From an uncultured Acidobacteriota bacterium (lineage in GTDB: Bacteria; Acidobacteriota; Vicinamibacteria; Vicinamibacterales; UBA2999), in the NCBI GenBank assembly GCA_963734095.1, contig CAVTGK010000040.1, positions 162,492 through 226,491 of the forward strand: DNA of 64,000 nucleotides, in the 5' to 3' direction. Position 1 is the stretch's first letter. The number at the start of each line of letters is the position of its first letter. The translations under genes and the position numbers were made by a program. The notes under the pieces are model-generated. The model was not told the origin of the DNA. It ran no database searches and saw only the letters and a list, made by a program, of their open reading frames with translations. This document shows, one piece after another, positions 1-64,000 of the stretch.

Positions 1-70
1 GGAAGTGCCCGACGGTCATGGCACCGCAGAATAACAGGAGCCGCGAGACGAAGGCGCCGTACAAAACGAA

Positions 71-94
71 GGGGACCCAACGGTCCCCTTTTTT
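71..94 (+). terminator. Rho-independent terminator (GGGGACC / CAAC loop / GGTCCCC / T6)
   Basis: Read directly from the sequence. A possible + strand frame stops at 32-34 just upstream but is too short to call as a CDS. Confidence 0.6.
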
Positions 95-370
95 ACGAAT
101 CCGGCTTGGGATCCTCCATCCCGCACCGGCCACGAGCGCGGCCTAGTCAGCCTAGCTCGAACTCAAATCCAGCACCAAAGAGTGCTCCTGTGGGGTTTCC
201 CCCGCATGAGAGCAAGCGTTGTGCCCGACCAAATCGTCACTGGATGTGTTGGTGTAAGCCTATATATATCAACAATTTGTAAGCACAGCTGGGACGGCTC
301 GCGAAGATTGCTTTCGGATTTGATCCATTGTTTCGAAGCCGACGGTTTCAATCCGTTGGATTGGTAGACA

Positions 371-410
371 CTAGGGCAGAGGGCATAGGGCGCAGGGCGC
401 AGGGAGAGGA
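371..410. repeat. GGGCRNA word array (single arm) downstream of kynU
   Basis: ctagggcagagggcatagggcgcagggcgcagggagagg. Same word family as 20727, 31296, 33801, 37884 and 63201. No complementary arm nearby. Confidence 0.6.
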
Positions 411-415
411 GCGAG

Positions 416-1647
416 CTAGCGAAACACAGACGCGAGGATGCCGCCGCCTTCGAGCAATTGCTGATCAGAAATGTAGGGCGCGGGACCGAGGCGCAGGATG
501 TCGCCCCTCGAGTCGGCATACAAGCCACGCGCGCGAAGACGCAGCACGAGGGCGCTGGCTTGCGGTGCGCGGATGGCGAGGAATCCTGCGCGGCGATCCG
601 ATTGAACCGGAATGAGCGCAGCGACCGCGGGATTGACGTCGAGCGCTTCGAAGCGCTTGATGAGCATCGCGACCTGGTGCTGGTTGACCGCGCGGAGTCG
701 CTCAGGCGTCATCCCCATGCGCTGATGAAACGCGAAGACGGCCGCCGCCCGATAGTGTGACGTCGGATCGTACGTCGCTCCGGCAAAGCGGGCCGCGCCC
801 TTGCCATAGCGAACCTCCCCCGCGTGTGCGGTATCGGCCAGTTCGGCGAACTCGCTGAACCAGCCGGTCAGGACCGGGCGCAGCTCCAATCCTGGAGGCA
901 CACGAAGAAAGCAGTTGCCCTCGCCGAGCTGACAGTACTTGTAGCCGCCGCCAACCACGAACGCCTCGGACAACCCCATCGCTTCGAGGTTGAAGGGGAC
1001 GACGTTCAAGTGATGGTAGGCGTCAACCAGCAGCACCGCGCCATGATGGGTGCAAGCATCGGCCACGAGCTTGAGGTCAGGGACGATCTCGGCTGACTCG
1101 AAGAGAACCGACGAGACCATGACGCAGGCCGTCGACGCGTCCACGGTCGCCGCCAGCCGTTCCGAGAGCGTTTCCGCCGGTTGCGCGGCAACCTTGATGA
1201 CGGGGACGCCTTCTTCCGCCAGGCGATCGAGCTGCCGGCGAATCGTGTGAAACTCGCCGTCGGTCGTGATCAGGCGGGTGAGTCGGGTGGGGCTCGTAGG
1301 GTGGCGGTCGCCGGTGGGCTGGGATAGCAAGTCGCAGTCCCGAACATCGGCAGAACGGCCGACAGCAATCGAACGACGAGTTCGTGCGTGTTCGCGCCCA
1401 ACGCGATGTCGCCGGACGGATCGTTCAGCAGCCGGCGCCATCCCGTACGGACCTCGTTGGCAACCGTCGCGGCCCGTTCCCACTTCTCGTCGACGAGCGC
1501 CGCCGCATCCAGCCATGCCTTCTGTTGCGCATCAAAGGCTACGTCGGGCCAGGCCTGATGCGAATGGCCGGTGAGGAGCAGTCGATTGGCGACGCGAAAC
1601 CGGGAATAGTGGCTCGCCAGGCCTACAGATGCGAACGGATTTCCCAT
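416..1647 (-). pseudogene. kynU: Kynureninase (class V aminotransferase fold), one frame disruption near 1290-1340
   Basis: N-terminal part is ORF 1270..1647 (..HSHQAWPD..GANTHELVVRLLS..). The rest is ORF 416..1516 (..LITTDGEFHT..GGGYKYCQLGEG..). The span is 1232 nt, not a multiple of 3. It overlaps kynA by 25 nt. Confidence 0.8.
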
Positions 1648-2411
1648 AAGTCCGGAAAGAGCGGTGAGCCGACCGTCGTACGCAGATAGGCGGCGCCGGA
1701 TGACCCGCCGGTTCCAAGCTTGACGCCAATCGTGCGCTCAACCATTTTCACGTGGCGATAGCGCCACTCTTGAACACCCTCGTCCAGATCAACCAGCCGC
1801 TCGCAGATCTCCGAGTTCTTCGGGTCGTTGCGATAGACCCGAATCAGGATCTGCTGCAGTTCTGCCGATGGCTCGATCTCCTGGGTCACGTCACGGGTCA
1901 GCAACCCGGCCGGCACCGGGTACTGCTCACGCGAGAGATAGGCGAGAAACGCATCCCACAACGTCGACTCGCGAAATCGTCGTTCAAGTGCCGCGCGCGC
2001 TCGGCTGCCGGCCGGAAAGCGCGCAATCGCTTGCGGCGCCTTGCGGCCAAGCGCAAACTCGAGCTGACGAAACTGGTCCGATTGAAACCCGCTGGCCGCC
2101 TCGAGCCGCTCGCGAAACGACAGAAACTCGAGCGGCGTCATGGTTTCGAGGATATCGAGCTGCGCGACCAGCACCTTGAGGATGGTCAGGACGCGTTTGA
2201 GCGTATGTTGCGCCCGATGAGAATCCCCCGCTTCGAGAAGATGATTGACACGATCGATCTCGTGGAGAATCTCCTTGAACCACAGCTCGTACACCTGGTG
2301 AATGACGATGAAGAGCAGCTCGTCGTGTTCGGGTCCGTCGGAGCGGGGCTGCTGGAGCTCGAGCAACTCGTCGACGTGGAGATAGCTGCTGTAGGTGACC
2401 GCCGGATCCAT
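1623..2411 (-). CDS. kynA: Tryptophan 2,3-dioxygenase
   Basis: 262 aa. YSSYLHVDELLELQQP..HDELLFIVIHQVYELWFK.. is the typical bacterial TDO N-terminus. Adjacent to kynureninase. Confidence 0.9.
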   Translation of the reverse strand: MDPAVTYSSYLHVDELLELQQPRSDGPEHDELLFIVIHQVYELWFKEILHEIDRVNHLLEAGDSHRAQHTLKRVLTILKVLVAQLDILETMTPLEFLSFRERLEAASGFQSDQFRQLEFALGRKAPQAIARFPAGSRARAALERRFRESTLWDAFLAYLSREQYPVPAGLLTRDVTQEIEPSAELQQILIRVYRNDPKNSEICERLVDLDEGVQEWRYRHVKMVERTIGVKLGTGGSSGAAYLRTTVGSPLFPDLWEIRSHL

Positions 2412-2514
2412 TGCTTCAGATTACAGTATGGACTGTGTTCAGCAGTGGGACTGTTCACAGCAGTCGGACTCGGCGCTTCGCGCCTCGTAGGGGCCTCGCC
2501 GTTCGGCTCGGCTG

Positions 2515-3762
2515 ATGCGCGAAGGACTGATGCAACAAACGGATTCGAAACAGTCCGAGAAAGACTACCTGCGTCGCTCCGCCGGCGGTGAATGGGAGGC
2601 GCTCAAGCCGTTCCCGCCGCCGGGCCAGCTCGCCAGCGAGGCGCACGCCCAGTACCTGCTCGACTTTGCCGTGATGTTGCGCGTTCTGACGCCGACGGCC
2701 TCGGATCTCGTGCTCGATCTGGGTGCGGGTTCGTGCTGGGTGTCCGATTGGTTGCGGCGCTGCGGCGTCCGGACGGTTGCCCTCGATATTTCCTGGGACA
2801 TGCTGCGGTTGGGCGCTTCGCGCCTCGACGGTGCACGCGGCCTGGTCACCGGCGACATGGAAGACCTGCCGTTCGCCGACCGCACGTTCTCAAAGGCGTG
2901 CTGTCTGAATGCCTTCCACCACATTCCCGACACAGCGCGCGCACTACGCGAGATCAAACGAGTCCTGACGCCCGACGGCGTGGTGCTGTTCTCGGAGCCT
3001 GGAGTCGGCCATGCCAACCACCCGACGTCTCTGGCGGCAACCCGCAACTACGGGGTGCTCGAAAACGAGATCCTGATCGACGAGTTCATGGATGCTTGCC
3101 TGGCCGCTGGCTTCGTCGATGTGCGACTCCATCCCATCGCACACATCATTCCGCTGTTCGAGATGCAGCAGCAACAGTGGCGGGATTGGCGCCGCTTCAC
3201 GGCGAGCCAGCGTCCGTTCCGGGCGCTCGACAAGATGTGGCGAGCGGCGCTGGAAGTGGTCGGGCTCGGCAAGAAGCAGCTGCTCTTCGAAGAAGCATTC
3301 GCCATTCGGCTGCTGCGCGAGATGCAGCCAGTCATCGAGCAGCATCCGGTGGTGACGGCGCACAGGACGTCTTTCGTCAAGCCCACCCTCCGCGCCGACG
3401 GCGCGCGGATAGAACTGCTGGACCCGCCATCGTCTGTCGCGGCAGGCCGTGAGGTCGTGCTGCGCGTCCGCCTGGCCAACGTCGGCAACACGCGGTGGGA
3501 GACGTCACCAGGGGGAGGACAGGTGCGACTGGGCGTGCAACTGCTGACGCCCGACGGCACGGTGGTCACTCGCGACTACTCACGCCACGACTTGCCGGCG
3601 CCAATCGATCCTGGCGGCCGCTGTGAGCTGAGGCTGCAGATTGCGCCGCCACCCGACATGGCAGGGTATCAGCTGAAGATCGATCTCGTGCGGGAAGGTG
3701 TGTCGTGGTTCGAGCTGGCGGGGTCGGAACCGGCGGTGTATCAGGTGCGACAGGTGCGATAG
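2515..3762 (+). CDS. Class I SAM-dependent methyltransferase with C-terminal Ig-like/NBR1-like domain
   Basis: VLDLGAGSCW (motif I) and DLPFADRTFSKACCLNAFHH (Methyltransf_11-like). The last codons (YQVRQVR*) are encoded by the first GGTGCGA words of the downstream repeat. Confidence 0.8.
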   Translation: MREGLMQQTDSKQSEKDYLRRSAGGEWEALKPFPPPGQLASEAHAQYLLDFAVMLRVLTPTASDLVLDLGAGSCWVSDWLRRCGVRTVALDISWDMLRLGASRLDGARGLVTGDMEDLPFADRTFSKACCLNAFHHIPDTARALREIKRVLTPDGVVLFSEPGVGHANHPTSLAATRNYGVLENEILIDEFMDACLAAGFVDVRLHPIAHIIPLFEMQQQQWRDWRRFTASQRPFRALDKMWRAALEVVGLGKKQLLFEEAFAIRLLREMQPVIEQHPVVTAHRTSFVKPTLRADGARIELLDPPSSVAAGREVVLRVRLANVGNTRWETSPGGGQVRLGVQLLTPDGTVVTRDYSRHDLPAPIDPGGRCELRLQIAPPPDMAGYQLKIDLVREGVSWFELAGSEPAVYQVRQVR

Positions 3763-3825
3763 GTGCTGGGGTGCGACGGGTGCGGTGCGGTGCACGGGTG
3801 CACGGGTGCACAGGTGCGGGTGCAC
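3742..3825. repeat. Degenerate tandem GGTGCR / GGGTGCAC words
   Basis: caggtgcgacaggtgcgataggtgctggggtgcgacgggtgcggtgcggtgcacgggtgcacgggtgcacaggtgcgggtgcac. Confidence 0.7.
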
Positions 3826-3830
3826 CGTGC

Positions 3831-3902
3831 AATCACTCAATCACCCAATGCAATCACCCAATCACCCAATCACCCAATCACCCAATCACCCAATCACCCA
3901 AT
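3831..3902. repeat. Tandem 8-bp repeat AATCACCC (6 perfect copies at 3852-3899 plus degenerate copies)
   Basis: Read directly. Only partly complementary (GGGTG core) to the 3742-3825 array. The + strand ORFs 3698..3987 (HPITQSPN...) are just translations of this repeat. Confidence 0.9.
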
Positions 3903-3940
3903 AAAAAAGACGGGAGGGGCCGGCGCAGCCCACTCCCGCC
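3903..3940 (-). terminator. Rho-independent terminator of TonB-dependent receptor copy 1
   Basis: The minus strand reads ggcgggagtgggctgcgccggcccctcccgtctttttt. A small hairpin GACTCC-N5-GGAGTC (3945-3962) lies just upstream. Confidence 0.75.
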
Positions 3941-3976
3941 AACAGACTCCCCCACAGGAGTCCAGCTTGCGCGAAC

Positions 3977-6906
3977 CTAGAAAATAAACCGGAAGCCGAC
4001 GCGCGCGGTAAACGGCGCCAGAATCAACGTCGGCTTCAGGTAGCTCAAACCCGTCGCGCGGCCGATCGTTTCGGACGCGTGGCTGTTGGTGATGTTGAAG
4101 AGATCCAGGTACGCACGGATGCGAGTCCGACTGTTCAGCGTGATTGTCTTCTCCGTGCGCACGTCGAATACCCAGATGTTGTCTTCTCGATTGGCGTCAG
4201 CCGGCTCGGCATAGGCGGTCTGGCGATCGCCCGTGCCGCTGGTCGCAATCAGGTCGGGGCGCGAAACGGGATTGGCGGCGGCCGTCGTCGAAATGACCAC
4301 CGTGCGGGCAAAGTTGACACCCGACTGATGGCGCAGGACAGGAGAGAGCCGGATTCCCCACGGGGCCTCGTAGCTGCCTATTGCCTTGAGCCCCCACGTC
4401 GAGCGGTCCTGCACGCCAGGCATGTTCGGGTTGTTTGGGAACAGATCGTTCGGGAAGTTGGTGAGCATCGTGTAGCCGCCACCAACTTGCGCCGACCACT
4501 TGTTGGCGAAGCGCTTCGTGGTCGAGACCTCGATGGTCTTGTAGCGGCCATACCGCGGCACGTTCATGACAACCTGGTCGGCCGGGAAGAGGGTGTTGGC
4601 ATTTGCCGCCGGCAAACCCAACATCCTGATGATTTTATCGTCGGCGGTCCCAGCCCTGCCGTCGACACCAATATCGGTGAAGTCGAACGGCACCGTGAAC
4701 ACTTCCGGCCCGCGACCTGGCTGAAAGGTGTCGATCAGGTCGTCTTCGGTCTTGTAGACGAACCCGGCTCTCGCGCCCATAGAGTCATTCAGCTGGCGCT
4801 CGAACCAGACCGCTGCTTCGTGCGAGTACGGCGCCTTGATGTTCGGATCGACACGGATCGCGCCTTCGAGCGCGGCCGTGACAAACGTGGTCTCTTCGCC
4901 TGGCTGCCAGCGCTTGTCGCCCGCGATGCACCCGGCGCACGCTAGTTGGTCATTCCAGTTCCACGTGGAGGACTTACTGGCGATATTCGCGTTGCCGCTG
5001 GCTGGCACGCTGACGCCCGGGTTGTGCCAGTAGAGGCCGTAGTTGGCCTTCACGACCGTCCTCCCGTCGCCGCTCAGATCGTAGATGAAACCCACGCGCG
5101 GCGCGACCTGGTTCCACGTGAAGAGGTCCGTCTGCGGGAAGGTCTTGGCGTCCACCGATGCGCGGCCAACGGTCGCGCCGAGCTGCTGCTGCTCCGGCAA
5201 CCAGCCCTTGTAGTAGTCATAGCGGACGCCGCCATTGATCGTGACACGCCCGACCTGCCACGTGTCGTTGATGAAGAAGCCGATCTGATCGAGCGCCGCG
5301 CGGGACGTGAGGGCGCCGTTGTCGTTGTCCTTCAGGCTGCCGACGCTCGTTGCCGTGGGCAGACCGAAGATCACCTGCGTCGAGTTGCCGTTGTTGTAGA
5401 CCTGTTCGATATTGCTTGTGCCGCCGCGGCGCGAGAGGAAGCCTTCCCACGACTGCTCCTTCAGCAGCTCGCCGCCCATCTTGAACGTGTGGCTGCCCTT
5501 GGCGGTATCGAGAAAGTAGGTCGCGGCGCCCGTCCACTGCTTGCGGTCGCGATCGAGCTGCTGGCGCCTGATGCGCACCTTCAGAGATCAGCTGGCCCGT
5601 GTCGTGCCAGAAGAAGTTGTCAGGGCTGTTGGTGATGAGCGGGAAGTAGTACCCGAAGTCACCGTAGCGTGCTTCGAGATAAAGCTTGTCGGTGAGCGTC
5701 CCGTTCCATTCGGCCTTGTAGACCCAGCTGCCCGAGTCCTGCGCGAACGTCTGCTCGGGAGACAGGTAGCTGTAGGTCGCGAACGGCAGCCGATTCGGCT
5801 GTTCCTTCTGACCCCACTGGTAGTAGCCGATGATCTTGTGGTTCTGGTTCAGCTGATAGGTCCCCTTCACGACCGGGTTCCACAGCTTGGTGTCGAACGT
5901 CTTATCGAATTGGAAGTTCGGCTGCGCGACTGCATTGAATTGCTGCCGGAAAGTGCCGAAGTACCAGAGCTTGTCCCGCTTGATCGGTCCGCCGGCGTTG
6001 ATGTCGTGGTCGTAATAGCGCTCGATCTCGTTGCTGTGCGCCCGGATGGCATTGCTGCCATTGGTGCCGTTGAAGGCGGTCGGCGACGTGTAGTCGCTCG
6101 GGCAAGTTCGAGCCCTGCAGGGAGCTGTTGTACCAGTCGAGATGGTACTCGCCGAAGAACTGATTGGCGCCCGAGCGCGCGATGAACTGCGACTGCACGC
6201 CGGGGTTCGGCATCTCGGCCGACTGGCCCGATGTGCCGATAAACGCCTCCTCGAGCGACGCGTAATCGAAATAGAAACCGGCACCGCCTGTGCCTTCTGT
6301 CGTGTTGATACCTTCGATGAGCACACGTACCTGGCCGTTGAAGCCATAGGCGGTATAGCCGCTTTGCGTGCCGGCTCGGTTGCCGCCCACATCGACGCGA
6401 GCCATTGCCACCGATGGCGTGATCGCCAACAGGGCCCACATGTCGCGAGCGTTGGGAATCGACTGCAGTTGTTCGAGCTTGAAGTTCTGCTGAATACGAG
6501 TCGCGGACGTGTCGATGACGGGGGATTCACCCGTGACCGTGACCGTCTCTTGAAGTGTGGCGAGCACGAGCTCGATGTTGATGGTGGCCGTGAAGCCGAG
6601 TGTTATCAGAATGCCTTCCCGCTTCACACCGCTGAACCCGGCCAAGTCGTACGTCACGGTATAGGTGCCGGGCGGCACTGCCGGGAATCGATAGTTGCCG
6701 GTCTCGGAGCTGACCGTCGTCTGCGCTCCGAGCATCGACGGGCTGGTCGCAGTCACGGTCACGCCAGGGAGCACCGCGCCCTGCGCATCGGTGACGCGAC
6801 CTTGAATCGTGCCGGTGCTACTGGCACCACCGCCCTGCGCATAGGCAGGCGCGGCGACCGCGAGAGTCAGCGCGGCGATCAGCAATCCGCCAAGACAACG
6901 CTTCAT
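3977..6906 (-). pseudogene. TonB-dependent receptor with N-terminal CarboxypepD_reg domain, copy 1; two frame disruptions (about 6100 and about 5580)
   Basis: Three ORF pieces join colinearly into one receptor: 5902..6906 (signal peptide, GTIQGRVTDAQGAVLPGVTVTA), 5217..6530 and 3977..5578 (ends ..ARVGFRFIF*). The span is 2930 nt, not a multiple of 3. Confidence 0.85.
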
Positions 6907-7127
6907 TCGTCATCCTCCATGTCCTGTGGGGACGACCCGGGGGGGCCTTGTCCCAGACATACCGCCTCGTGCAACACAAACGAACGAGCCCGTTCGCGGA
7001 GTGAAACGAACGTCGAACGGACCAAGCGACGACGACTAACGCAGAGCGGGGACCGATGGCAGTCAGTCATACCGCCAGCAACGGTCACAGCCCAGTTCCG
7101 AGGGTGAAATTACCTGGATCGCGGCTG

Positions 7128-7157
7128 AATCTACAGGAAAGAGGGACGGGGACGCAA
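7128..7157 (-). promoter_or_regulatory. Putative sigma70-type promoter TTGCGT-N18-TAGATT for receptor copy 1
   Basis: Hexamers and spacing are conserved at the equivalent position upstream of copy 2 (10581-10610). It lies about 215 nt upstream of the start codon. Confidence 0.4.
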
Positions 7158-7284
7158 CAACGAAACAAGCCCGCATTCTGAACGGTTATTCAAGGGCGCC
7201 TGGCTCGCGTCGTTCAATCGTGGATCCCCCGGCAGAATGGGCACGTCGAATTGCGAAAGCGACCAGCCGTGTGCAATTGAAGGC

Positions 7285-7322
7285 AAAAAAAGGCGGGACG
7301 CGCAGGCGCAGCGCGTTCCGCC
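7285..7322 (-). terminator. Rho-independent terminator of TonB-dependent receptor copy 2
   Basis: The minus strand reads ggcggaacgcgctgcgcctgcgcgtcccgccttttttt. Paralogous to 3903-3940. Confidence 0.75.
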
Positions 7323-7356
7323 AACTGACTCCCCCACAGGAGCCAACTCGTCGTTA

Positions 7357-7436
7357 GGGCGGGTGAGTCCGGTAAGGCGAGTGGGGGCTGGTTACTTCAC
7401 CACCCGCCCAACCCGACCGACCAGCCCGACCCGACC
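7357..7436. repeat. Word hairpin (GGGCGGGTG / GGTCGGGT family)
   Basis: gggcgggtgag...ttcaccacccgcccaacccgaccgaccagcccgacccgacc. Word family shared with 27614-27776. Confidence 0.6.
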
Positions 7437-7445
7437 GTGTAGGCG

Positions 7446-10351
7446 CTACCAGAGGAACCGGAACCCGAGCCTGGTGGTGAACGGTGCCAGGATGTTCGCG
7501 GGCCGCAGGAACGTCGTCCCGTCGTGTCGCGTGATCGTCTCCGACGCGTGACTGTTGGTGATGTTGAAGAAGTCGATGAACCCGCGAATCGCGCATGCGG
7601 CTCGTCAAGTTCAGCGTCTTCTCAGCGCGAACGTCGAAGACCCAGATGTTGTCCTCCGGCGGGCGCTGGCGCCTCGGCGTAGTACGTCGTTGCTGGAAGC
7701 GTCAGAGCCAAATGGCGTCGGCCGCGTTGCCCGGCACCGCTGATCTGACGCGCGAACTGGACGCCCGATTGATGACGCAGGAACGGGCGATAATCTAATG
7801 CCCCACGGGCCATGTCGTAGGTGCCGGTTGCCTTGAAGCCCCAACCGGTCGCGGTCATAGACGCCGGCCTGATTCGGGTTCTGCGGGTATCCTTCTGGGG
7901 GAAGTGCGTGGTCCACGTATAACCGAAGCCGATCTGACCGGACCAGCGGTTCCCGTAGCGCTTGGTCACCGACGCCTCGACGGTCTTGAAGCGTCCGTAC
8001 GCGTCATCCGGAGGTTCATCACGACCGAGTTGGTGGCGGGAACGAGTGCCGGCCTGCGCGATGTTGGGCATGCCGAGCAACGTCACCGTGCTGGTCGTCG
8101 CCCGTGCCTGTACGATGCCATCGGCACCGACATCGGTGAAGGGGAACGGCACGGAGTACGCGCTCAGCGGGCGACCGGGCTGATACGTGACACGGTGCGA
8201 CGAGAGCAGGTCGTCTTCGGTCTTGTAGATGAAGCCCAGTTCGCACCCGATCGGTGCCGCAATCTGGCGCTCGAGGAACAGACTCGACCTCGTGCGAGTA
8301 ACGGCTGCGTTGATATTGGGATCGAGGCTGACAGCGACCCCTCAAGACGAGGCGACGTCGGCGTGCGCGCCTTCCTCACCAGGTTGCCACTGCCTGTCGC
8401 CGTTGGCGTCGTTCCAGGAGTAGGTACCGCCTTGCCGTGCGTGTTCGAATTGGCGTAGGCTGGAGACGGCGACGCCAGGGTTGTGCCAGAAGAAGCCGTA
8501 GTTCGCCTTTGATCACGGTCTTGCCATCGCCGGTGAGATCGTAGACGACACCGAGGCGCGGGGCGAAGACGTTCCACGTGAAGAAGCTTTGTCTCAGCGA
8601 AAGTATCCGCGGGCACGAGACACCGGCCCGACCGTAGCCGCCGAGCTGTTCCTGCTCTGGCAGCCAGCCGTGGTAGCGATCGTAGCGAACGCCGCCGCTC
8701 ATGCGTGAACCGACCGACAGCCCACGTGTCGTTGACGAACAAGTCCATCGTGGTTGAGCGCTGCGCGTGAGGTCAGATTGCCCTCGTCGTTGTCTTTCAT
8801 GCCGCCCACGTTGCTTCGCTGTCGGGAGACCAAACACCACCGTGCTTGGCGAAGCCGTTCGCGTATTGGTGCTCGATGTTGCCGCCGAAGCGCTGCGTGA
8901 GAAGCCTTCCCACGACTGCTCACGTGAGCATTTCGCCCCGAACTTGAGCGTGTGGCTCCCCTTCGTCGGTGTCGAGGAACATCGTGGCGGCGCTGGTCAA
9001 CTGCTTGCGGTCGCGGTCGAGTTGCCATCGGCTGCTGCGCCCCGGTGAGGATCTGTAGGTCCGGTATCGCGCAGAACCAATACTGCGTGTCGGTATTGCG
9101 ATCAGCGGGAAGTAGTAGCCAAAATCGCCGTAGCGCGCCTCGAGATAGAGCTTGTCGCTGAGCGTGCCGTTCCACTCGGCCTTGTACACCCAACTACTCG
9201 ACTTCTGAGCGAGAGTCGGCCCAGCGTCAGGTAGCTGTACGTGGCAAAGGGCAGCCGGTTGGGTTGCTCCTTCGTGCCCCCATTGGTAGTAACCAATGAT
9301 CTTGTGGTTCTGGTTCAACTGGTAAGTGCCCTTGACGACGGGATTCCAGAGCTTGGTGTCGAACGTCTGTTCGAAATCGAACTGCGGCTGCGCCACGGCA
9401 TTGAACTGCGTGCCGGATAGGTTCCGAACCACCACAGCTTGTCGGCCTTGATCGGACCACCGGCGTTGATCGCCGTGTCGTAGTAGCGATCGATCTCATT
9501 GCTGGCCCTTACGGTATGCGCCCGTCGTTGATGCACATCGTCGCGGAATGTTCGAAGCCTGCAGGGCGTTGTTGTACCAGTCAAGGTAGTACTCGCCGTT
9601 GAACTGATTACCGCCTGACTTGGTGATGAACTGGCTCTGCACACCAGGATTCGGCATCTCGGCCGACTGGCCGAGCGTGCCGAGAAACACTTCTTCGACC
9701 GAGGAGTAGTCGAAATAGAAGCCGGCGGCGCCGGTGCCTTCAGTCGTGTTGATGCCTTCGATGAGCACACGCACCTGGCCGGTAAAGCCATACGCCGTGT
9801 AGGGGGTCTGCGTCCCAGCGCGGTTGCCGCCGACATCGATACGCCTCATCGCCACGCCGGGGGACACCGCGAGGAGCGACCACATGTCGCGGCCGTTCGG
9901 GATCGACTGCAGCTGGTCGAGCTTGAAGTTTGCTGAACGACGCGGTCGCCGATGTGTCGATGACTGGCGATTCGCCGGTCACCGTGACGGTTTCCTGCAA
10001 CGTCGCGAGCGCGAGCTCGACGTTGATGTTCGCGGTGAAGCCGAGAGAAATGATGATGCCCTCACGCCTCACCGCGTTGAATCCGGTCAGCTCATACGTG
10101 AGCGTGTAGGTGCCGGGAGGGACTGCCGGGAACCGGTAGTTTCCGGTCTCGGAAGTGACCGTGGTCTGCGCGCCGAGCATCGCCGGACTCGTCGCGGTGA
10201 TGGTCACGCCGGGCAGCACCGCGCCCTGCGCATCGATGACCCGACCCTGAATCGTGCCGGTGCTGCTGGCACCACCGCCCTGCGCGTACGCAGGCGCGGC
10301 TATCGCGAGACTGAGCACGGCGATCAGCAAACTGCCTAAGCAACGCTTCAT
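7446..10351 (-). pseudogene. TonB-dependent receptor, copy 2 (tandem paralog); at least 8 frame disruptions
   Basis: N-terminus (9740..10351) is about 85% identical to copy 1. The remaining homology is scattered over ORFs 9496..9885, 9315..9836, 8920..9435, 9102..9296, 8699..9193, 8376..8840, 8164..8748 and 7622..8152. The C-terminal ..RLGFRFLW* stop is at 7446. Confidence 0.85.
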
Positions 10352-10580
10352 GCCTCAACCTCCATGTCCTGTGGGGACGACCCGGGGGGTCCAATCCCAG
10401 AACAACCGCCACATGCAACACAAAACGAGAGTCGTTCGGAGCAGCAGGCAAAGCGACATGCGCCGAACGGGAGCGCCGCCGACGACGAAGAACGCACGAG
10501 CGGGGACGACGACAGTCAGTCATACCGTCGGCAACGGTCACAACCCACTTCCGAGGGTGAACTTGCCTGAATCGGTGGCG

Positions 10581-10610
10581 AATCTACAGGAAACAGGGAC
10601 GGAGACGCAA
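10581..10610 (-). promoter_or_regulatory. Putative promoter TTGCGT-N18-TAGATT for receptor copy 2
   Basis: Same hexamers and spacing as 7128-7157. Confidence 0.4.
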
Positions 10611-10699
10611 CAACGGAACGGGACGTAATTTAACCGAACGTTCAAACTGGCGAAAAGGTCGGGAACGGCCACGGCCGAGGGTTTTACGGCCCACGGTCC

Positions 10700-10806
10700 T
10701 CGGCCGGTGGCCGGCGGCCGGGTAGTTTCCAGTTGCCAGTTACCAGTTCAAAGGGACTGGCCAACTGACAACTGACCGGAGGCCGGAGCCCTGCTGCCGG
10801 CCACCG
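10700..10806. repeat. Word hairpin (CCAGTT / AACTGG words, outer GGCCGG stem) downstream of eamA
   Basis: cggccggtggccggcggccgggtagtttccagttgccagttaccagttc-aaaggg-actggccaactgacaactgaccgg...gccggccaccg. Confidence 0.8.
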
Positions 10807-10820
10807 ACTCGTCCCTGTGT

Positions 10821-11726
10821 TCACACCGCGGGGTTCAGTCTCGTCACCGCGATTCCGCTCAGGATCAGCGCCGCGCCGAGGAGCTGTTGGCCGGTAATCC
10901 GCTCGCCAAGCCAGACGGCCGCCACGACCATGGCAACGATGGGTGTGAGATTGCTGTAGACCGCAGTCCGCGCGCTGCCGATCTCCTGTACCGCGGTGTA
11001 CCAAATCATGTACGCGAGAGCGAGCGCCAGCAGCGAGGACGCCGCCATCAACAGCCAACTCAGTGCTGAGATACGAGCCCAGTCGGTGGTGATGAGCGAA
11101 GGGAACGCCCCGATGCCGTAGAGGACGGCGCCGATCATCATCGCCCAACCCGTGACGACGAGCGGCGAGTGTCGCTTGAGCATCGGCTGTGCAGCCACCG
11201 AGTAGAGCGACCAGCACAGCATTCCGCAGAACACCAGAAGATCACCCACAAAGGTTGCGGCCGACAGCTCCGCCCGGTGACCGACGAGCGCGTAGATTCC
11301 AGCGAGTGACAACGCAGCGCCGCCCCACCGGGCCGCCGTGAGACGTTCATGCCCGGCAACGGACGACATGATCGCCACCGCCACTGGCGTGCATCCGAAC
11401 ATCAGTGCACTGTTCGCGACGCTCGTTCGCGCGAGGCCAGCGAGGAAAAACAATTGATAGAGAACCGTGCCGACGAGCGCGAGCATGACCAGAGTTGCCC
11501 ACTCGCGACGAGTCAGGCGCGGTTGGGGAGGTCGTTCGCCGGCGGCGGACTGGCGCTGGTGTCGTAGCATCGCGACCAGAAACACCGCGCCTGCCAGCAC
11601 GAGCCGCATGGCGTTGAACGAGACCTCGGGGAAGTCCCGAAGCGCGTATTTGATGGCGGAGAAGTTGGCGCCCCAGATGCCGACCATCAGGAGCAGCAGG
11701 AGGTCGAGACGGGAAAAGCGGCCCAT
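10821..11726 (-). CDS. EamA/DMT-family transporter
   Basis: 301 aa with 10 predicted TM segments. The N-terminus ..LLLMVGIWGANFSAIKYAL.. is typical of the EamA family. Confidence 0.8.
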   Translation of the reverse strand: MGRFSRLDLLLLLMVGIWGANFSAIKYALRDFPEVSFNAMRLVLAGAVFLVAMLRHQRQSAAGERPPQPRLTRREWATLVMLALVGTVLYQLFFLAGLARTSVANSALMFGCTPVAVAIMSSVAGHERLTAARWGGAALSLAGIYALVGHRAELSAATFVGDLLVFCGMLCWSLYSVAAQPMLKRHSPLVVTGWAMMIGAVLYGIGAFPSLITTDWARISALSWLLMAASSLLALALAYMIWYTAVQEIGSARTAVYSNLTPIVAMVVAAVWLGERITGQQLLGAALILSGIAVTRLNPAV

Positions 11727-11781
11727 CGCGTGGGTCGAGATGGTCTGATGGCGCGGGTCTGGCTCGGTAGGTTTGATAACA

Positions 11782-11871
11782 GTGACCAGTTCGACCGCAA
11801 CCTCGACTCTTTGAACTGGTCACTGGCAACTGGAAACTAGCCGGCCGCTGGCTACCGGCCACTGGCCACCG
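11782..11871. repeat. Word hairpin (CCAGTT family) upstream of eamA
   Basis: gtgaccagttc-N20-gaactggtcac, then actggcaactggaaactagccggccgc... Positions 11813-11848 are the reverse complement of 10714-10749 with 2 mismatches in 36. Confidence 0.8.
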
Positions 11872-11878
11872 GCGTGAG

Positions 11879-12223
11879 CTAGCCGCCGAAGGGCTTGATG
11901 AAGAAGAGAATCAGCGTCACGAGCAGCACATAGATGACGAGGGATTCGATCAGCACCAGACCCAGAATCAGAACGCCGCGGATGTCGCCGACTGCCCCGG
12001 GATTGCGCGCAATCGCCTCGGCGGCCGAGCCGATGGCGCGGCCCTGCCCGATGGCTCCGCCGGCCGCGGCGATGGCCAGGGCGAACCCAGCGGTGATGAT
12101 TGACCACTGTACCAGACCGCTGTTCGCGGCATCAGCGGCCGCCTCCTGGGCAAACACGGGCGAGGCCACGCCCAGGACCAGGAACGCCAACATCACAGAC
12201 AGCAGGGAGCGTCGAGTGCTCAC
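11879..12223 (-). CDS. atpE: F-type ATP synthase subunit c with signal-peptide-like N-terminal extension
   Basis: Hairpin of two TM helices with loop ARNPGA and carboxylate helix ILGLVLIESLVIY. N-terminus is MSTRRSLLSVMLAFLVLGVASPVFAQE. Confidence 0.85.
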   Translation of the reverse strand: MSTRRSLLSVMLAFLVLGVASPVFAQEAAADAANSGLVQWSIITAGFALAIAAAGGAIGQGRAIGSAAEAIARNPGAVGDIRGVLILGLVLIESLVIYVLLVTLILFFIKPFGG

Positions 12224-12249
12224 AAAACCTCCTCAGGCGTAATGACTGA

Positions 12250-12648
12250 CTACTTCGGATTGGATCTGACAGCCTCCACGGCGGCGGCCACCCAGAGGGC
12301 CGACACTCCTACAACGATCCCCACCGGGTCGAGTTGCAAGCGGAGCATCATACCGTAGGCTGTCAGGGCCAATATAGCATGTCTTGTGAAAAACTTCACT
12401 AGCGCAAGGCGACGCGAATTCCGCCCGATTTCTCCACTTTTGGCCGCCGCAACCGCCTGCTCCACCACCCCCCGCAGCGCCCACAGCGCCAGCGCCGCCA
12501 GCACCCCGCCCCCGGCCACCCCAAGAGCAAAACGCGGGCGCGCCGGGCGCGCGGCATACGCCACGATCGCCAGGACCGCGACCACCACGGCAAGCGTACG
12601 AACAAACCGTCCGACGACATCAGATCCCGACATCTTCAAAGGAGACAA
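12250..12648 (-). CDS. ATP synthase protein I-like small membrane protein
   Basis: 132 aa with 4 hydrophobic segments. Sits between atpZ and atpE, where AtpI normally lies. Family assignment rests on position and topology only. Confidence 0.5.
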   Translation of the reverse strand: MSPLKMSGSDVVGRFVRTLAVVVAVLAIVAYAARPARPRFALGVAGGGVLAALALWALRGVVEQAVAAAKSGEIGRNSRRLALVKFFTRHAILALTAYGMMLRLQLDPVGIVVGVSALWVAAAVEAVRSNPK

Positions 12649-12666
12649 GCTGAACCGGCGCCGCGA

Positions 12667-12900
12667 TTACGACTTCGGCGTGCGGGAAGAGCCAGCGATC
12701 TGCATCACCCGGTAGACATTGAGGATTCCGGCCGCCAGGCCGACGAAGAAGCCGAGGAACGACAGCCACGGCGTCGATCCCAGCCAATTGTCCAGTAGGT
12801 AGCCGCCGCCGAAACCGATGACCAGCGCGAAGACGAACGACAACCCCAGCGTGCTGAGTTGTCCGATGAGCCGAATATTTTCGCCGGAGATCGGCGCCAC
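12667..12900 (-). CDS. AtpZ/AtpR-type putative F0F1-ATPase accessory protein
   Basis: 77 aa. ..LGLSFVFALVIGFGGGYLLDNWLGSTPW.. matches the ATPase_gene1 pattern. Confidence 0.7.
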   Translation of the reverse strand: MAPISGENIRLIGQLSTLGLSFVFALVIGFGGGYLLDNWLGSTPWLSFLGFFVGLAAGILNVYRVMQIAGSSRTPKS

Positions 12901-12959
12901 AGCGCGAGTCTAGCATTCGCTATACTGATCTTGCCGAAGCGCCTCGGCCCGTCTTGCCT

Positions 12960-13878
12960 ATGTCCGGAGCAGCTCTGGCCCACCTTCTCGTACGCGGCGT
13001 GGCGATTGCGATGCTGCCCGCCCTCTTCCTCGACGCGGACGTTGCGACCGCGCGTGTGGATGGTCAAGCTCGAGAGCGCGTGCTGTACGCCAGCGCGTTT
13101 GACGACAAGCATCAACCCGTCCCAAACCTGGGCCCGGATGCGTTCGTCGTGCGCGAAGACGGCACTCGACGAGAAGTGTTGAGGGTGACGCCAGCCACGA
13201 CACCCCAGTCAGTGGCGATCATCATCGACAACAGTCAGGCCGTGGCACCGGCCATCGCCGATCTCCGCAAAGCATTGACCACGTTTTTGACGACCATCGA
13301 CGGGATCGGTCCGGTTGCGATCTCGACGGTCGCAGACCGCCCGACGAGCGTCGAAGATTACACGACCAACCAGAAGTCACTCTCGGACGCGGCCAACCGG
13401 CTGTTCCATGTGCCAAGCAGCGGTGCCACGCTCCTGGACGGCATCGCGGAGGTCGCCAAAGGCGTCGGGCGACGCGAGTCGGATCGTGCGGCCATCCTCG
13501 TCGTCGCCACCGAGAACACCGAGTTCAGCACATCTGCAGTACCAGGACGTGTTGAAGGCCCTCTCGGACAGCGGCGCCACAATGCACGCTGTCGTGCTGG
13601 TCAACCCTGCTGGCTCGTTTCTGACCGATGAGGCACGCAATCGGGCGACCGTCCTTGATCGCGGCCCCCGCGAGTCGGGTGGCCTGCGCATGGACGTGCT
13701 CACCAGCATGTCGTTCGAGCCGCGGTTGAAAGACCTTGGCGGAATTCTCAAGAATCAGTACCGCGTCGTCTACGCTCGTCCGGAGTCGCTCATTCCACCC
13801 GAGAGAGTCGAAGTCTCGTCTGGAAAGCCGGGACTCGAGGTTCGGGGCACGCCTGCGCGGGGACAGGCCACACAATGA
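12960..13878 (+). pseudogene. VWA-domain protein (VWFA-related acidobacterial type), one frame disruption near 13530
   Basis: ORF 12954..13631 (..AIIIDNSQAV..ILVVATENTEFS) continues in ORF 13315..13878 (HLQYQDVLKALSDSGATMHAVVL..). One extra base at the junction. Confidence 0.75.
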
Positions 13879-14850
13879 AGCACTCCACAAAGCATTGGGC
13901 GAGGGCGCTGCTCCTCGCGACCGCAGGCCTGGGCATGGCATTCTCGGGTAGTTGGCTGGAAGTTGCCCGCGCACAGGGCTCTTCAACTAGTGCGCAGGAG
14001 AAGGCCACAAATCTTCAGGTCCGCGGTTGACGTCGTGTCGCTGAACGTGACGGTGGTTGACGGCCAGAATCGCTATGTCACGGATCTCACTGAGCAAGAG
14101 TTTTCGGTCTTCGAAGACGGTCTCAAGCAGGAGCTGACCTTCTTCAACCGAACGAGCCTGCCGATTGCGTTGTCCCTGCTCATCGACACGAGCGCGAGCA
14201 TGGAAAGCCGGCTGGCAATGGCGCAGGAGGCCGCCGTCGGGTTCGCTCGACGATTGCGACCGCAGGACCTGGCACAGGTCGTCGACTTCGACAGCCGCGT
14301 AGAGATCGCTCAGGGATTTACGAACAACGTGCCCGACTTGGAGAAAGCGATTCGTGGCACCACCGCAGGCGGGTCGACCTCGCTGCACAACGCGCTCTAC
14401 ATCTCGATGAAAGAACTGGCCAAGATCAAGGCGAAGAGCCTCGAAGACGTCAGGCGGCGTGCGATCGTGGTGCTGTCGGATGGCGAAGACACCTCGAGCC
14501 TGGTGAGCTGGGAAGAAGTGATGGATCTGGCGAAGCGATCCGAGACCGCCGTCTATACGATTGGCTTGCAGTCCAAGGACGGCGCGCAGTCGAAGGGCTT
14601 CCGTGAAGCGGAGTACGTTCTCCGCCAGTTCGCGCAGGAGACGGGAGGCCGCGCGTACTTTCCCGAGAAGCTCGACGATCTGAAGGACGTCTACCAACAG
14701 ATCGCCGACGAGCTCTCGAGCCAATACTCGATGGGTTATGCGTCGAAGAATTTTCGTCGCGACGGCGGCTGGCGACGGATTAGTGTTCAGGTCGCGCGGC
14801 CCAATATCGTCGCCCGCACGAAGCGCGGGTACTACGCGGCCGCCTACTAG
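13875..14850 (+). pseudogene. VWA-domain protein (second copy), frame disruption near 14000
   Basis: Signal-peptide frame starts at ATG 13875 (MKHSTKHWARALLLATAGLGMAFS..), ATGA-coupled to the previous gene. It stops after 44 codons. The body is ORF 13963..14850 (FRSAVDVVSLNVTVVD..LLIDTSASM..). Confidence 0.75.
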
Positions 14851-14852
14851 GC

Positions 14853-14970
14853 GGAGTTACAAGTTACAAGTTCACAAGTTACAAACCGCTGGGCCGATCC
14901 ACTCGCGCTCCAGGAGCAGCTCTGACCGAAAACTTGGCAACTCAACTTTGAACTTGTAACTTGTAACTTC
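14853..14970. repeat. Word hairpin H1 (GTTACAA words)
   Basis: ggagttacaagttacaagttcacaagttacaaacc-loop-aacttggcaactcaactttgaacttgtaacttgtaacttc. Ends 4 nt before the next start codon. Confidence 0.85.
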
Positions 14971-14974
14971 ACGA

Positions 14975-15808
14975 ATGTTCGTCTTCCCCCTTCTCCTCTA
15001 CGTCCTCTCCCTGGTCGCGTACGCGATTCACTTTGCGCGCCGCACGCCATCTGCTGGACGTGCCGCAACGGCGTTGCTGGTAGCGGGCGCCTTGGCGCAC
15101 ACGTTCGCCATCGGCATGCAGACGATGGAGGCCGGGCATGTGCCGTTTGCAGGGACGACGCAGGCGATTTCGACGTTTGTGTGGCTGCTCGCACTCGCGT
15201 ATCTGTACATCGAGGTGACGACCGACGAGCGTGGCCTGGGCGTCTTCATTCTCACCATCATTGTCGCGCTTCAGATTCTTCCCGCCGTTCGGGGAGCCCA
15301 AGTCGAGCCGCAATCTCCAGTGCTGGCCCACCCCCTGTTTTGGACCCACGTTGCAGCACTACTGGGCGCCTATGCGAGTTTCGGGCTGGCAGCCGTGATT
15401 GGTATCACCTACCTGCTGCAGTTCAAGGAAATAAAGGCCAAGCACCTGGTGTTCTTCTTTGAGCGGCTACCCTCGCTGCAAGCGCTCGACGTCATGAACT
15501 CGCGAACAGTCTTCATCGGCTGGCTGCTGCTGACGCTCGGCCTCGGTGCGGGTGCGCTGTGGGTTGCCGAAGCGGTGGCGTTGGCGCCGGCCGATCCGCG
15601 CGTGCAGGCAATGTCCCTTCGCGATCCCAAGATCTCGGTCGCGCTCATGACATGGGCGGTCTACACGTTTCAGCTCGTTGCTCGCCGGGTGATCGGCTGG
15701 CGCGGTCGGCCGGCGGCGTATCTCGCGGCGGCAGGGTTCGCGATCGTCCTGCTCAACTTCGTGCTGGTCAGTTACTTCCTGACCGAAAGCCACAATTTCG
15801 GGGCCTGA
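14975..15808 (+). CDS. HemX-like / CcsA-family cytochrome c assembly membrane protein
   Basis: 277 aa polytopic membrane protein immediately upstream of hemA, as in hemAXCDBL-type clusters. No clear WWD heme-handling motif is seen. Confidence 0.65.
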   Translation: MFVFPLLLYVLSLVAYAIHFARRTPSAGRAATALLVAGALAHTFAIGMQTMEAGHVPFAGTTQAISTFVWLLALAYLYIEVTTDERGLGVFILTIIVALQILPAVRGAQVEPQSPVLAHPLFWTHVAALLGAYASFGLAAVIGITYLLQFKEIKAKHLVFFFERLPSLQALDVMNSRTVFIGWLLLTLGLGAGALWVAEAVALAPADPRVQAMSLRDPKISVALMTWAVYTFQLVARRVIGWRGRPAAYLAAAGFAIVLLNFVLVSYFLTESHNFGA

Positions 15809-15809
15809 G

Positions 15810-17096
15810 GTGCATCTCCTTCTGGTCGGTGCCAGTCATCGCACGGCATCGGTTGACTTGCGCGAGCGGCTCGATTTCAGCAGCCGCGGTCTCGAAGACG
15901 CGGTACGCGCCGTCATCGGCCGGCAATCCGCCGCGGAAGCCGTGGTCGTTTCGACTTGCAATCGGGCCGAGCTCTACGTCGCGTGCCACGATCCAAAGTC
16001 GACCATCATCGACCTGCAAACGTTCTTTTCCGAGTTCCACCGCATACCGCTCGAGCAGATTCGGCCGCACCTGTATGCACTGCAGGATCACGATGCGGTG
16101 CGTCACCTGTTCCGCGTCGCCTCTGGTCTCGACTCGCTGGTCGTCGGCGAGCCTCAAATCCTGGGGCAAGTGAAGGACGCGTTTGCGACCGCCTCGCAGG
16201 TTCACAGTGCCGGGCCGCTTCTCAACCGACTGTTCCACTGGTCGTTCGGCGTCGGCAAGCGGGTCCGCTCGGAAACCGGGCTGGCCGAGGGCGCCGTCTC
16301 GGTGAGCTTCGCGGCAGTCAACCTGGCGCGAAAAATCTTCGGGAGTCTGGCGGGCCGCAAGGTGCTCGTGATTGGCGCCGGCGAGATGGGCCGGCTGACC
16401 GCGGTGCATCTCAAAGCGCAAGGCGTCGAATCGGTCACGATCACCAGCCGAACGCTCGCGCACGCGCAAGATCTCGCGGATGACATCGGGGCCGCAGTCA
16501 CGCCGTGGGATACGCTGCAGCCGTCGCTTCTCGACTCGGACATCGTCATCACGGTGACGGGCTCGCCGATACCGATTCTGTCGAAGTCGCAGGTCAAGGA
16601 AGCGATGCCGGCCAGCCGCTCGCGTCCGCTGTTTCTGATCGACATCGCCGTCCCTCGGGACGTCGACCCGCGCGCAGGCGAACTCGAGCAGGTGTTCCTC
16701 TATAACATCGACGACCTCCAGTCCATCGTCCGCGAGAACCTGGAGCGGCGCGGCGTTGAAGTCGGTCGCGCGGATCAAATCATCGACGAAGAGGTGCTCA
16801 AGTTCACGAACTGGCAACGATCACGCGATGCCGTACCGACGATCGTGGCGCTGCGTCAGCACTTCGAGGGGATTCGCAAGGCCGAACTGGAGCGGCTCGA
16901 GCCAAAGCTTGCGGCGTTGCCGCCGGAGGCGCGCGCGCGCGTCGACGAGATCACACGGTTGATGGTCGAGAAGCTCCTGCTCCAGCCGACCGAGCAGCTG
17001 AAGAACGCGGGTGATGCGCATCTCGTGTCACAGTATGCGGCGGCGCTCAGCCGACTGTTTGGGCTCGAGGACAAATCAGAGGACCGGTCGGAGTGA
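15810..17096 (+). CDS. hemA: Glutamyl-tRNA reductase
   Basis: 428 aa with GTG start. ..STCNRAELY..GEPQILGQVK..VIGAGEMG.. Confidence 0.9.
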   Translation: MHLLLVGASHRTASVDLRERLDFSSRGLEDAVRAVIGRQSAAEAVVVSTCNRAELYVACHDPKSTIIDLQTFFSEFHRIPLEQIRPHLYALQDHDAVRHLFRVASGLDSLVVGEPQILGQVKDAFATASQVHSAGPLLNRLFHWSFGVGKRVRSETGLAEGAVSVSFAAVNLARKIFGSLAGRKVLVIGAGEMGRLTAVHLKAQGVESVTITSRTLAHAQDLADDIGAAVTPWDTLQPSLLDSDIVITVTGSPIPILSKSQVKEAMPASRSRPLFLIDIAVPRDVDPRAGELEQVFLYNIDDLQSIVRENLERRGVEVGRADQIIDEEVLKFTNWQRSRDAVPTIVALRQHFEGIRKAELERLEPKLAALPPEARARVDEITRLMVEKLLLQPTEQLKNAGDAHLVSQYAAALSRLFGLEDKSEDRSE

Positions 17097-17102
17097 CGGG
17101 AC

Positions 17103-17170
17103 AGTTACAAGTTACAAGTTCAAAGTTGAGTTTGGGAGTTTGTAACTTGGAACTTGTAACTTGTAACTTC
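17103..17170. repeat. Word hairpin H2 (GTTACAA words), inverted copy of H1
   Basis: Positions 17103-17132 are the perfect reverse complement of 14939-14968 (30 nt). Ends 5 nt before the hemC ATG. Confidence 0.85.
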
Positions 17171-17175
17171 CGCCA

Positions 17176-18123
17176 ATGACCCTCATCCGAATCGGCACCC
17201 GCGGGAGTGCGCTCGCCCTCTGGCAAGCTCGCACGGTCGGGAAGCTCCTCGAAGAACAAGGCGCGCAGACCGAAATCGTCGCGATTCGAACCTCGGGGGA
17301 TGAGGGCTCGGGCCCACCTGACGCTCCCGGGACCAACATCAAGCGGATGTTCGTGAAGGAGATCGAGGAAGCGCTGATCGACGGCCGGGTCGACGTTGCC
17401 GTGCACAGCAGCAAGGATCTGCCCGCGATACTGCCGGAGGCGTTGACCATCGGCGCAGCGCTCGAACGCGAGGATCCGCGAGATGTGTTGCTCATGCGCG
17501 ACGGTTCGACGACGCGCGACTGGCCCACGGTCGTGCGCGCGCTCGGCAAGAGTCCGGCAATCGGTACGACGAGCGTGCGACGGATCGCGCAACTGCGCAC
17601 CATCGTTCCACACGCGACGTTCACGGCCCTGCGCGGCAACGTGGACACGCGCCTTCGGAAGCTCGATGCTGGTGAGTGCACCGCGATTGTTCTCGCAAGC
17701 GCCGGGGTCACTCGCCTTGGCCTCGCGGCGCGGATTTCTGCGTATCTGCCGATCGAGACCTGCGTGCCGGCGCCTGGTCAGGGGATTGTCGCTGTCCAGC
17801 TCCGCGTTGATGCTGACCGAGCGCTGCGATCGATCGTCTCCCGGATTTCTGACCCAGACGCCGAGGCGGCACTGACCGCTGAGCGTGCGGTCGTCCGCGC
17901 GTTGGGAGGCAATTGCCAGATGCCATTGGGGGCCATCGCCCGGATCGATGAGCAAGCGCTCGAGATGCTTGGGCTCGTCGCATCACTGGATGGTCGCACC
18001 GTCGTTCGCGCCTCGGTCCGTGGGAACCGCGGCGGCGCCGCAGCGGCGGGAGAAAAGCTCGCCGCCAGGCTGCTAGCCCAAGGTGCGGCGGCGATTCTCG
18101 AGGCCGCGCGAAACGAAAACTGA
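17176..18123 (+). CDS. hemC: Hydroxymethylbilane synthase (porphobilinogen deaminase)
   Basis: 315 aa. IRIGTRGSALALWQA..VHSSKDLP..RGNVDTRLRKL.. Confidence 0.9.
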   Translation: MTLIRIGTRGSALALWQARTVGKLLEEQGAQTEIVAIRTSGDEGSGPPDAPGTNIKRMFVKEIEEALIDGRVDVAVHSSKDLPAILPEALTIGAALEREDPRDVLLMRDGSTTRDWPTVVRALGKSPAIGTTSVRRIAQLRTIVPHATFTALRGNVDTRLRKLDAGECTAIVLASAGVTRLGLAARISAYLPIETCVPAPGQGIVAVQLRVDADRALRSIVSRISDPDAEAALTAERAVVRALGGNCQMPLGAIARIDEQALEMLGLVASLDGRTVVRASVRGNRGGAAAAGEKLAARLLAQGAAAILEAARNEN

Positions 18124-18227
18124 TTGGGAGAGGCCGCTGCGCGGACCGGCCGCCCTCCGGGCGGAGTGCCGAAGGCCGGCCCATCCGGGAAGCGGCCGAT
18201 CAGCGATCCCTCTAGTACAATCTGGCC

Positions 18228-19766
18228 GTGCTTCGCCGTATCGTCTACTTGATCGGTGCCGGACCCGGTGCGCCCGACCTCATCAGCGCACGCGGCTTGC
18301 GCTGTCTTCAGGCCGCCGACGTCGTCATTTACGACCACCTCGTTCATCCTCGTTTGCTGCACCACGCGCCGCGAGACACCGAACGCATCGATGTCGGCAG
18401 CGCGGCGCCCGAACGGATGGACCAGGAGGCGATTTGCTATCTCATCGCCGAGAAAGCGCGCGAAGGCAAGCTCGTCGCGCGCCTGAAGTGGGGCGACCCG
18501 TTCGTGTTCGATCAAGGCGGGATCGAAGCGCTGTTTCTGAACGAGCAGAACATTCCGTTCGAGGTCGTGCCAGGCGTGCCGTCGGCCATCGGCGCGGCGG
18601 CGTATGCGGGCATCCCGGTCACCTATCCGGGCGCTGGTGACACATTGACGTTCGTCCGTGGCTACGAAGACGACGGCCGCGGCACGCCGAGCGCCGATTG
18701 GGCCGCGCTTGCCAAGCTGGAAGGGACCATCGTGTGCTACGCGGGCCCGCGCCAATTGACGGCACTGGTCAACGCGCTACTCTCCAACGGCCGCCCCGCG
18801 GAGGAATCGGCGGCCATCATCTCGAATGGCACGCTCCTGTCACAGGCAACCGTCACGGGCACGCTGGGAGATCTCGCCGATGGGCTTCGCGAGAAGCAGC
18901 CGTCGGGGCCCGCGATGCTGGTCGTCGGCAAAGTGGTGGGGCTTCGGGATCACTTGCGCTGGTTCGATGCACGGCCGCTGTTTGGGCGACGCGTCCTCGT
19001 GACTCGCTCTCGCGAACAGTCGGCTGAAATGGTCGAACTGCTCGAAGCGCACGGGGCCGAAGCGATCGAGGCGCCACTCATCAACATTGTCCCGCCCGAC
19101 GATTACGGCCCGCTCGATCAGGCCTGCGAGAACGCTGGCGCGTTCGACTGGATCGTGTTCACCAGCGCCAACGGTGCGACCGCCTTCATGGATCGTTTGC
19201 TGGTCGGTCCGCGGGATGTCCGGGCCCTCGCCGACGCCAAGTTGTGTGCGGTTGGACCGGGGACCGCCGCGCGACTCACGCGGTTCGGGTTGAAGGTCGA
19301 TCTGGTCCCCGATGATCACCGCGCGGAGGCTGTCGTCGACGCTCTACGAGCAACCGGCTCACTCAAGGACGTTCGCGTGCTGTTTCCGAAGGCCGACATC
19401 GCTCGCGACACGCTGCCCGAAGATCTGCGCGCGGCCGGCGCCGAAGTGACCGAGGTGATTGCCTATCGCACGGTCACTGCCGAAAGCGACGCGCACCTCG
19501 GAATCTATCGTCAGCTGCTGGACCGTCACATCGATGCGGTCACGTTCTCCAGCGCCTCCGCCGTGCGAGCGTTCGTGTCCATTTACGGCGAGGATCAGGC
19601 GGTCGATCTTCTGAACCACACGACCGTCGCGACAATCGGGCCCGTGACCGCCGATGCAGCCCTGCGCTACGGCATCACCCCACAGATCACGCCCGCGACC
19701 TCGACGGTGTCGGCGCTGGTGGATGCCCTCGTCGCGCACTTCGCATCGGTCCCCCAAGCCACATGA
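18228..19766 (+). CDS. cobA: Fused uroporphyrinogen-III C-methyltransferase / uroporphyrinogen-III synthase
   Basis: 512 aa. N-terminal half [20 protein letters not shown].. (SUMT). C-terminal half [11 protein letters not shown].. (HemD). Confidence 0.85.
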
Positions 19767-20743
19767 AGCTCGAGCGACGGTTTCGACGCTTGCGCCGCAC
19801 GCCGGCGCTGCGTCGCCTGGTCCGCGAAACACGGTTGTCGGCGGATCAGTTCGTTTTGCCTCTTTTTGTCTGCGAAGGCGGCGGCGTTCGTCGTGAGGTG
19901 TCGTCGATGCCCGGCGTGTATCAATTGTCGGTGGACGAGGCCGTCACTGAGGCTGCTGCTGCGCGGAGTGACGGCGTCCCCGCGGTCTTGCTCTTCGGGC
20001 TGCCGAATGAGAAGGACGACGAGGGATCCGCGGCAGAGGATCCGGCCGGCCCCGTTCAACAAACCGTCCGGAGAATCCGCGATTCAGTCGCCGACATGGT
20101 CGTCATCACCGACGTCTGCCTTTGCGAGTACACGTCTCACGGGCATTGCGGAATCGTGGCTGATGGAGAGATCGTGAACGATGCCACGGTCGACCGACTC
20201 GTGCGCGCGGCGATCTCCCATGCCCGAGCCGGGGCCCATGTCGTCGCCCCGTCCGACATGATGGACGGACGTGTCGGGGCCATCCGGTCGGCGCTCGACG
20301 AGGCCGGATTCGACCAGGTCGCGATCATGAGCTACGCGGCAAAGTACTGCTCCGGGTTCTACGGACCGTTTCGTGAGGCGGCCGATTCGGCCCCGCAGTT
20401 CGGCGATCGCCGGAGCCACCAGATGGATACGGCCAACGTCGAAGAAGCGCTGCGGGAGGTGGCACAAGACATCGATGAGGGCGCTGATATCGTGATGGTC
20501 AAGCCGGCAATGCCGTACCTCGACGTGATTTGGCGCGTCCGCGAGCGATTCGGATATCCAACCGCAGCCTATCAGGTGAGCGGCGAGTACTCGATGATCA
20601 AAGCCGCCGCCCGCAACGGTTGGATCGATGAAGAGCGCGCGATGCTGGAGTCACTGACGGCCATTCATCGTGCGGGCGCGGAGATCATCATCACGTACTT
20701 TGCGCGCGAAGCGGCTCGGTGTGGTAAGAGGGCTAGGGCATAG
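19763..20743 (+). CDS. hemB: Porphobilinogen synthase (delta-aminolevulinate dehydratase)
   Basis: 326 aa. ..[27 protein letters not shown].. Confidence 0.9.
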
Positions 20744-20830
20744 GGCGTAGGGGCGTAGAGATGGGCCTAGGGGCTGTGCCCTGACGCCCTGGCCCTGCGC
20801 CCTGGCCCTGCGCCCTGCGCCCTGTGCCCT
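20727..20830. repeat. Word hairpin (GGGCRTA / GCCCTG words) filling the hemB-hemL gap
   Basis: agggctagggcatagggcgtaggggcgtagag...gccctgacgccctggccctgcgccctggccctgcgccctgcgccctgtgccct. Contains the hemB stop and abuts the hemL ATG. Confidence 0.85.
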
Positions 20831-22129
20831 ATGAAGAAACCCATCAAGTCAGCCAAGCTGTTTCAGCGAGCCAAGCAGGTCATTCCCGGCGGCGTCAACT
20901 CGCCAGTACGGGCGTTCAAAGCTGTCGGCGGTTCGCCGCATTTCATCGCGAAGGCTTCGGGCTCGCGAATCACAGACATCGACGGCAACTCGTTCATCGA
21001 CTATGTCGGGTCGTGGGGGCCGATGATCCACGGCCACGCGCCGCGTGGCCTCACCAGCCTACTGGCCCGAGTCGGCCGTTCGGGTACAAGCTTCGGCGCG
21101 CCGAGCCCGCTCGAAGTCGAGCTGGCGGAGCGGGTCCGCAAGCTCGTGCCCTCGATGGAACGCGTGCGCTTCGTCAGCTCGGGCACCGAGGCCACGATGA
21201 GCGCGGCCCGTGTCGCGCGCGCGGCGACGAATCGCGAGAAGATCATCAAGTTCGAGGGCTGCTACCACGGACACGCTGACGCGTTTCTCGTTCGGGCCGG
21301 TTCGGGCGCGCTGACGTTCGGCACACCAACAAGCCCTGGTGTTCCTGCGGGGGCTGTTGCGCCAACACTGCTCGCCAGCTTCAACGACCTCGCCTCGGTC
21401 GAGCAGCTGACCGAAGCAAATGCCGGAGAAATCGCCGCAATCATCGTCGAACCCGTAGCCGGCAACATGGGCACCGTGATCCCCCAACCGGGGTTTCTCG
21501 ACGGTCTCCGGTCGATTTGCGATCGAACGGGCGCGCTACTCATCTTTGACGAGGTGATGACCGGTTTCCGTCTCGCGCCCGGGGGCGCTCAGGCGTTGTT
21601 TGGCGTCCGCCCAGACCTCACGTGCCTCGGCAAGATCGTCGGTGGAGGGTTGCCGGTTGGCGCGTACGGTGGTCGCGCCGACCTCATGGATCTGGTGTCG
21701 CCGGCCGGCCCGGTCTATCAGGCCGGGACGCTCTCAGGGAACCCGCTGGCGATGGCAGCCGGACTATGGTCGCTGAAGCGCCTCACCGCCACGTTGTACC
21801 GGTCGCTCAGCGCGCGCACGTTCCGGCTGGCCTCGGGTCTGGCCGATGCGGCTCGCGATCGAGGAGTCCCGCTGCAGGTCAACGCCCTCGGATCGATGAT
21901 CACACCGTTCTTCACCAGCGAGCGAGTAACTGGATTCAGCACCGCGGTGACAGCTGACACTGCGGCCTTTGGCGTGTTCTTTCGAGCGATGTTGGAGAAC
22001 GGCGTGTATCTCCCACCATCGCAGTTCGAAGCCTGGTTCGTTTCCGCTGCCCACACGACGCGCGACATCGACGAGACGATCAGCGCAGCGCAGAGGGCAT
22101 TCACGAAAGTGCGAAAGGCGAAGTCGTAA
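20831..22129 (+). CDS. hemL: Glutamate-1-semialdehyde 2,1-aminomutase
   Basis: 432 aa. ..IPGGVNSPVRAF..GSWGPMI.GH..FDEVMTGFR.. Confidence 0.9.
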   Translation: MKKPIKSAKLFQRAKQVIPGGVNSPVRAFKAVGGSPHFIAKASGSRITDIDGNSFIDYVGSWGPMIHGHAPRGLTSLLARVGRSGTSFGAPSPLEVELAERVRKLVPSMERVRFVSSGTEATMSAARVARAATNREKIIKFEGCYHGHADAFLVRAGSGALTFGTPTSPGVPAGAVAPTLLASFNDLASVEQLTEANAGEIAAIIVEPVAGNMGTVIPQPGFLDGLRSICDRTGALLIFDEVMTGFRLAPGGAQALFGVRPDLTCLGKIVGGGLPVGAYGGRADLMDLVSPAGPVYQAGTLSGNPLAMAAGLWSLKRLTATLYRSLSARTFRLASGLADAARDRGVPLQVNALGSMITPFFTSERVTGFSTAVTADTAAFGVFFRAMLENGVYLPPSQFEAWFVSAAHTTRDIDETISAAQRAFTKVRKAKS

Positions 22130-22132
22130 CTA

Positions 22133-22298
22133 GGGTTCTTGAAGGAGGTTCTTGACGAAGGTTCTTCACGCAGGTTCGACGGAGGTTCTTCACCGGGGTT
22201 CTGCGAAGGTTCGTGACGGGGTTCTCGCGAGAACCTTCGTCAAGAACCATTGTGGAACCGTCGTGAAGAACCTCCGTCGAGAACCGTCGTTAAGAACC
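22133..22298. repeat. 166-bp palindrome built of 11-14-nt GGTTCTTSA words between convergent genes
   Basis: 8 left units containing GGTTCT/GGTTCG and 6 right units containing AGAACC/GGAACC. Symmetry centre is ctcgcgag at about 22228. Confidence 0.85.
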
Positions 22299-22305
22299 AA
22301 AACAC

Positions 22306-23181
22306 TCATCTCGTATTCCGAATCACCAGCTCCTGATCGAGCCGCATGCGGAGTACCGCCCCCGGCGGCAACTCGACGTTCTCGCCCTCAGTCGCAGCGA
22401 CGACGCCGCCACCACCAATGAGGATGCCGGCCAGCGCACCCTTCAGACCACCAAGAATGCCGCCGATGATCCCGCCCACGGCCGCTCCAGTCCCGATCTT
22501 GCCGGCATCTTCACGGTAGCCACCGGCTTCGAGCGCCTCGGTAACCGTGCCGCGAATCGGATAGTTGCGGCCGCCCACGGTGATTTGATCGAAGCTGAGC
22601 GCGAGCCGTCCCTTCCGATTCACGCGACCGGCATCGTCCACGGCCGTGACGACGCCACGAACCACCGAGCCGGCAGGGATGATCACGCGCCCATCCTCTC
22701 GAAGATCGACGATGGTCGTCGCTTCGAAGCGATCCTCTACCTGACTCGTGTCGGAGCTCAGCGCTGTCTGCAGCCGAACGTCGATCTCGGTCCCGGTCGG
22801 CACTGTTCCAGATGACGCCGGCGAGGATCCGTTCCCGACGCTGTAGCGTCCCGCTGACCCTTCGTTACCGGACACGCGGTTGCGAAGATCCTCGAGCCGG
22901 TCGCGCACATCGACATAGTGCGCGCGTGGCACCGAACGCTCACGACGGAAGCGAACCTTGAGATACGTGATTTCATCTTCGAGCTCGGTGAGCTCCGCCT
23001 CGTATGTGCGGGCAGCAGTCCGGTCACGCGATCTCAGATTCACAATGTCGTCGCCAATCTGATCCGCGGTCTGCTCGAGTCGCTGCACGTCGCTCGTGGT
23101 CATCTCTTGCGCCGCGGCGGACGTCGCGAGGAGCGCGACCGCGGCGCCCGCGACGAGCAGGGAACGAACACTGCGAGTCAT
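22306..23181 (-). CDS. Secreted hypothetical protein with C-terminal glycine-zipper segment
   Basis: 291 aa. Signal peptide (..LLATSAAAQE), a coiled-coil-like acidic region, then GAAVGGIIGGILGGLKGALAGILIGGGG. No family recognised. Confidence 0.55.
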   Translation of the reverse strand: MTRSVRSLLVAGAAVALLATSAAAQEMTTSDVQRLEQTADQIGDDIVNLRSRDRTAARTYEAELTELEDEITYLKVRFRRERSVPRAHYVDVRDRLEDLRNRVSGNEGSAGRYSVGNGSSPASSGTVPTGTEIDVRLQTALSSDTSQVEDRFEATTIVDLREDGRVIIPAGSVVRGVVTAVDDAGRVNRKGRLALSFDQITVGGRNYPIRGTVTEALEAGGYREDAGKIGTGAAVGGIIGGILGGLKGALAGILIGGGGVVAATEGENVELPPGAVLRMRLDQELVIRNTR

Positions 23182-23337
23182 GGGTTTCTCCTTCTCAAGC
23201 GGCCTCGACTGTCCGAGCGGGAGGCCATCCGGCTCTCACGAGATGAGGACGTTGGTCAGAATTCCGGGCAAACCTGGGGTGCCCAAGCAGGAGGGTGCAA
23301 GATGCGATCCGGGAGTTGGCGAAGCTCAGCCGAGCTT

Positions 23338-24657
23338 CTAGTTGCGCCAGGGCATCAGGCGCTCGATCCAGCTAATGCGAGTCAGATCGTTGTAGATGAC
23401 CGTCACCATGAGCGCCATCAGCGCGACGAAGCCGGCGAGAAACATTTTCTCTTTCGCCTGGATGCTGAAGTCGCGACGCGCGACGGTTTCGAGCGCCATG
23501 ATGAGAATGTGACCGCCGTCGAGCACCGGAACCGGCATCAGGTTCAGGAGCCCGAGGTTGAGGCTGATCGTCGCCATCAATGCGATGAGCGCCACCCAGC
23601 CAGCCTCGGCGGACTCGCCCGAGAGCTGCGCCATGCCGACCGGACCCATCAGCTGCCTGGGCGAGGTCTCGCCGACCAGCAAGCCCCACAGCGTCTTGAG
23701 GATGAGTCCTGAGAATTCGATGTTGCGCTGCACGCTCAACCCAAAGGCCTCGAGCACGCCCGGCCTGAACGTCCGTGTTTCGTTCGCCAGCCCAACGCCC
23801 ACTCGCCCGGCGTCGTTCTCGCGTCGTGGGGTCACGGTGACAACCTTCTCCTCGCCGCCGCGCCGCACCCGGAATTCAATCGGCTTCTCGGGGCTCGCGG
23901 AAACGATCTCCACGACGTCGCGGGTGAAGACCATTCGCTGATTGTTGATGGACAGGATGATGTCGCCTGCTCTCAGGCCCCCAGCCTGGGCCTCCTCGCC
24001 ATCGACGACATAGCTCACCGAGGGGTACACGTCGGGCAGCACGCCGATGTCGCCGACCGCGAACCGCCCCTCACTCGCGGCGCGCATCGTCACGACTTCC
24101 TGCCGTCCGTCGCGAACGACGGTCAGCCGCACATCACGGTTGGCGCGCATGCCGATGTTGAGCGAAAAGCGGTCCCAGTTCGGGACGTCCTCGTCATTCA
24201 CACGAACGATGAGATCACCTGGTCGAATGCCCGCACCCTCGGCTGGCGAATTCGCTTCGACCCGTCCCACCACAACGGGTTTGTCCTCGAAGGAAGGAAC
24301 CTCGGCCCCCTGTAGCAGAACGACCGCCAGCAGCACGACCGCCAAGGCCAGATTCATCAGTGGGCCCATGATCAGAATCTGGAACCGCTGCCATTTCGTC
24401 TTCGACAGGAACTCATCGTCTGCGCCCGTGACCTGATCGTCGGGATTCTCGCCCGCCATCTTCACGTAGCCACCGAGGGGGAACGCGCTGAGGCAATACT
24501 CCGTGTCGCCGCGCCGTACGCCGAGGAGCTTCGGCCCAAACCCCAGCGAGAACGTCAGGACGCGCACGCCGTGCCAGCGCGCCATCATGAAGTGGCCGAG
24601 TTCGTGGACGAAAACCAGAACGCCGAGAACAAAAGCAAAGGCCAGAATCGTAGTCAC
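23338..24657 (-). CDS. rseP: RIP (site-2) zinc metalloprotease RseP
   Basis: 439 aa. HELGH motif at the N-terminus, PDZ region, C-terminal NLLPVPVLDGG-like motif (NLMPVPVLDGG). Confidence 0.9.
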   Translation of the reverse strand: MTTILAFAFVLGVLVFVHELGHFMMARWHGVRVLTFSLGFGPKLLGVRRGDTEYCLSAFPLGGYVKMAGENPDDQVTGADDEFLSKTKWQRFQILIMGPLMNLALAVVLLAVVLLQGAEVPSFEDKPVVVGRVEANSPAEGAGIRPGDLIVRVNDEDVPNWDRFSLNIGMRANRDVRLTVVRDGRQEVVTMRAASEGRFAVGDIGVLPDVYPSVSYVVDGEEAQAGGLRAGDIILSINNQRMVFTRDVVEIVSASPEKPIEFRVRRGGEEKVVTVTPRRENDAGRVGVGLANETRTFRPGVLEAFGLSVQRNIEFSGLILKTLWGLLVGETSPRQLMGPVGMAQLSGESAEAGWVALIALMATISLNLGLLNLMPVPVLDGGHILIMALETVARRDFSIQAKEKMFLAGFVALMALMVTVIYNDLTRISWIERLMPWRN

Positions 24658-24736
24658 TAGGTCAATCCTCGAGACAACCGAACCGTCCCCTGGGGCGCGA
24701 TGACGCCATCAAGTCAGCGCCCCGGGCTCTTCGATT

Positions 24737-25948
24737 TTACCGTGCGGTCGCCGACGGCTCGCCGGCTCGTCCCTCACTCGACGCCACGAGCGTGCTCGCG
24801 TAATCGCGAGCCCACCGATCCACCTCCCGAATGGCGTCGAGCGTCTGGGCCGGGGCCGGATGGTGCGCATTCATCGTACTCTCGATGACGCGTGCAATGC
24901 CTGGGAAGCTCAACCGGCCCTGTAGAAAAGACGACACAGCGACCTCATTGGCCGCATTCAGCACGATTGGCAGGCTGCGTTCGGCTTCAAGCGCCCGATA
25001 GGCCAGCCGGAGGCAGGGGAAATCGTCCCAGGCCGGTTCGTGAAATTCGAGCGGTGCACACTTCGTCAGGTCGAGGACCGGCACTGGCGCGTCCCACCGC
25101 TGCGGATACGAAAACGCGTACTGAATTGGGAGCCGCATGTCCGTCGTGCCGATCTGGGCAATCACCGATCCGTCGGTCAGCTCGACCATCGAGTGAACGA
25201 TCGACTGCGGGTGAACGACGACACGAATTCTCGAGGCGGGCGCACCAAACAACCAGTGCGCTTCGATGACCTCGAGACCCTTGTTCATGAGCGTGGCGGA
25301 ATCGATCGTGATCTTTGGTCCCATCTGCCAGGTGGGATGCCTGAGCGCTTCGTCCGCTGTGACACGCTCGAGGCTCCCGGACGACCGGCCGCGAAACGGT
25401 CCGCCCGAAGCAGTGAGAATCAAGCGACGCAGCTCGCCGGACGCACGGCCGTGCAGACACTGATGAATCGCGTTGTGCTCGCTGTCGACGGGCAAGATGT
25501 CAATCCCGCGTGCGCGCGCGCGATCCATTACAAGGCCCCCGGCCATCACCAACACTTCCTTGTTCGCGAGCGCGATGGCTTTGCCGGCGTCGATTGCGCC
25601 CAACACCGCTTCGAGTGCCGCGGTGCCGGACGAGGCACAGAGGACCAGATCGACGGCGGGATGGGTGGCAACGGCGATCAGCCCTTCGCCGCCTGTCCCA
25701 TGACATTCGGGCAACGACTGGCCGAGGAGTGAGCGGAGTTCGTCGAACGCGCGTCCGGAGGCCATCGCGACGGCTCGCGGACGATAGCGCTGGACCTGGG
25801 CGGCGAGTCCGACCGCGTTCTCGCCCGCCGCCAGGCCGACCACTTCGACGCGCTCGGCATGAGCATCCGCGACTGCCAGCGCGCTCGTGCCGATGGATCC
25901 GGTCGATCCAAGAATTGCAATCCGTTTCTTCACGGATGATGTCGTCAA
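24737..25948 (-). CDS. dxr: 1-deoxy-D-xylulose-5-phosphate reductoisomerase
   Basis: 403 aa. ..IAILGSTGSIGTS..NKE..VDSEH.AI.Q.. Confidence 0.9.
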   Translation of the reverse strand: MTTSSVKKRIAILGSTGSIGTSALAVADAHAERVEVVGLAAGENAVGLAAQVQRYRPRAVAMASGRAFDELRSLLGQSLPECHGTGGEGLIAVATHPAVDLVLCASSGTAALEAVLGAIDAGKAIALANKEVLVMAGGLVMDRARARGIDILPVDSEHNAIHQCLHGRASGELRRLILTASGGPFRGRSSGSLERVTADEALRHPTWQMGPKITIDSATLMNKGLEVIEAHWLFGAPASRIRVVVHPQSIVHSMVELTDGSVIAQIGTTDMRLPIQYAFSYPQRWDAPVPVLDLTKCAPLEFHEPAWDDFPCLRLAYRALEAERSLPIVLNAANEVAVSSFLQGRLSFPGIARVIESTMNAHHPAPAQTLDAIREVDRWARDYASTLVASSEGRAGEPSATAR

Positions 25949-26769
25949 ATCGTGTAGACCCAGCGCACGTACAGGTAGAACACGGGCGTCGCAAAAAGCA
26001 GCGCGTCGATCCGATCCAGCACCCCTCCGTGTCCGGGAATCAGCGATGAGCTGTCCTTGAAGCCAGCCGCGCGCTTGAGCATGGATTCGAAGAGATCGCC
26101 GACAATCCCGGCCGCGACGAGCACGATTCCCAGTAACGCGATCATCAACGGTCGTGCGACGGGAATCAACTGAGGACCAGCATAGTAAAGAAACATGGGT
26201 GCGGCGACGAATCCGCCCGCTGCTCCCTCAATCGTCTTTTTCGGGCTCAGTCGAGGTGCGAGCGGGCGCCGCCCCATCAGCCGCCCGACATAGTACTGCG
26301 CGGTATCGCTCACCACGATCGTGGCGATCAGCAGCAATACCGCATTGCGCCCTCCATAGATGTGGATCCCGACCAGGGCGCCAAGCGGTAACCCGAGATA
26401 CAAGATCGACAAGGCTCCGGCCGCTGATCCCCGAACGGCAGTTTGAAAGAGATGGCCACCGTCGTCACTGCTCGTCGAACCTCGCGGCGTCCGGACCATC
26501 GCCGAGAGCGCAATCACCAGCACGCCAATGCCGACGACCGCTTCCCAGGCTACATGGGGGAAGGGCACCGTCACCAGCGTTGCGAGCGTGGCGATGACCG
26601 TTGACGCCTCGGGGAGGTCGGCTCCAACCGCGCGCATCAATCGCGCGTACTCGTGACACGCCAGTACGCTGACGACGATTGCCACAACCAGCAACGTCGT
26701 CGCGTTGCTGAACCAGACTAGAGCGAAAAACACAGCGCCAAGGACAACGCCGCTCAGGACACGAGTCAT
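25945..26769 (-). CDS. cdsA: Phosphatidate cytidylyltransferase
   Basis: 274 aa with the C-terminal signature SMLKRAAGFKDSSSLIPGHGGVLDRID. Confidence 0.9.
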   Translation of the reverse strand: MTRVLSGVVLGAVFFALVWFSNATTLLVVAIVVSVLACHEYARLMRAVGADLPEASTVIATLATLVTVPFPHVAWEAVVGIGVLVIALSAMVRTPRGSTSSDDGGHLFQTAVRGSAAGALSILYLGLPLGALVGIHIYGGRNAVLLLIATIVVSDTAQYYVGRLMGRRPLAPRLSPKKTIEGAAGGFVAAPMFLYYAGPQLIPVARPLMIALLGIVLVAAGIVGDLFESMLKRAAGFKDSSSLIPGHGGVLDRIDALLFATPVFYLYVRWVYTI

Positions 26770-26771
26770 TG

Positions 26772-26822
26772 GGTGATTGGGTGAGTGGGTGAGTGAATCA
26801 CCTAATCACCCATTCATCCAAT
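26772..26822. repeat. Word hairpin (GGGTGATT / AATCACCC) between uppS and cdsA
   Basis: ttgggtgattgggtgagtgggtgagtgaatcacctaatcaccc. Covers the uppS stop and ends 2 nt from the cdsA ATG. Confidence 0.75.
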
Positions 26823-27589
26823 TTCGTAGCGACCCCACCGAAGCGCCGGTCGCGCTTTTGGTAGGCAAGGACAGCCTCGAGCAGGTGTCGGCATCGGAAG
26901 TCGGGCCAGAAGGTGTCCGTCACCCAGATCTCGGCGTAGGCTATCTGCCACAGCAAGAAGTTGCTGACGCGCATCTCGCCGCTCGTACGAATCAGAAGAT
27001 CCGGATCGGGCTGGCCATTCGTGTAGAGCAATTCGGCGAACCGTCGCTCGTCCAGTGCGTCGGCGCTGAGTCCGGATTCGATCGCCCGCCGGGCTGCGTC
27101 CACGATTTCCGTGCGTCCGCCGTAGTTGAGCGCGATGTTGAAGAGCATGCCGGCATTGCGTGCCGTCTTCTCTTCGGCCGCGCGCAACTCCTGAAGAATA
27201 TCGGCGGCGAGCTCGTCGGACCGGCCGATGACATTGAAGCGGATGTCGTTCGTGAGCAGCGTGGACAGCTCCGAGCGGAGGTACCGCTTCAGGAGCATCA
27301 TCAACGTGCTGACCTCAGCGGCGGGACGCTTCCAGTTTTCGACGGAGAATGCGTACAGCGTCAGCACTTCGAGGCCAAGACGCGCCGACGTCTCGACCAC
27401 TGCCCGAACCGCCTCAATCCCGGCGCGATGCCCCTCGACCCGCGGCAGGTGCCGCTGTCCCGCCCATCGTCCGTTGCCATCCATGATGATGGCGACGTGG
27501 CGAGGGAGGCGGTCAGGGTCGATCTGCTGCGCGAGATCCGCCTCCGCGCTGCCAGGCGGAACCCATTCGATCAGGCGATCCAGACTCAT
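26798..27589 (-). CDS. uppS: Isoprenyl transferase (undecaprenyl-diphosphate synthase)
   Basis: 263 aa. ..HVAIIMDGNGRWA..FSVENWKRP.. Confidence 0.9.
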   Translation of the reverse strand: MSLDRLIEWVPPGSAEADLAQQIDPDRLPRHVAIIMDGNGRWAGQRHLPRVEGHRAGIEAVRAVVETSARLGLEVLTLYAFSVENWKRPAAEVSTLMMLLKRYLRSELSTLLTNDIRFNVIGRSDELAADILQELRAAEEKTARNAGMLFNIALNYGGRTEIVDAARRAIESGLSADALDERRFAELLYTNGQPDPDLLIRTSGEMRVSNFLLWQIAYAEIWVTDTFWPDFRCRHLLEAVLAYQKRDRRFGGVATKLDEWVIR

Positions 27590-27613
27590 GGACAGAAGCC
27601 AATGGTACTACGG

Positions 27614-27776
27614 GGTCTGGTGAGGCGGGTGGGTCGGGTCAGGTCGGGTCTGGAGGACCCGGTGAGGCTGGTCGCATCATGAAAAGGAAAGGCCGGAGGA
27701 TTCCTCCGGCCTTCAGACCGGCGAGCCTACCAGCCTGCCCACCAGCCTTACCCGCCCTACCAGACTTACTCGCCCG
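27614..27776. repeat. Compound word hairpin (GGTCGGGT / GGTGAGGC words) enclosing a perfect terminator hairpin
   Basis: Left arm ggtctggtgaggcgggtgggtcgggtcaggtcgggtctgg.. Right arm ..cctaccagcctgcccaccagccttacccgccctaccagac. Confidence 0.7.
27681..27711 (-). terminator. Rho-independent terminator (GGCCGGAGGA/TCCTCCGGCC followed by TTTCCTTTTC on the minus strand)
   Basis: Read directly. Lies downstream of the NHL-like gene. Confidence 0.7.
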
Positions 27777-29007
27777 TCTTCGTCGGCCACGGAACGCCCT
27801 GCTGCGCGCGGACCCATGCCCTTGAACACGAACTTCTGCAGGCGCTTGCCGGTGTAGGTCTCCGTCGTGTAGATGTTGCCCTTCGAGTCGACGGCAATGC
27901 TGTGCACGCCTCGGAACTGCCCGGGCTGGCGGCCGCCGGTGCCGAACTGCGAGACGATCTCGAGCGAGTTGCGATCGACGATGTAGACGTGCTCGTTGGC
28001 GCCGTCGGCCACGTAGAGGTAGCTGCTGCTTGCGGGTCGCGAGAAAACGCGACGTCCCACACCGAACCATCGGACAACGTCTCTGGGAACAGCTGCTTTT
28101 CCTTGACGAACTTTCCTTCCTTCGTGAAGACCTGGATGCGATCGTTCGGGCGGTCGCACACGTACACGAAGCCGTCGTTGGAGAGCTCGGCGCAGTGCAC
28201 CGGCGTGCGGAACTGCTGCGCGAGCGGCTCCTTCGGATCGTAGCGGCCGAGCGGCGCGTCGTCCGGCTTGTTGCCGTACGCGCCCCAGTAGCGCTTGATC
28301 TTGCCCGAGTCCATGTCGATCACGGCCACGCGCTTGTTGAAGTAGCCGTCCGACACGTACGCCTCGTTGGCCTTCGGGTCGATGAAGACCTTGGCGACGC
28401 GGCCGAAGTTGTCCATGTCGTTACTGTTGGCCACGGGCTTGCCGTCCACCATGCGCGCACCCTTCTTGCCGAACATCCCGACGAACTTGCCCTCGCGCGT
28501 GAACTTCAGGATGTGCGCGTCGGGACCGCCGTTGCCGCCAATCCACACGTTGCCCTTGTGGTCCACGACGATGCCGTGGTTCGAGTCCGGCCAGTCGGGA
28601 TGAAGCGTCGGCCCGCCCCAGCTGTGCACGACGTTGCCGGCCTGATCGAAGGCGACGACCGGCGGCGCCGGATCGCAGCATTCGCTCACCGAGTGGTGCC
28701 GGGCGCGTAGTAGACCTTCGGGTTGGCTGACGGAGTCGCGAACTCCGTGCCGTCGAGGTTGGCCGGGTCGTTCCCCCGGTGGATGATCCAGACTTGGTCC
28801 TTCTCGTCGATACCCAGGCCGATGGTCTGCGCCGAACACCCAGTTGTTCGGCATCGTCTTCGGCCAGAACGGGATCGACTTCGAAAATCGGCACCTGCGC
28901 CGCTCTTGGCCTGCGCCTGCGGCCGTCTGTTCGAGGGCGCGTTCGGTGACCACCAATCCAACGATGGCCACGACGAACGTCGCGCCAATCAGGAGATTCC
29001 GCTTCAC
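27766..29007 (-). pseudogene. NHL-repeat / PAL-like six-bladed beta-propeller protein; about 6 frame changes
   Basis: Homologous segments alternate between frames: VPIFEVDP / FWPKTMPNNWVFG / QTIGLGIDEKDQVWIIHRGNDPANLDGTEF.. / CCDPAPPVVAFDQAGN..VWDVAFSRDPQ / LYVADGANEHVYIVDRNSLEIV..KFVFKGMGP / ..QQGVPWPTKTGE*. Confidence 0.75.
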
Positions 29008-29031
29008 GGCTCCGTCCTTTCTCTTCAGTCA

Positions 29032-29115
29032 GAGTTCCACGGTTCCAGGTTCCAGGGTTCCGGGTTTTCGCCGCACGCCGCAGCCTTGCTGAACCTTGGA
29101 ACTTTGGAACCTTGG
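29032..29115. repeat. Word hairpin (GGTTCC / GGAACC words)
   Basis: gagttccacggttccaggttccagggttccgggtt-loop-gaaccttggaactttggaaccttgg. Confidence 0.85.
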
Positions 29116-29187
29116 CCGTTGACCTGACGGGCGCCAGTATATTCGCAAGGGCGCGAGGCGGGAAGATAAAATCCCGGAATCGAACAC

Positions 29188-30554
29188 ATGCCTTGCCGCG
29201 TAGTCATCGCCCTGGTCGTCCTCCTGACGGTTGCGGACCATCGGCCTCAATTCCCACGAGATCCCGAACGAAGTCACGGTTCAGACCTTCCTGAAGCCGG
29301 AGGGTCAGCGCCTGATGTTCCTGGTTCGCGCGCCGATGAAGGCCATGAGGGACATGGACGTTCCGCGGCGGGGCGGCGCGTATCCAGGCTACATCGACCT
29401 GTCGCGCATCGACCCCGTGCTGCGCGACGCCGCGACACAGTGGATTGCGCGACTTCGTCAAGCTCTACGAAGACGACCGTCAGCTTCCCTATCCGGAGGT
29501 CCTTGCGGCCCGCATCTCGTTGCCGTCCGATCGATCGTTCGAGTCGTACGACCAGGCGCTGGCGAACATCAATGGTCCGCCGCTGCCGGTCGAAACCGAC
29601 CTCGTCTGGGAAGAAGGCCTTCTGGATGTGGCCTTCGCGTTTCCTATTCAGTCCGACCAATCGCAGTTCTCCATCAGCTCGGGTCTCACGCGGCTCGGAG
29701 TCCGCGTGAACGTCGTGCTCCGGTTCCTGCCGCCCGGAGGGGCCGAGCGTGCGTTCGACGTCCACGGCGATCCCGGGATTGTCCGGCTGGATCCTCGATG
29801 GCACCAGGCGGCTTTGCGCTTCGTCGAGGACGGCTTCTTTCACATCCTCGACGGCATCGATCATCTCCTCTTCCTGCTCTGCCTGGTCATTCCGTTCCGT
29901 CGCTTCCGCTCGCTGCTCGTCGTCGTCACCTCGTTCACGATCGCGCATTCGGTCACGCTGATCGCGTCCGCGTACGACCTGGCGCCGACGTCGCTGTGGT
30001 TCCCGCCGCTGGTGGAAACCCTGATTGCGGTTTCGATCGTCTACATGGCGTTCGAGAACATCCTGTACGCCGTGCGCGAACGTCAGTCGGCCGATGTGGA
30101 CCAGCGCGCGCTCGAGCGTCGATGGGCGGTCGCGTTCGGCTTCGGGCTGATTCACGGCTTTGGGTTTTCGTTCGCGCTTCGAGAATCGTTGCAGTTCGCC
30201 GGCTCGCACCTGCTGACGTCGCTCGTCTCGTTCAACGTGGGAGTCGAGCTTGGGCAGTTGCTCGTGCTGGTGGTGCTGATCCCGACCCTCAACCTGGTGT
30301 TTCGCTACGTGCTGGCTGAGCGAATCGGAACGATTCTGCTGTCAGCACTGGTCGCGCATACCGGATGGCACTGGGCGACCGAGCGGGGCGCGCAGCTTTT
30401 GCAGTTTCCGGTGCCGGCTTTCAACGTCGCCGGGCTGACCACCGCGATTCGGCTTCTGCTGCTGATGGTCGTGGCGGCCTTCCTCGTCTGGATTCTGTTC
30501 GGCGTCGTTCGGCGGCCAGCGCCTCGACGTCAGCAAGGCGAAGCGCGTCAGTAG
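29188..30554 (+). pseudogene. HupE/UreJ-family membrane protein; two frame disruptions (about 29240 and about 29450)
   Basis: Signal peptide frame from 29188 (MPCRVVIALVVLLTVA). Then the frame of ORF 29231 (HEIPNEVTVQTFLKPEG..). Then ORF 29445..30554 (..FFHILDGIDHLLFLL..TIAHSVTL..GLIHGFGF..). Confidence 0.75.
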
Positions 30555-31288
30555 TCGACCCGCACGAGCGTCAAGCCATGCGCGGGCGCGGTCGCGGACG
30601 CCCGCGCCCGATCGCCGGAAGCCAGAATTTCCAGGAGCGCCGCCGAATCGACTCGACTTCTTCCGACATCGACCAGCGTCCCGACGATGTTTCTCACCAT
30701 GTGACGCAGGAACCCTGTGCCCGTAATCTCGTACTCGATCGTCGGCGTGGATGGCTTTTTCTCGACCTTCGACGCGATGACGTCGCGCACCGTGGTCTTG
30801 ACATCGCTTCCTGCAGCCTGGAAGGCCGCGAAGTCGTGATGGCCGATGAGCAGGTCGGCGGCCACCTGCATGGCGTTCACATCCAGCGGCTGAGGCACAT
30901 GCCACGCATAGCGGCGCTGCCGAGGAGGCATGACGAGATCGCACCACAGCGCATATCGGTAAGTCTTGAGCCGGGCATCGAACCGCGCGTTGAAGTCCGG
31001 ACGCATCTCGACGACGTCGCACACGCGAACATCGTGCGGCAGTGTCGCATTGAGCGCGCGTTGCACCTCCGAAGTGCCGATCGTCGTCGTGAGCGACACG
31101 CTCGCCACCTGACCATCGGCATGCACACCCGCGTCGGTGCGACCAGCGCCGGTGATGACGACCGGCTGCCCCTCAATCGGCGCCAGCGCGTCTTCGATGA
31201 CTGCCTGCACCGTGCGTTCCGAGGCTTGTCGCTGCCAGCCACAGAAGTCAGTGCCGTCGTAGGCGATGGTTAATTTGAGGGTACGCAT
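30548..31288 (-). CDS. truA: tRNA pseudouridine(38-40) synthase
   Basis: 246 aa. MRTLKLTIAYDGTDFCGWQRQ..GAGRTDAGVHA.. Confidence 0.9.
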   Translation of the reverse strand: MRTLKLTIAYDGTDFCGWQRQASERTVQAVIEDALAPIEGQPVVITGAGRTDAGVHADGQVASVSLTTTIGTSEVQRALNATLPHDVRVCDVVEMRPDFNARFDARLKTYRYALWCDLVMPPRQRRYAWHVPQPLDVNAMQVAADLLIGHHDFAAFQAAGSDVKTTVRDVIASKVEKKPSTPTIEYEITGTGFLRHMVRNIVGTLVDVGRSRVDSAALLEILASGDRARASATAPAHGLTLVRVDY

Positions 31289-31295
31289 CGGTGAT

Positions 31296-31388
31296 CAGGG
31301 CACAGGGCGCAGTGGCATAGGGCGGAGGGCGCGACAGGATTGAGGCCCAATCCCTCCTATGCCCTGCGCCCTGTGTCCTACGCCTGTC
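31296..31388. repeat. Word hairpin (GGGCRCA words) between pyrE and truA
   Basis: cagggcacagggcgcagtggcatagggcggagggcgcgac-aggattgaggcccaatccctcc-tatgccctgcgccctgtgtcctacgcctgtc. Confidence 0.85.
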
Positions 31389-31960
31389 ACCTCGATCGCG
31401 AGCCTGGCTTGACAATCGCGATCCCTTGTTTGCACATCGGGCATTCGGATTCCGAGTAGAGCGGAAGCTGCATCGGCAGCAGAGCGGCGAATGGCAGCTC
31501 GAGACCATGCGTGCCGCCGCTCCGATCGACGATGGCGCAGGCGCCGACGACCTGGGCACCGGCCCGCTCGGCGACTGCAATCGTCTCGCGCGTCGATCCG
31601 GCGGTCGTGACGACATCCTCGACCACCAGTACCCGGTCGTCAGGCGACAAGGTGAAGCCGCGGCGCAATGTCAGCGTGCCCTCGTGCCGCTCGGCAAAAA
31701 GCGACCTCACGTCGAGCGCTCGCGCAACTTCATGGCCGATCACGATGCCGCCGAGGGCAGGGGCCAGAGTGCACGTCGCACTCCACGGGCGGACAAGCTG
31801 CGCCAGCGCCTCTCCAAGCAGCTGACGCGTCGCGCGGGTGCTGGAGGACGAGGGCACACTGCAGGTAACCAGAACTATGAAGGCCCGAAGACAATCGAAA
31901 GTGGCCCTCGAGCAGGGCCCCCGACTGGCGAAACAGCGCCAAGACCTCGGATTCGTGCAT
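31387..31960 (-). pseudogene. pyrE: Orotate phosphoribosyltransferase with one frame disruption near 31835
   Basis: N-terminus in ORF 31730..31960 (MHESEVLALFRQSGALLEGHFRLSSGLHSSGYLQCALVLQHP). The rest is in ORF 31387..32127 (..VLVVEDVVTTAGS..). The span is 574 nt. Confidence 0.85.
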
Positions 31961-32146
31961 CGGGCGGTAGTATAGACATCGAAGCTCTGAACCCAGAGCG
32001 GGCGCCGCTTCGCTGCCACGATCTGTGGGTCGGTCGAACCCCCGGGGCGTCCAGAGCGTCTATTATCCAGATCTGGGACGTCGGCACCCTTCTTGCTGCC
32101 GTACCCAGTCCGGACCTTTTCCAGCACCTTTTTGGAGTACCAGGCA

Positions 32147-33811
32147 ATGCGTGACCAGACGTGTTATCGCTCGGGGCTTGTGATCACGGCCCTTTCAGTC
32201 GCCTCGACCCTGTTCGTTTTCGGGGCAGGCCCTGTCCGGGCACAGACAGCGCCAATAGCCGCTGTTTCTGCCATTACAGCGCCGGCACAGTTCCAGGGCC
32301 CAGTTCGCCGACTTTCGATCGACGAAGCTGTCGCGCTCGCGCTCGAACAGAATTTGGACCTGCAGGTCGATCGGATCGACCCGCAGATTGAGGACTACAG
32401 CATCTCTGTCGCGCGCAGCGGCTGGACACCGGTCTTTTTTTCGGGGTTGACGACGCGCAGCGCCACCAACCCACCGCAGGACATCTTCGGCGGGGACCAG
32501 ACGGCCATCACGAACGAGAACCTGAACTCGGTTTTGGGGCTCCAACAGCAGTTGCCCTGGTTCGGGGGCAGTTACAGCGCCAACTGGAACACCGGTCGCA
32601 TCACGACCAACAACATCTTCAGCAGCTTCAATCCACAGCTCAACTCATCGGTCGCGTTCAATTACACGCAGCCGCTGCTCCGCAACTTCACGATTGACGC
32701 CACGCGTCAGCAGGTGCTGGTGTCGAGCAAGAATCGCGAGATCTCGGACGTTCAACTCCGGGAGTCGATTGCCATCACCACGCGCAACGTGAAGAACGCG
32801 TACTGGGACCTGGTCTACGCCAACAACAACCTGGCCGTGCAGCGCCAATCGTTGGAGCTTGCGCAGCGGTCGTACCGGGACAATCGTGCGCGAGTCGAAA
32901 TTGGCACCATGGCGCCGCTCGACATCGTCCAGGCGGAAGCCGAGGTCGCACAGCGCGAGGAGGGAGTGATTCTGGCGGAAGCATCGATTTCGCGCGCAGA
33001 GGATCGCTTGCGGGCGCTGATCTCGAATCCAACCGATCAGCCCGAGTTCTGGAACACCCGTCTCGAGCCTTCGGATCCTCCGACGTATCAGCCGGTCAGC
33101 ATCAATGCGGAAGCCGCGGTTCGCAACGCGCTCGCGGCGCGCACGGACCTTGCGGCCACGCGGAAACAGATCGAAGCGAACGACGTTACCATCCGCTACT
33201 ACAAGAACCAGTCAATGCCCGACATCAATGCCGTGGTCAACTACAGCGCCATCGGGCTGGCTGGTACACAGTTCGACTTGAGCAACAACTTCCCACCGCA
33301 GGTCCTGGGTCAGACGAACCGGAGTTTTGGCACCGCACTTGGCGATGCCTTCGCGTCGGACTTCCCCACGTGGTCCGTGGGACTCCAGTTGAACTACCCG
33401 ATTGGAAGGTCGTTCGCCGAGAGCAACCAGGCACGCGCGAGGCTGCAGAACTCGCAGGTACAGAAGCAGCTTCAGAGCTCGGAGCTTCAGGTCACCACTC
33501 AGATTCGTGATCTCGCACGAAACGTTCAGACCAACGGCAAACGAATCGAGGCCACGCGCGCGTCGCGAGCCCTCGCGGAAAAGCGCCTTGAAGCGGAAGA
33601 GAAGAAGTTCCAAGCCGGCATGACCAGCAGCTTCCTCGTCATCCAGGCGCAGCGCGACTTGGCACAGGCGCGCAACAACGAGCTGGCCGCCACGATTGAC
33701 TATCTGAAGTCTGTGGTGGACTACGAGACATCCCAGGAGGCGCCGCTTTCCGGCGGCGCCACGTTCTCGCCACTGTCGATCCTGGCGAATACAGACAGCG
33801 GTAGGGCGTAG
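32147..33811 (+). CDS. TolC-family outer-membrane efflux protein
   Basis: Signal peptide ..FGAGPVRAQ, then two tandem OEP repeats with coiled-coil heptads. The start at ATG 32147 was chosen over the upstream TTG. Confidence 0.8.
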   Translation: MRDQTCYRSGLVITALSVASTLFVFGAGPVRAQTAPIAAVSAITAPAQFQGPVRRLSIDEAVALALEQNLDLQVDRIDPQIEDYSISVARSGWTPVFFSGLTTRSATNPPQDIFGGDQTAITNENLNSVLGLQQQLPWFGGSYSANWNTGRITTNNIFSSFNPQLNSSVAFNYTQPLLRNFTIDATRQQVLVSSKNREISDVQLRESIAITTRNVKNAYWDLVYANNNLAVQRQSLELAQRSYRDNRARVEIGTMAPLDIVQAEAEVAQREEGVILAEASISRAEDRLRALISNPTDQPEFWNTRLEPSDPPTYQPVSINAEAAVRNALAARTDLAATRKQIEANDVTIRYYKNQSMPDINAVVNYSAIGLAGTQFDLSNNFPPQVLGQTNRSFGTALGDAFASDFPTWSVGLQLNYPIGRSFAESNQARARLQNSQVQKQLQSSELQVTTQIRDLARNVQTNGKRIEATRASRALAEKRLEAEEKKFQAGMTSSFLVIQAQRDLAQARNNELAATIDYLKSVVDYETSQEAPLSGGATFSPLSILANTDSGRA

Positions 33812-33946
33812 ATCGCAGGGCACAGGGCAGGGGTACGGGCACAGGGCACAGGGAATAGGGCGTAGGGCATAGGGCGGGCTAGGGACAGGGACTGAGGGCC
33901 CTAATCCCTCCCCTATGCCCTGTGCCCTGCGCCCTCTGCCCTGTAC
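33801..33946. repeat. Word hairpin (GGGCRCA words), asymmetric (about 90-nt left arm, about 40-nt right arm)
   Basis: Shares the loop core tgagggccctaatccctcccctatgccctg with 31296-31388. Confidence 0.85.
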
Positions 33947-33961
33947 AGCTAAACTCCCCCC

Positions 33962-34759
33962 GTGCAGAAGCTGACCGTCACGGTCATCACGCGCAACGAA
34001 TCCCGGCACATCGCGGCCGCTCTCGAATCGGTCAACTGGGCGGACGAAATCATCGTGGTCGATTCGGAAAGCACCGACGACACGGTGGAGATTGCAGGCC
34101 GATACACGTCGCGCGTGGTTGTCCGGCCGTGGCCCGGCTACGTCGCGCAAAAGAACTTTGCCGCCGCGCAGGCCACCCACGACTGGATTCTGTCCCTCGA
34201 TGCAGATGAACGCGTGTCGGCCGGCCTCCGGGACGAAATTCGGCGGATGCTGGCCGAGCCAATGACGGCGGCGGGCTACCGCATCCCCCGCGTCACCTTT
34301 CATCTCGGGCGCTGGATTCGTTCGACCGACTGGTATCCCGACTACCAGCTCCGACTCTATGACCGCCGCCGCGCTCAATGGGCCGGACGCTATGTCCACG
34401 AATCAGTTCGCACCGACGGACACGTCGCAACCCTCCGAGGCGAGCTGCAGCATTACGCGTATCGCGACCTGGCGCATCATGTCGAAACGATGGATCGATA
34501 TACCGCGCTGGCCGCTCGTCAGATGTTCGAAGACGGCCGTCGCGCCAACTGGATCGACATTCTGGTGGTGCCCCGGCTGACGTTCTTTCGCAACTACATC
34601 CTGCGTGGTGGATTTCGCGACGGCATGGTTGGCCTCATCATCTCGGCAATGAACGCCTATTACGTCAGCGTCAAGTTTGCAAAGCTCTGGGAGCTGTGTT
34701 CGCCATCCACATCGACACCGCCCGCACATGGCGTGGCGGACAAAACCAGGTCCTCCTGA
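33962..34759 (+). CDS. Family 2 glycosyltransferase
   Basis: 265 aa with GTG start. ..VTVITRNESRHI..IIVVDSESTDDT..LSLDADER.. Confidence 0.8.
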   Translation: MQKLTVTVITRNESRHIAAALESVNWADEIIVVDSESTDDTVEIAGRYTSRVVVRPWPGYVAQKNFAAAQATHDWILSLDADERVSAGLRDEIRRMLAEPMTAAGYRIPRVTFHLGRWIRSTDWYPDYQLRLYDRRRAQWAGRYVHESVRTDGHVATLRGELQHYAYRDLAHHVETMDRYTALAARQMFEDGRRANWIDILVVPRLTFFRNYILRGGFRDGMVGLIISAMNAYYVSVKFAKLWELCSPSTSTPPAHGVADKTRSS

Positions 34760-35838
34760 CCGTCCTGGGGCTTCGCACCCTGGGACATCGGTCGGTGCTC
34801 GTCGCGCACGCCGACGGTGAGCTCTATCGGCGCGCATCCGAGGGACCCGATCTGATTCCGCTTGCCCCTCGCAACGAAGTCGACCTGTCGGCCGCGTGGA
34901 AGCTGTCGCGCATCATTCGTCAGTGGAGACCAGAGGTCGTGCATGCTCACGACCCGCATGCGGTGGCGATGGCAGGGCTGGCCCTGTCGTTCGGCGCTCC
35001 TGACCCGCGACCGCGGATCGTTGCCTCGCGGCGCGTCGACTTTCATCTGCAAGCCCACTCCTTTTCGCGTTGGAAGTATCGGCAGGTCGACCTCTTCATC
35101 GCCGCCTCCAAGGCGATCAAAGACATTCTCGTGGGCGATGGCATCGCCGCCTCGCAGATCGTCGTCGTGCACGACGGAATCGACGTCGGCAAGATTGGCC
35201 GCCTGCCAGGGGTCGACATTCACGGCGAGTTCTGGTTGCCGCGTGGTGCGCCAGTTGTCGTTAACGTCGGTGCGTTGGTCGACCACAAGGGGCAAAAATA
35301 CCTGGTCGCGGCGATGCCGCACGTGCTCAAAGCGGTTCCCGACGCGTTCCTGATCATCTTCGGCGAAGGTGAGTTGCGGGGCGCTTTGGAAAAGCAGATC
35401 AAACAGCTTGGTTTGGAGAAACAGGTTCGGCTTGCGGGCTTCCGTGAGGATGTCCTGCAAGTGGTCAAGTCCGCCGATCTCTTCGTCATGAGCTCGGTCA
35501 CCGAAGGGCTTGGATCCACTGTGCTCGACGCCATGGCCATGCGGCTGGCGGTCGTCGGCACTCGTGCAGGCGGCATTCCGGAAGCCGTCGTCCACAACGA
35601 GACGGGCGTGCTCGTGCCAGCCGCCGACCCGCAGGCGCTTGCCACGGCCATGATCGGCTTGTTGAAGAATCCGAAGCGGCGTCATGAAATGGGCGAGCGC
35701 GGACTCGCGAGAGTCACGGAACACTTCGGCGTCGCGCGGTTCCTCGAGGAGACATTGAGGGCCTATCGACTCGCCGTCGACAGGAAGGAGAGCACGGCGG
35801 CGTTGAACTCGTCGGCCCAGCCCAGTGGCAGAGCATGA
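34696..35838 (+). CDS. Family 4 (GT-B) glycosyltransferase
   Basis: Homology begins at VFAIHIDTARTWRGGQNQ. EX7E-type motif ..EGLGSTVLDAMAMRLAVVGTRAGGIPE. The GTG 34696 start is inferred. The ORF stays open upstream to 34378, overlapping the GT2 gene. Confidence 0.75.
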   Translation: MFAIHIDTARTWRGGQNQVLLTVLGLRTLGHRSVLVAHADGELYRRASEGPDLIPLAPRNEVDLSAAWKLSRIIRQWRPEVVHAHDPHAVAMAGLALSFGAPDPRPRIVASRRVDFHLQAHSFSRWKYRQVDLFIAASKAIKDILVGDGIAASQIVVVHDGIDVGKIGRLPGVDIHGEFWLPRGAPVVVNVGALVDHKGQKYLVAAMPHVLKAVPDAFLIIFGEGELRGALEKQIKQLGLEKQVRLAGFREDVLQVVKSADLFVMSSVTEGLGSTVLDAMAMRLAVVGTRAGGIPEAVVHNETGVLVPAADPQALATAMIGLLKNPKRRHEMGERGLARVTEHFGVARFLEETLRAYRLAVDRKESTAALNSSAQPSGRA

Positions 35839-36627
35839 TCTGCGCCCGGTATCACTTTCAGGACTGCTCCTTTCACCTCCTTCGTCACGAGCTGCGCTGA
35901 CTGCTTGATGCTGGGCATATCGCGGTCGCCGATAATGACCAGCGTCGGGACCCGAACATCGGCCAGCCGCGTGATTGCCGAGGGCTTCATCGGGACGTAG
36001 GGCGCAAATGGCATCCTGAACGGCGCGAGATTGCGGCGCGTGATGGCCTCGAGCTCTTTGATGACGGCTGGGCGAGTCCGGGCGACCGACCACATGGGAT
36101 GCGCCAGCCAGGCCTTGACGATCGCGTCGTCGCCATCCTTGACCGCTGCGAAGATCGCGCCTATCTGTTTGACCTCGTCCTGCGGGCGGCACGAACCCGC
36201 TGGGCGCCGCGGCAACCAGAGTGAGCGTGTTGACGCGCTCGGGATGTTGCAGCGCGAAGTCCAGGGCCACGCCACCTCCGAACGAGTGCCCCACCAGATG
36301 TGCCCGGTCAACCTTCAGGTGGTCGAGCAGACGCAACAAGTCGTCGGGAACGTTGTAAGCCTCCTCTGGAGCCGACGATTCTCCGAATGGACGAATGTCG
36401 TAGCGAACGACACGGAACTGTTTCGCGAAAGGGGCCATCTGCGCGTCCCAACTCCGGCGATCCATGAACCCCCCGTGTAGAAACACGACGGTCGGTCCGG
36501 AACCGGCAGTGTCGTACGCAATCTCACCGCCGGTGATCTTCAGCTTCGCGGATTGAAGCGCAGTGTCCGGCGCGGTTGGCTGTCCCAGCGAGAGCGCGAC
36601 AAGCGTAGCGACTGCTAGCTTCCCCAT
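35763..36627 (-). pseudogene. Alpha/beta-fold hydrolase with one frame disruption near 36180
   Basis: N-terminus in ORF 34660..36627 (..VVFLHGG..LVGHSFGGGVAL..). C-terminus in ORF 35763..36311 (..PTLVIIGDRDM..IPGADHALP..). The rest of the 655-aa ORF is antisense read-through of the GT4 gene. Confidence 0.8.
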
Positions 36628-37862
36628 GCCAGCCTCATCAGTCCTTGTGCGTCCCGAACGACAATGCCGCCGGGCACGAAGGCGGGGAGCGCCCAGGTCT
36701 CGCCGTCGGCGACCTCGATTCGGCGTTCCTCGCTGAACTTCACGGCATCACGTTTGGCTACGATCAGATCGCCAGCGTTGGTCAGGAAGATGACGTGCGA
36801 AGGGCCCAACAGAATCGAGGCGTGGTCGCCCTCGCGTCCGTCGGTGGCCCAACGAACCGCTCCGGTTGCGACGTCGAGCGCCACCAACTGCCCTTTCCGC
36901 TTGTTCGACATCCCGTACAACGTCCCGTCCGCCACGACCGGCGCGCTCATATACATCGTCACTTCGGCGTTCTTCCACACCGGCGTTGCCTGCCATGTGC
37001 CGCCGCTGGTGGCGAGCGCGAAGGCTTGCGTTCCCTGCCGCACGCCGCTCACAATCAAATGCGTCCCGGTCCACACCGGCGTGATGATGTTCTCGTGCCA
37101 CTCGTCGCGAAAATCGATGGACCACAGTGAGGCGCCGGTCACGGCGTCGATCCCGGCGATCGATCCGTTGGTGAGCGCGACGATCTGTCTCGTCCCGCCT
37201 ACCGTGATGGCGATCGGCGACGCATAGCCTGGGCCCAACCCCTTCCATGTCCAACGTTCGTTCCCATTGGTTGGGTCGACAGCCATGACGCGTCCACCAT
37301 GGACGTCGCTACCGACCTGAACGATCAGCGACCCGCCCTCGAGCATTGGCGACATGGCTGTCCCACAGAACAACTTCGAGGTGTCGACCGACGCCGAATA
37401 GTCTTTGCGCCACGCCACCGAACCATCAGCCGTGTTCCACGCCGACAGCACGCCGGTGACTCCGAGCGTGTAGACACGACTGCCAACGACGATCGGCGTC
37501 GAGTTCGGCCCTTTGGCCATCTTCACGGCGTACTGATTCTTCGCAAACGTTGCCGGGTATTTCTGCTGCCAGAGCACCTTGCCAGATTGAAGATCAATTG
37601 CGGTAACAATCTCCTCCGGGTCGCGTCGGCTGTGAACATAGACGCGGTCACCTGAGACCACCGGCGACGAATACCCCTCTCCGACTTCGACCCGCCAGAC
37701 GCGCTTCACCGATGCGGGCCAGGGTGACGGCAGGCTACCGGCTCCGACGGCGCCGTCACGAGTCGGTCCACGCCACTGGGTCCATTCCTGCGCCGACGCG
37801 GGCAGGGTGAGGGCTGCCGCGACAATGAGTGAATGCGTGATTGGGTGATTGAGTGATTGCAT
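36615..37862 (-). CDS. PQQ-like (BamB-type) beta-propeller repeat protein
   Basis: ..EWTQWRGPTRDG.. followed by repeated propeller blades. The start was chosen at MQSLNHPITHSLIVAAALTLPASA. The first codons are encoded by the GGGTGATT repeat. Confidence 0.75.
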   Translation of the reverse strand: MQSLNHPITHSLIVAAALTLPASAQEWTQWRGPTRDGAVGAGSLPSPWPASVKRVWRVEVGEGYSSPVVSGDRVYVHSRRDPEEIVTAIDLQSGKVLWQQKYPATFAKNQYAVKMAKGPNSTPIVVGSRVYTLGVTGVLSAWNTADGSVAWRKDYSASVDTSKLFCGTAMSPMLEGGSLIVQVGSDVHGGRVMAVDPTNGNERWTWKGLGPGYASPIAITVGGTRQIVALTNGSIAGIDAVTGASLWSIDFRDEWHENIITPVWTGTHLIVSGVRQGTQAFALATSGGTWQATPVWKNAEVTMYMSAPVVADGTLYGMSNKRKGQLVALDVATGAVRWATDGREGDHASILLGPSHVIFLTNAGDLIVAKRDAVKFSEERRIEVADGETWALPAFVPGGIVVRDAQGLMRLAWGS

Positions 37863-38745
37863 TGGCTGAATGGGTGATTGTGATAGGCACAGGGCGCAGG
37901 GCACAGGGCACAGGGTCGGGACGCAGGGTGCAGGGCGCAGCTCGCAGAGATCTAGTGCCCTGCTCCCTACCCTGAGCCCCGTGCCCTGTGCCCTCGCCCT
38001 GTCTTAGATTTCGCCGTCCCGGTCTGCACAGCCCGCGGAGCGGGCATTGACCGTCCCGCTGCTTCGTCCCAAAACCGCACGCTTTCATCATGCCGATGTG
38101 GCAGAGCGAAAAGTCGAAGCGCACGGGATCGACCGGGTCGAGCGCGCGGAGCGATCGGGTGATGTCGGCCGCCATTCGCCAACCCGGGCTGGTGTATCGG
38201 GTCAGCCGCAGGCATCGACCGACACGAATCACGTGGGTGTCGAGGGGCACGATCAGTTGGGACGGCCGCACGTGCGACCAGATACCCAGGTCGACCTCGT
38301 CACGCCGAACCATCCAGCGCAGGAAAAGATTCAACCGCTTGCACGCGCCGCCGCTCGAGGGACGCGCAAAGAAGTACGACACGCCGGGACGGGAGGGAAC
38401 GCGACCGTAGATCGCGTCGAGATTCAGGCCGCACGCGCGCGTGGAAAACGCGTCGAGAGCGGCTTCGACGGTCTCTGCGCCATCGTCCAGCCCGTCGGCG
38501 AAGAAGCCTTCGATCGAACCTCGCCGGTCGATCATCTGGCGGAGGACCCACACAAGGGCCGCGAGGTCCACGCCGCGGGTCCATCGGTGCTGCAAATGAT
38601 CGAGGGCGCGCCGATCACGGCCAGGGTCGAAAGCCCGGACATAGGCGGCCGGCGAAGGACCCATCACCTTCAGCAGGCCTTCAATTGAATTCAAAACGCT
38701 TTGCACACGGCCGAATGCCAGTGCCGCGGCGCAGAATCCCACCAC
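37756..38745 (-). CDS. TIGR02757 (DUF2400)-family protein; both ends uncertain
   Basis: ..VVGFCAAALAFGRVQ..LNLFLRWMVR..CPLRGLCRPG. Homology continues upstream of 38745 (..LDALYHQFNDAQSVTDPIQIVRRFS..) with no in-frame ATG or GTG. The last 86 codons only translate the repeat and overlap the next gene. Confidence 0.55.
   Translation of the reverse strand: MVGFCAAALAFGRVQSVLNSIEGLLKVMGPSPAAYVRAFDPGRDRRALDHLQHRWTRGVDLAALVWVLRQMIDRRGSIEGFFADGLDDGAETVEAALDAFSTRACGLNLDAIYGRVPSRPGVSYFFARPSSGGACKRLNLFLRWMVRRDEVDLGIWSHVRPSQLIVPLDTHVIRVGRCLRLTRYTSPGWRMAADITRSLRALDPVDPVRFDFSLCHIGMMKACGFGTKQRDGQCPLRGLCRPGRRNLRQGEGTGHGAQGREQGTRSLRAAPCTLRPDPVPCALRPVPITITHSANAITQSPNHAFTHCRGSPHPARVGAGMDPVAWTDS
37828..38003. 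repeat. GGGTGATT word array (37828-37885) fused to a GGGCRCA word hairpin (37884-38003)
   Basis: gagtgaatgcgtgattgggtgattgagtgattgc..., then ataggcacagggcgcagggcacagggcacagggtcggg...gtgccctgctccctaccctgagccccgtgccctgtgccctcgccctgtc. Confidence 0.85.
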
Positions 38746-38934
38746 TTCGCGATCCTCTGCGCGCGAGAATCGACGAACGATCTGGATCGGGTCGGTGACC
38801 GACTGTGCATCGTTGAACTGATGGTAGAGCGCGTCGAGCCGGCCATGCAGGTCCGAGTCCGCGCCGCTCGAGCGAGCTCGCAGATTTTGTGCACGGGTCG
38901 GGCCTCGTGTCCTAGTGCCGGTCCATGCCTCCTG

Positions 38935-39907
38935 CTATTTCACTGGAATGGCGCGATCGAGCACCGTCACGGCATCGAGTACGGTTTGCGCGACGCCGGC
39001 GAAAAATGTTGCGTCGATCTTGTCGGCCGTGTCGGTAGGCTTGTGGTAGTCCGGATGATCCTCGACCCCAAAGTACACGAACGGAATGCCCGCCGCGTGA
39101 AATGCACCATGATCAGATTGCGTGGTCCAGTCATCGACACCGCCGGCCTGCCCTTTCGGCTGGTCGTGACCGAACAACACCTTGACGGGCGCCCGAGCCG
39201 CGACCGGCTCGAGCAGCGGTTTCAACGCCGGGCGATGATATGTCCCAGCTACGTAGATCTCGTTGCGTCGCGCTCCGACTCACCATGTCGAGGTTGACGT
39301 TGAGCGCGATCCGCTCCTTCGCCACGGGAGGCGCCGCTACGAACGCCCGCGCACCCTGCAGCCCCATCTCCTCGGCGTCAAATGCGACGAACACCACATC
39401 GTGGGTCCACGGTGTTCGCTGGCAGTGACGCGCCAGCGCGAGCACCACCGCCACACCCGACGCGTTGTCATCGGCGCCGTGATAGATCGCGCCGTCACGC
39501 ACCCCGAGATGATCGTAGTGCGCGCTGACGACCATGACCGGCGCGACGGTCGGACCATCGACCGGACGCTGACCGGCACCGGACCCGCGACAGTTCCCGA
39601 CGATGTTCACGCCTTTCGTTTCGACCCCGTTGCGGTTGAAACTGAACGGCACCTCAAAGCTGCCATCGACTGGAGTCAATCGGGCGGTCGCGAACTGTTC
39701 GACTATCCAGGCCCGCGCCTTGGCGTTGCCGGGCGTAGCCGGTCCGACGCCCTTCGAGATCGGGCGCGGCCAGGACCTTCACCGCCTCCATCAAGTCCTG
39801 AGCATTCGGTTGACGGGCAGGCTGAGCCGTTAGAGCCGTGGTCGCCAGGAGGGTCACCAGGGCAATCGACATCAGATTGGCGACGAGTCGCGGAGGGCGG
39901 AACGTCA
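38935..39907 (-). pseudogene. M28-family aminopeptidase; two frame disruptions (about 39740 and about 39270)
   Basis: Start MTFRPPRLVANLMSIALVTLL.. lies in the frame of ORF 39654..40454. The core is in ORF 39131..39679 (..SAHYDHLG..GADDNASGVAVVLALA..FDAEEMGLQGA..). The tail is in ORF 38935..39225. Confidence 0.8.
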
Positions 39908-41264
39908 TGAGCTGAGGTCCACAGGCGAGCCGGTCCTGGCTTCTTCGAACGTCAGCGTCGCGACCTCCCGGTTCGCAAACACGACCCGTCCACCGACGAC
40001 GGTGGCGGCAACGCCGCCACGCAGCGTCCATCCGTGAAACGGCGTGTTTTTCGAGCGGCTGCGGAATCGTGCGCGATCGATCGTCACTTCGAGGTCGGGA
40101 GCCAGGATCGTGATATCGGCCGGTCCCCCCACGGCCAGTGTGCCGCCCGGGACACGGAGAATTCGCGCTGGATTCACTGCCATCAGTTCGATCAGCCGCG
40201 ACAGCCGGATCAGGCCGGAATGCACCAGTCGGTCGAGCGCAAGCGGGATCGCGGTCTCCAAGCCAACGATCCCGAACGGCGCGCGATCGTATTCGACCTG
40301 CTTCTCGTCGTAATGGTGCGGCGCGTGGTCGGTGGCGATCACGTCTACGCTGCCATCCGCGATGCCCGCGAGCATCGCGTCGCGGTCTCGCGCTTCGCGA
40401 AGCGGCGGGTTCATCTTGGTGTTCGTGTCGTAGGGCACCGGATCGGCGAGCCAATCATCGGTCAGCGTGAAGTGATGAGGCGCAACCTCGCAGGTGACCT
40501 TCACGCCGCGGTGTTTCCCCTGTCGCACGGCTTCGAGCGTGGTCCAGGCGCTCATATGTGCGATGTGCACGTGACCGCCGGTCATTTCGGCCAACAACAC
40601 GTCGCGGGCCGCCATGATCGACTCGGCGGCGCCCGGGATCCCTCGCAGGCCCAACTCCGCGGCCCGCGGACCCTCGTGGGCGCAGCCCTCACCCTTCAAC
40701 GAGAGATCCTCGCAGTGCTCGATCATCGGCATGTCGAACATGCTCGTGTACTCGAGCGCGCGGCGCGCCAACAACGCCGACGCCACCGGATGCCCATCGT
40801 CGGTCACGGCCACGCACCCGGCGGCTCGCAGTTCGGCGATGTCGGCCAGTTGCTCGCCCTGCTGCCCGCGCGACACCGCGCCGATCGGATAGACGCGCGC
40901 CAGACCGGCCTCCTTCGCCTTGCGCAGGATCAGTTCGGTGACGCCCGCGTTGTCGTTGACCGGATTGGTATTGGGCATGCAGGCCACAGCCGTGAATCCG
41001 CCCGCGACCGCGGCCGCGGTGCCGGTCGCAACCGTTTCCTTGTGCTCCTGTCCAGGCTCGCGCAGGTGGACGTGCATGTCGATCAGACCAGGACAAATCA
41101 CCAGCCCACGCGGAATCGACGACCACGTGCCCCGCGTCTGCCCACGAGGCCGGAAGGTCGCGGTCGACTCGCGCGATGCGATCGCCCTCGATGAGGATGT
41201 CGAAGTCGCCGTCGATTCCCGCCGCGGGATCGACGAGACGGCCTCCCTTAAGCAGCCGCTTCAT
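39905..41264 (-). pseudogene. pyrC: Dihydroorotase with one frame disruption near 41110
   Basis: N-terminus in ORF 40689..41264 ([37 protein letters not shown]). The rest is in ORF 39905..41101 (ICPGLIDMHVHLREPG..). One extra base at the junction. Confidence 0.85.
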
Positions 41265-42219
41265 GATCCACTCCTCCTGCGAGGAGGTAGAGCACGGCCA
41301 TGCGCACGGCTACCCCATTCGCCACCTGGTCGAGAATCACGGAGAACGGACCGTCGGCCACCTCCGACGCGATCTCAACCCCTCTGTTCATCGGTCCCGG
41401 GTGCATGATGATGACGTCCGGCTTGGCCCGGCTGACGCGCGCTTCGGTCATCCCGAACGTCGTGAAGTACTCGCGCAATGACGGGAAGAAGCCGCCCTCC
41501 ATGCGCTCCAACTGAATCCGCAGCATCATCACGACGTCGGCATCACGGACGGCTTCATCAACTGCAGTCGTGACGTGCACACCCAGGCGATCGAGCCCTG
41601 GCGGTATCAGCGTGGCTGGGCCACACACCCAGACCTCAGCACCGAGCTTCGTCAGCAGCAGGAGGTTGGACCGCAGCACCCGGCTGTGCAACAAGTCGCC
41701 GAAGATGGCGACCTTCAATCCCGACACGCGTCCCTTGCGTTCGCGAATCGTGTAAGCATCCAGCAGTGCCTGGGTGGGATGCTCGTGCATGCCATCGCCC
41801 GCATTGATGATGCCGGCGCGGCAGATGCGCGAGAGCAGGTGGCAGGCGCCCGACGAGCTGTGCCGCAACACAATCATGCTCGGCGCCATGGCCTCGATGT
41901 TCATCGCGGTATCGACCAGGGTTTCGCCCTTGACCACGCTCGACGTGCCGATGGCCACGTTGAGCGTGTCGGCGCTGAGCCGCTTCTCGGCGATCTCGAA
42001 GGAGGTGCGTGTCCGGGTGCTCGGCTCGAAAAACAAGTTGACGACCGTACGGCCCCGGAGCGTCGGCACCTTCTTGATAGCTCGCTGACCGACTTCCTTC
42101 ATCGCCTCGGCAGTGTCGAGAATCAGCACAATCTCCTCGGCGCTGAGGTCGGCGATGCTCAAGAGATCCTTGCGACGCAAGGCCGTCAGCGACTGTTTCG
42201 GGGTTTGAACGGCTTCCAT
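41248..42219 (-). CDS. pyrB: Aspartate carbamoyltransferase catalytic subunit
   Basis: 323 aa. ..[21 protein letters not shown].. Confidence 0.9.
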
Positions 42220-42222
42220 GGC

Positions 42223-42759
42223 TCACTCCGCGCGGTCGATGGTTACTTCGTCGGTCCCATCGAGCTCGAGCAGTCGGACGTGAATGCTCTCCTGCTGCGA
42301 CGTGGGGACGTTCTTGCCGACGTAATCGGCCTTGATGGGGAGCTCGCGGTGCCCGCGGTCGACGAGCGCGACCAGTTGAATCGTTTTGGGGCGACCGAAA
42401 TCAATCAGCGCATCCAGTGCGGCCCTGGTCGTGCGCCCCGTGTAGAGCACATCATCCACAAGAATGATGGTGCGGTCGTCGATCGAGAACGGAATCTCCG
42501 TACGGCGCACCAGCGGCTGTGGACCGACCTGATGCCGCATCAGGTCGTCGCGATACAGCGTGATATCCAGCGCTCCGGTTGAGACCTGATCGCCGGTGAT
42601 CTGCGCCAACGCGCGCGCAATGCGTTTGGCCAACGGGACGCCGCGACTGCGCACGCCGACCAGAGCGATATTCTCGACGCCGCGATTCCGTTCGACGATT
42701 TCGTGGGCGATGCGCGTGAGTGCGCGTGAGATGCGGTCCGCGTCCATGATTACCGGCAT
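42223..42759 (-). CDS. pyrR: Bifunctional pyrimidine operon regulator / uracil phosphoribosyltransferase
   Basis: 178 aa. ..[24 protein letters not shown].. Confidence 0.9.
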
Positions 42760-42852
42760 GGACGGACCTCGTGGCAGGTCGTCATGGTCCCCTCTTCGCG
42801 AACTCGCAGGTTCGCAGTTAAAGAGCTGTCTCAGTATAGCGCAGGACTGACG

Positions 42853-42936
42853 AAGGTGCCTACGGTGCCTCGGTGCCTGGGGTGCCTAAGGTGCTGGTGC
42901 AAGAAGTGCGTTCGGTGCCTAAGGTGTATGAAGTGC
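42853..42936. repeat. GGTGCCT word array: left arm of a split hairpin
   Basis: aaggtgcctacggtgcctcggtgcctggggtgcctaaggtgctggtgcaagaagtgcgttcggtgcctaaggtgtatgaagtgc. About 70% reverse-complementary to 44375-44467. Confidence 0.8.
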
Positions 42937-43330
42937 AAACAAAACCCTGAGCCGGCTTGGGCGCTTCAGTTTTAACGAACGTCGCACCACCTGGACAGGC
43001 GCGATCCGAGCATGCCCACGGCCAGATAGCCAACGGTGGGCCATTTCCGCGAGGAATCCGAACGTTGAGGCCGATTCGATTCCTGCGTGGCTGACCATTC
43101 GACCAAAAGAGCCGGTCGCGCGACCGACTGGATCCAAAACCATCGTTACTGGACGTACTCAGTAATCGAATCGGTGACCTGACGCGAAAACGTCGCCGGC
43201 ACGGTCGAGAGCTGCTCGATACGCCGCTGATCGCCGGCAAACGTTTGCGCCGAGGCGTCTGTTTTCCCTCTTCGTGATGGCCGCGACGCGAGGAAGTACA
43301 CGCCCGGGAATATCGGCGTAGAATTGCGCC

Positions 43331-44251
43331 ATGCACGGGGGCCCGGCAGGCATCCACTCTCGGGTAACGAGGCGGCTCGCTGTGCGGATTCTGCTGACCG
43401 TGCTGATTGTAAGCGGAACAGCCCATCCTCGACCCGTCTGGCCCTTCGCATGGGCGGCGCAGGATCGTGCGGATGCTACCAACGGTGTCGTCGAGGTTGA
43501 GGGCGGTCGCATCTACTACGAGGTGACTGGGCAAGGACCAGCGCTGGTTCTCATCCACGACGGCATCCTCCACCGCGAAACGTGGGATGAGCAGTTCGCC
43601 GAATTCGGCCGTTCGTTCCGGACCGTCCGCTGGGATCGTCGCGGCTACGGAAAGTCGCCCGCTCCTCAGGCGCCGTTCTCACATATCGATGACCTGCTCC
43701 TGGTCATGAAAGCGCTGAAGATCGAGCGCGCCGCTCTGATCGGCTGCTCGGCTGGAGGCATGCTGGCGCTACATTTCGCGCTCGATCATCCCGCGATGGT
43801 GAGCGCGTTGGTGCTCGTCGGCCCGATTGTCAGTGGCCTGCCATTCTCCGATCACTTCGTGACTCGTGGCGGGCGGAAGATTCCTCCCCCCGGCAGTCCT
43901 GCCGAAGATAGGATCGATTACTGGACGTCGAAGGATCCCTGGATTACCGCTCCGACCAGCGATGGCGCGAAGCGTAAGATGCGCTCACTCATGGAGGCGA
44001 ATCCGGCGAACGGCGCGGGCGGGCAACACGCACGCTGGTCCGAGCCAGTCCTGGGCCGGTTATCGCAGATCAAGGTTCCGACCCTCTTGATCGCCGGCGA
44101 GTCGGACATTCCCGACGTGCATAGCAGTATGGGTGCGATTCAGGCTGGCGTCCCGGCCGTCACGCGCGTCGTGTTGGCGCATGCGGGCCATTTGCCGCAT
44201 CTTGAAGTGCCACAAGCCTTCAACGCAGAAGTGTTGAAGTTCCTTCGGTAA
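43331..44251 (+). CDS. Alpha/beta-fold hydrolase
   Basis: 306 aa. ..LVLIHDG..LIGCSAGGMLAL..LLIAGESD..AHAGHLPHLE.. Confidence 0.8.
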   Translation: MHGGPAGIHSRVTRRLAVRILLTVLIVSGTAHPRPVWPFAWAAQDRADATNGVVEVEGGRIYYEVTGQGPALVLIHDGILHRETWDEQFAEFGRSFRTVRWDRRGYGKSPAPQAPFSHIDDLLLVMKALKIERAALIGCSAGGMLALHFALDHPAMVSALVLVGPIVSGLPFSDHFVTRGGRKIPPPGSPAEDRIDYWTSKDPWITAPTSDGAKRKMRSLMEANPANGAGGQHARWSEPVLGRLSQIKVPTLLIAGESDIPDVHSSMGAIQAGVPAVTRVVLAHAGHLPHLEVPQAFNAEVLKFLR

Positions 44252-44374
44252 GGTTCGACGATGGCGGCAGCCTACAAGGACTGATTCGTCGGTAGATTGC
44301 ATTCACCAACGCGGGCGTGTCGGCGCAAAGTTAGGGTCATCAAACTTTTCGAAAGATTTGCGCGCGTTTCGGAG

Positions 44375-44467
44375 GCACTGTTACACGCACTTAGGCACTT
44401 CTGGCACCTTTCGCACTTTAGGCACCAGCACGCCAGGCACCTTCGGCACCCAGGCACGCCAGGCACT
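44375..44467. repeat. AGGCACC word array: right arm of the split hairpin
   Basis: gcactgttacacgcacttaggcacttctggcacctttcgcactttaggcaccagcacgccaggcaccttcggcacccaggcacgccaggcac. Confidence 0.8.
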
Positions 44468-44478
44468 CTTACCCCTTT

Positions 44479-46239
44479 TCACCTCCCGTAACTTGGAATG
44501 AACGTGATCGGTTGATCGGCGGTGAACTCGGGCTTGAAGAGATCGGTTCGTGCGAAGCCTTCCATGTCTCGCCCGACCGGCAGGCCCAGGTAGTACAAAA
44601 CGGTTGGCGTCAGATCGAGGACGGATGCTCGCGGCGGGCGGCTGGGCGCCACGGCGACGCCATAGGCCAGCAGAAAGCCGTCCGGCGACCGCTCGTGGCT
44701 GCCGCTGAGCCGGTCGTTTCCCACCAGACGTTCGAGCATGCGTTTGCCTGGCGTCAAGGGCTCCATGCCGAATCCGGACACCACGAGTAGCAAGTCGTTC
44801 GTGCCCATGGACTGCAGAACCTGGCCCACGACGGCATCAATGAAGCCGTAGTAGTCGCCGAGCACACGACCGTAGCGGCGTTGCTCGTCGGCCGACACAT
44901 CGCCAAACTCCGAGGGGTTGGCATACCGCAGGAAGTAGTGCCCTACCGCATCGAGCCCTGGCAGCCTGACGGCAATGACCTGCGGCGTCATCGAGACGTC
45001 GAGCGCCGACAGGATCTGGACGTGCATGCGATCGGCGGCGATCGGCGCCGGATCGGGTCGCGCGTCGGCGTCCCCTTGCGGCGCCTCGGCCACCTTGGAC
45101 ACGACAGCGATCGGATCGACGGTGGGTGGCTTCTGCAAAGCAGCGCGGATCGAGGCGTACAGTGACGGCGGTGCGATCGCGGACGCGTGACCGTGATCCA
45201 CGTCCACATCCGCCATTCGATGAAACTCGTCGCTGACGATGAAGCCGTTCACAGTGGTCGCCGGATGCGTGAGCGGCCAGCCGATGAATCCGACCGAGAC
45301 GCCAGCGTCGCTGAGAATCGTCCACAGCGGCCGCGACTGCAGTGCGCCGGCATCATGGGCCTGCTCATCGAGAAAACCAAACCGCACGAGCGCGTAGGCG
45401 AAGCAGTAGTCGGGCAGCATCTCGAGTGCCGGGCCGGCCTCTCGGGCGCGGTACAAGGTGGAGGCACGAATGCCGTTGGCGAACGGCACACGGCCCGTGA
45501 TCGCCGCGCTCCACACCGGCTCTGCTTGCGTTGGACGCAGCGTGGCAAGGTGCAGGACGGCGCCGGCATCGAAGATTCGCCCCAAATTCGGCAAGCGTCC
45601 TTCCGCTACCGCTGGAGAGATCACGTCGAGACTGCCACCATCGACCGCGACGATCAGCACTCGTGCGTCGGTTCGCGCTGGTCCGAGGCCGACGACGGCC
45701 GCACTGGGACGCGACGCCAGCGTGCTGGCGCGACCGGGTCCCCGCGCCGCCAGCGGCGCCGCCACCGAGATTGCCATCATCGCCGTCAACAGCACGGCAC
45801 TGACGCGCCCTCCTCGCCGCCCGAGATGGGCGAGCGCGATCAGCAAAAACACGACCGTCGACGCCGACAGCGTGACGGCGCCCGCCGTCATCCGCGTCAC
45901 GGTTTGCGGGTCCAGCACCATCGTGAAAACGCGCAGATTGAGCCACATGATGGTCGCACACACACCCGCGGCGATCGTGCAGAGCCACGAGAGCAGACGG
46001 ACGCTCAACCACCCCGGTGACAACACCTCGCTCGCCAGCATCTGGCGACCGACGATCAGTGCGAAGAAGAACGCCGTCACGGAGATGCCACACGCCACGA
46101 CCAGGACGAGCGCCAGCGGCACGACAGCGCCGACGGTGAGCGGGAACGACGGATTGAGATGCAGGATCAGGATCGTCAGGTAGAGGGATGCCAGCGCACC
46201 GGCGATCGCCGCATTCGACAGCATTCGCAGAAAGCGCAC
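44479..46239 (-). CDS. Membrane-anchored alkaline-phosphatase-superfamily protein (type I phosphodiesterase/nucleotide pyrophosphatase-like)
   Basis: 586 aa. About 5 N-terminal TM helices, then ..VLIVAVDGGS..PTQAEPVW..LPGLDAVGH..VVSGFGM.. Confidence 0.7.
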   Translation of the reverse strand: MRFLRMLSNAAIAGALASLYLTILILHLNPSFPLTVGAVVPLALVLVVACGISVTAFFFALIVGRQMLASEVLSPGWLSVRLLSWLCTIAAGVCATIMWLNLRVFTMVLDPQTVTRMTAGAVTLSASTVVFLLIALAHLGRRGGRVSAVLLTAMMAISVAAPLAARGPGRASTLASRPSAAVVGLGPARTDARVLIVAVDGGSLDVISPAVAEGRLPNLGRIFDAGAVLHLATLRPTQAEPVWSAAITGRVPFANGIRASTLYRAREAGPALEMLPDYCFAYALVRFGFLDEQAHDAGALQSRPLWTILSDAGVSVGFIGWPLTHPATTVNGFIVSDEFHRMADVDVDHGHASAIAPPSLYASIRAALQKPPTVDPIAVVSKVAEAPQGDADARPDPAPIAADRMHVQILSALDVSMTPQVIAVRLPGLDAVGHYFLRYANPSEFGDVSADEQRRYGRVLGDYYGFIDAVVGQVLQSMGTNDLLLVVSGFGMEPLTPGKRMLERLVGNDRLSGSHERSPDGFLLAYGVAVAPSRPPRASVLDLTPTVLYYLGLPVGRDMEGFARTDLFKPEFTADQPITFIPSYGR

Positions 46240-46249
46240 TCTTGGATTC

Positions 46250-46376
46250 TAGTTCGGAGTTCGGAGTACGGGAGTTCGGCGTTGGTTCGACGTTCGGAGT
46301 TCGGAGTTCGGGTTCGGGGTACGGGGTTCTGAGTTCTGTTCTGAGTTCTGTTGCTGAGTGCGGAGTTCTTGGCGCG
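46250..46376. repeat. GTTCGGA / GTTCTGA word array: left arm around the four-helix-bundle gene
   Basis: gttcggagttcggagtacgggagttcggcgttggttcgacgttcggagttcggagttcgggttcggggtacggggttctgagttctgttctgagttctgttgctgagtgcggagttc. Confidence 0.8.
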
Positions 46377-46396
46377 GGAGTTGCCTTCATGTCCGC

Positions 46397-46765
46397 ATGC
46401 CCTGGCGACAATTCACGGAAATCGAGGCTTGGAAGCTCTGTATGAGATTGAGCCAGGAATTCGAGGCAATTCTTGACAGGCCGCCGGCCTCCCAAGATCG
46501 CAAGTTCTGCGAGGAGGCTCGTGATGCCGCCCTCTCGTCGCCGCGAAACATCGCTGAGGGCTTTGGCCGGTTCGGCAATCGAGAGTTCGCCAACTTCGTC
46601 AGCATCGCCCGAGCGAGCCTGATGGAGACACAGACGAATCTGCTCTTCGCGCGCGATGCCAGATTCCTATCAGCGCCGGAATTCAAAAGCCTGTGGGACC
46701 TTTCGGAGGAAGCTCTCTCAACAACCACCGGATTGCTCAAACATCTTCGCAGACGTCGGCCCTGA
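46397..46765 (+). CDS. Four-helix-bundle protein (23S rRNA intervening-sequence protein family)
   Basis: MPWRQFTEIEAWKLCMRL..RNIAEGFGRF..REFANFVSIARASLMETQT.L..A is the characteristic pattern of this family. The start at 46397 was chosen inside ORF 46358..46765. Confidence 0.8.
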   Translation: MPWRQFTEIEAWKLCMRLSQEFEAILDRPPASQDRKFCEEARDAALSSPRNIAEGFGRFGNREFANFVSIARASLMETQTNLLFARDARFLSAPEFKSLWDLSEEALSTTTGLLKHLRRRRP

Positions 46766-46782
46766 CGACGGAATAGGCGGCC

Positions 46783-46941
46783 AGAACTCAGCACGCCGCA
46801 GGCCGTATGCCGCAGGCCGAACGCCGCACGCGGCACGCCGAACGCCGAACGCCGAACAGAACTCAGAACCTCCGAACTCGGAACAAGAGCTCAGAACTCT
46901 GAACACTGCACCAACTCCGAACCCCGCACCCCGAACTCCGC
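46783..46941. repeat. TCAGAAC / TCCGAAC / GCCGAAC word array: right arm around the four-helix-bundle gene
   Basis: cagaactcagcacgccgcaggccg...gccgaacgccgaacgccgaacagaactcagaacctccgaactcggaac...ccgaaccccgcaccccgaactccgcag. Reverse-complement words of 46250-46376. Confidence 0.8.
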
Positions 46942-46961
46942 AGTTGGCTATACTCAACAAA

Positions 46962-47795
46962 ATGCCCGTTGACATCAACGCGGCTGTGATCAGCAACGTC
47001 AGGCTGTCGGAGGACTACAACGTTCTAGCGCTGGCGGCGCCCGCGATTGGCGAGCAGACGCAGCCCGGCCAGTTCGTCATGGTCAAGGCCGCATTGCCTG
47101 CCGATTCGCTGCTGCGGCGACCATTCTCGGTCTTTGAGGTCGTGCGGGACAACGGCCGCGTGGCCGCGATCAGCATCTTCAATAAACGCGCCGGTCAGAA
47201 CACGCGGGCGTTGTATGAGCTCGAACCCGGCGAGCGTGTCGCTTGCCTTGGCCCGCTTGGAAAGTCGTTCTCACTAGCGCCGTACGACGCGTGGATGGTG
47301 GCTGGTGGCGTCGGGTTGGCGCCGTTTGCGACACTCGCCGAACGCCTGACGCAGTCCCGCATCAAGACGACGCTTTTCTATGGCGCGCGTCGAGCCGGCG
47401 AGTTGTTCTATCTGGACTTCTTCGAACGACTGGGAGTCACGCTCGTGCTGTCGACCGAGGACGGAAGTCGCGGCGTGCGGGGCCGAATCACTTCGCCGCT
47501 CGAATCCGCGTTGGCGTCACTGCCCGGGCGCGATCAGGTCATGATCTACGGCTGCGGACCTGAGCCAATGCTCGAGGCAGTCACCAGGCTGGCCGTAAAG
47601 TATCGACAGCCCTGTGAGGTTTCCGTCGAACGCGTCATGGGATGCGGCCTGGGCGGCTGCTATAGCTGTGTTGTTCCAGTCCGCAATGGGGATGGCGGAC
47701 CGCACTTCGTACGCTCATGCCTGGCCGGACCAGTATTTGATGGATCCCAAATCGTGTGGGACTTCTTCCCGGGTGGCACCGATGCACCCGCCTGA
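46962..47795 (+). CDS. pyrK: Dihydroorotate dehydrogenase (class 1B) electron-transfer subunit
   Basis: FAD/NAD-binding fold with a C-terminal 2Fe-2S motif, MGCGLGGCYSCV...C. The ATG at 46962 lies 7 nt after a TATACT hexamer. The upstream part of ORF 46656.. only translates the repeat. Confidence 0.85.
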   Translation: MPVDINAAVISNVRLSEDYNVLALAAPAIGEQTQPGQFVMVKAALPADSLLRRPFSVFEVVRDNGRVAAISIFNKRAGQNTRALYELEPGERVACLGPLGKSFSLAPYDAWMVAGGVGLAPFATLAERLTQSRIKTTLFYGARRAGELFYLDFFERLGVTLVLSTEDGSRGVRGRITSPLESALASLPGRDQVMIYGCGPEPMLEAVTRLAVKYRQPCEVSVERVMGCGLGGCYSCVVPVRNGDGGPHFVRSCLAGPVFDGSQIVWDFFPGGTDAPA

Positions 47796-48723
47796 TTTGC
47801 GGGTACGCGTCGGGCCGATCGAGTTGCCCAATCCGATCATCGCCGCGAGCGGCTGCTTCGGCTACGGACTCGAGTACGAAGACATCGTCGATCTGTCGCT
47901 GCTCGGCGGTGTGGCCGTCAAGGGACTGTTCTTGCGGGAGCGTCAGGGCCACCCGCCACAGCGTATTGCAGAGACGCCCTCAGGCATGCTCAACGCCATC
48001 GGCCTGCAAGGGATCGGCGTGCACCGATTCGTGCGAGAGAAGTTGCCCTTGCTGCGCGAGCGTGGCGCACGAACGATTGTGAACATCTGCGGGACGACAC
48101 TCGACGAGTACGCGGAGGTTGCGCGCGTGCTGTCGGACGCGGAGGGCGTCGCCGCCATCGAGTTGAACATCTCGTGTCCCAACATCAAAGAAGGCGGCAT
48201 TCAGTTTGGCTGCAGCCTGGCGGGAACCGCAGAAGTCACCAGCGCGGTTCGCAAGGTGACGCGGCTCCCATTGATCCCCAAGCTGACGCCCAACGTCACC
48301 GACGTCGCCTCGTTCGCGCGGGCGGCGGAGGAGGCCGGCGCCGACGCCGTATCGCTGGTGAACACCTTCCTTGCGATGGCGATCGATGTCGAAACGAGAC
48401 GGCCGAAGCTGTCGAACATTCTCGGTGGCTTGAGCGGTCCGGCGATTCGACCCATCGCCGTGCGGATGGTGTGGGAGTGCTACCAGGCCGTGAAAATTCC
48501 CATCATCGGGATGGGCGGTATCACCGATGCGTCGGACGCGGTCGAGTTCATGCTGGCCGGATCGACCGCAGTGCAGATCGGAACCGCTAATTTCTCCGAT
48601 CCGTTCGTCTGGACGAAGGTCATCGACGGCCTCCGCAGCTATCTGCAGCGACACGGCGTTCAGCAGGTCACCGGGCTGGTCGGTGCGATTGATACCTCTC
48701 CGCGGCGAGAGGTGCACGCGTGA
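47782..48723 (+). CDS. pyrD: Dihydroorotate dehydrogenase catalytic subunit (class 1B)
   Basis: ..[25 protein letters not shown]... Overlaps the pyrK end by 14 nt. Confidence 0.9.
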
Positions 48724-49454
48724 ACCGGATCCTGGTCGCGTTGGACGTCGACTCAGCCGCACGGGCCGAGGCGCTCGCCATGCAGCTCCAGGGTCATGTC
48801 GGCGGGTTCAAGATCGGCAAGCAGCTCTTCGCTGCCGAAGGTCCCGCGATCGTGCGATCTCTGGCCGATCGTGGTGAGCGGGTCTTTCTCGATCTCAAGT
48901 TTCACGACATCCCGAATACGGTGGCGGGTGCCGTCGCATCGGCGGTCTCCACCGGTGCGTGGATGGTCAACGTGCACGCGGCGGGAGGCCGAACGATGAT
49001 GCGAGCGGCGGTCGACGCCGCAGGCGACGCAGCGGTAAGGGCTTCTCGCCACCGCCCGCTGGTCGTTGGCGTGACCGTGCTGACCAGCCTTGACGCCGCT
49101 GGACTGGCCGAAGTGGGCGTGCCCGGGACCGTTGTCGACCAGGTCGTCCGTCTCGCATGCCTCGCCAAGGAGTCGGGGCTCGACGGTGTCGTCGCGTCAC
49201 CACAGGAGATTGCGGCAATTCGTGCGGCGTGCGGACCGGACTTTCTGATCGTGACCCCGGGAATCCGGTCAACCACTCGCAAGACTGGTGCCGACGACCA
49301 AGTGAGAACCATGAGCGCTGTCGACGCCGTGGAGGCAGGCGCCTCGTACCTCGTCGTAGGACGTCCGATCACCGCGGCAAACGATCCAGTCGAGGCCGCC
49401 GATCAAATGAACGCCGAGGTTGTTCGGACCGGTGCGGCTGCGCCCGCACCGTGA
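48720..49454 (+). CDS. pyrF: Orotidine-5'-phosphate decarboxylase
   Basis: 244 aa. ..[26 protein letters not shown].. Confidence 0.9.
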
Positions 49455-49702
49455 GACGCCTGACGCTCTACTCGAAGCCTGGGTGTCATCTGTGCGAGGA
49501 CGTCCGGTCGCTCCTCGACGAGATTAAGACGTCCCATTCGTTCGCAATCGAAGAAGTCGACATCACCAGCGATGACACGCTCTTCGCTCGATACCGATTC
49601 GAGATTCCAGTGGTGCTGATCGATGGTGAAGAAGTCGGACGCGGACGAATCACCGAGCGGGATTTGCGCGACGTGCTGGAGCGAAAGTCTCTTCTGAGCT
49701 AG
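49451..49702 (+). CDS. Glutaredoxin-like small protein (DUF836 type)
   Basis: 83 aa from a GTG that overlaps the pyrF stop (GTGA). [25 protein letters not shown].. Confidence 0.65.
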
Positions 49703-49719
49703 TCGGCTCCCGAATCCAC

Positions 49720-49863
49720 CACGAAGATCACGAACGGGATCTTCCGGCTAAAGCCGGAAGCCACGCGGAATTCATTCTCCTGTGGAGAGTTCATCCTCCT
49801 GTGGGAGTTCATCCTCCTGTGGCTTCCGCCTTCAGGCGGAAGATCCCGTTCGTGATCTTCGTG
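49720..49863. repeat. Composite palindrome: perfect 27-bp inverted repeat enclosing two 8-bp hairpins and three tandem 18-19-nt units
   Basis: cacgaagatcacgaacgggatcttccg (49720-49746) is the exact reverse complement of 49837-49863. Inner tandem is ttcatYctcctgtggRag x3 (49771-49823). Confidence 0.9.
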
Positions 49864-49878
49864 TCGGCTGAACTTCCT

Positions 49879-50457
49879 CTACTTCGCGGTAATCATGAAA
49901 TGACCGCGACGATTCTGTTGCCAGCAGCCTTCGGATTGCTCAGAGCAGAATGGCGATTCCTTCCCTCTCGTGACCACGGCAATCCGATCCGCGGGGACGC
50001 CAAGGCTGATGAGGTAGGCCTTGACAGCGTTTGCGCGGCGATCGCCCAGCGCGAGGTTGTACTCGCCCGATCCGCGTTCGTCGCAGTGGCCCTGGATCGT
50101 GAACCGGACCGACGACCATCGCTTCAGCCACTCGGCGTTCTTTTGAAGCAGCGGCCGGGCGTCGTTGCGCACGCTGGACTCGTCAAGATCGAAGAACACG
50201 TCACCGAGGTGCCCCTCTTTGTTGAGCTGATCGATGGTCTTCTTCGCGAAGATCTCATCGTCTGACAAAGTGGTTGGCGCTGGTGCGGCGGGAGGCGGCG
50301 GTGCCGGGGGGGGCGGCGTCGGGGGGGGCGCAGGCGCGGTCGGCGGAGGAGGCGCTGGCGGTTCTGGCGCAGGCTTCTTACCGCAACCCGCTGCACCGAT
50401 GGCGAAGACGACACAGAGCGTGACTGGCCCTGCCAGGCGTTGAAACACGGTCATCAA
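49879..50457 (-). CDS. pal: Peptidoglycan-associated lipoprotein (OmpA-family C-terminal domain)
   Basis: Lipobox ..AIGAAGC, a Pro/Ala-rich linker, then ..FDLDESSVR..QGHCDERGSGEYNLALGDRRA.. Confidence 0.85.
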   Translation of the reverse strand: MMTVFQRLAGPVTLCVVFAIGAAGCGKKPAPEPPAPPPPTAPAPPPTPPPPAPPPPAAPAPTTLSDDEIFAKKTIDQLNKEGHLGDVFFDLDESSVRNDARPLLQKNAEWLKRWSSVRFTIQGHCDERGSGEYNLALGDRRANAVKAYLISLGVPADRIAVVTRGKESPFCSEQSEGCWQQNRRGHFMITAK

Positions 50458-50579
50458 GGTTCTCCAGTGAAAGGTGGCACTTCGTACAATCGGCAGTTTC
50501 CGTGCATCACGTTAGGACGCGATGGGATCCGAGCCCCTTTTCTTGCGTGCACGCAGATTACAGAATGAGTACGGTCGGG

Positions 50580-52907
50580 TCAAGGCTGAGCTGCCACGTT
50601 CACGCCGAAAACGCGCAAGCCGAGGCGCCGTTGATCCGCCACACCGCTTCGTTCGGCGGGGACAAAGGTCTTATCGGTCTCGATGACAACTCGTCCGCGT
50701 GACGACTGTAATGCGTCAAGCGGGACCGTCACGCTCCACTGCTCTGATCGGTCGAAGCGCGTTTCGCCGAGGACGCGGTCTGACGCCTTCATGCGCACGA
50801 TCGGAGGCAGGTCGAAATAGCGCGTCGGACGTTCCACCCGCAGAGTAATGCTCACGGGCGTGCTGGCATCGATGATCCGAAGCGTCGAGCGGTCGGACGT
50901 CCAGCGCCAGACGCCCAGCGTCGCATTGAATTCGGCCTCCTGCCAGCCCTCGTCATAAGCCCACATCATCGAGCCGCGCGATTGCAGGTCGAACTGTTCG
51001 ATCGCCGTCGGGATCACAGTGGCGACCGAGCGGGACTCGATCGTCAAGCGGGCAAGCGGGCCGTCACCCACCAGGCCACCGGCGGGGACTTCGAATTCGT
51101 GGACGAAGAACCCCGGCGTCGCATCCCACCGCGCTATGGTTCGGCCATCGAGTGCGATCGCGAACGAGGCCGGTGGATCGAGCGGCGACCCCAGGTGACG
51201 GCCCCCGACAACCATGCGAACCGGCTCGGGACGCCGACGCACCCACGCGGTAATCGGACCGAGCGATGGTCCACGACCCATGAGCCGGGCAATGCCAGCC
51301 GTTTCGGGCGTCAGTGCCCATCCCTCTTCGGCGAACCAGCCCGGCGGAGGCATGCGATACCACGAGACGGCAGCCGGCCTCATCCCGCCGAGTTCTGACA
51401 ACGAATGAAATGGCCAGGTAAAGTCCATGCGGCTCGTTCGGCTCCGAGGATCGATCAGCGCCAGGTCGCTACGGCGCGGGTCGGCGAGAAACCAGAGCGG
51501 CTGAGAGTGTCCTTCGCGCCAGTAGCGATTCAGCTCGAGCCACTCGCGCCGGGGAGGCGACGCCAGACGCGGCTCGATGGAAACATCCTCCGCTTCCAAG
51601 GGCCTTTGAAAGGTTTGATGGAAGGCCAGACCGCCGGGCTTTTCCCCCCGTGCCTCATCTCGCATGGCTGCGACCACGCGCGCCGTCGGGCTGGGCTCGC
51701 TGCCGTAAGCCGCCAGAATGGGAGCCGCGGACGCGACCGACCAGAGCGCCAGGCCACCGGCGACCGGAAGCGCGGCTTGTCGAAGCGTCGCCTCCAAGCC
51801 ACACACGGCGAGATACACCGTCGGCGGGACCAAGGGAAGCGCGTAGCGGACAAACGTCGTGTCCTGGAACGCGAGATGGAACGCCAAATAGGGGACCGAG
51901 ACGAGCGCAATTGCCGTCAGTCCTCGGCGATCGCGGAGGACGAGCGCGATGGACCCCATCGCGGCCAACGCGACAACGATGCCTCCAAGGATGACCGAAT
52001 CCCAGGGATACAGAAACGTTCGCAGCAGCGCGAAGGCGGCGAGGCGTGGCGAGGGATTGGAGTAGAACATCTCGACGCCCGCGAAATCCTCGCCTGCCTG
52101 CGACCCAAGGGCAGCCAGGTAGCCATCGAGGCCGCCGCTCGCAGCGACGAGCGGAATCGCCCAGGCCAGTGCGCCAACGCTGAGCGCGACGCTGGTGCCG
52201 ACCAGTGCTCCCGCCACGCCTCTTCCGATGCGATCGATGAGAACACCAGCCAGGAGAGGCAGCGTCAGCAGGGCGTTCTGCGATCGGAACCCGATCGCGA
52301 TTCCGGCAAGGAGAGCCCCGAGCACAATCATCCGACCCGAAGCCGCCAGACGATCCGGGGAGAGCCGATGTCCACTTGACGCGCCCGCCCGCTGACGCCA
52401 CCACGCGAGGCCAAGCGCGGCTTGCGCTGCCAACGCCGCCGCCAGCCCGGGAACATCGCTCATCGGACGAACGCCGAGGTACCACATCAGCGGGCACGCG
52501 AGTGTGAGGGCGGTGGCGGCAAGGGCACGGGCGTCAAACGAGCGAAAGGGCGCAGTGATCAGATCATCGGATTCGGCGGATGCGCCCGACGACCAGCACG
52601 ACATCACTCGATAAAGCAGGAACACGCATGCGATGGCGCCGAGCAGCGACAGCAGCGACAGCGTGCGCGCCTCGATCGCCGATTGCGCAGGACCCGTGCC
52701 AAGCATTTTCAGGACGGTCGCGCCGACCTTCGCAAGCCCGATGTAGACGGGATACCCCGGCGGATGCGGTCGATGTTGTGCGACATCGAAGTCGCGAATC
52801 CCGAGCGCGAAGTTGACTGAGTCGATGTCTTCGAGCGCTGTGGCCAGATACGGAAGGTGCGCCAGGGTGTACGCGATCGCCAACACCCCGAGGGCGGAGC
52901 GAATCAC
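50580..52907 (-). CDS. DUF2723 / GT-C-fold membrane glycosyltransferase-like protein
   Basis: 775 aa. N-terminal ..EDIDSVNFALGIRDFDVAQHRPHPPGYPVY.., about 10 TM helices and a large C-terminal soluble domain. Confidence 0.65.
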   Translation of the reverse strand: MIRSALGVLAIAYTLAHLPYLATALEDIDSVNFALGIRDFDVAQHRPHPPGYPVYIGLAKVGATVLKMLGTGPAQSAIEARTLSLLSLLGAIACVFLLYRVMSCWSSGASAESDDLITAPFRSFDARALAATALTLACPLMWYLGVRPMSDVPGLAAALAAQAALGLAWWRQRAGASSGHRLSPDRLAASGRMIVLGALLAGIAIGFRSQNALLTLPLLAGVLIDRIGRGVAGALVGTSVALSVGALAWAIPLVAASGGLDGYLAALGSQAGEDFAGVEMFYSNPSPRLAAFALLRTFLYPWDSVILGGIVVALAAMGSIALVLRDRRGLTAIALVSVPYLAFHLAFQDTTFVRYALPLVPPTVYLAVCGLEATLRQAALPVAGGLALWSVASAAPILAAYGSEPSPTARVVAAMRDEARGEKPGGLAFHQTFQRPLEAEDVSIEPRLASPPRREWLELNRYWREGHSQPLWFLADPRRSDLALIDPRSRTSRMDFTWPFHSLSELGGMRPAAVSWYRMPPPGWFAEEGWALTPETAGIARLMGRGPSLGPITAWVRRRPEPVRMVVGGRHLGSPLDPPASFAIALDGRTIARWDATPGFFVHEFEVPAGGLVGDGPLARLTIESRSVATVIPTAIEQFDLQSRGSMMWAYDEGWQEAEFNATLGVWRWTSDRSTLRIIDASTPVSITLRVERPTRYFDLPPIVRMKASDRVLGETRFDRSEQWSVTVPLDALQSSRGRVVIETDKTFVPAERSGVADQRRLGLRVFGVNVAAQP

Positions 52908-52962
52908 TAGTGAAGTTGCGGCTCGAACCGCCGAGAAAAACAGGCCACCATGTTGCGGGACA

Positions 52963-53823
52963 CTAGACCGGTCGGAGCCGCAGCGCGTCGTTCAGGCTGC
53001 CCTGACGATATCCCTGAAGGTCGATCGTGACGTGCTGGTAGCCGAGGGCGCGCAACTCGCGGACCAGCACGGTGCTGACGTCAGGATCGAGGGCACGCGC
53101 CATCTCGTCCTTCCCAATCTCGAGGCGGGCGATCGTCTCATGATGCCTCACCCGGAAGACGCGAAACCCAAGCTCTCGCAGAACATCCTCCGCCTGCTCG
53201 ATCGTTCTGAGCTTCTCCTCGGTGACGGCGTTGCCGTAGGGTATGCGGGATGACAGGCATGCCGAAGCCGGCGTATCCCATGTGGGCAATCCCGCGCGAC
53301 GCGACAGCTCTCGGATCTCGTCCTTTGCGAGGCTGGCTTCATCGAGCGGGCTGCGAACACCAAACTCGCGCGCAGCCTGCCGGCCTGGGCGGTAGTCACC
53401 GCGATCGTCAGCATTGCTGCCATCGACGATGGCCGCGAATCCGCGCAGTTCCTGCAGCTTTCTGAGTTCAGAGTACAGCTCGTGCTTGCAGTAATAGCAG
53501 CGATTCGCTGAATTGACACGATACTCCGGTCGTTCGAGCTCGCTGGTCTGGATGATCTCGTGGGCAATCCCGAACTCGCCTGCGACCCGAAGCGCCAGCT
53601 GTCGATGTGCCTCGGGATAGCTGGCGCTGTCAGCCGTCACCGCGAGGGCCTTGGCACCCAGAACGGCGGTGGCCGTGTATGCCAGGTAGGCACTGTCGGC
53701 GCCACCGCTGAATGCCACGATCACAGAATCGAGGTCCGCAAGGACGGCGTGGACTGCGTCCTCTTTCGCGCGGAGTGCCGGAGAGAGCGGGGCCAGGTCC
53801 CTACTCGTCGAGGTCTTCTTCAT
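52963..53823 (-). CDS. larE: PP-loop ATP pyrophosphatase of the LarE / TIGR00268 family
   Basis: ..VIVAFSGGADSAYL.. (SGGxDS PP-loop) and ..SACLSSRIPYG... The start was chosen at ATG 53823, overlapping the upstream zinc-ribbon gene by 23 nt. The longer ORF to 53979 only translates the acidic-tail region out of frame. Confidence 0.7.
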   Translation of the reverse strand: MKKTSTSRDLAPLSPALRAKEDAVHAVLADLDSVIVAFSGGADSAYLAYTATAVLGAKALAVTADSASYPEAHRQLALRVAGEFGIAHEIIQTSELERPEYRVNSANRCYYCKHELYSELRKLQELRGFAAIVDGSNADDRGDYRPGRQAAREFGVRSPLDEASLAKDEIRELSRRAGLPTWDTPASACLSSRIPYGNAVTEEKLRTIEQAEDVLRELGFRVFRVRHHETIARLEIGKDEMARALDPDVSTVLVRELRALGYQHVTIDLQGYRQGSLNDALRLRPV

Positions 53824-54037
53824 TCTCGCCGTCGTCGTCGAATTCGTCCTCGTCGTCGTCCTCTTCGTCTTCATCCTCGTCCTCGTCCTCGTCATCGGCA
53901 AGTTCGAGTTCGAGAGGCGCATCACTGAAGACCCTGAGTAGCGCACCACATTCCGAGCAGGCCAACTCGTCGCCGACATCGACGTCCAGTTCGTCGATGT
54001 CGATTACGGAGTCACACTCGGGACAATTGGCAGCCAT
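53801..54037 (-). CDS. LysW-like zinc-ribbon protein with long poly-acidic tail
   Basis: 78 aa. MAANCPECDSVIDI..GDELACSECGALLRV..PLELELADDEDEDEDEDEEDDDEDEFDDDGENEEDLDE*. AGGAG lies 8 nt upstream of the ATG. Confidence 0.65.
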   Translation of the reverse strand: MAANCPECDSVIDIDELDVDVGDELACSECGALLRVFSDAPLELELADDEDEDEDEDEEDDDEDEFDDDGENEEDLDE

Positions 54038-54078
54038 TCCACGCTCCTGATCACGAAAAAACGGTAAAGATCCTCGGA

Positions 54079-54108
54079 ATTATAGCGAGAACCTGATAGA
54101 GTCTGCAA
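54079..54108 (-). promoter_or_regulatory. Sigma70-like promoter TTGCAG-N18-TATAAT for the zinc-ribbon/larE-like pair
   Basis: The minus strand reads gTTGCAGactctatcaggttctcgcTATAATtcc, about 40 nt upstream of the ATG at 54037. Confidence 0.5.
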
Positions 54109-54137
54109 CGAACGCAGGCGCAACTTTTCAACCCACA

Positions 54138-54854
54138 ATGCCCGCTGCGGCCACTGCCAAGACTGTCCTCGTTGCCGACGACACCGCCTTCGTGCGGGAC
54201 CGCTTCAAAGCGGCGATCGAAGGCGCGGGCCATCGTGCGCTCACGGCGAAGAGCGCGGGCGAACTCCTGTCCCGCCTCCGGGTTGAGTTGTCACAACTCG
54301 ACTTGATTGTGCTCGACCTGCGACTGCCGCATGCGTCCGGCGTCGACATCGTGCGAAACATACGACGTCTGGATGACGGGCGACTGCCCATCCTCGTTTT
54401 CAGCGGGACAGTGACCGATGCGGATGAGGTTCGTGAGCTTGCCCGCCTCGGCGTTGCGGGTTACCTCAACGAGTACAGCGCCGTGCAGCACATCCTGCCG
54501 TCGCTCGCACCGCACTTGTTTCCCGACAGCTTCAATCGACGGGCGAGCCCGCGGGTCGTCATCGGCATTCCGATTGCCTATCGCGTGGGTAACACGATTG
54601 CGGCCGCCCTGACGCTGAACATGAGTCGCGGAGGCATCGCCATTCGTACCACGAGCCCGCTCGACACCGACGCCAAGGCTCGCCTGCGCTTCAGGCTGCC
54701 GGCTTCGAAGAAGGACATCGACGCGGACGCCCGCGTCTGCTGGTGCGACACTCGCGTTGGCATGGGGCTGCAGTTCGAACGCGTCCATCCGGCAGATCAG
54801 AAGGCCATCGACGACTACGTCGATGCCAACTTCTTCAATCCGCGCAAGGTCTAG
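54138..54854 (+). CDS. Response-regulator receiver domain fused to a PilZ domain
   Basis: 238 aa. ..VLVADD..LIVLDLRLP.. (REC), then ..RRASPRV..LNMSRGGIAI.. (PilZ RxxxR / D.S.GG pattern). Confidence 0.8.
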   Translation: MPAAATAKTVLVADDTAFVRDRFKAAIEGAGHRALTAKSAGELLSRLRVELSQLDLIVLDLRLPHASGVDIVRNIRRLDDGRLPILVFSGTVTDADEVRELARLGVAGYLNEYSAVQHILPSLAPHLFPDSFNRRASPRVVIGIPIAYRVGNTIAAALTLNMSRGGIAIRTTSPLDTDAKARLRFRLPASKKDIDADARVCWCDTRVGMGLQFERVHPADQKAIDDYVDANFFNPRKV

Positions 54855-54991
54855 CCACCGGTCGTACGGAAGCCACAGATAATTTAGCCACGAGAGGCAC
54901 GAAGGACACGTGTCGGTTGGATCTCTGCGTGACTCTGACCTCGTGGCTACGTAATGCCTTTCGATCCTGTTGACCGCAGACTTGCTGGCAC

Positions 54992-57139
54992 CTAACCTTG
55001 TCGTAGCAGCCGCATCGCATTGGCGACCACGAGGAGTGACGCGCCAGTATCCGCGACGACCGCCATCCATAGCGTGGCGACGCCGGCGACGGCGGCCGCG
55101 AGAAACGCGGCCTTGAGTACCAGCGACGTCACGATGTTCACGCGGATGTTACGTACTGTGGCTCGGGCGAGCCTGATCGCGTAGGCGACTCGTGGCAGGT
55201 CGTCGGTCATCAGGGCGACATCGGCGGTTTCAAGGGCCGCATCGCTGCCGATCACGCCCATTGCAATGCCGACGTCCGCGACGGCAAGCGCAGGCGCATC
55301 GTTGACGCCGTCACCCACCATCGCAATCGACCCATGCGCGTGCCGAAGCTCCTGGACGGCGGCAACCTTCTCGTGAGGCAGCAGACCGGCCCGAACAATG
55401 TCGATGCCAAGGCGGGAGCCCACCGCGCGTGCCGTCCTCTCCTGGTCGCCCGTCAGCATGACGACCGGTCGAATTCCCTGCTGGTGCAGCAGGTGAATCG
55501 TATCGGCGGCGACTTCTCGCTCTTCGTCGGCAACGCCAATCACTCCCAAAGTCACTCCGTCGCGCGCGATCAGAATCGGCGCTGCGCCCGACGCTACAAC
55601 CTCTTCAGCCGCCGCGACGGTCGCGGCCGGCACCGTGAGTCCGCGCTCCTGAAACAGGCGAGCGTTACCGCAAACGACGAGCGCGCCGCCGATGCGGCCC
55701 TCAGCGCCGAGCCCGGGCAACGCGCGAACATCTGGCACAGCGGGCGGCGATAACCGCCGTGCGCGCGCCTCCGCGACGATAGCGGCCGCCACCGGATGCT
55801 CGGACCGTGCCTCGATCGCAGCCGCCGTCGTCAACAGGTCGGCTTCGGAGACGGGTCCCGTTGGCACGACGGCAGTGACGCGCAGTGTGGCGCGAGTCAG
55901 CGTGCCGGTCTTGTCGAACGCGATCGTGCGAATCGCCGCAAGTCGCTCCAAGTGAACGCCGCCCTTCACCAGCACTCCTCGCCTGGCCGCGCCCGCCAAT
56001 GCCGAAACGATTGAAACGGGCGTTGAGATCACGAGGGCGCATGGGCACGACACCACGAGCAGGACCAGCGCACGATAGAGCCAGGTATCGAAAGCGCCTC
56101 CGAGAAGCGGCGGGACGGTCGCGACCAACACCGCCAGCGCAATCACACCGGGTGTGTACCAGCGCGCGAACCGATCGACGAACTGTTGGGAGGGGGCTCG
56201 CTGCGCCTGGGCAGACTCGACGAGATGGATGATTCGCGCCAGCGTCGTGTCGGCGCCTTTGCGCGAGACACTGACCTCGAGCGCACCATGGCCATTGATC
56301 GTGCCGGCAAACACCTCATCACCCGCGCTCTTGTCCACGGGCAGGGACTCACCCGTTATCGGCGCCTGGTTGACGTCGGAGCGCCCCTCGACCACGAGGC
56401 CGTCGAGAGGGATCTTCTCACCCGGCCGAATCAGGATTACTGTGCCGATCGTCACGCGATCAATCGGCACGAGCTCTTCGTGATCGCCATGAGCGATGCG
56501 GGCCTCCGAGGGAGACAGGTCCATCAGCGCACGAATGGCTTCGCGCGCGCGATCCATGCTGCGCGACTCCAGCCACTGGGCGATGCCAAACAAGAACACC
56601 ACCGTCCCGGCTTCTGCCCATTCGCCCAGAAAGGCGGCTCCCACGACCGCCACCAGCATGAGCACGTTGATGTCGAGCTCACGCATGCGGAGCGAAGCCA
56701 AAGCGCGCTGGGCTGGATAGGCGCCGCCCGTAACGGCCGCCAACAGGAACGTGGAGATCCGCCAGATTGCGGGGACGTCAAACCAAGTCAGCACGAAACC
56801 GGTCACCAGGGCGATTCCCGACGCGAGCACGAGAAGGCCGCGACTGCGAGCGGACGGGGGCGCGACCGGCTGTTCGTGCTCCAGCCACGCCCGCATGCCC
56901 GTTTCGGCAACTGCTTCGACAATGGCGTTGGTTGAAACGACAGCCGCGTCGTACTTCACGTGGAGGCGCTGACCGACGATGTCGGCCGCAACGTCTTCAA
57001 CTCCGGAAATCGGCCCCAAGCGTCGCTGGAGAATCTTCGCCTCTTCGCCGCAGCACATGCCATCGATGCGAAACACGGACTCCGCATGAACCTCACAGCG
57101 CGTGCAAACCGTTGGAACCGTCACCGCTGGCGCGGTCAT
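54992..57139 (-). CDS. Heavy-metal (Zn/Cd/Co-type) P1B-type ATPase
   Basis: HMA domain (FRIDGMCCGEEAKIL), CPC in ..VVSCPCALVISTP.., DKTGTLT, and GDGVNDAPAL. The start ATG 57139 is ATGA-coupled to the arsR stop. The upstream part of the ORF is not coding. Confidence 0.85.
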   Translation of the reverse strand: MTAPAVTVPTVCTRCEVHAESVFRIDGMCCGEEAKILQRRLGPISGVEDVAADIVGQRLHVKYDAAVVSTNAIVEAVAETGMRAWLEHEQPVAPPSARSRGLLVLASGIALVTGFVLTWFDVPAIWRISTFLLAAVTGGAYPAQRALASLRMRELDINVLMLVAVVGAAFLGEWAEAGTVVFLFGIAQWLESRSMDRAREAIRALMDLSPSEARIAHGDHEELVPIDRVTIGTVILIRPGEKIPLDGLVVEGRSDVNQAPITGESLPVDKSAGDEVFAGTINGHGALEVSVSRKGADTTLARIIHLVESAQAQRAPSQQFVDRFARWYTPGVIALAVLVATVPPLLGGAFDTWLYRALVLLVVSCPCALVISTPVSIVSALAGAARRGVLVKGGVHLERLAAIRTIAFDKTGTLTRATLRVTAVVPTGPVSEADLLTTAAAIEARSEHPVAAAIVAEARARRLSPPAVPDVRALPGLGAEGRIGGALVVCGNARLFQERGLTVPAATVAAAEEVVASGAAPILIARDGVTLGVIGVADEEREVAADTIHLLHQQGIRPVVMLTGDQERTARAVGSRLGIDIVRAGLLPHEKVAAVQELRHAHGSIAMVGDGVNDAPALAVADVGIAMGVIGSDAALETADVALMTDDLPRVAYAIRLARATVRNIRVNIVTSLVLKAAFLAAAVAGVATLWMAVVADTGASLLVVANAMRLLRQG

Positions 57140-57549
57140 CGCGCGCGCCTTTGTGCTTTGAGCCCGCCGCTGGCTTCCTGGACATGCCGCAACCCCTGTC
57201 GGAACAGCGTGATGATGTGGCGGTCGTCGAGCGCATAGAACACCATGCGTCCGTCGCGGCGCGGCCGCACCAGCCGCAGATGGCGCAGCAGCCGGAGTTG
57301 ATGGGAGACGGCTGATTCCGACATCGACACGAGCGCAGCAAGGTCGCAGACGCATAGTTCGCCGTGCGACAACGCGTCGAGAATGCGGACGCGCGTCGGG
57401 TCGCCGAGCACCCGGAACGTCTCGGCGAGGTCGATCACGTCGTCGCCTCCAATGAGCGACTGGCGCAGTTCAGCGACCCGCGCCGGGTGCAGATGAACGA
57501 TGTCGCAGACTTCAGGTGCAGTCCCGCGAATATCTGAACGGCTGCTCAT
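57136..57549 (-). CDS. ArsR/SmtB-family metalloregulator
   Basis: 137 aa. ..FRVLGDPTRVRILDAL..ELCVCDLA..SAVSHQLRLL... The start codon sits inside the inverted repeat GCTGCT-N14-AGCAGC (57541-57566). Confidence 0.85.
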   Translation of the reverse strand: MSSRSDIRGTAPEVCDIVHLHPARVAELRQSLIGGDDVIDLAETFRVLGDPTRVRILDALSHGELCVCDLAALVSMSESAVSHQLRLLRHLRLVRPRRDGRMVFYALDDRHIITLFRQGLRHVQEASGGLKAQRRAR

Positions 57550-57568
57550 ATGTTCAGTATAGCAGCCT

Positions 57569-57662
57569 CCGGTCCACGTCCACGGTCCACGGTGCCAGGC
57601 GCGGTCCAGGCCCACGGCCCGGCCCCGGCCATGGACGGCTACCGGACCGGACCGGTCCGACG
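57569..57662. repeat. Word hairpin (GGTCCAC / GGACCGG words)
   Basis: ccggtccacgtccacggtccacggtgccaggcgcggtccaggcccacggcc-cggccccggcc-atggacggctaccggaccggaccggtccgacg. Confidence 0.75.
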
Positions 57663-58130
57663 TTAGAGCGCCGCGAGCGCCGCGCGAACCTTGCCGTAAT
57701 CCGGCTCGTTCCTGGCGTCTTCCAGGACCTCTTGGTGGCGCACGATGCCCGCCGGATCGATGACGAACACCGCTCGCTTGGCGATCTCTTTGAGGCCAAT
57801 CATGTCGGGATTGACCACCCCGTACTGGCGGATCACCTCTTTGTTGTAATCGCTGAGGAGCGGGAAGCCAAAGCGCTGTTGGTCCGTCCACGCCTTGAGC
57901 GTGAAGAACGTATCCGTGCTGACGCCCATGACCTGCGCCTTCACCGCCGACAAGTCGGCCATGGAGTCACGAAAGGTGCACAGCTCCTGCTGGCAGACCG
58001 AGCTGAAGGCGGCGGGGAAAAACGCGAGCACGACCGGACCGTTCGCAAGCGCCGTGCTGAGCGTCACGGGTTGTCTGTCCTGGTTCATCAACGTGAAGTC
58101 GGGGGCCTTGGATCCGGGATTGAGTGGCAT
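57663..58130 (-). CDS. Peroxiredoxin (AhpC/TSA family)
   Basis: 155 aa. ..APDFTL..VVLAFFPAAFSSVCQQELC.. Confidence 0.85.
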   Translation of the reverse strand: MPLNPGSKAPDFTLMNQDRQPVTLSTALANGPVVLAFFPAAFSSVCQQELCTFRDSMADLSAVKAQVMGVSTDTFFTLKAWTDQQRFGFPLLSDYNKEVIRQYGVVNPDMIGLKEIAKRAVFVIDPAGIVRHQEVLEDARNEPDYGKVRAALAAL

Positions 58131-58488
58131 CCGCTTATCCTAACCGCGGTCTGGCCGACCAATTCCGGGCTTCTCGCCGTCCTAACTTGCAGGTGGCTCG
58201 GCGCGGTCAGCTGCCAAGGGAATCACCGTCACCAGCGGCGGGTTGCGACCGCAAACGGTCTGCACGCGACTTGCCCGGATGCGACGGTTGGAATAGGATC
58301 GAAGGCTTGTGTCAGAGAAGTGACGCCAACGTCTAGACTTCGTCCCGCGCTCGTCGAAGGGCGGAGCGGGGCAAGCCAATGCTGCCCTAGCAACGCGGAG
58401 CCGGTGCGTCCAGTCTAGGCAAATTCGCGCGAAGCTAGTTTACCGGGCTCCGCCTGGTCGAAAAACAGATCAACAACAAAGGTTCAGC

Positions 58489-59484
58489 ATGATCGAGGTT
58501 CAAAACCTCACAAAGCGATACGGTCCTGTCACCGCCGTGAGCGACGTGTCGTTTCGAGTCGAGGCCGGCGAGATTCTCGGCTTTCTCGGGCCGAACGGTG
58601 CGGGTAAGACGACGACGATGCGCGTCATCACCGGCTACATGCCAGCCACGGACGGCAAGGTCATCGTCGCCGGCTACGATGTGTTCGAGAAGCCGCTCGA
58701 CGCCAAGCGCCGCACTGGCTATCTGCCCGAGACGCCTCCTCTCTATCCGGACATGACCGTCCGGGACTACCTCACCTTCGTCGCCAAGATCAAAGGAGTC
58801 CCGTCGCGCGAAGTCAGGTCACGCGTGGACGAGGCGATGGCCAAAACGCGAGTGGCCGACATGTCGAGCCGGCACTGCGGGAAGCTCTCGAAGGGATACC
58901 GGCAACGCGTCGGCCTTGCACAGGCCCTGCTGCACAACCCCGAAGTGCTGGTGCTGGACGAGCCGACCGCGGGCCTCGATCCCAAGCAGAGAATCGAGAC
59001 ACGACAGCTGATTCGCGACCTCGGTGGCTCACACACGATCGTTCTCAGCACCCACATCCTTCCCGAAGTTTCAGAGACTTGCCAGCGGGTCGTCATCATC
59101 AACAAAGGGCGCGTCGTCGCCGTCGACACACCTGAGAACCTGAACGCCCAGTTGCGCGGGTCGGAAACGATGTACCTGCAAGTGGCGGGACCGTCGGACG
59201 CTGTCCAGAGCGCGCTCCTGGGAGTTGTTGGCGTCAGCCGTGTGAGTGCGACGACCGGCCGCGAGGGCGTGACCGAGGTCGAAGTGGACAGCGAGCGCGG
59301 CCGCGACGTTCGTCGCGAACTGTCCGCGGCCGTGGTCCGCGGTGGGTGGGGCCTGCTGGAGCTGCGACCGATGCGAATGAGCCTCGAGGACATCTACCTG
59401 AGCCTGATGACCGAAGACGATGCGACACGACCGCAGGAGGCGGGCGCAGCCGAGCCGAAGGATCAGGAGGTCGCCAGTGCGTAA
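58489..59484 (+). CDS. ABC transporter ATP-binding protein (ABC-2 / GldA-like subfamily)
   Basis: GPNGAGKTT (Walker A), LSKGYRQRV (signature), LVLDEPTAGLD (Walker B). Confidence 0.9.
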   Translation: MIEVQNLTKRYGPVTAVSDVSFRVEAGEILGFLGPNGAGKTTTMRVITGYMPATDGKVIVAGYDVFEKPLDAKRRTGYLPETPPLYPDMTVRDYLTFVAKIKGVPSREVRSRVDEAMAKTRVADMSSRHCGKLSKGYRQRVGLAQALLHNPEVLVLDEPTAGLDPKQRIETRQLIRDLGGSHTIVLSTHILPEVSETCQRVVIINKGRVVAVDTPENLNAQLRGSETMYLQVAGPSDAVQSALLGVVGVSRVSATTGREGVTEVEVDSERGRDVRRELSAAVVRGGWGLLELRPMRMSLEDIYLSLMTEDDATRPQEAGAAEPKDQEVASA

Positions 59485-60241
59485 CGTGTTGACCATTGCC
59501 GGCAAAGAGCTGCGCGCCTATTTCGCGTCGCCGATCGCGTATGTCGTGATCGGGTTTTTTGCACTGATCTACGGCTACTTCTTCTATGTCCTGCTCGCGT
59601 TCTTCAACCGCCAGAGCATGCAAATGAGCATGGGCATGGGTGGAACGATGAACATCAACCAGATGCTCATCGCGCCAGTGTTGCAGAACGTGACCGTCGT
59701 GCTGCTGTTTCTGTTGCCGATGATTACGATGAGGACCTACTCCGAGGAGAAGCGAACGGGGACGATGGAGCTGCTCCTGACCTCGCCGCTCACGGACATG
59801 CAGATCATCTTCGGAAAGTTTCTGGGCGCGATGGGCCTGTATGCGGCGATGGTCGCGGTGACCCTGATCCACACCAGCCTGCTGTTTCTATACGGCGACC
59901 CGGAGTGGAAACCGGTGCTGACGGCTTATCTCGGCATCCTGCTCATGGGCGGGTGCTTCATCTCGGTGGGCCTGTTGATCTCGAGCATGACCCGCAACCA
60001 GATTGTGGCGGGAACCATCACGTTCGCCGTGTTCCTGGTGCTGTGGGTCATCAACTGGATCGGCTCCTTCGTGGGACCGACCGCGCAGGCAGTGCTCTCG
60101 CACCTGTCGTTGACGGATCACTTCGATGACTTCACGAAGGGCGTCCTCGACACCAAACACATCATCTACTACCTGAGCTTCATCGGCTTCGGACTTTTCC
60201 TGACCGCGAAGGCGGTCGACAGCGAACGGTGGCGAGGCTAA
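59477..60241 (+). CDS. ABC-2 type transporter permease (GldF-like)
   Basis: GTG 59477 is preceded by aggagg (59465-59470). ..IAGKELRAYFASPIAYVVIGFF.., 6 TM helices. Confidence 0.8.
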   Translation: MRNVLTIAGKELRAYFASPIAYVVIGFFALIYGYFFYVLLAFFNRQSMQMSMGMGGTMNINQMLIAPVLQNVTVVLLFLLPMITMRTYSEEKRTGTMELLLTSPLTDMQIIFGKFLGAMGLYAAMVAVTLIHTSLLFLYGDPEWKPVLTAYLGILLMGGCFISVGLLISSMTRNQIVAGTITFAVFLVLWVINWIGSFVGPTAQAVLSHLSLTDHFDDFTKGVLDTKHIIYYLSFIGFGLFLTAKAVDSERWRG

Positions 60242-61821
60242 TGCTGAAGACAATCGTCGGCGTCATCGGGTGGCTCGGCACGGCGCTGGTTTTTGGCGCC
60301 GTCGCTATCCGCTTCCTTCGTCCCGAGTGGATGCAATACGGCGCCTACCTGACTTGGGCGGGTCTGGTCTGCATCTTGATCTACATGATTGGCCAGTGGC
60401 GCGACGTGCTGTCGTTCTATGGCCGCCGCCAGACTCGCTACGGCACCATCTCCATCATCAGCATCCTGGTCGGGCTCGGCATCGTCATCGCGATCAACTA
60501 CCTCTCGAGCCGGCAAAACAAGCGCTGGGACCTGACGGAGAACCAAGCCTTCAGCCTCTCGGATCAGACGAAGAGAGTCCTGTCCGAGCTCGACGCGCCC
60601 GTTCAGTTCACGGTCTATGACCAGGAGACCAACTTCGAACGGTTCCGCGACCGCCTCGACACCTACGACTACGAGTCCGATCGAGTCAACGTCGAGTACG
60701 TCGACATGGACCGGCAACCCGCACGAGCCAAACAAGCAGAGGTTCAGTCGTACGGGACGATCGTGATTTCGTACAAGGATCGGGTGCAGCGCGTCTCCAA
60801 CAGCGAAGAGCAAGAAGTCACGAATGCGTTGATCAAGGTCGTGACTGGCGCCGAGAAGAAGGTGTATTTCACCCAGGGACACGGCGAACGCGACACGACG
60901 GCTTCCGATCGCGGCGGTTACACGAACATCGCCGCAGCGCTTGGGCGCGACAACTTCTCGGTCGCGCCCGTAGTCATCGCGCAGCAGAAAGACGTTCCGG
61001 CCGATGCCACCGTCGTCATCATTGCGGGGCCCAAGACCGATTTTCTCGCGCCAGAAGTGGACGCGTTGCGGCGCTTCGTCGCCAAGGGCGGCAAGGTGAT
61101 GGCGATGCTGGATCCGCCGGACCCAGGGTCGGCCGATCTGGCCAACATCAGAGCCTTCCTGAAAGAGTGGGCGATCGACATTGGTGACGATGTGGTCGTT
61201 GATGCCAGCGGGATGGGCCAGTTGTTCGGCGGTGATGCCTCGGTGCCGGTCGCGGCGTCGTACCCCACGCACCAAATTACCGAAGGGTTCCGCGTGATGA
61301 CGGCGTTTCCGCTCGCACGGTCGGTGCGTCCGGTCGAAGGCGGCGCCGGCGGGCGCACCGCACAGCCACTCGTGGAGACGAGCGCGCAAAGCTGGGCCGA
61401 GACCGACCTCAAGAGCCTGGCATCGGGCAAAGTCGAATTCAACGGCGACCAGGGCGATCGGCAGGGTCCGGTCGCGCTTGGCGCAGCGGTATCGGCTCCC
61501 GCGACCGAAACGCCGACGCCGGCAAGCGGAAATGCAACTCCCGATGCGCCCAAGCCCGAAAGCCGGATCGTCACAACCGGCGACTCCGATTTCGTCGCCA
61601 ACAACGCCATCGGCATTCAGGGCAACCAGGATTTCTTTCTCAACTCGGTCAACTGGCTGGCGCAGCAGGAGAACCTCATTGCCATCCGCCCGCGTGACGC
61701 CCAGGATCGGCGTATTACGCTCACCGCTGATCAGCAGCAGCGGATCATGCTGCTGTCACTGCTCGTTATTCCAGGCTTGGTATTCGCAGCCGGCGGGTAC
61801 ACCTGGTGGCGAAGGCGCTAA
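60241..61821 (+). CDS. GldG-family ABC-transporter auxiliary component
   Basis: N- and C-terminal TM anchors with a large periplasmic ABC_transp_aux-like domain (..RWDLTENQAFSLSDQT..). The start could instead be GTG 60229. Confidence 0.75.
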   Translation: MLKTIVGVIGWLGTALVFGAVAIRFLRPEWMQYGAYLTWAGLVCILIYMIGQWRDVLSFYGRRQTRYGTISIISILVGLGIVIAINYLSSRQNKRWDLTENQAFSLSDQTKRVLSELDAPVQFTVYDQETNFERFRDRLDTYDYESDRVNVEYVDMDRQPARAKQAEVQSYGTIVISYKDRVQRVSNSEEQEVTNALIKVVTGAEKKVYFTQGHGERDTTASDRGGYTNIAAALGRDNFSVAPVVIAQQKDVPADATVVIIAGPKTDFLAPEVDALRRFVAKGGKVMAMLDPPDPGSADLANIRAFLKEWAIDIGDDVVVDASGMGQLFGGDASVPVAASYPTHQITEGFRVMTAFPLARSVRPVEGGAGGRTAQPLVETSAQSWAETDLKSLASGKVEFNGDQGDRQGPVALGAAVSAPATETPTPASGNATPDAPKPESRIVTTGDSDFVANNAIGIQGNQDFFLNSVNWLAQQENLIAIRPRDAQDRRITLTADQQQRIMLLSLLVIPGLVFAAGGYTWWRRR

Positions 61822-61824
61822 CTC

Positions 61825-63231
61825 ATGGGCAGGCTGACCTCGATGATCGCGCTGGTCCTCGTCCTGGCCGGGCTCGGCGCGTACATCTATTTCGTCGACT
61901 CGAAACGGCCAGCAACGAGCGTCGCAGAGAAGGCCAAGGTTTTCACGGTCGAGGCGGACAAGGTCGAGGAAGTCACCATCACCTCGGACAGCGAAACCAG
62001 CACCCTTCGGAAGGTGGACGGCACTTGGCGGATGACCGCGCCCGTTCAGGCGGACGTGGACCAGAGCGAGATCTCCAGCGTGACGAATGCGCTCTCGACG
62101 GTGGAGGTCAATCGTGTCGTCGAAGAGAACGCGAGCAGCCTGGCCGACTACGGGCTTGCCACGCCGCGGATCACGGTGGCGTACAAGGCTGCCGGCGGCA
62201 GCGAAGGCCAGCTCCTGATCGGAGACAAGTCGCCGACGCAGAGCGATGTCTACGCGATGAAGCCGGGCGAGAAGCGGGTGTTCCTGGTCGCTGGCTTCAA
62301 CGAATCGACGTTCGCCAAAAAACCGTTCGACCTGCGAGACAAACGGATCCTCGACTTCGAACGCGACAAAATCGATTCGGTGGAAGTCGTACGCGACGCC
62401 AACACCGTCCTGCTGGCGCGTAGCGGCAGCGAGTGGGTCGTCAAGCAACCGATTCAGGCGCGCGGTGACTACAGCGCGATCGAAGCCCTGATCACAAAAC
62501 TCGCCAGCGGCAGGATGACCCGCCTGGTGGAAGGCGCGGGGTCGACACCGAAGGACGCTGCAGGTCTCGCCAAATACGGGCTCGCCAAGCCGGTCGCGCG
62601 TATCTCGCTCGGAACCGGCAGCGCGCGAGCGACGCTGGCGCTCGGCAAAGAGGAAGAAGGCGCCGTGTACGCTCAGGATCAGGGACGCGGCTTGATCTTC
62701 ACCGTTGACCCAACGTTCATGTCGGATCTCAAGAGCGCGGCCGGCGACTATCGCGACAAGGAAATGTTCGAGACGCGCGGGTTCAACGCTGCCCAGGTGC
62801 GAGTCGTGCGCGGCGCCGAAACGCTCGAGTTCCGAAAGAGCGCCGGCACTGGCGAGAACGCCGGGGAGACGTGGCAGCGCGTGGTGGACGGCAAGCCCGC
62901 CGACGTCGACATGGCCAAGATGGAAGACTTCTTGTCGAGACTGACGGCGTTGCGAGCGCAGTCGTTCGTGGCCGTCTCGCCGAGTACAGGCCTCGCGACG
63001 CCCAGTCTGGTGGTGTCGAGCAGTTACGACAACGGAAAGTTCGAGCGGGTCCGGATCGCGAAGAACGCCGAAGTGTTTGGCGCACGCGACGGCGAACCGG
63101 GGGTGGCCAAGCTGGACACCGCTGCGTACGACGAAGCCATCAAGGCGCTCGAGGCGGTACTCGCGCCACCGGCTCCACCGGCACCGGCACCATCGCCAAG
63201 CCCTAAGGGCCCCGACAGTCCTAAGCCCTAG
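61825..63231 (+). CDS. DUF4340-domain protein (usual partner of GldG-like proteins)
   Basis: 468 aa. N-terminal TM anchor, repeated beta-rich modules and a Pro/Ala-rich tail. Position after the GldG-like gene is typical. Confidence 0.65.
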   Translation: MGRLTSMIALVLVLAGLGAYIYFVDSKRPATSVAEKAKVFTVEADKVEEVTITSDSETSTLRKVDGTWRMTAPVQADVDQSEISSVTNALSTVEVNRVVEENASSLADYGLATPRITVAYKAAGGSEGQLLIGDKSPTQSDVYAMKPGEKRVFLVAGFNESTFAKKPFDLRDKRILDFERDKIDSVEVVRDANTVLLARSGSEWVVKQPIQARGDYSAIEALITKLASGRMTRLVEGAGSTPKDAAGLAKYGLAKPVARISLGTGSARATLALGKEEEGAVYAQDQGRGLIFTVDPTFMSDLKSAAGDYRDKEMFETRGFNAAQVRVVRGAETLEFRKSAGTGENAGETWQRVVDGKPADVDMAKMEDFLSRLTALRAQSFVAVSPSTGLATPSLVVSSSYDNGKFERVRIAKNAEVFGARDGEPGVAKLDTAAYDEAIKALEAVLAPPAPPAPAPSPSPKGPDSPKP

Positions 63232-63285
63232 GCCCTTGGCCTTGGGCCCTAGATCCCTGTGCCCCGTGCCCTGCGCCCTGCGCCC
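63201..63285. repeat. GCCC-type word array with a small palindrome (cctaggccc-ttggcctt-gggccctag)
   Basis: Covers the DUF4340 stop and the proposed GTG start and signal peptide of the next gene. Confidence 0.7.
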
Positions 63286-64000
63286 TTCCTCAGCATCGCG
63301 CTTTCGATCAGTCTGACCGGCTGCGCTTCATCGACCGGATCACTGGCCCCATCACGCGCGAGCCGTCAGATCGACGCTCGTTCACAGCTATCGCAGGATC
63401 TCGGCCGGATCTTTGGCGCCGAAGCGTTCGATCACGCGCATTGGTCGGTCGCGCTCGCGTCGGCCACGTCTGGCGAGACGTTGTATAGCCTTGACGCACG
63501 TCGTTTGATGATTCCCGCGTCCAACCAGAAGGTTCTGACGGCCGCGGCCGCAGCCGAGCGACTGGGGTGGAACTATCGGTTCACCACGCGGGTGCTCGCC
63601 ATGGGTTCGGTCATCGAGGGCACGCTCGACGGCAATCTCATCATCATCGGCAACGGTGATCCGACGATCAACCCTCGTCATCCGGATCGGTGGCGGGCCT
63701 TTGATGACTGGGCGGCCGCCATCAGGGCGAAGGGCATTCTGCATGTCGCAGGAGACGTGATCGGGGACGACAACGCGTTCGCCGAACCTGGCTGGGGCAT
63801 GGGATGGTCGTGGGATGACCTGCCGTTGGGTTACGGGGCCGCCGTCGGTGCATTGCAGTACAACGAAAACCAGGTCGAGGTGGTGGTTGGTCCCGCCATG
63901 ACGGCTGGCGCCCGCGCCATCCTCACGACGTCGCCGTTTGGCAGCGGCATTTTCGTCGAGAACAGCGTCACAACGGCCCCGGCCGGATCCGAAACGAAGA
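63259..64000 (+). CDS. dacB: D-alanyl-D-alanine carboxypeptidase/endopeptidase (PBP4, peptidase S13), 5' partial
   Basis: The frame runs off the window end. It carries a lipoprotein-like signal MPRALRPAPFLSIALSISLTGC from GTG 63259 and ..LMIPASNQKVLT.. (SxxK). The track omits it because it has no stop in the window. Confidence 0.75.
   Translation, partial: MPRALRPAPFLSIALSISLTGCASSTGSLAPSRASRQIDARSQLSQDLGRIFGAEAFDHAHWSVALASATSGETLYSLDARRLMIPASNQKVLTAAAAAERLGWNYRFTTRVLAMGSVIEGTLDGNLIIIGNGDPTINPRHPDRWRAFDDWAAAIRAKGILHVAGDVIGDDNAFAEPGWGMGWSWDDLPLGYGAAVGALQYNENQVEVVVGPAMTAGARAILTTSPFGSGIFVENSVTTAPAGSETK

Follow-up and report, generated by a model that had tools for sequence, protein, structure and literature searches.

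Architecture of the locus

The window (the whole 64,000-nt stretch of DNA from an uncultured Acidobacteriota bacterium that was analysed) carries a PF05635/TIGR02436 gene flanked by a G/T-rich array of short words on one side and by its reverse complement on the other. The coordinates of the features are summarized in Table 1. The neighbours of this cassette are a phosphodiesterase-family (AlkP) gene (44479-46239, - strand) and pyrK, which are divergently transcribed, and read-through transcription is therefore not obviously required at this position.

Table 1. Features of the cassette and its borders, in window coordinates
Feature	Position	Strand	Description
-10-like TAGAAT	46246-46251	-	abuts outer end of left arm; read from sequence
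Left (5') arm	46250-46378	+	~18 degenerate 7-nt words GTTCGGA, GTTCTGA, GTACGGG; G/T-rich on + strand
Left-arm colinear core	46255-46348	+	pairs with 46847-46940; 76/93 aligned positions match
Sigma54-like -24/-12 element TGGCGCGGGAGTTGCC	46370-46385	+	motif match, 2 mismatches; not significant alone in window
Four-helix-bundle protein gene	46397-46765	+	122 aa plus stop; PF05635 / TIGR02436; Xcc0516/S23p/Avd fold
Right (3') arm	46780-46945	+	C/A-rich words TCCGAAC, TCAGAAC, GCCGAAC, GCCGCAC; reverse complement of left words
Right-arm colinear core	46847-46940	+	pairs with 46255-46348
-10-like TATACT	46949-46954	+	abuts outer end of right arm; read from sequence

The left array consists of 42% G and 32% T, and the right array, which begins 15 nt after the stop codon of the gene, of 40% C and 28% A. 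The motif GTTCKGAGTTC (at most one mismatch) was found 16 times in the 64 kb against 2.3 expected; 15 of these occurrences lie inside the two arrays, all on the + strand in the left and all on the - strand in the right. An irregular 'GTTG' after the fourth word is common to both arms. In the right array the innermost 65 nt (46791-46854, GCCGCAC words) are without a left partner. The individual flanks do not fold into hairpins of their own (self-hairpin scores 14 and 13).

The two -10-like boxes face the neighbouring genes. TAGAAT is separated by 6 nt from the GTG start codon of the phosphodiesterase-family gene and TATACT by 7 nt from the ATG of pyrK (46962), and the same arrangement was present in the related loci L164 and L002. 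When 46100-47100 was scanned for sigma70 promoters and intrinsic terminators, no promoter-like sites appeared and the + strand gave nothing better than chance. No target-site duplication was visible beside the outer arm ends in the window, L164 or L001.

The encoded protein

The protein matched PF05635 with an E value of 9e-20 (71.3 bits, cut-off 33.8) and TIGR02436 with an E value of 5e-19 (68.5 bits, cut-off 24). The AF2 monomer model consisted of four helices with a pLDDT of 94, and its Foldseek search returned 2GSC as the best match (TM 0.82-0.89), followed by 2RLD and 4DWL (Avd), all three of which are known homopentamers. The conserved NIAEG...S..E motif is present, and N51, I52, A53, E54, G55, A71, S74 and E77 are invariant in a comparison of 20 sequences. 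The dN/dS value of 0.15-0.17 indicates that the ORF is under purifying selection. The family is very large, a single-sequence search giving 5,973 clusters at 50% identity. Remnants of the gene elsewhere in the window were searched with tblastn, and only a 15-aa match at chance level was found, inside another gene (4425-4469).

Folding of the arms

The earlier note had placed the gene in the loop of a long hairpin with arms of 130-160 nt. The MFE fold of 46240-46950 paired ~46249-46350 with ~46850-46947, and none of 20 shuffled sequences was equally stable (z = -8.0). This stable long-range stem and the colinear inverted-repeat cores, which are ~82% matched, confirmed the hairpin; its arms were overestimated, as the regularly paired part covers ~95-100 nt per arm at that identity.

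The isolated arms gave a cofold energy of -174 kcal/mol compared to -112 +/- 6 kcal/mol for mononucleotide shuffles, and shuffling the right arm in 7-nt blocks weakened the cofold to -135 +/- 7 kcal/mol. As the native cofold is better than both types of shuffle, the arms have more in common than their words: they are inverted repeats in colinear order. The folding energy was equal for both strands, and for this reason selection for RNA pairing is not demonstrated at the window locus. A G:U wobble test for RNA-level selection over 50 loci showed no bias towards either strand: 54 transitions were sense-compatible and 67 antisense-compatible, and most differences (165) were transversions.

Association of the gene family with inverted arrays

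The flanking complementarity, whose absence from paralogs the earlier note had named as a refutation, was also found around other members of the family. The genome sample contained 78 loci, and 45 of these had an inverted-repeat score of at least 35, a level reached by 0.30% of 9,885 control positions; when the flanks were compared in direct orientation, only 7 of the 78 reached it. At 55 of the 78 loci the score exceeded that of every control position of the same locus. The metagenome sample gave 38 positive loci out of 62. After both samples were pooled and made non-redundant, inverted flanking arrays were present in 86 of 131 relatives (66%) against 0.3% of control positions, and about a third of these 131 loci showed no detectable flanking repeat. 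The stem with the ORF in its loop is thus a trait of the family, shared by about two-thirds of its members across phyla.

The 86 positive loci had a median arm length of 52 nt and a median arm identity of 0.86, and the median distance from the stop codon to the right arm was 14 nt. A period of 7-9 nt was observed in 42 of the 64 arms with clear periodicity. The words of the arrays differ from locus to locus while the polarity is fixed, the 5' arm being G-rich on both strands; G exceeded C in the left arm at 48 of 50 loci and at 78 of 86 in the pooled set. The positive loci span many phyla and genomes of very different GC content. The window and 12 related loci, some of them from CPR, Brevundimonas and Betaproteobacteria, were run through an Rfam gathering search without any match, which places all of these copies outside rRNA genes and known RNA families.

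Close relatives and other word hairpins

The orthologous loci L001, L002, L163 and L164 have kept the arrays, with the related words GTGCGGA/TCCGCAC, at dS above 1.2. The cassette was found at two neighbouring sites. At site A it is in + orientation in L001, L002 and P0022 and inverted in L163; at site B it is in + orientation in the window and inverted in L164 and P0020. Comparison of L100 with L117 revealed a clean inversion of the loop, and comparison of L115 with L117 placed the cassette on the opposite side of a neighbouring gene. A loop that occurs either way round, and at one or the other of two adjacent word hairpins, shows the arms behaving as DNA inverted repeats that recombine. Site B, which is occupied by the cassette in the window, has an empty hairpin in L002. 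In L001, which also contains an IS256-type transposase inside a word-hairpin loop, the two hairpins on either side of the phosphodiesterase gene are flanked by one and the same word family.

The window itself contains at least six word hairpins without a gene, and the words vary from one hairpin to another. Split word hairpins also enclose an EamA gene (score 84) and an alpha/beta hydrolase gene (score 51), which are two of the 55 other genes in the window, compared to ~66% of PF05635 genes across phyla. As EamA, hydrolase and IS element occupy such loops too, the position is not exclusive to the four-helix-bundle gene.

A candidate promoter inside the loop

The criterion applied for a sigma54 promoter was a GG and a GC element spaced by 10 nt (TGGCACG-N4-TTGCW) and situated about 12 nt upstream of the transcription start. 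The GC of the element TGGCGCGGGAGTTGCC lies 12 nt before the ATG, which would imply a leaderless mRNA starting inside the loop. The site gains its weight from conservation, because YGGCAC-N5-TTGC was found 12-14 nt before the ATG at 57 of 158 loci, compared to 1.2% of control windows. The four-helix-bundle gene appears to have its own sigma54-type promoter within the loop. An mRNA from this promoter would lack the 5' arm and so could not form the long stem.

Comparison with rRNA intervening sequences and XCC0516

One of the nearest known counterparts is the helix-45 intervening sequence (IVS) in the 23S rRNA of Coxiella burnetii, in which an S23p ORF, of the same protein family as in the window, is situated in the loop of a 28-bp stem formed by terminal inverted repeats (PMC4990558). 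At the 5' end of this IVS there are 3-4 tandem GACAGAT heptamers, and RNase III cuts at the first repeat (PMC4990558). The tandem heptamers of this stem, which recall the words of the window, vary in copy number between strains, and shorter hairpin versions without an ORF exist (PMC4990558; PMC11270868). ORF-bearing rRNA IVSs are also present in Leptospira, Brucella and CPR rRNA insertions.

The window shares with these elements the enclosing terminal inverted repeats and the S23p-type ORF in the loop. It differs in that its arms are ~100-130 nt of degenerate words in place of ~28 bp, and in that the copy is outside rRNA and has an apparent sigma54-type promoter of its own. The non-ribosomal context described in the earlier note was borne out, as Rfam detected no rRNA in the window and the neighbours are the phosphodiesterase-family gene and pyrK.

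XCC0516 of Xanthomonas campestris (PDB 2GSC) provides a second point of comparison. It has the same fold as the window protein, and the XCC0516-type ORF is flanked by (GGGAATN)x4 and its complement, which form a long-range stem; the single-sequence fold of the locus gave z = -8.7. The order aroQ-accB-4HB-accC was found for its orthologues in four Xanthomonadales genera (Xanthomonas, Lysobacter, Dyella and Dokdonella), and RNAalifold over these genera gave a mostly invariant long-range stem of 22 pairs in which one change is compensatory and several are of the G:U type. Conservation is higher in the arms than in the ORF. Unlike the window cassette, XCC0516 lies within the accB-accC operon with its site and orientation fixed across the four genera, its arms are short (~30 nt) and highly conserved, the left arm probably includes its start codon, and a sigma54 motif was not seen in the loop. 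The heptamer stems of Coxiella and of XCC0516 support the relationship between word hairpins and IVS elements proposed in the earlier note.

Comparison with other repeat systems

In REP/REPIN and RAYT systems inverted repeat copies lie on either side of one protein gene, and the same repeat recurs many times as gene-less intergenic hairpins. RAYT is a Y1 transposase and the REP sequences are conserved within a genome. The window protein, in contrast, is a four-helix bundle without a known catalytic fold in place of a Y1 (HUH) transposase, and its words vary among hairpins. Invertible DNA segments bounded by inverted repeats resemble the window family, whose loop lies one way round in some relatives and the other way in others; they differ in that no site-specific invertase is encoded here and the inversions were seen between genomes. 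The long simple-sequence repeats with 5-11-nt units and the heptamers of cyanobacteria and Beggiatoaceae are, like the window words, intergenic tandem heptamers, but they are reported as direct arrays.

Intergenic tandem heptamers are abundant in scattered lineages including Xanthomonas campestris, according to Mrazek 2007 as cited in PMC4679880. A literature search for descriptions of PF05635 genes flanked by inverted tandem repeats outside rRNA found none, which is weak evidence as the search covered few subscription journals.

The Avd protein of diversity-generating retroelements (DGRs; PDB 4DWL, 8UB7) has a homologous pentameric four-helix-bundle fold. Its RNA ligand is a stem-loop that is encoded immediately downstream, and in the DGR RNA a long-range duplex brackets the template. 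Unlike the Avd/DGR systems, the window cassette has tandem-word arrays as flanks, and neither a reverse transcriptase nor a template or variable repeat accompanies it; AlkP/phosphodiesterase, pyrK, pyrD and pyrF are the ORFs found within 3 kb, and the word arrays are the only repeats. A CRISPR array has repeats of 23-50 nt split by unique spacers, usually with cas genes, while here the 7-nt units are contiguous and without spacers and no cas genes lie nearby.

Interpretation

The favoured reading, to which a probability of about 0.6 is given, is that of an IVS-type cassette with arms that recombine at the DNA level and, in read-through RNA, form an RNase III-type stem. The compact order of inverted array, putative promoter, leaderless four-helix-bundle ORF and second inverted array would then represent a non-ribosomal copy of an IVS-type element. 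In a transcript crossing the whole element the arms would form a long imperfect duplex to be cut by RNase III as in the rRNA IVSs, and such cutting would make the insertion tolerable within rRNA genes, operons and promoter regions. Arms built from tandem words would allow register-tolerant pairing together with fast length change by slippage. Transcripts from the candidate internal promoter, which would be without the 5' arm, would enter an unpaired C-rich, G-poor 3' array that may serve for Rho loading. Like its homologue Avd, the pentameric protein probably binds stems of this kind, and an action of the protein on its own flanks is plausible by analogy with the RNA stem-loop binding of Avd. 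As about two-thirds of the relatives share the layout, the 23S rRNA IVS appears to be a single instance of a hairpin-embedded gene cassette that is widespread and apparently undescribed.

The arms could instead matter only as recombining DNA inverted repeats, similar to TIRs or homology arms, which permit inversion of the loop and copying of the cassette to further word hairpins, the RNA stem being incidental outside rRNA and operons. The two orientations and two sites among close relatives, the single word family at both L001 hairpins, the candidate promoter inside the loop and the absence of any strand preference in G:U changes or folding energy agree with this explanation. It was nevertheless considered rather unlikely, as the cassette is without recombinase or transposase and has no visible target-site duplication at its outer ends, and as rRNA IVSs require the RNA stem (PMC4990558). 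The Xanthomonadales cassette also stands against it, as its fixed operon and orientation over four genera and its arms more conserved than the ORF indicate a constraint on pairing within a transcript. It was judged improbable that the arms are generic intergenic word hairpins (REP-like, terminator or insulator) whose loops are fragile or permissive and carry the four-helix-bundle gene as one cargo among several, with no functional tie. The gene-less hairpins of the window, the EamA and hydrolase genes in split hairpins, the IS256-type transposase in an L001 loop and the empty L002 hairpin at the site of the window cassette are all in its favour. It does not account for the contrast between 2 of 55 other genes and ~66% of PF05635 genes, the spread of positive loci over very different GC contents, the tight packing of the right arm behind the stop codon and the maintenance of the association over order-level divergence.

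The probability is lower still for iteron-like arrays serving as binding sites of the four-helix-bundle pentamer or a sigma54 enhancer-binding protein, by which the cassette promoter and the two outward host promoters would be controlled. The arrays do lie at -20 to -150 of the sigma54-like promoter and upstream of the flanking -10 boxes, and in relatives with long spacers the palindrome GCAGAAAYTGC occurs around -129 and -95, at 27% of loci compared to 5% of background windows. The words, however, are almost wholly different between loci whose protein motifs are invariant, an enhancer has no need of inverted symmetry or fixed G/C polarity, and arrays are also present in phyla where no sigma54 motif was found. 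A fragment of a DGR (Avd) or a CRISPR-like array is scarcely credible, despite the Avd fold match and the reported CRISPR association of PF05635 genes (PMC3936711, PMC10910872), and both identities were rejected on gene content and repeat anatomy: reverse transcriptase, TR/VR pair, spacers and cas genes are all absent, and the neighbours are the phosphodiesterase-family gene and pyrK.

A broader proposal, put forward tentatively, is that PF05635 proteins are dedicated partners of short-tandem-repeat hairpins which they bind, protect, process or propagate, in a relation likened to that of RAYT with REPs or of Avd with DGR RNA. The rRNA IVSs, the operon-embedded XCC0516-like copies and the many gene-less intergenic word hairpins (heptamer simple-sequence repeats) would then be manifestations or remnants of one self-contained genetic element of wide occurrence.

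Significance

The family known as S23p, 23S rRNA IVS or four helix bundle is represented by two crystal structures without an assigned role. Its function and the origin and role of the abundant intergenic heptamer repeats are two long-standing puzzles that have so far been separate; if most members are built into inverted heptamer arrays, each puzzle becomes a handle on the other. The rRNA IVS would then be one insertion context of a general element and no longer a curiosity, and the spurious N-terminal extensions given to these proteins by gene callers would be explained. The flanking arrays may also contribute to the reports of PF05635 genes as "CRISPR-associated". The idea can be tested in tractable organisms such as Xanthomonas campestris, where the cassette splits the accBC operon.

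Hairpin around the four-helix-bundle gene

The four-helix-bundle (4HB) gene of the window is bracketed by two arrays of degenerate heptamers, which together with the loop gene make up a cassette. A two-word probe gave 16 matches over the whole window against 2.3 expected, and 15 of the 16 were inside the two arrays, all plus-strand matches on the left and all minus-strand matches on the right. The minimum free energy fold of 46240-46950 as RNA recovered the long-range stem, with about 46249-46350 paired with about 46850-46947 (z = -8.0). Cofolding of the arms gave -174 kcal/mol for the plus strand and -172 for the minus strand, compared with -112 +/- 6 for mononucleotide shuffles and -135 +/- 7 after the right arm was permuted in 7-nt blocks. 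As the real arms cofold below both shuffles, they are colinear inverted repeats beyond mere word sharing; in both, the fourth word is followed by an irregular GTTG. On its inner side the right array has 65 nt without partner, and neither flank, scored separately, can form a hairpin by itself. The earlier note had placed the gene in the loop of a hairpin with arms of about 130-160 nt; arrays, fold and cofold confirmed the hairpin, while the arm length is now revised to about 95-130 nt.

The third-position GC of the gene (0.66 for the call at 46358-46765) was lower than that of its neighbours (0.72-0.84), which may point to a separate history or another mode of expression. Many database entries of the family have 135-290 aa instead of about 120 aa, probably because gene callers placed the start too far upstream and so included the repeat array (compare the GTG ORF at 46358 in the window).

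Features of the window discussed in the text
Feature	Position	Strand	Remarks
4HB ORF	46397-46765		122 aa; PF05635 (23S_rRNA_IVP) E 9e-20; TIGR02436 (four helix bundle protein) E 5e-19
Type I phosphodiesterase/AlkP-family gene	44479-46239	-	neighbour of 4HB gene
pyrK	46962-47795	+	neighbour of 4HB gene
Left array	46250-46378		upstream of 4HB gene; GTTCGGA, GTTCTGA, GTACGGG
Right array	46780-46945		downstream of 4HB gene; complements TCCGAAC, TCAGAAC, GCCGAAC, GCCGCAC
Regular paired core	46255-46348 with 46847-46940		matches at 76/93 aligned positions
Sigma54-type site	46370-46385		TGGCGCGGGAGTTGCC; 12 nt before ATG
-10-like box TAGAAT	46246-46251	-	touches outer end of left arm
-10-like box TATACT	46949-46954	+	touches outer end of right arm
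EamA/DMT transporter gene	10821-11726	-	arms 10702-10753 and 11809-11860, 92% complementary over 52 nt
Alpha/beta-hydrolase gene	43331-44251	+	site A; GGTGCCT array 42855-42935, AGGCACC array 44380-44470; score 51
Gene-less word hairpins	14855-14968, 17099-17171, 22134-22298, 33822-33944, 37889-38002
Further word-hairpin sites	20729-20830, 31296-31323, 373-409, 63220-63286
G-rich array	3742-3825		GGTGCGA words
C-rich array	3830-3902		non-complementary words (CAATCACC)
Hairpin of another type	49720-49863		45-nt non-repetitive arms, 93% complementary; tandem 18-mer 49767-49822 in loop region

Inverted arrays across the protein family

The flanks of the family were analysed in 80 loci of species-representative genomes, found by the family profile (Acidobacteriota, Bacteroidota, CPR, Acidimicrobiia, Planctomycetota, Proteobacteria and others), and in 80 further metagenome loci. 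Each locus was scored on 250 nt from either side of the gene: the downstream piece was reverse-complemented and aligned locally with the upstream one, and the best alignment gave the score. This score was above every same-locus, same-spacing control position in 55 of the 78 testable genome loci. At a threshold of 35, 45/78 genome loci were positive versus 0.30% of 9,885 control positions, and the same flanks in direct orientation were positive in just 7/78. The metagenome set gave 38/62 positives. When both samples were pooled, 86 of 131 non-redundant loci (66%) had flanking complementarity, which the earlier note had proposed to look for around the other four-helix-bundle genes of the same genome. 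Flanking inverted arrays are a trait of the protein family, beyond the window locus. Within the genome loci (580 kb), blastn revealed 32 long-loop inverted repeats bracketing exactly the 4HB gene versus 15 others, several of which also involve 4HB arms.

In the 86 positive loci the arms had a median length of 52 nt (range 25-147) and a median identity of 0.86; the left arm ended a median of 64 nt before the start codon and the right arm began a median of 14 nt after the stop codon. Clear periodicity was found in the arms of 64/86 loci, with a period of 7-9 nt in 42 of these and of 23-24 nt in 8. The words differ at nearly every locus and track genome base composition (for example GGTGCGA, GGTTCCA, GAGTCTG, TAATTAG, AATGGTA and AAAAAGC). 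The polarity is constant, with G exceeding C in the left arm at 48/50 and 78/86 loci; the structure being symmetric, a G-rich 5' arm and a C-rich 3' arm are read on whichever strand. One subclass of cassettes (related loci L056, L095, L104, L152 and others) has arms of 23-24-nt units (approximately GGGTGCTYGGAACTGACGCTNNA) and not 7-9-nt words. At the exceptional loci L156 and L157, GTGCACRGG words surround the 4HB gene in direct, not inverted, orientation (141-215 and 735-785 in L157), adjoining a putative tRNA-like sequence at about 830-905, read by eye.

Relation to intervening sequences

Intervening sequences (IVS) carrying S23p ORFs are already known. The window cassette resembles the helix 45 23S rRNA IVS of Coxiella burnetii in its same-family ORF within the loop, its inverted-repeat stem (28-bp terminal inverted repeats in Coxiella) and its tandem heptamers; the Coxiella IVS has 3-4 GACAGAT copies at its 5' end, their count depending on strain, and is cleaved by RNase III at the first of them (PMC4990558). 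In CPR bacteria, insertions in 16S and 23S rRNA can likewise carry PF05635 ORFs (PMC11270868).

By sequence, the window protein matched a single PDB protein, Xcc0516 (2GSC); its structural neighbours were 2GSC, 2RLD (BT_0352) and Avd (4DWL, 8UB7). In Xanthomonas, Lysobacter, Dyella and Dokdonella, the XCC0516 orthologue separates accB from accC (aroQ-accB-4HB-accC-prmA), with four GGGAATN heptamers on one side of it and their complement on the other. The single-sequence fold of such a locus gave a long-range stem (z = -8.7), and RNAalifold across the four genera gave a 22-pair, mostly invariant stem with one compensatory and several G:U changes. In this Xanthomonadales cassette, arm conservation exceeded coding-sequence conservation; the long-range stem inside the operon is conserved among orthologues. 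The heptamer stem of the Coxiella IVS and these heptamer-armed orthologues in accBC bear out the relation between word hairpins and IVS elements suggested by the earlier note. The accB and accC genes are normally adjacent and co-transcribed, so the XCC0516 cassette interrupts an essential operon in the manner of an IVS, and read-through must cross both arms. We consider this insertion the strongest indirect support for an RNA-stem role. The likely GTG start of XCC0516 falls within the left heptamer arm in the Xanthomonadales loci L165-L172.

Position and orientation among relatives

Close relatives (60-73% protein identity) kept the cassette and the related words GTGCGGA/TCCGCAC and GTGCTGA despite dS > 1.2. 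The surrounding pyrimidine genes are otherwise conserved, but the cassette differs in site and orientation. At site A, between pyrR and the phosphodiesterase gene, it is in plus orientation in the related loci L001, L002 and P0022 and inverted in L163; at site B, between the phosphodiesterase gene and pyrK, it is in plus orientation in the window and inverted in L164 and P0020. In L002 the word hairpin at site B is empty. In L001 the loop of the site B hairpin contains an IS256-type transposase, and the arrays on either side of the phosphodiesterase gene have words in common. L100 and L117 differ by a clean loop inversion, and in L115 the cassette is on the opposite side of a neighbouring gene compared with L117. 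Differences between orthologous Bacteroidota loci were mainly word-sized indels within the arrays. The cassette encodes no recombinase gene, and no target-site duplication was visible at it in the window, L164 or L001.

Expression signals and interpretation

The motif YGGCAC-N5-TTGC, placed so that its GC precedes the start codon by 12-14 nt, was present in 57 of 158 loci, essentially those of acidobacterial and soil origin, versus 1.2% of control windows. Unselected positions of these sites were also sigma54-consensus-like (T 98%, C 90%, A 70%). This sigma54-type -24/-12 motif predicts a leaderless 4HB mRNA that would start inside the loop; the window site alone is not significant. An mRNA of the gene begun there would not include the 5' arm, and the C-rich array at its end (C 40%, G 23%) would be left unpaired. 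In long-spacer relatives the palindrome GCAGAAAYTGC was present at about -129 and -95, in 27% of loci vs 5% of background windows. Such spacing has the geometry of enhancer sites, and motif and palindromes together suggest a regulon under one enhancer-binding protein. Each -10-like box is 6-7 nt away from a start codon, that of the phosphodiesterase gene for TAGAAT and that of pyrK for TATACT, with the same arrangement in L164 and L002. Judged by sequence, this implies that the flanking host genes may be leaderless with -35 regions made of array words.

The best-supported account of the window locus is an IVS-type cassette, with conserved architecture, fixed polarity, inversion and relocation among relatives, and a protein under purifying selection (dN/dS 0.15-0.17). 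Read-through transcripts would fold across the arms and be cleaved by RNase III, the C-rich arm may insulate the internal promoter, and the 4HB protein may bind the stem, much as Avd binds an RNA stem-loop within the DGR ribonucleoprotein. The arm differences in 50 loci were mostly transversions (165), the G:U-compatible transitions were balanced (54 sense, 67 antisense), and the folding energy of the window arms was alike on both strands; the window cassette sits between divergent genes. The G:U and strand-energy tests did not support RNA-level selection at the window cassette, and a DNA-only role of the arms is possible, to be weighed with the stem conserved in accBC. It is also possible that the gene is passive cargo in a fragile loop. 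Iteron-type regulation by the arrays is a further possibility, against which counts that the words differ at nearly every locus.

Heptamer simple-sequence repeats are known (PMC4679880) and a CRISPR association of PF05635 has been reported (PMC3936711, PMC10910872); no statement was found in the searchable literature that PF05635 genes outside rRNA generally sit in inverted tandem-word arrays.

Other word hairpins in the window

Specificity was surveyed with 56 crude gene calls, the null being intergenic-gap pairs more than 8 kb apart (median score 18, 99th percentile 41). Single genes between one-sided complementary arrays numbered 3/56, namely the EamA, hydrolase and 4HB genes. The EamA gene, with arm words GGCCGG and CAGTTNC, is a second case of a gene in a split word hairpin. 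The loop of the hydrolase hairpin also holds about 400 nt without gene assignment, and its site adjoins the pyrR leader, where L001 and L002 carry the 4HB cassette instead.

At least six gene-less word hairpins were found in intergenic spacers. They have 20-60-nt loops, fill the whole spacer, often end about 5 nt or less from the next start codon, and show the polarity of the 4HB locus, G-rich arm first. Word families recur at sites far apart, namely AGTTACA (10724, 14855, 17103) and CAGGGCA/GCCCTG (373, 20729, 31296, 33816, 37886, 63220). The adjoining G-rich and C-rich arrays at 3742-3902 gave a self-hairpin score of just 19 and look as if arms from two different hairpins had been joined. 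The hairpin at 49720-49863 is of another type.
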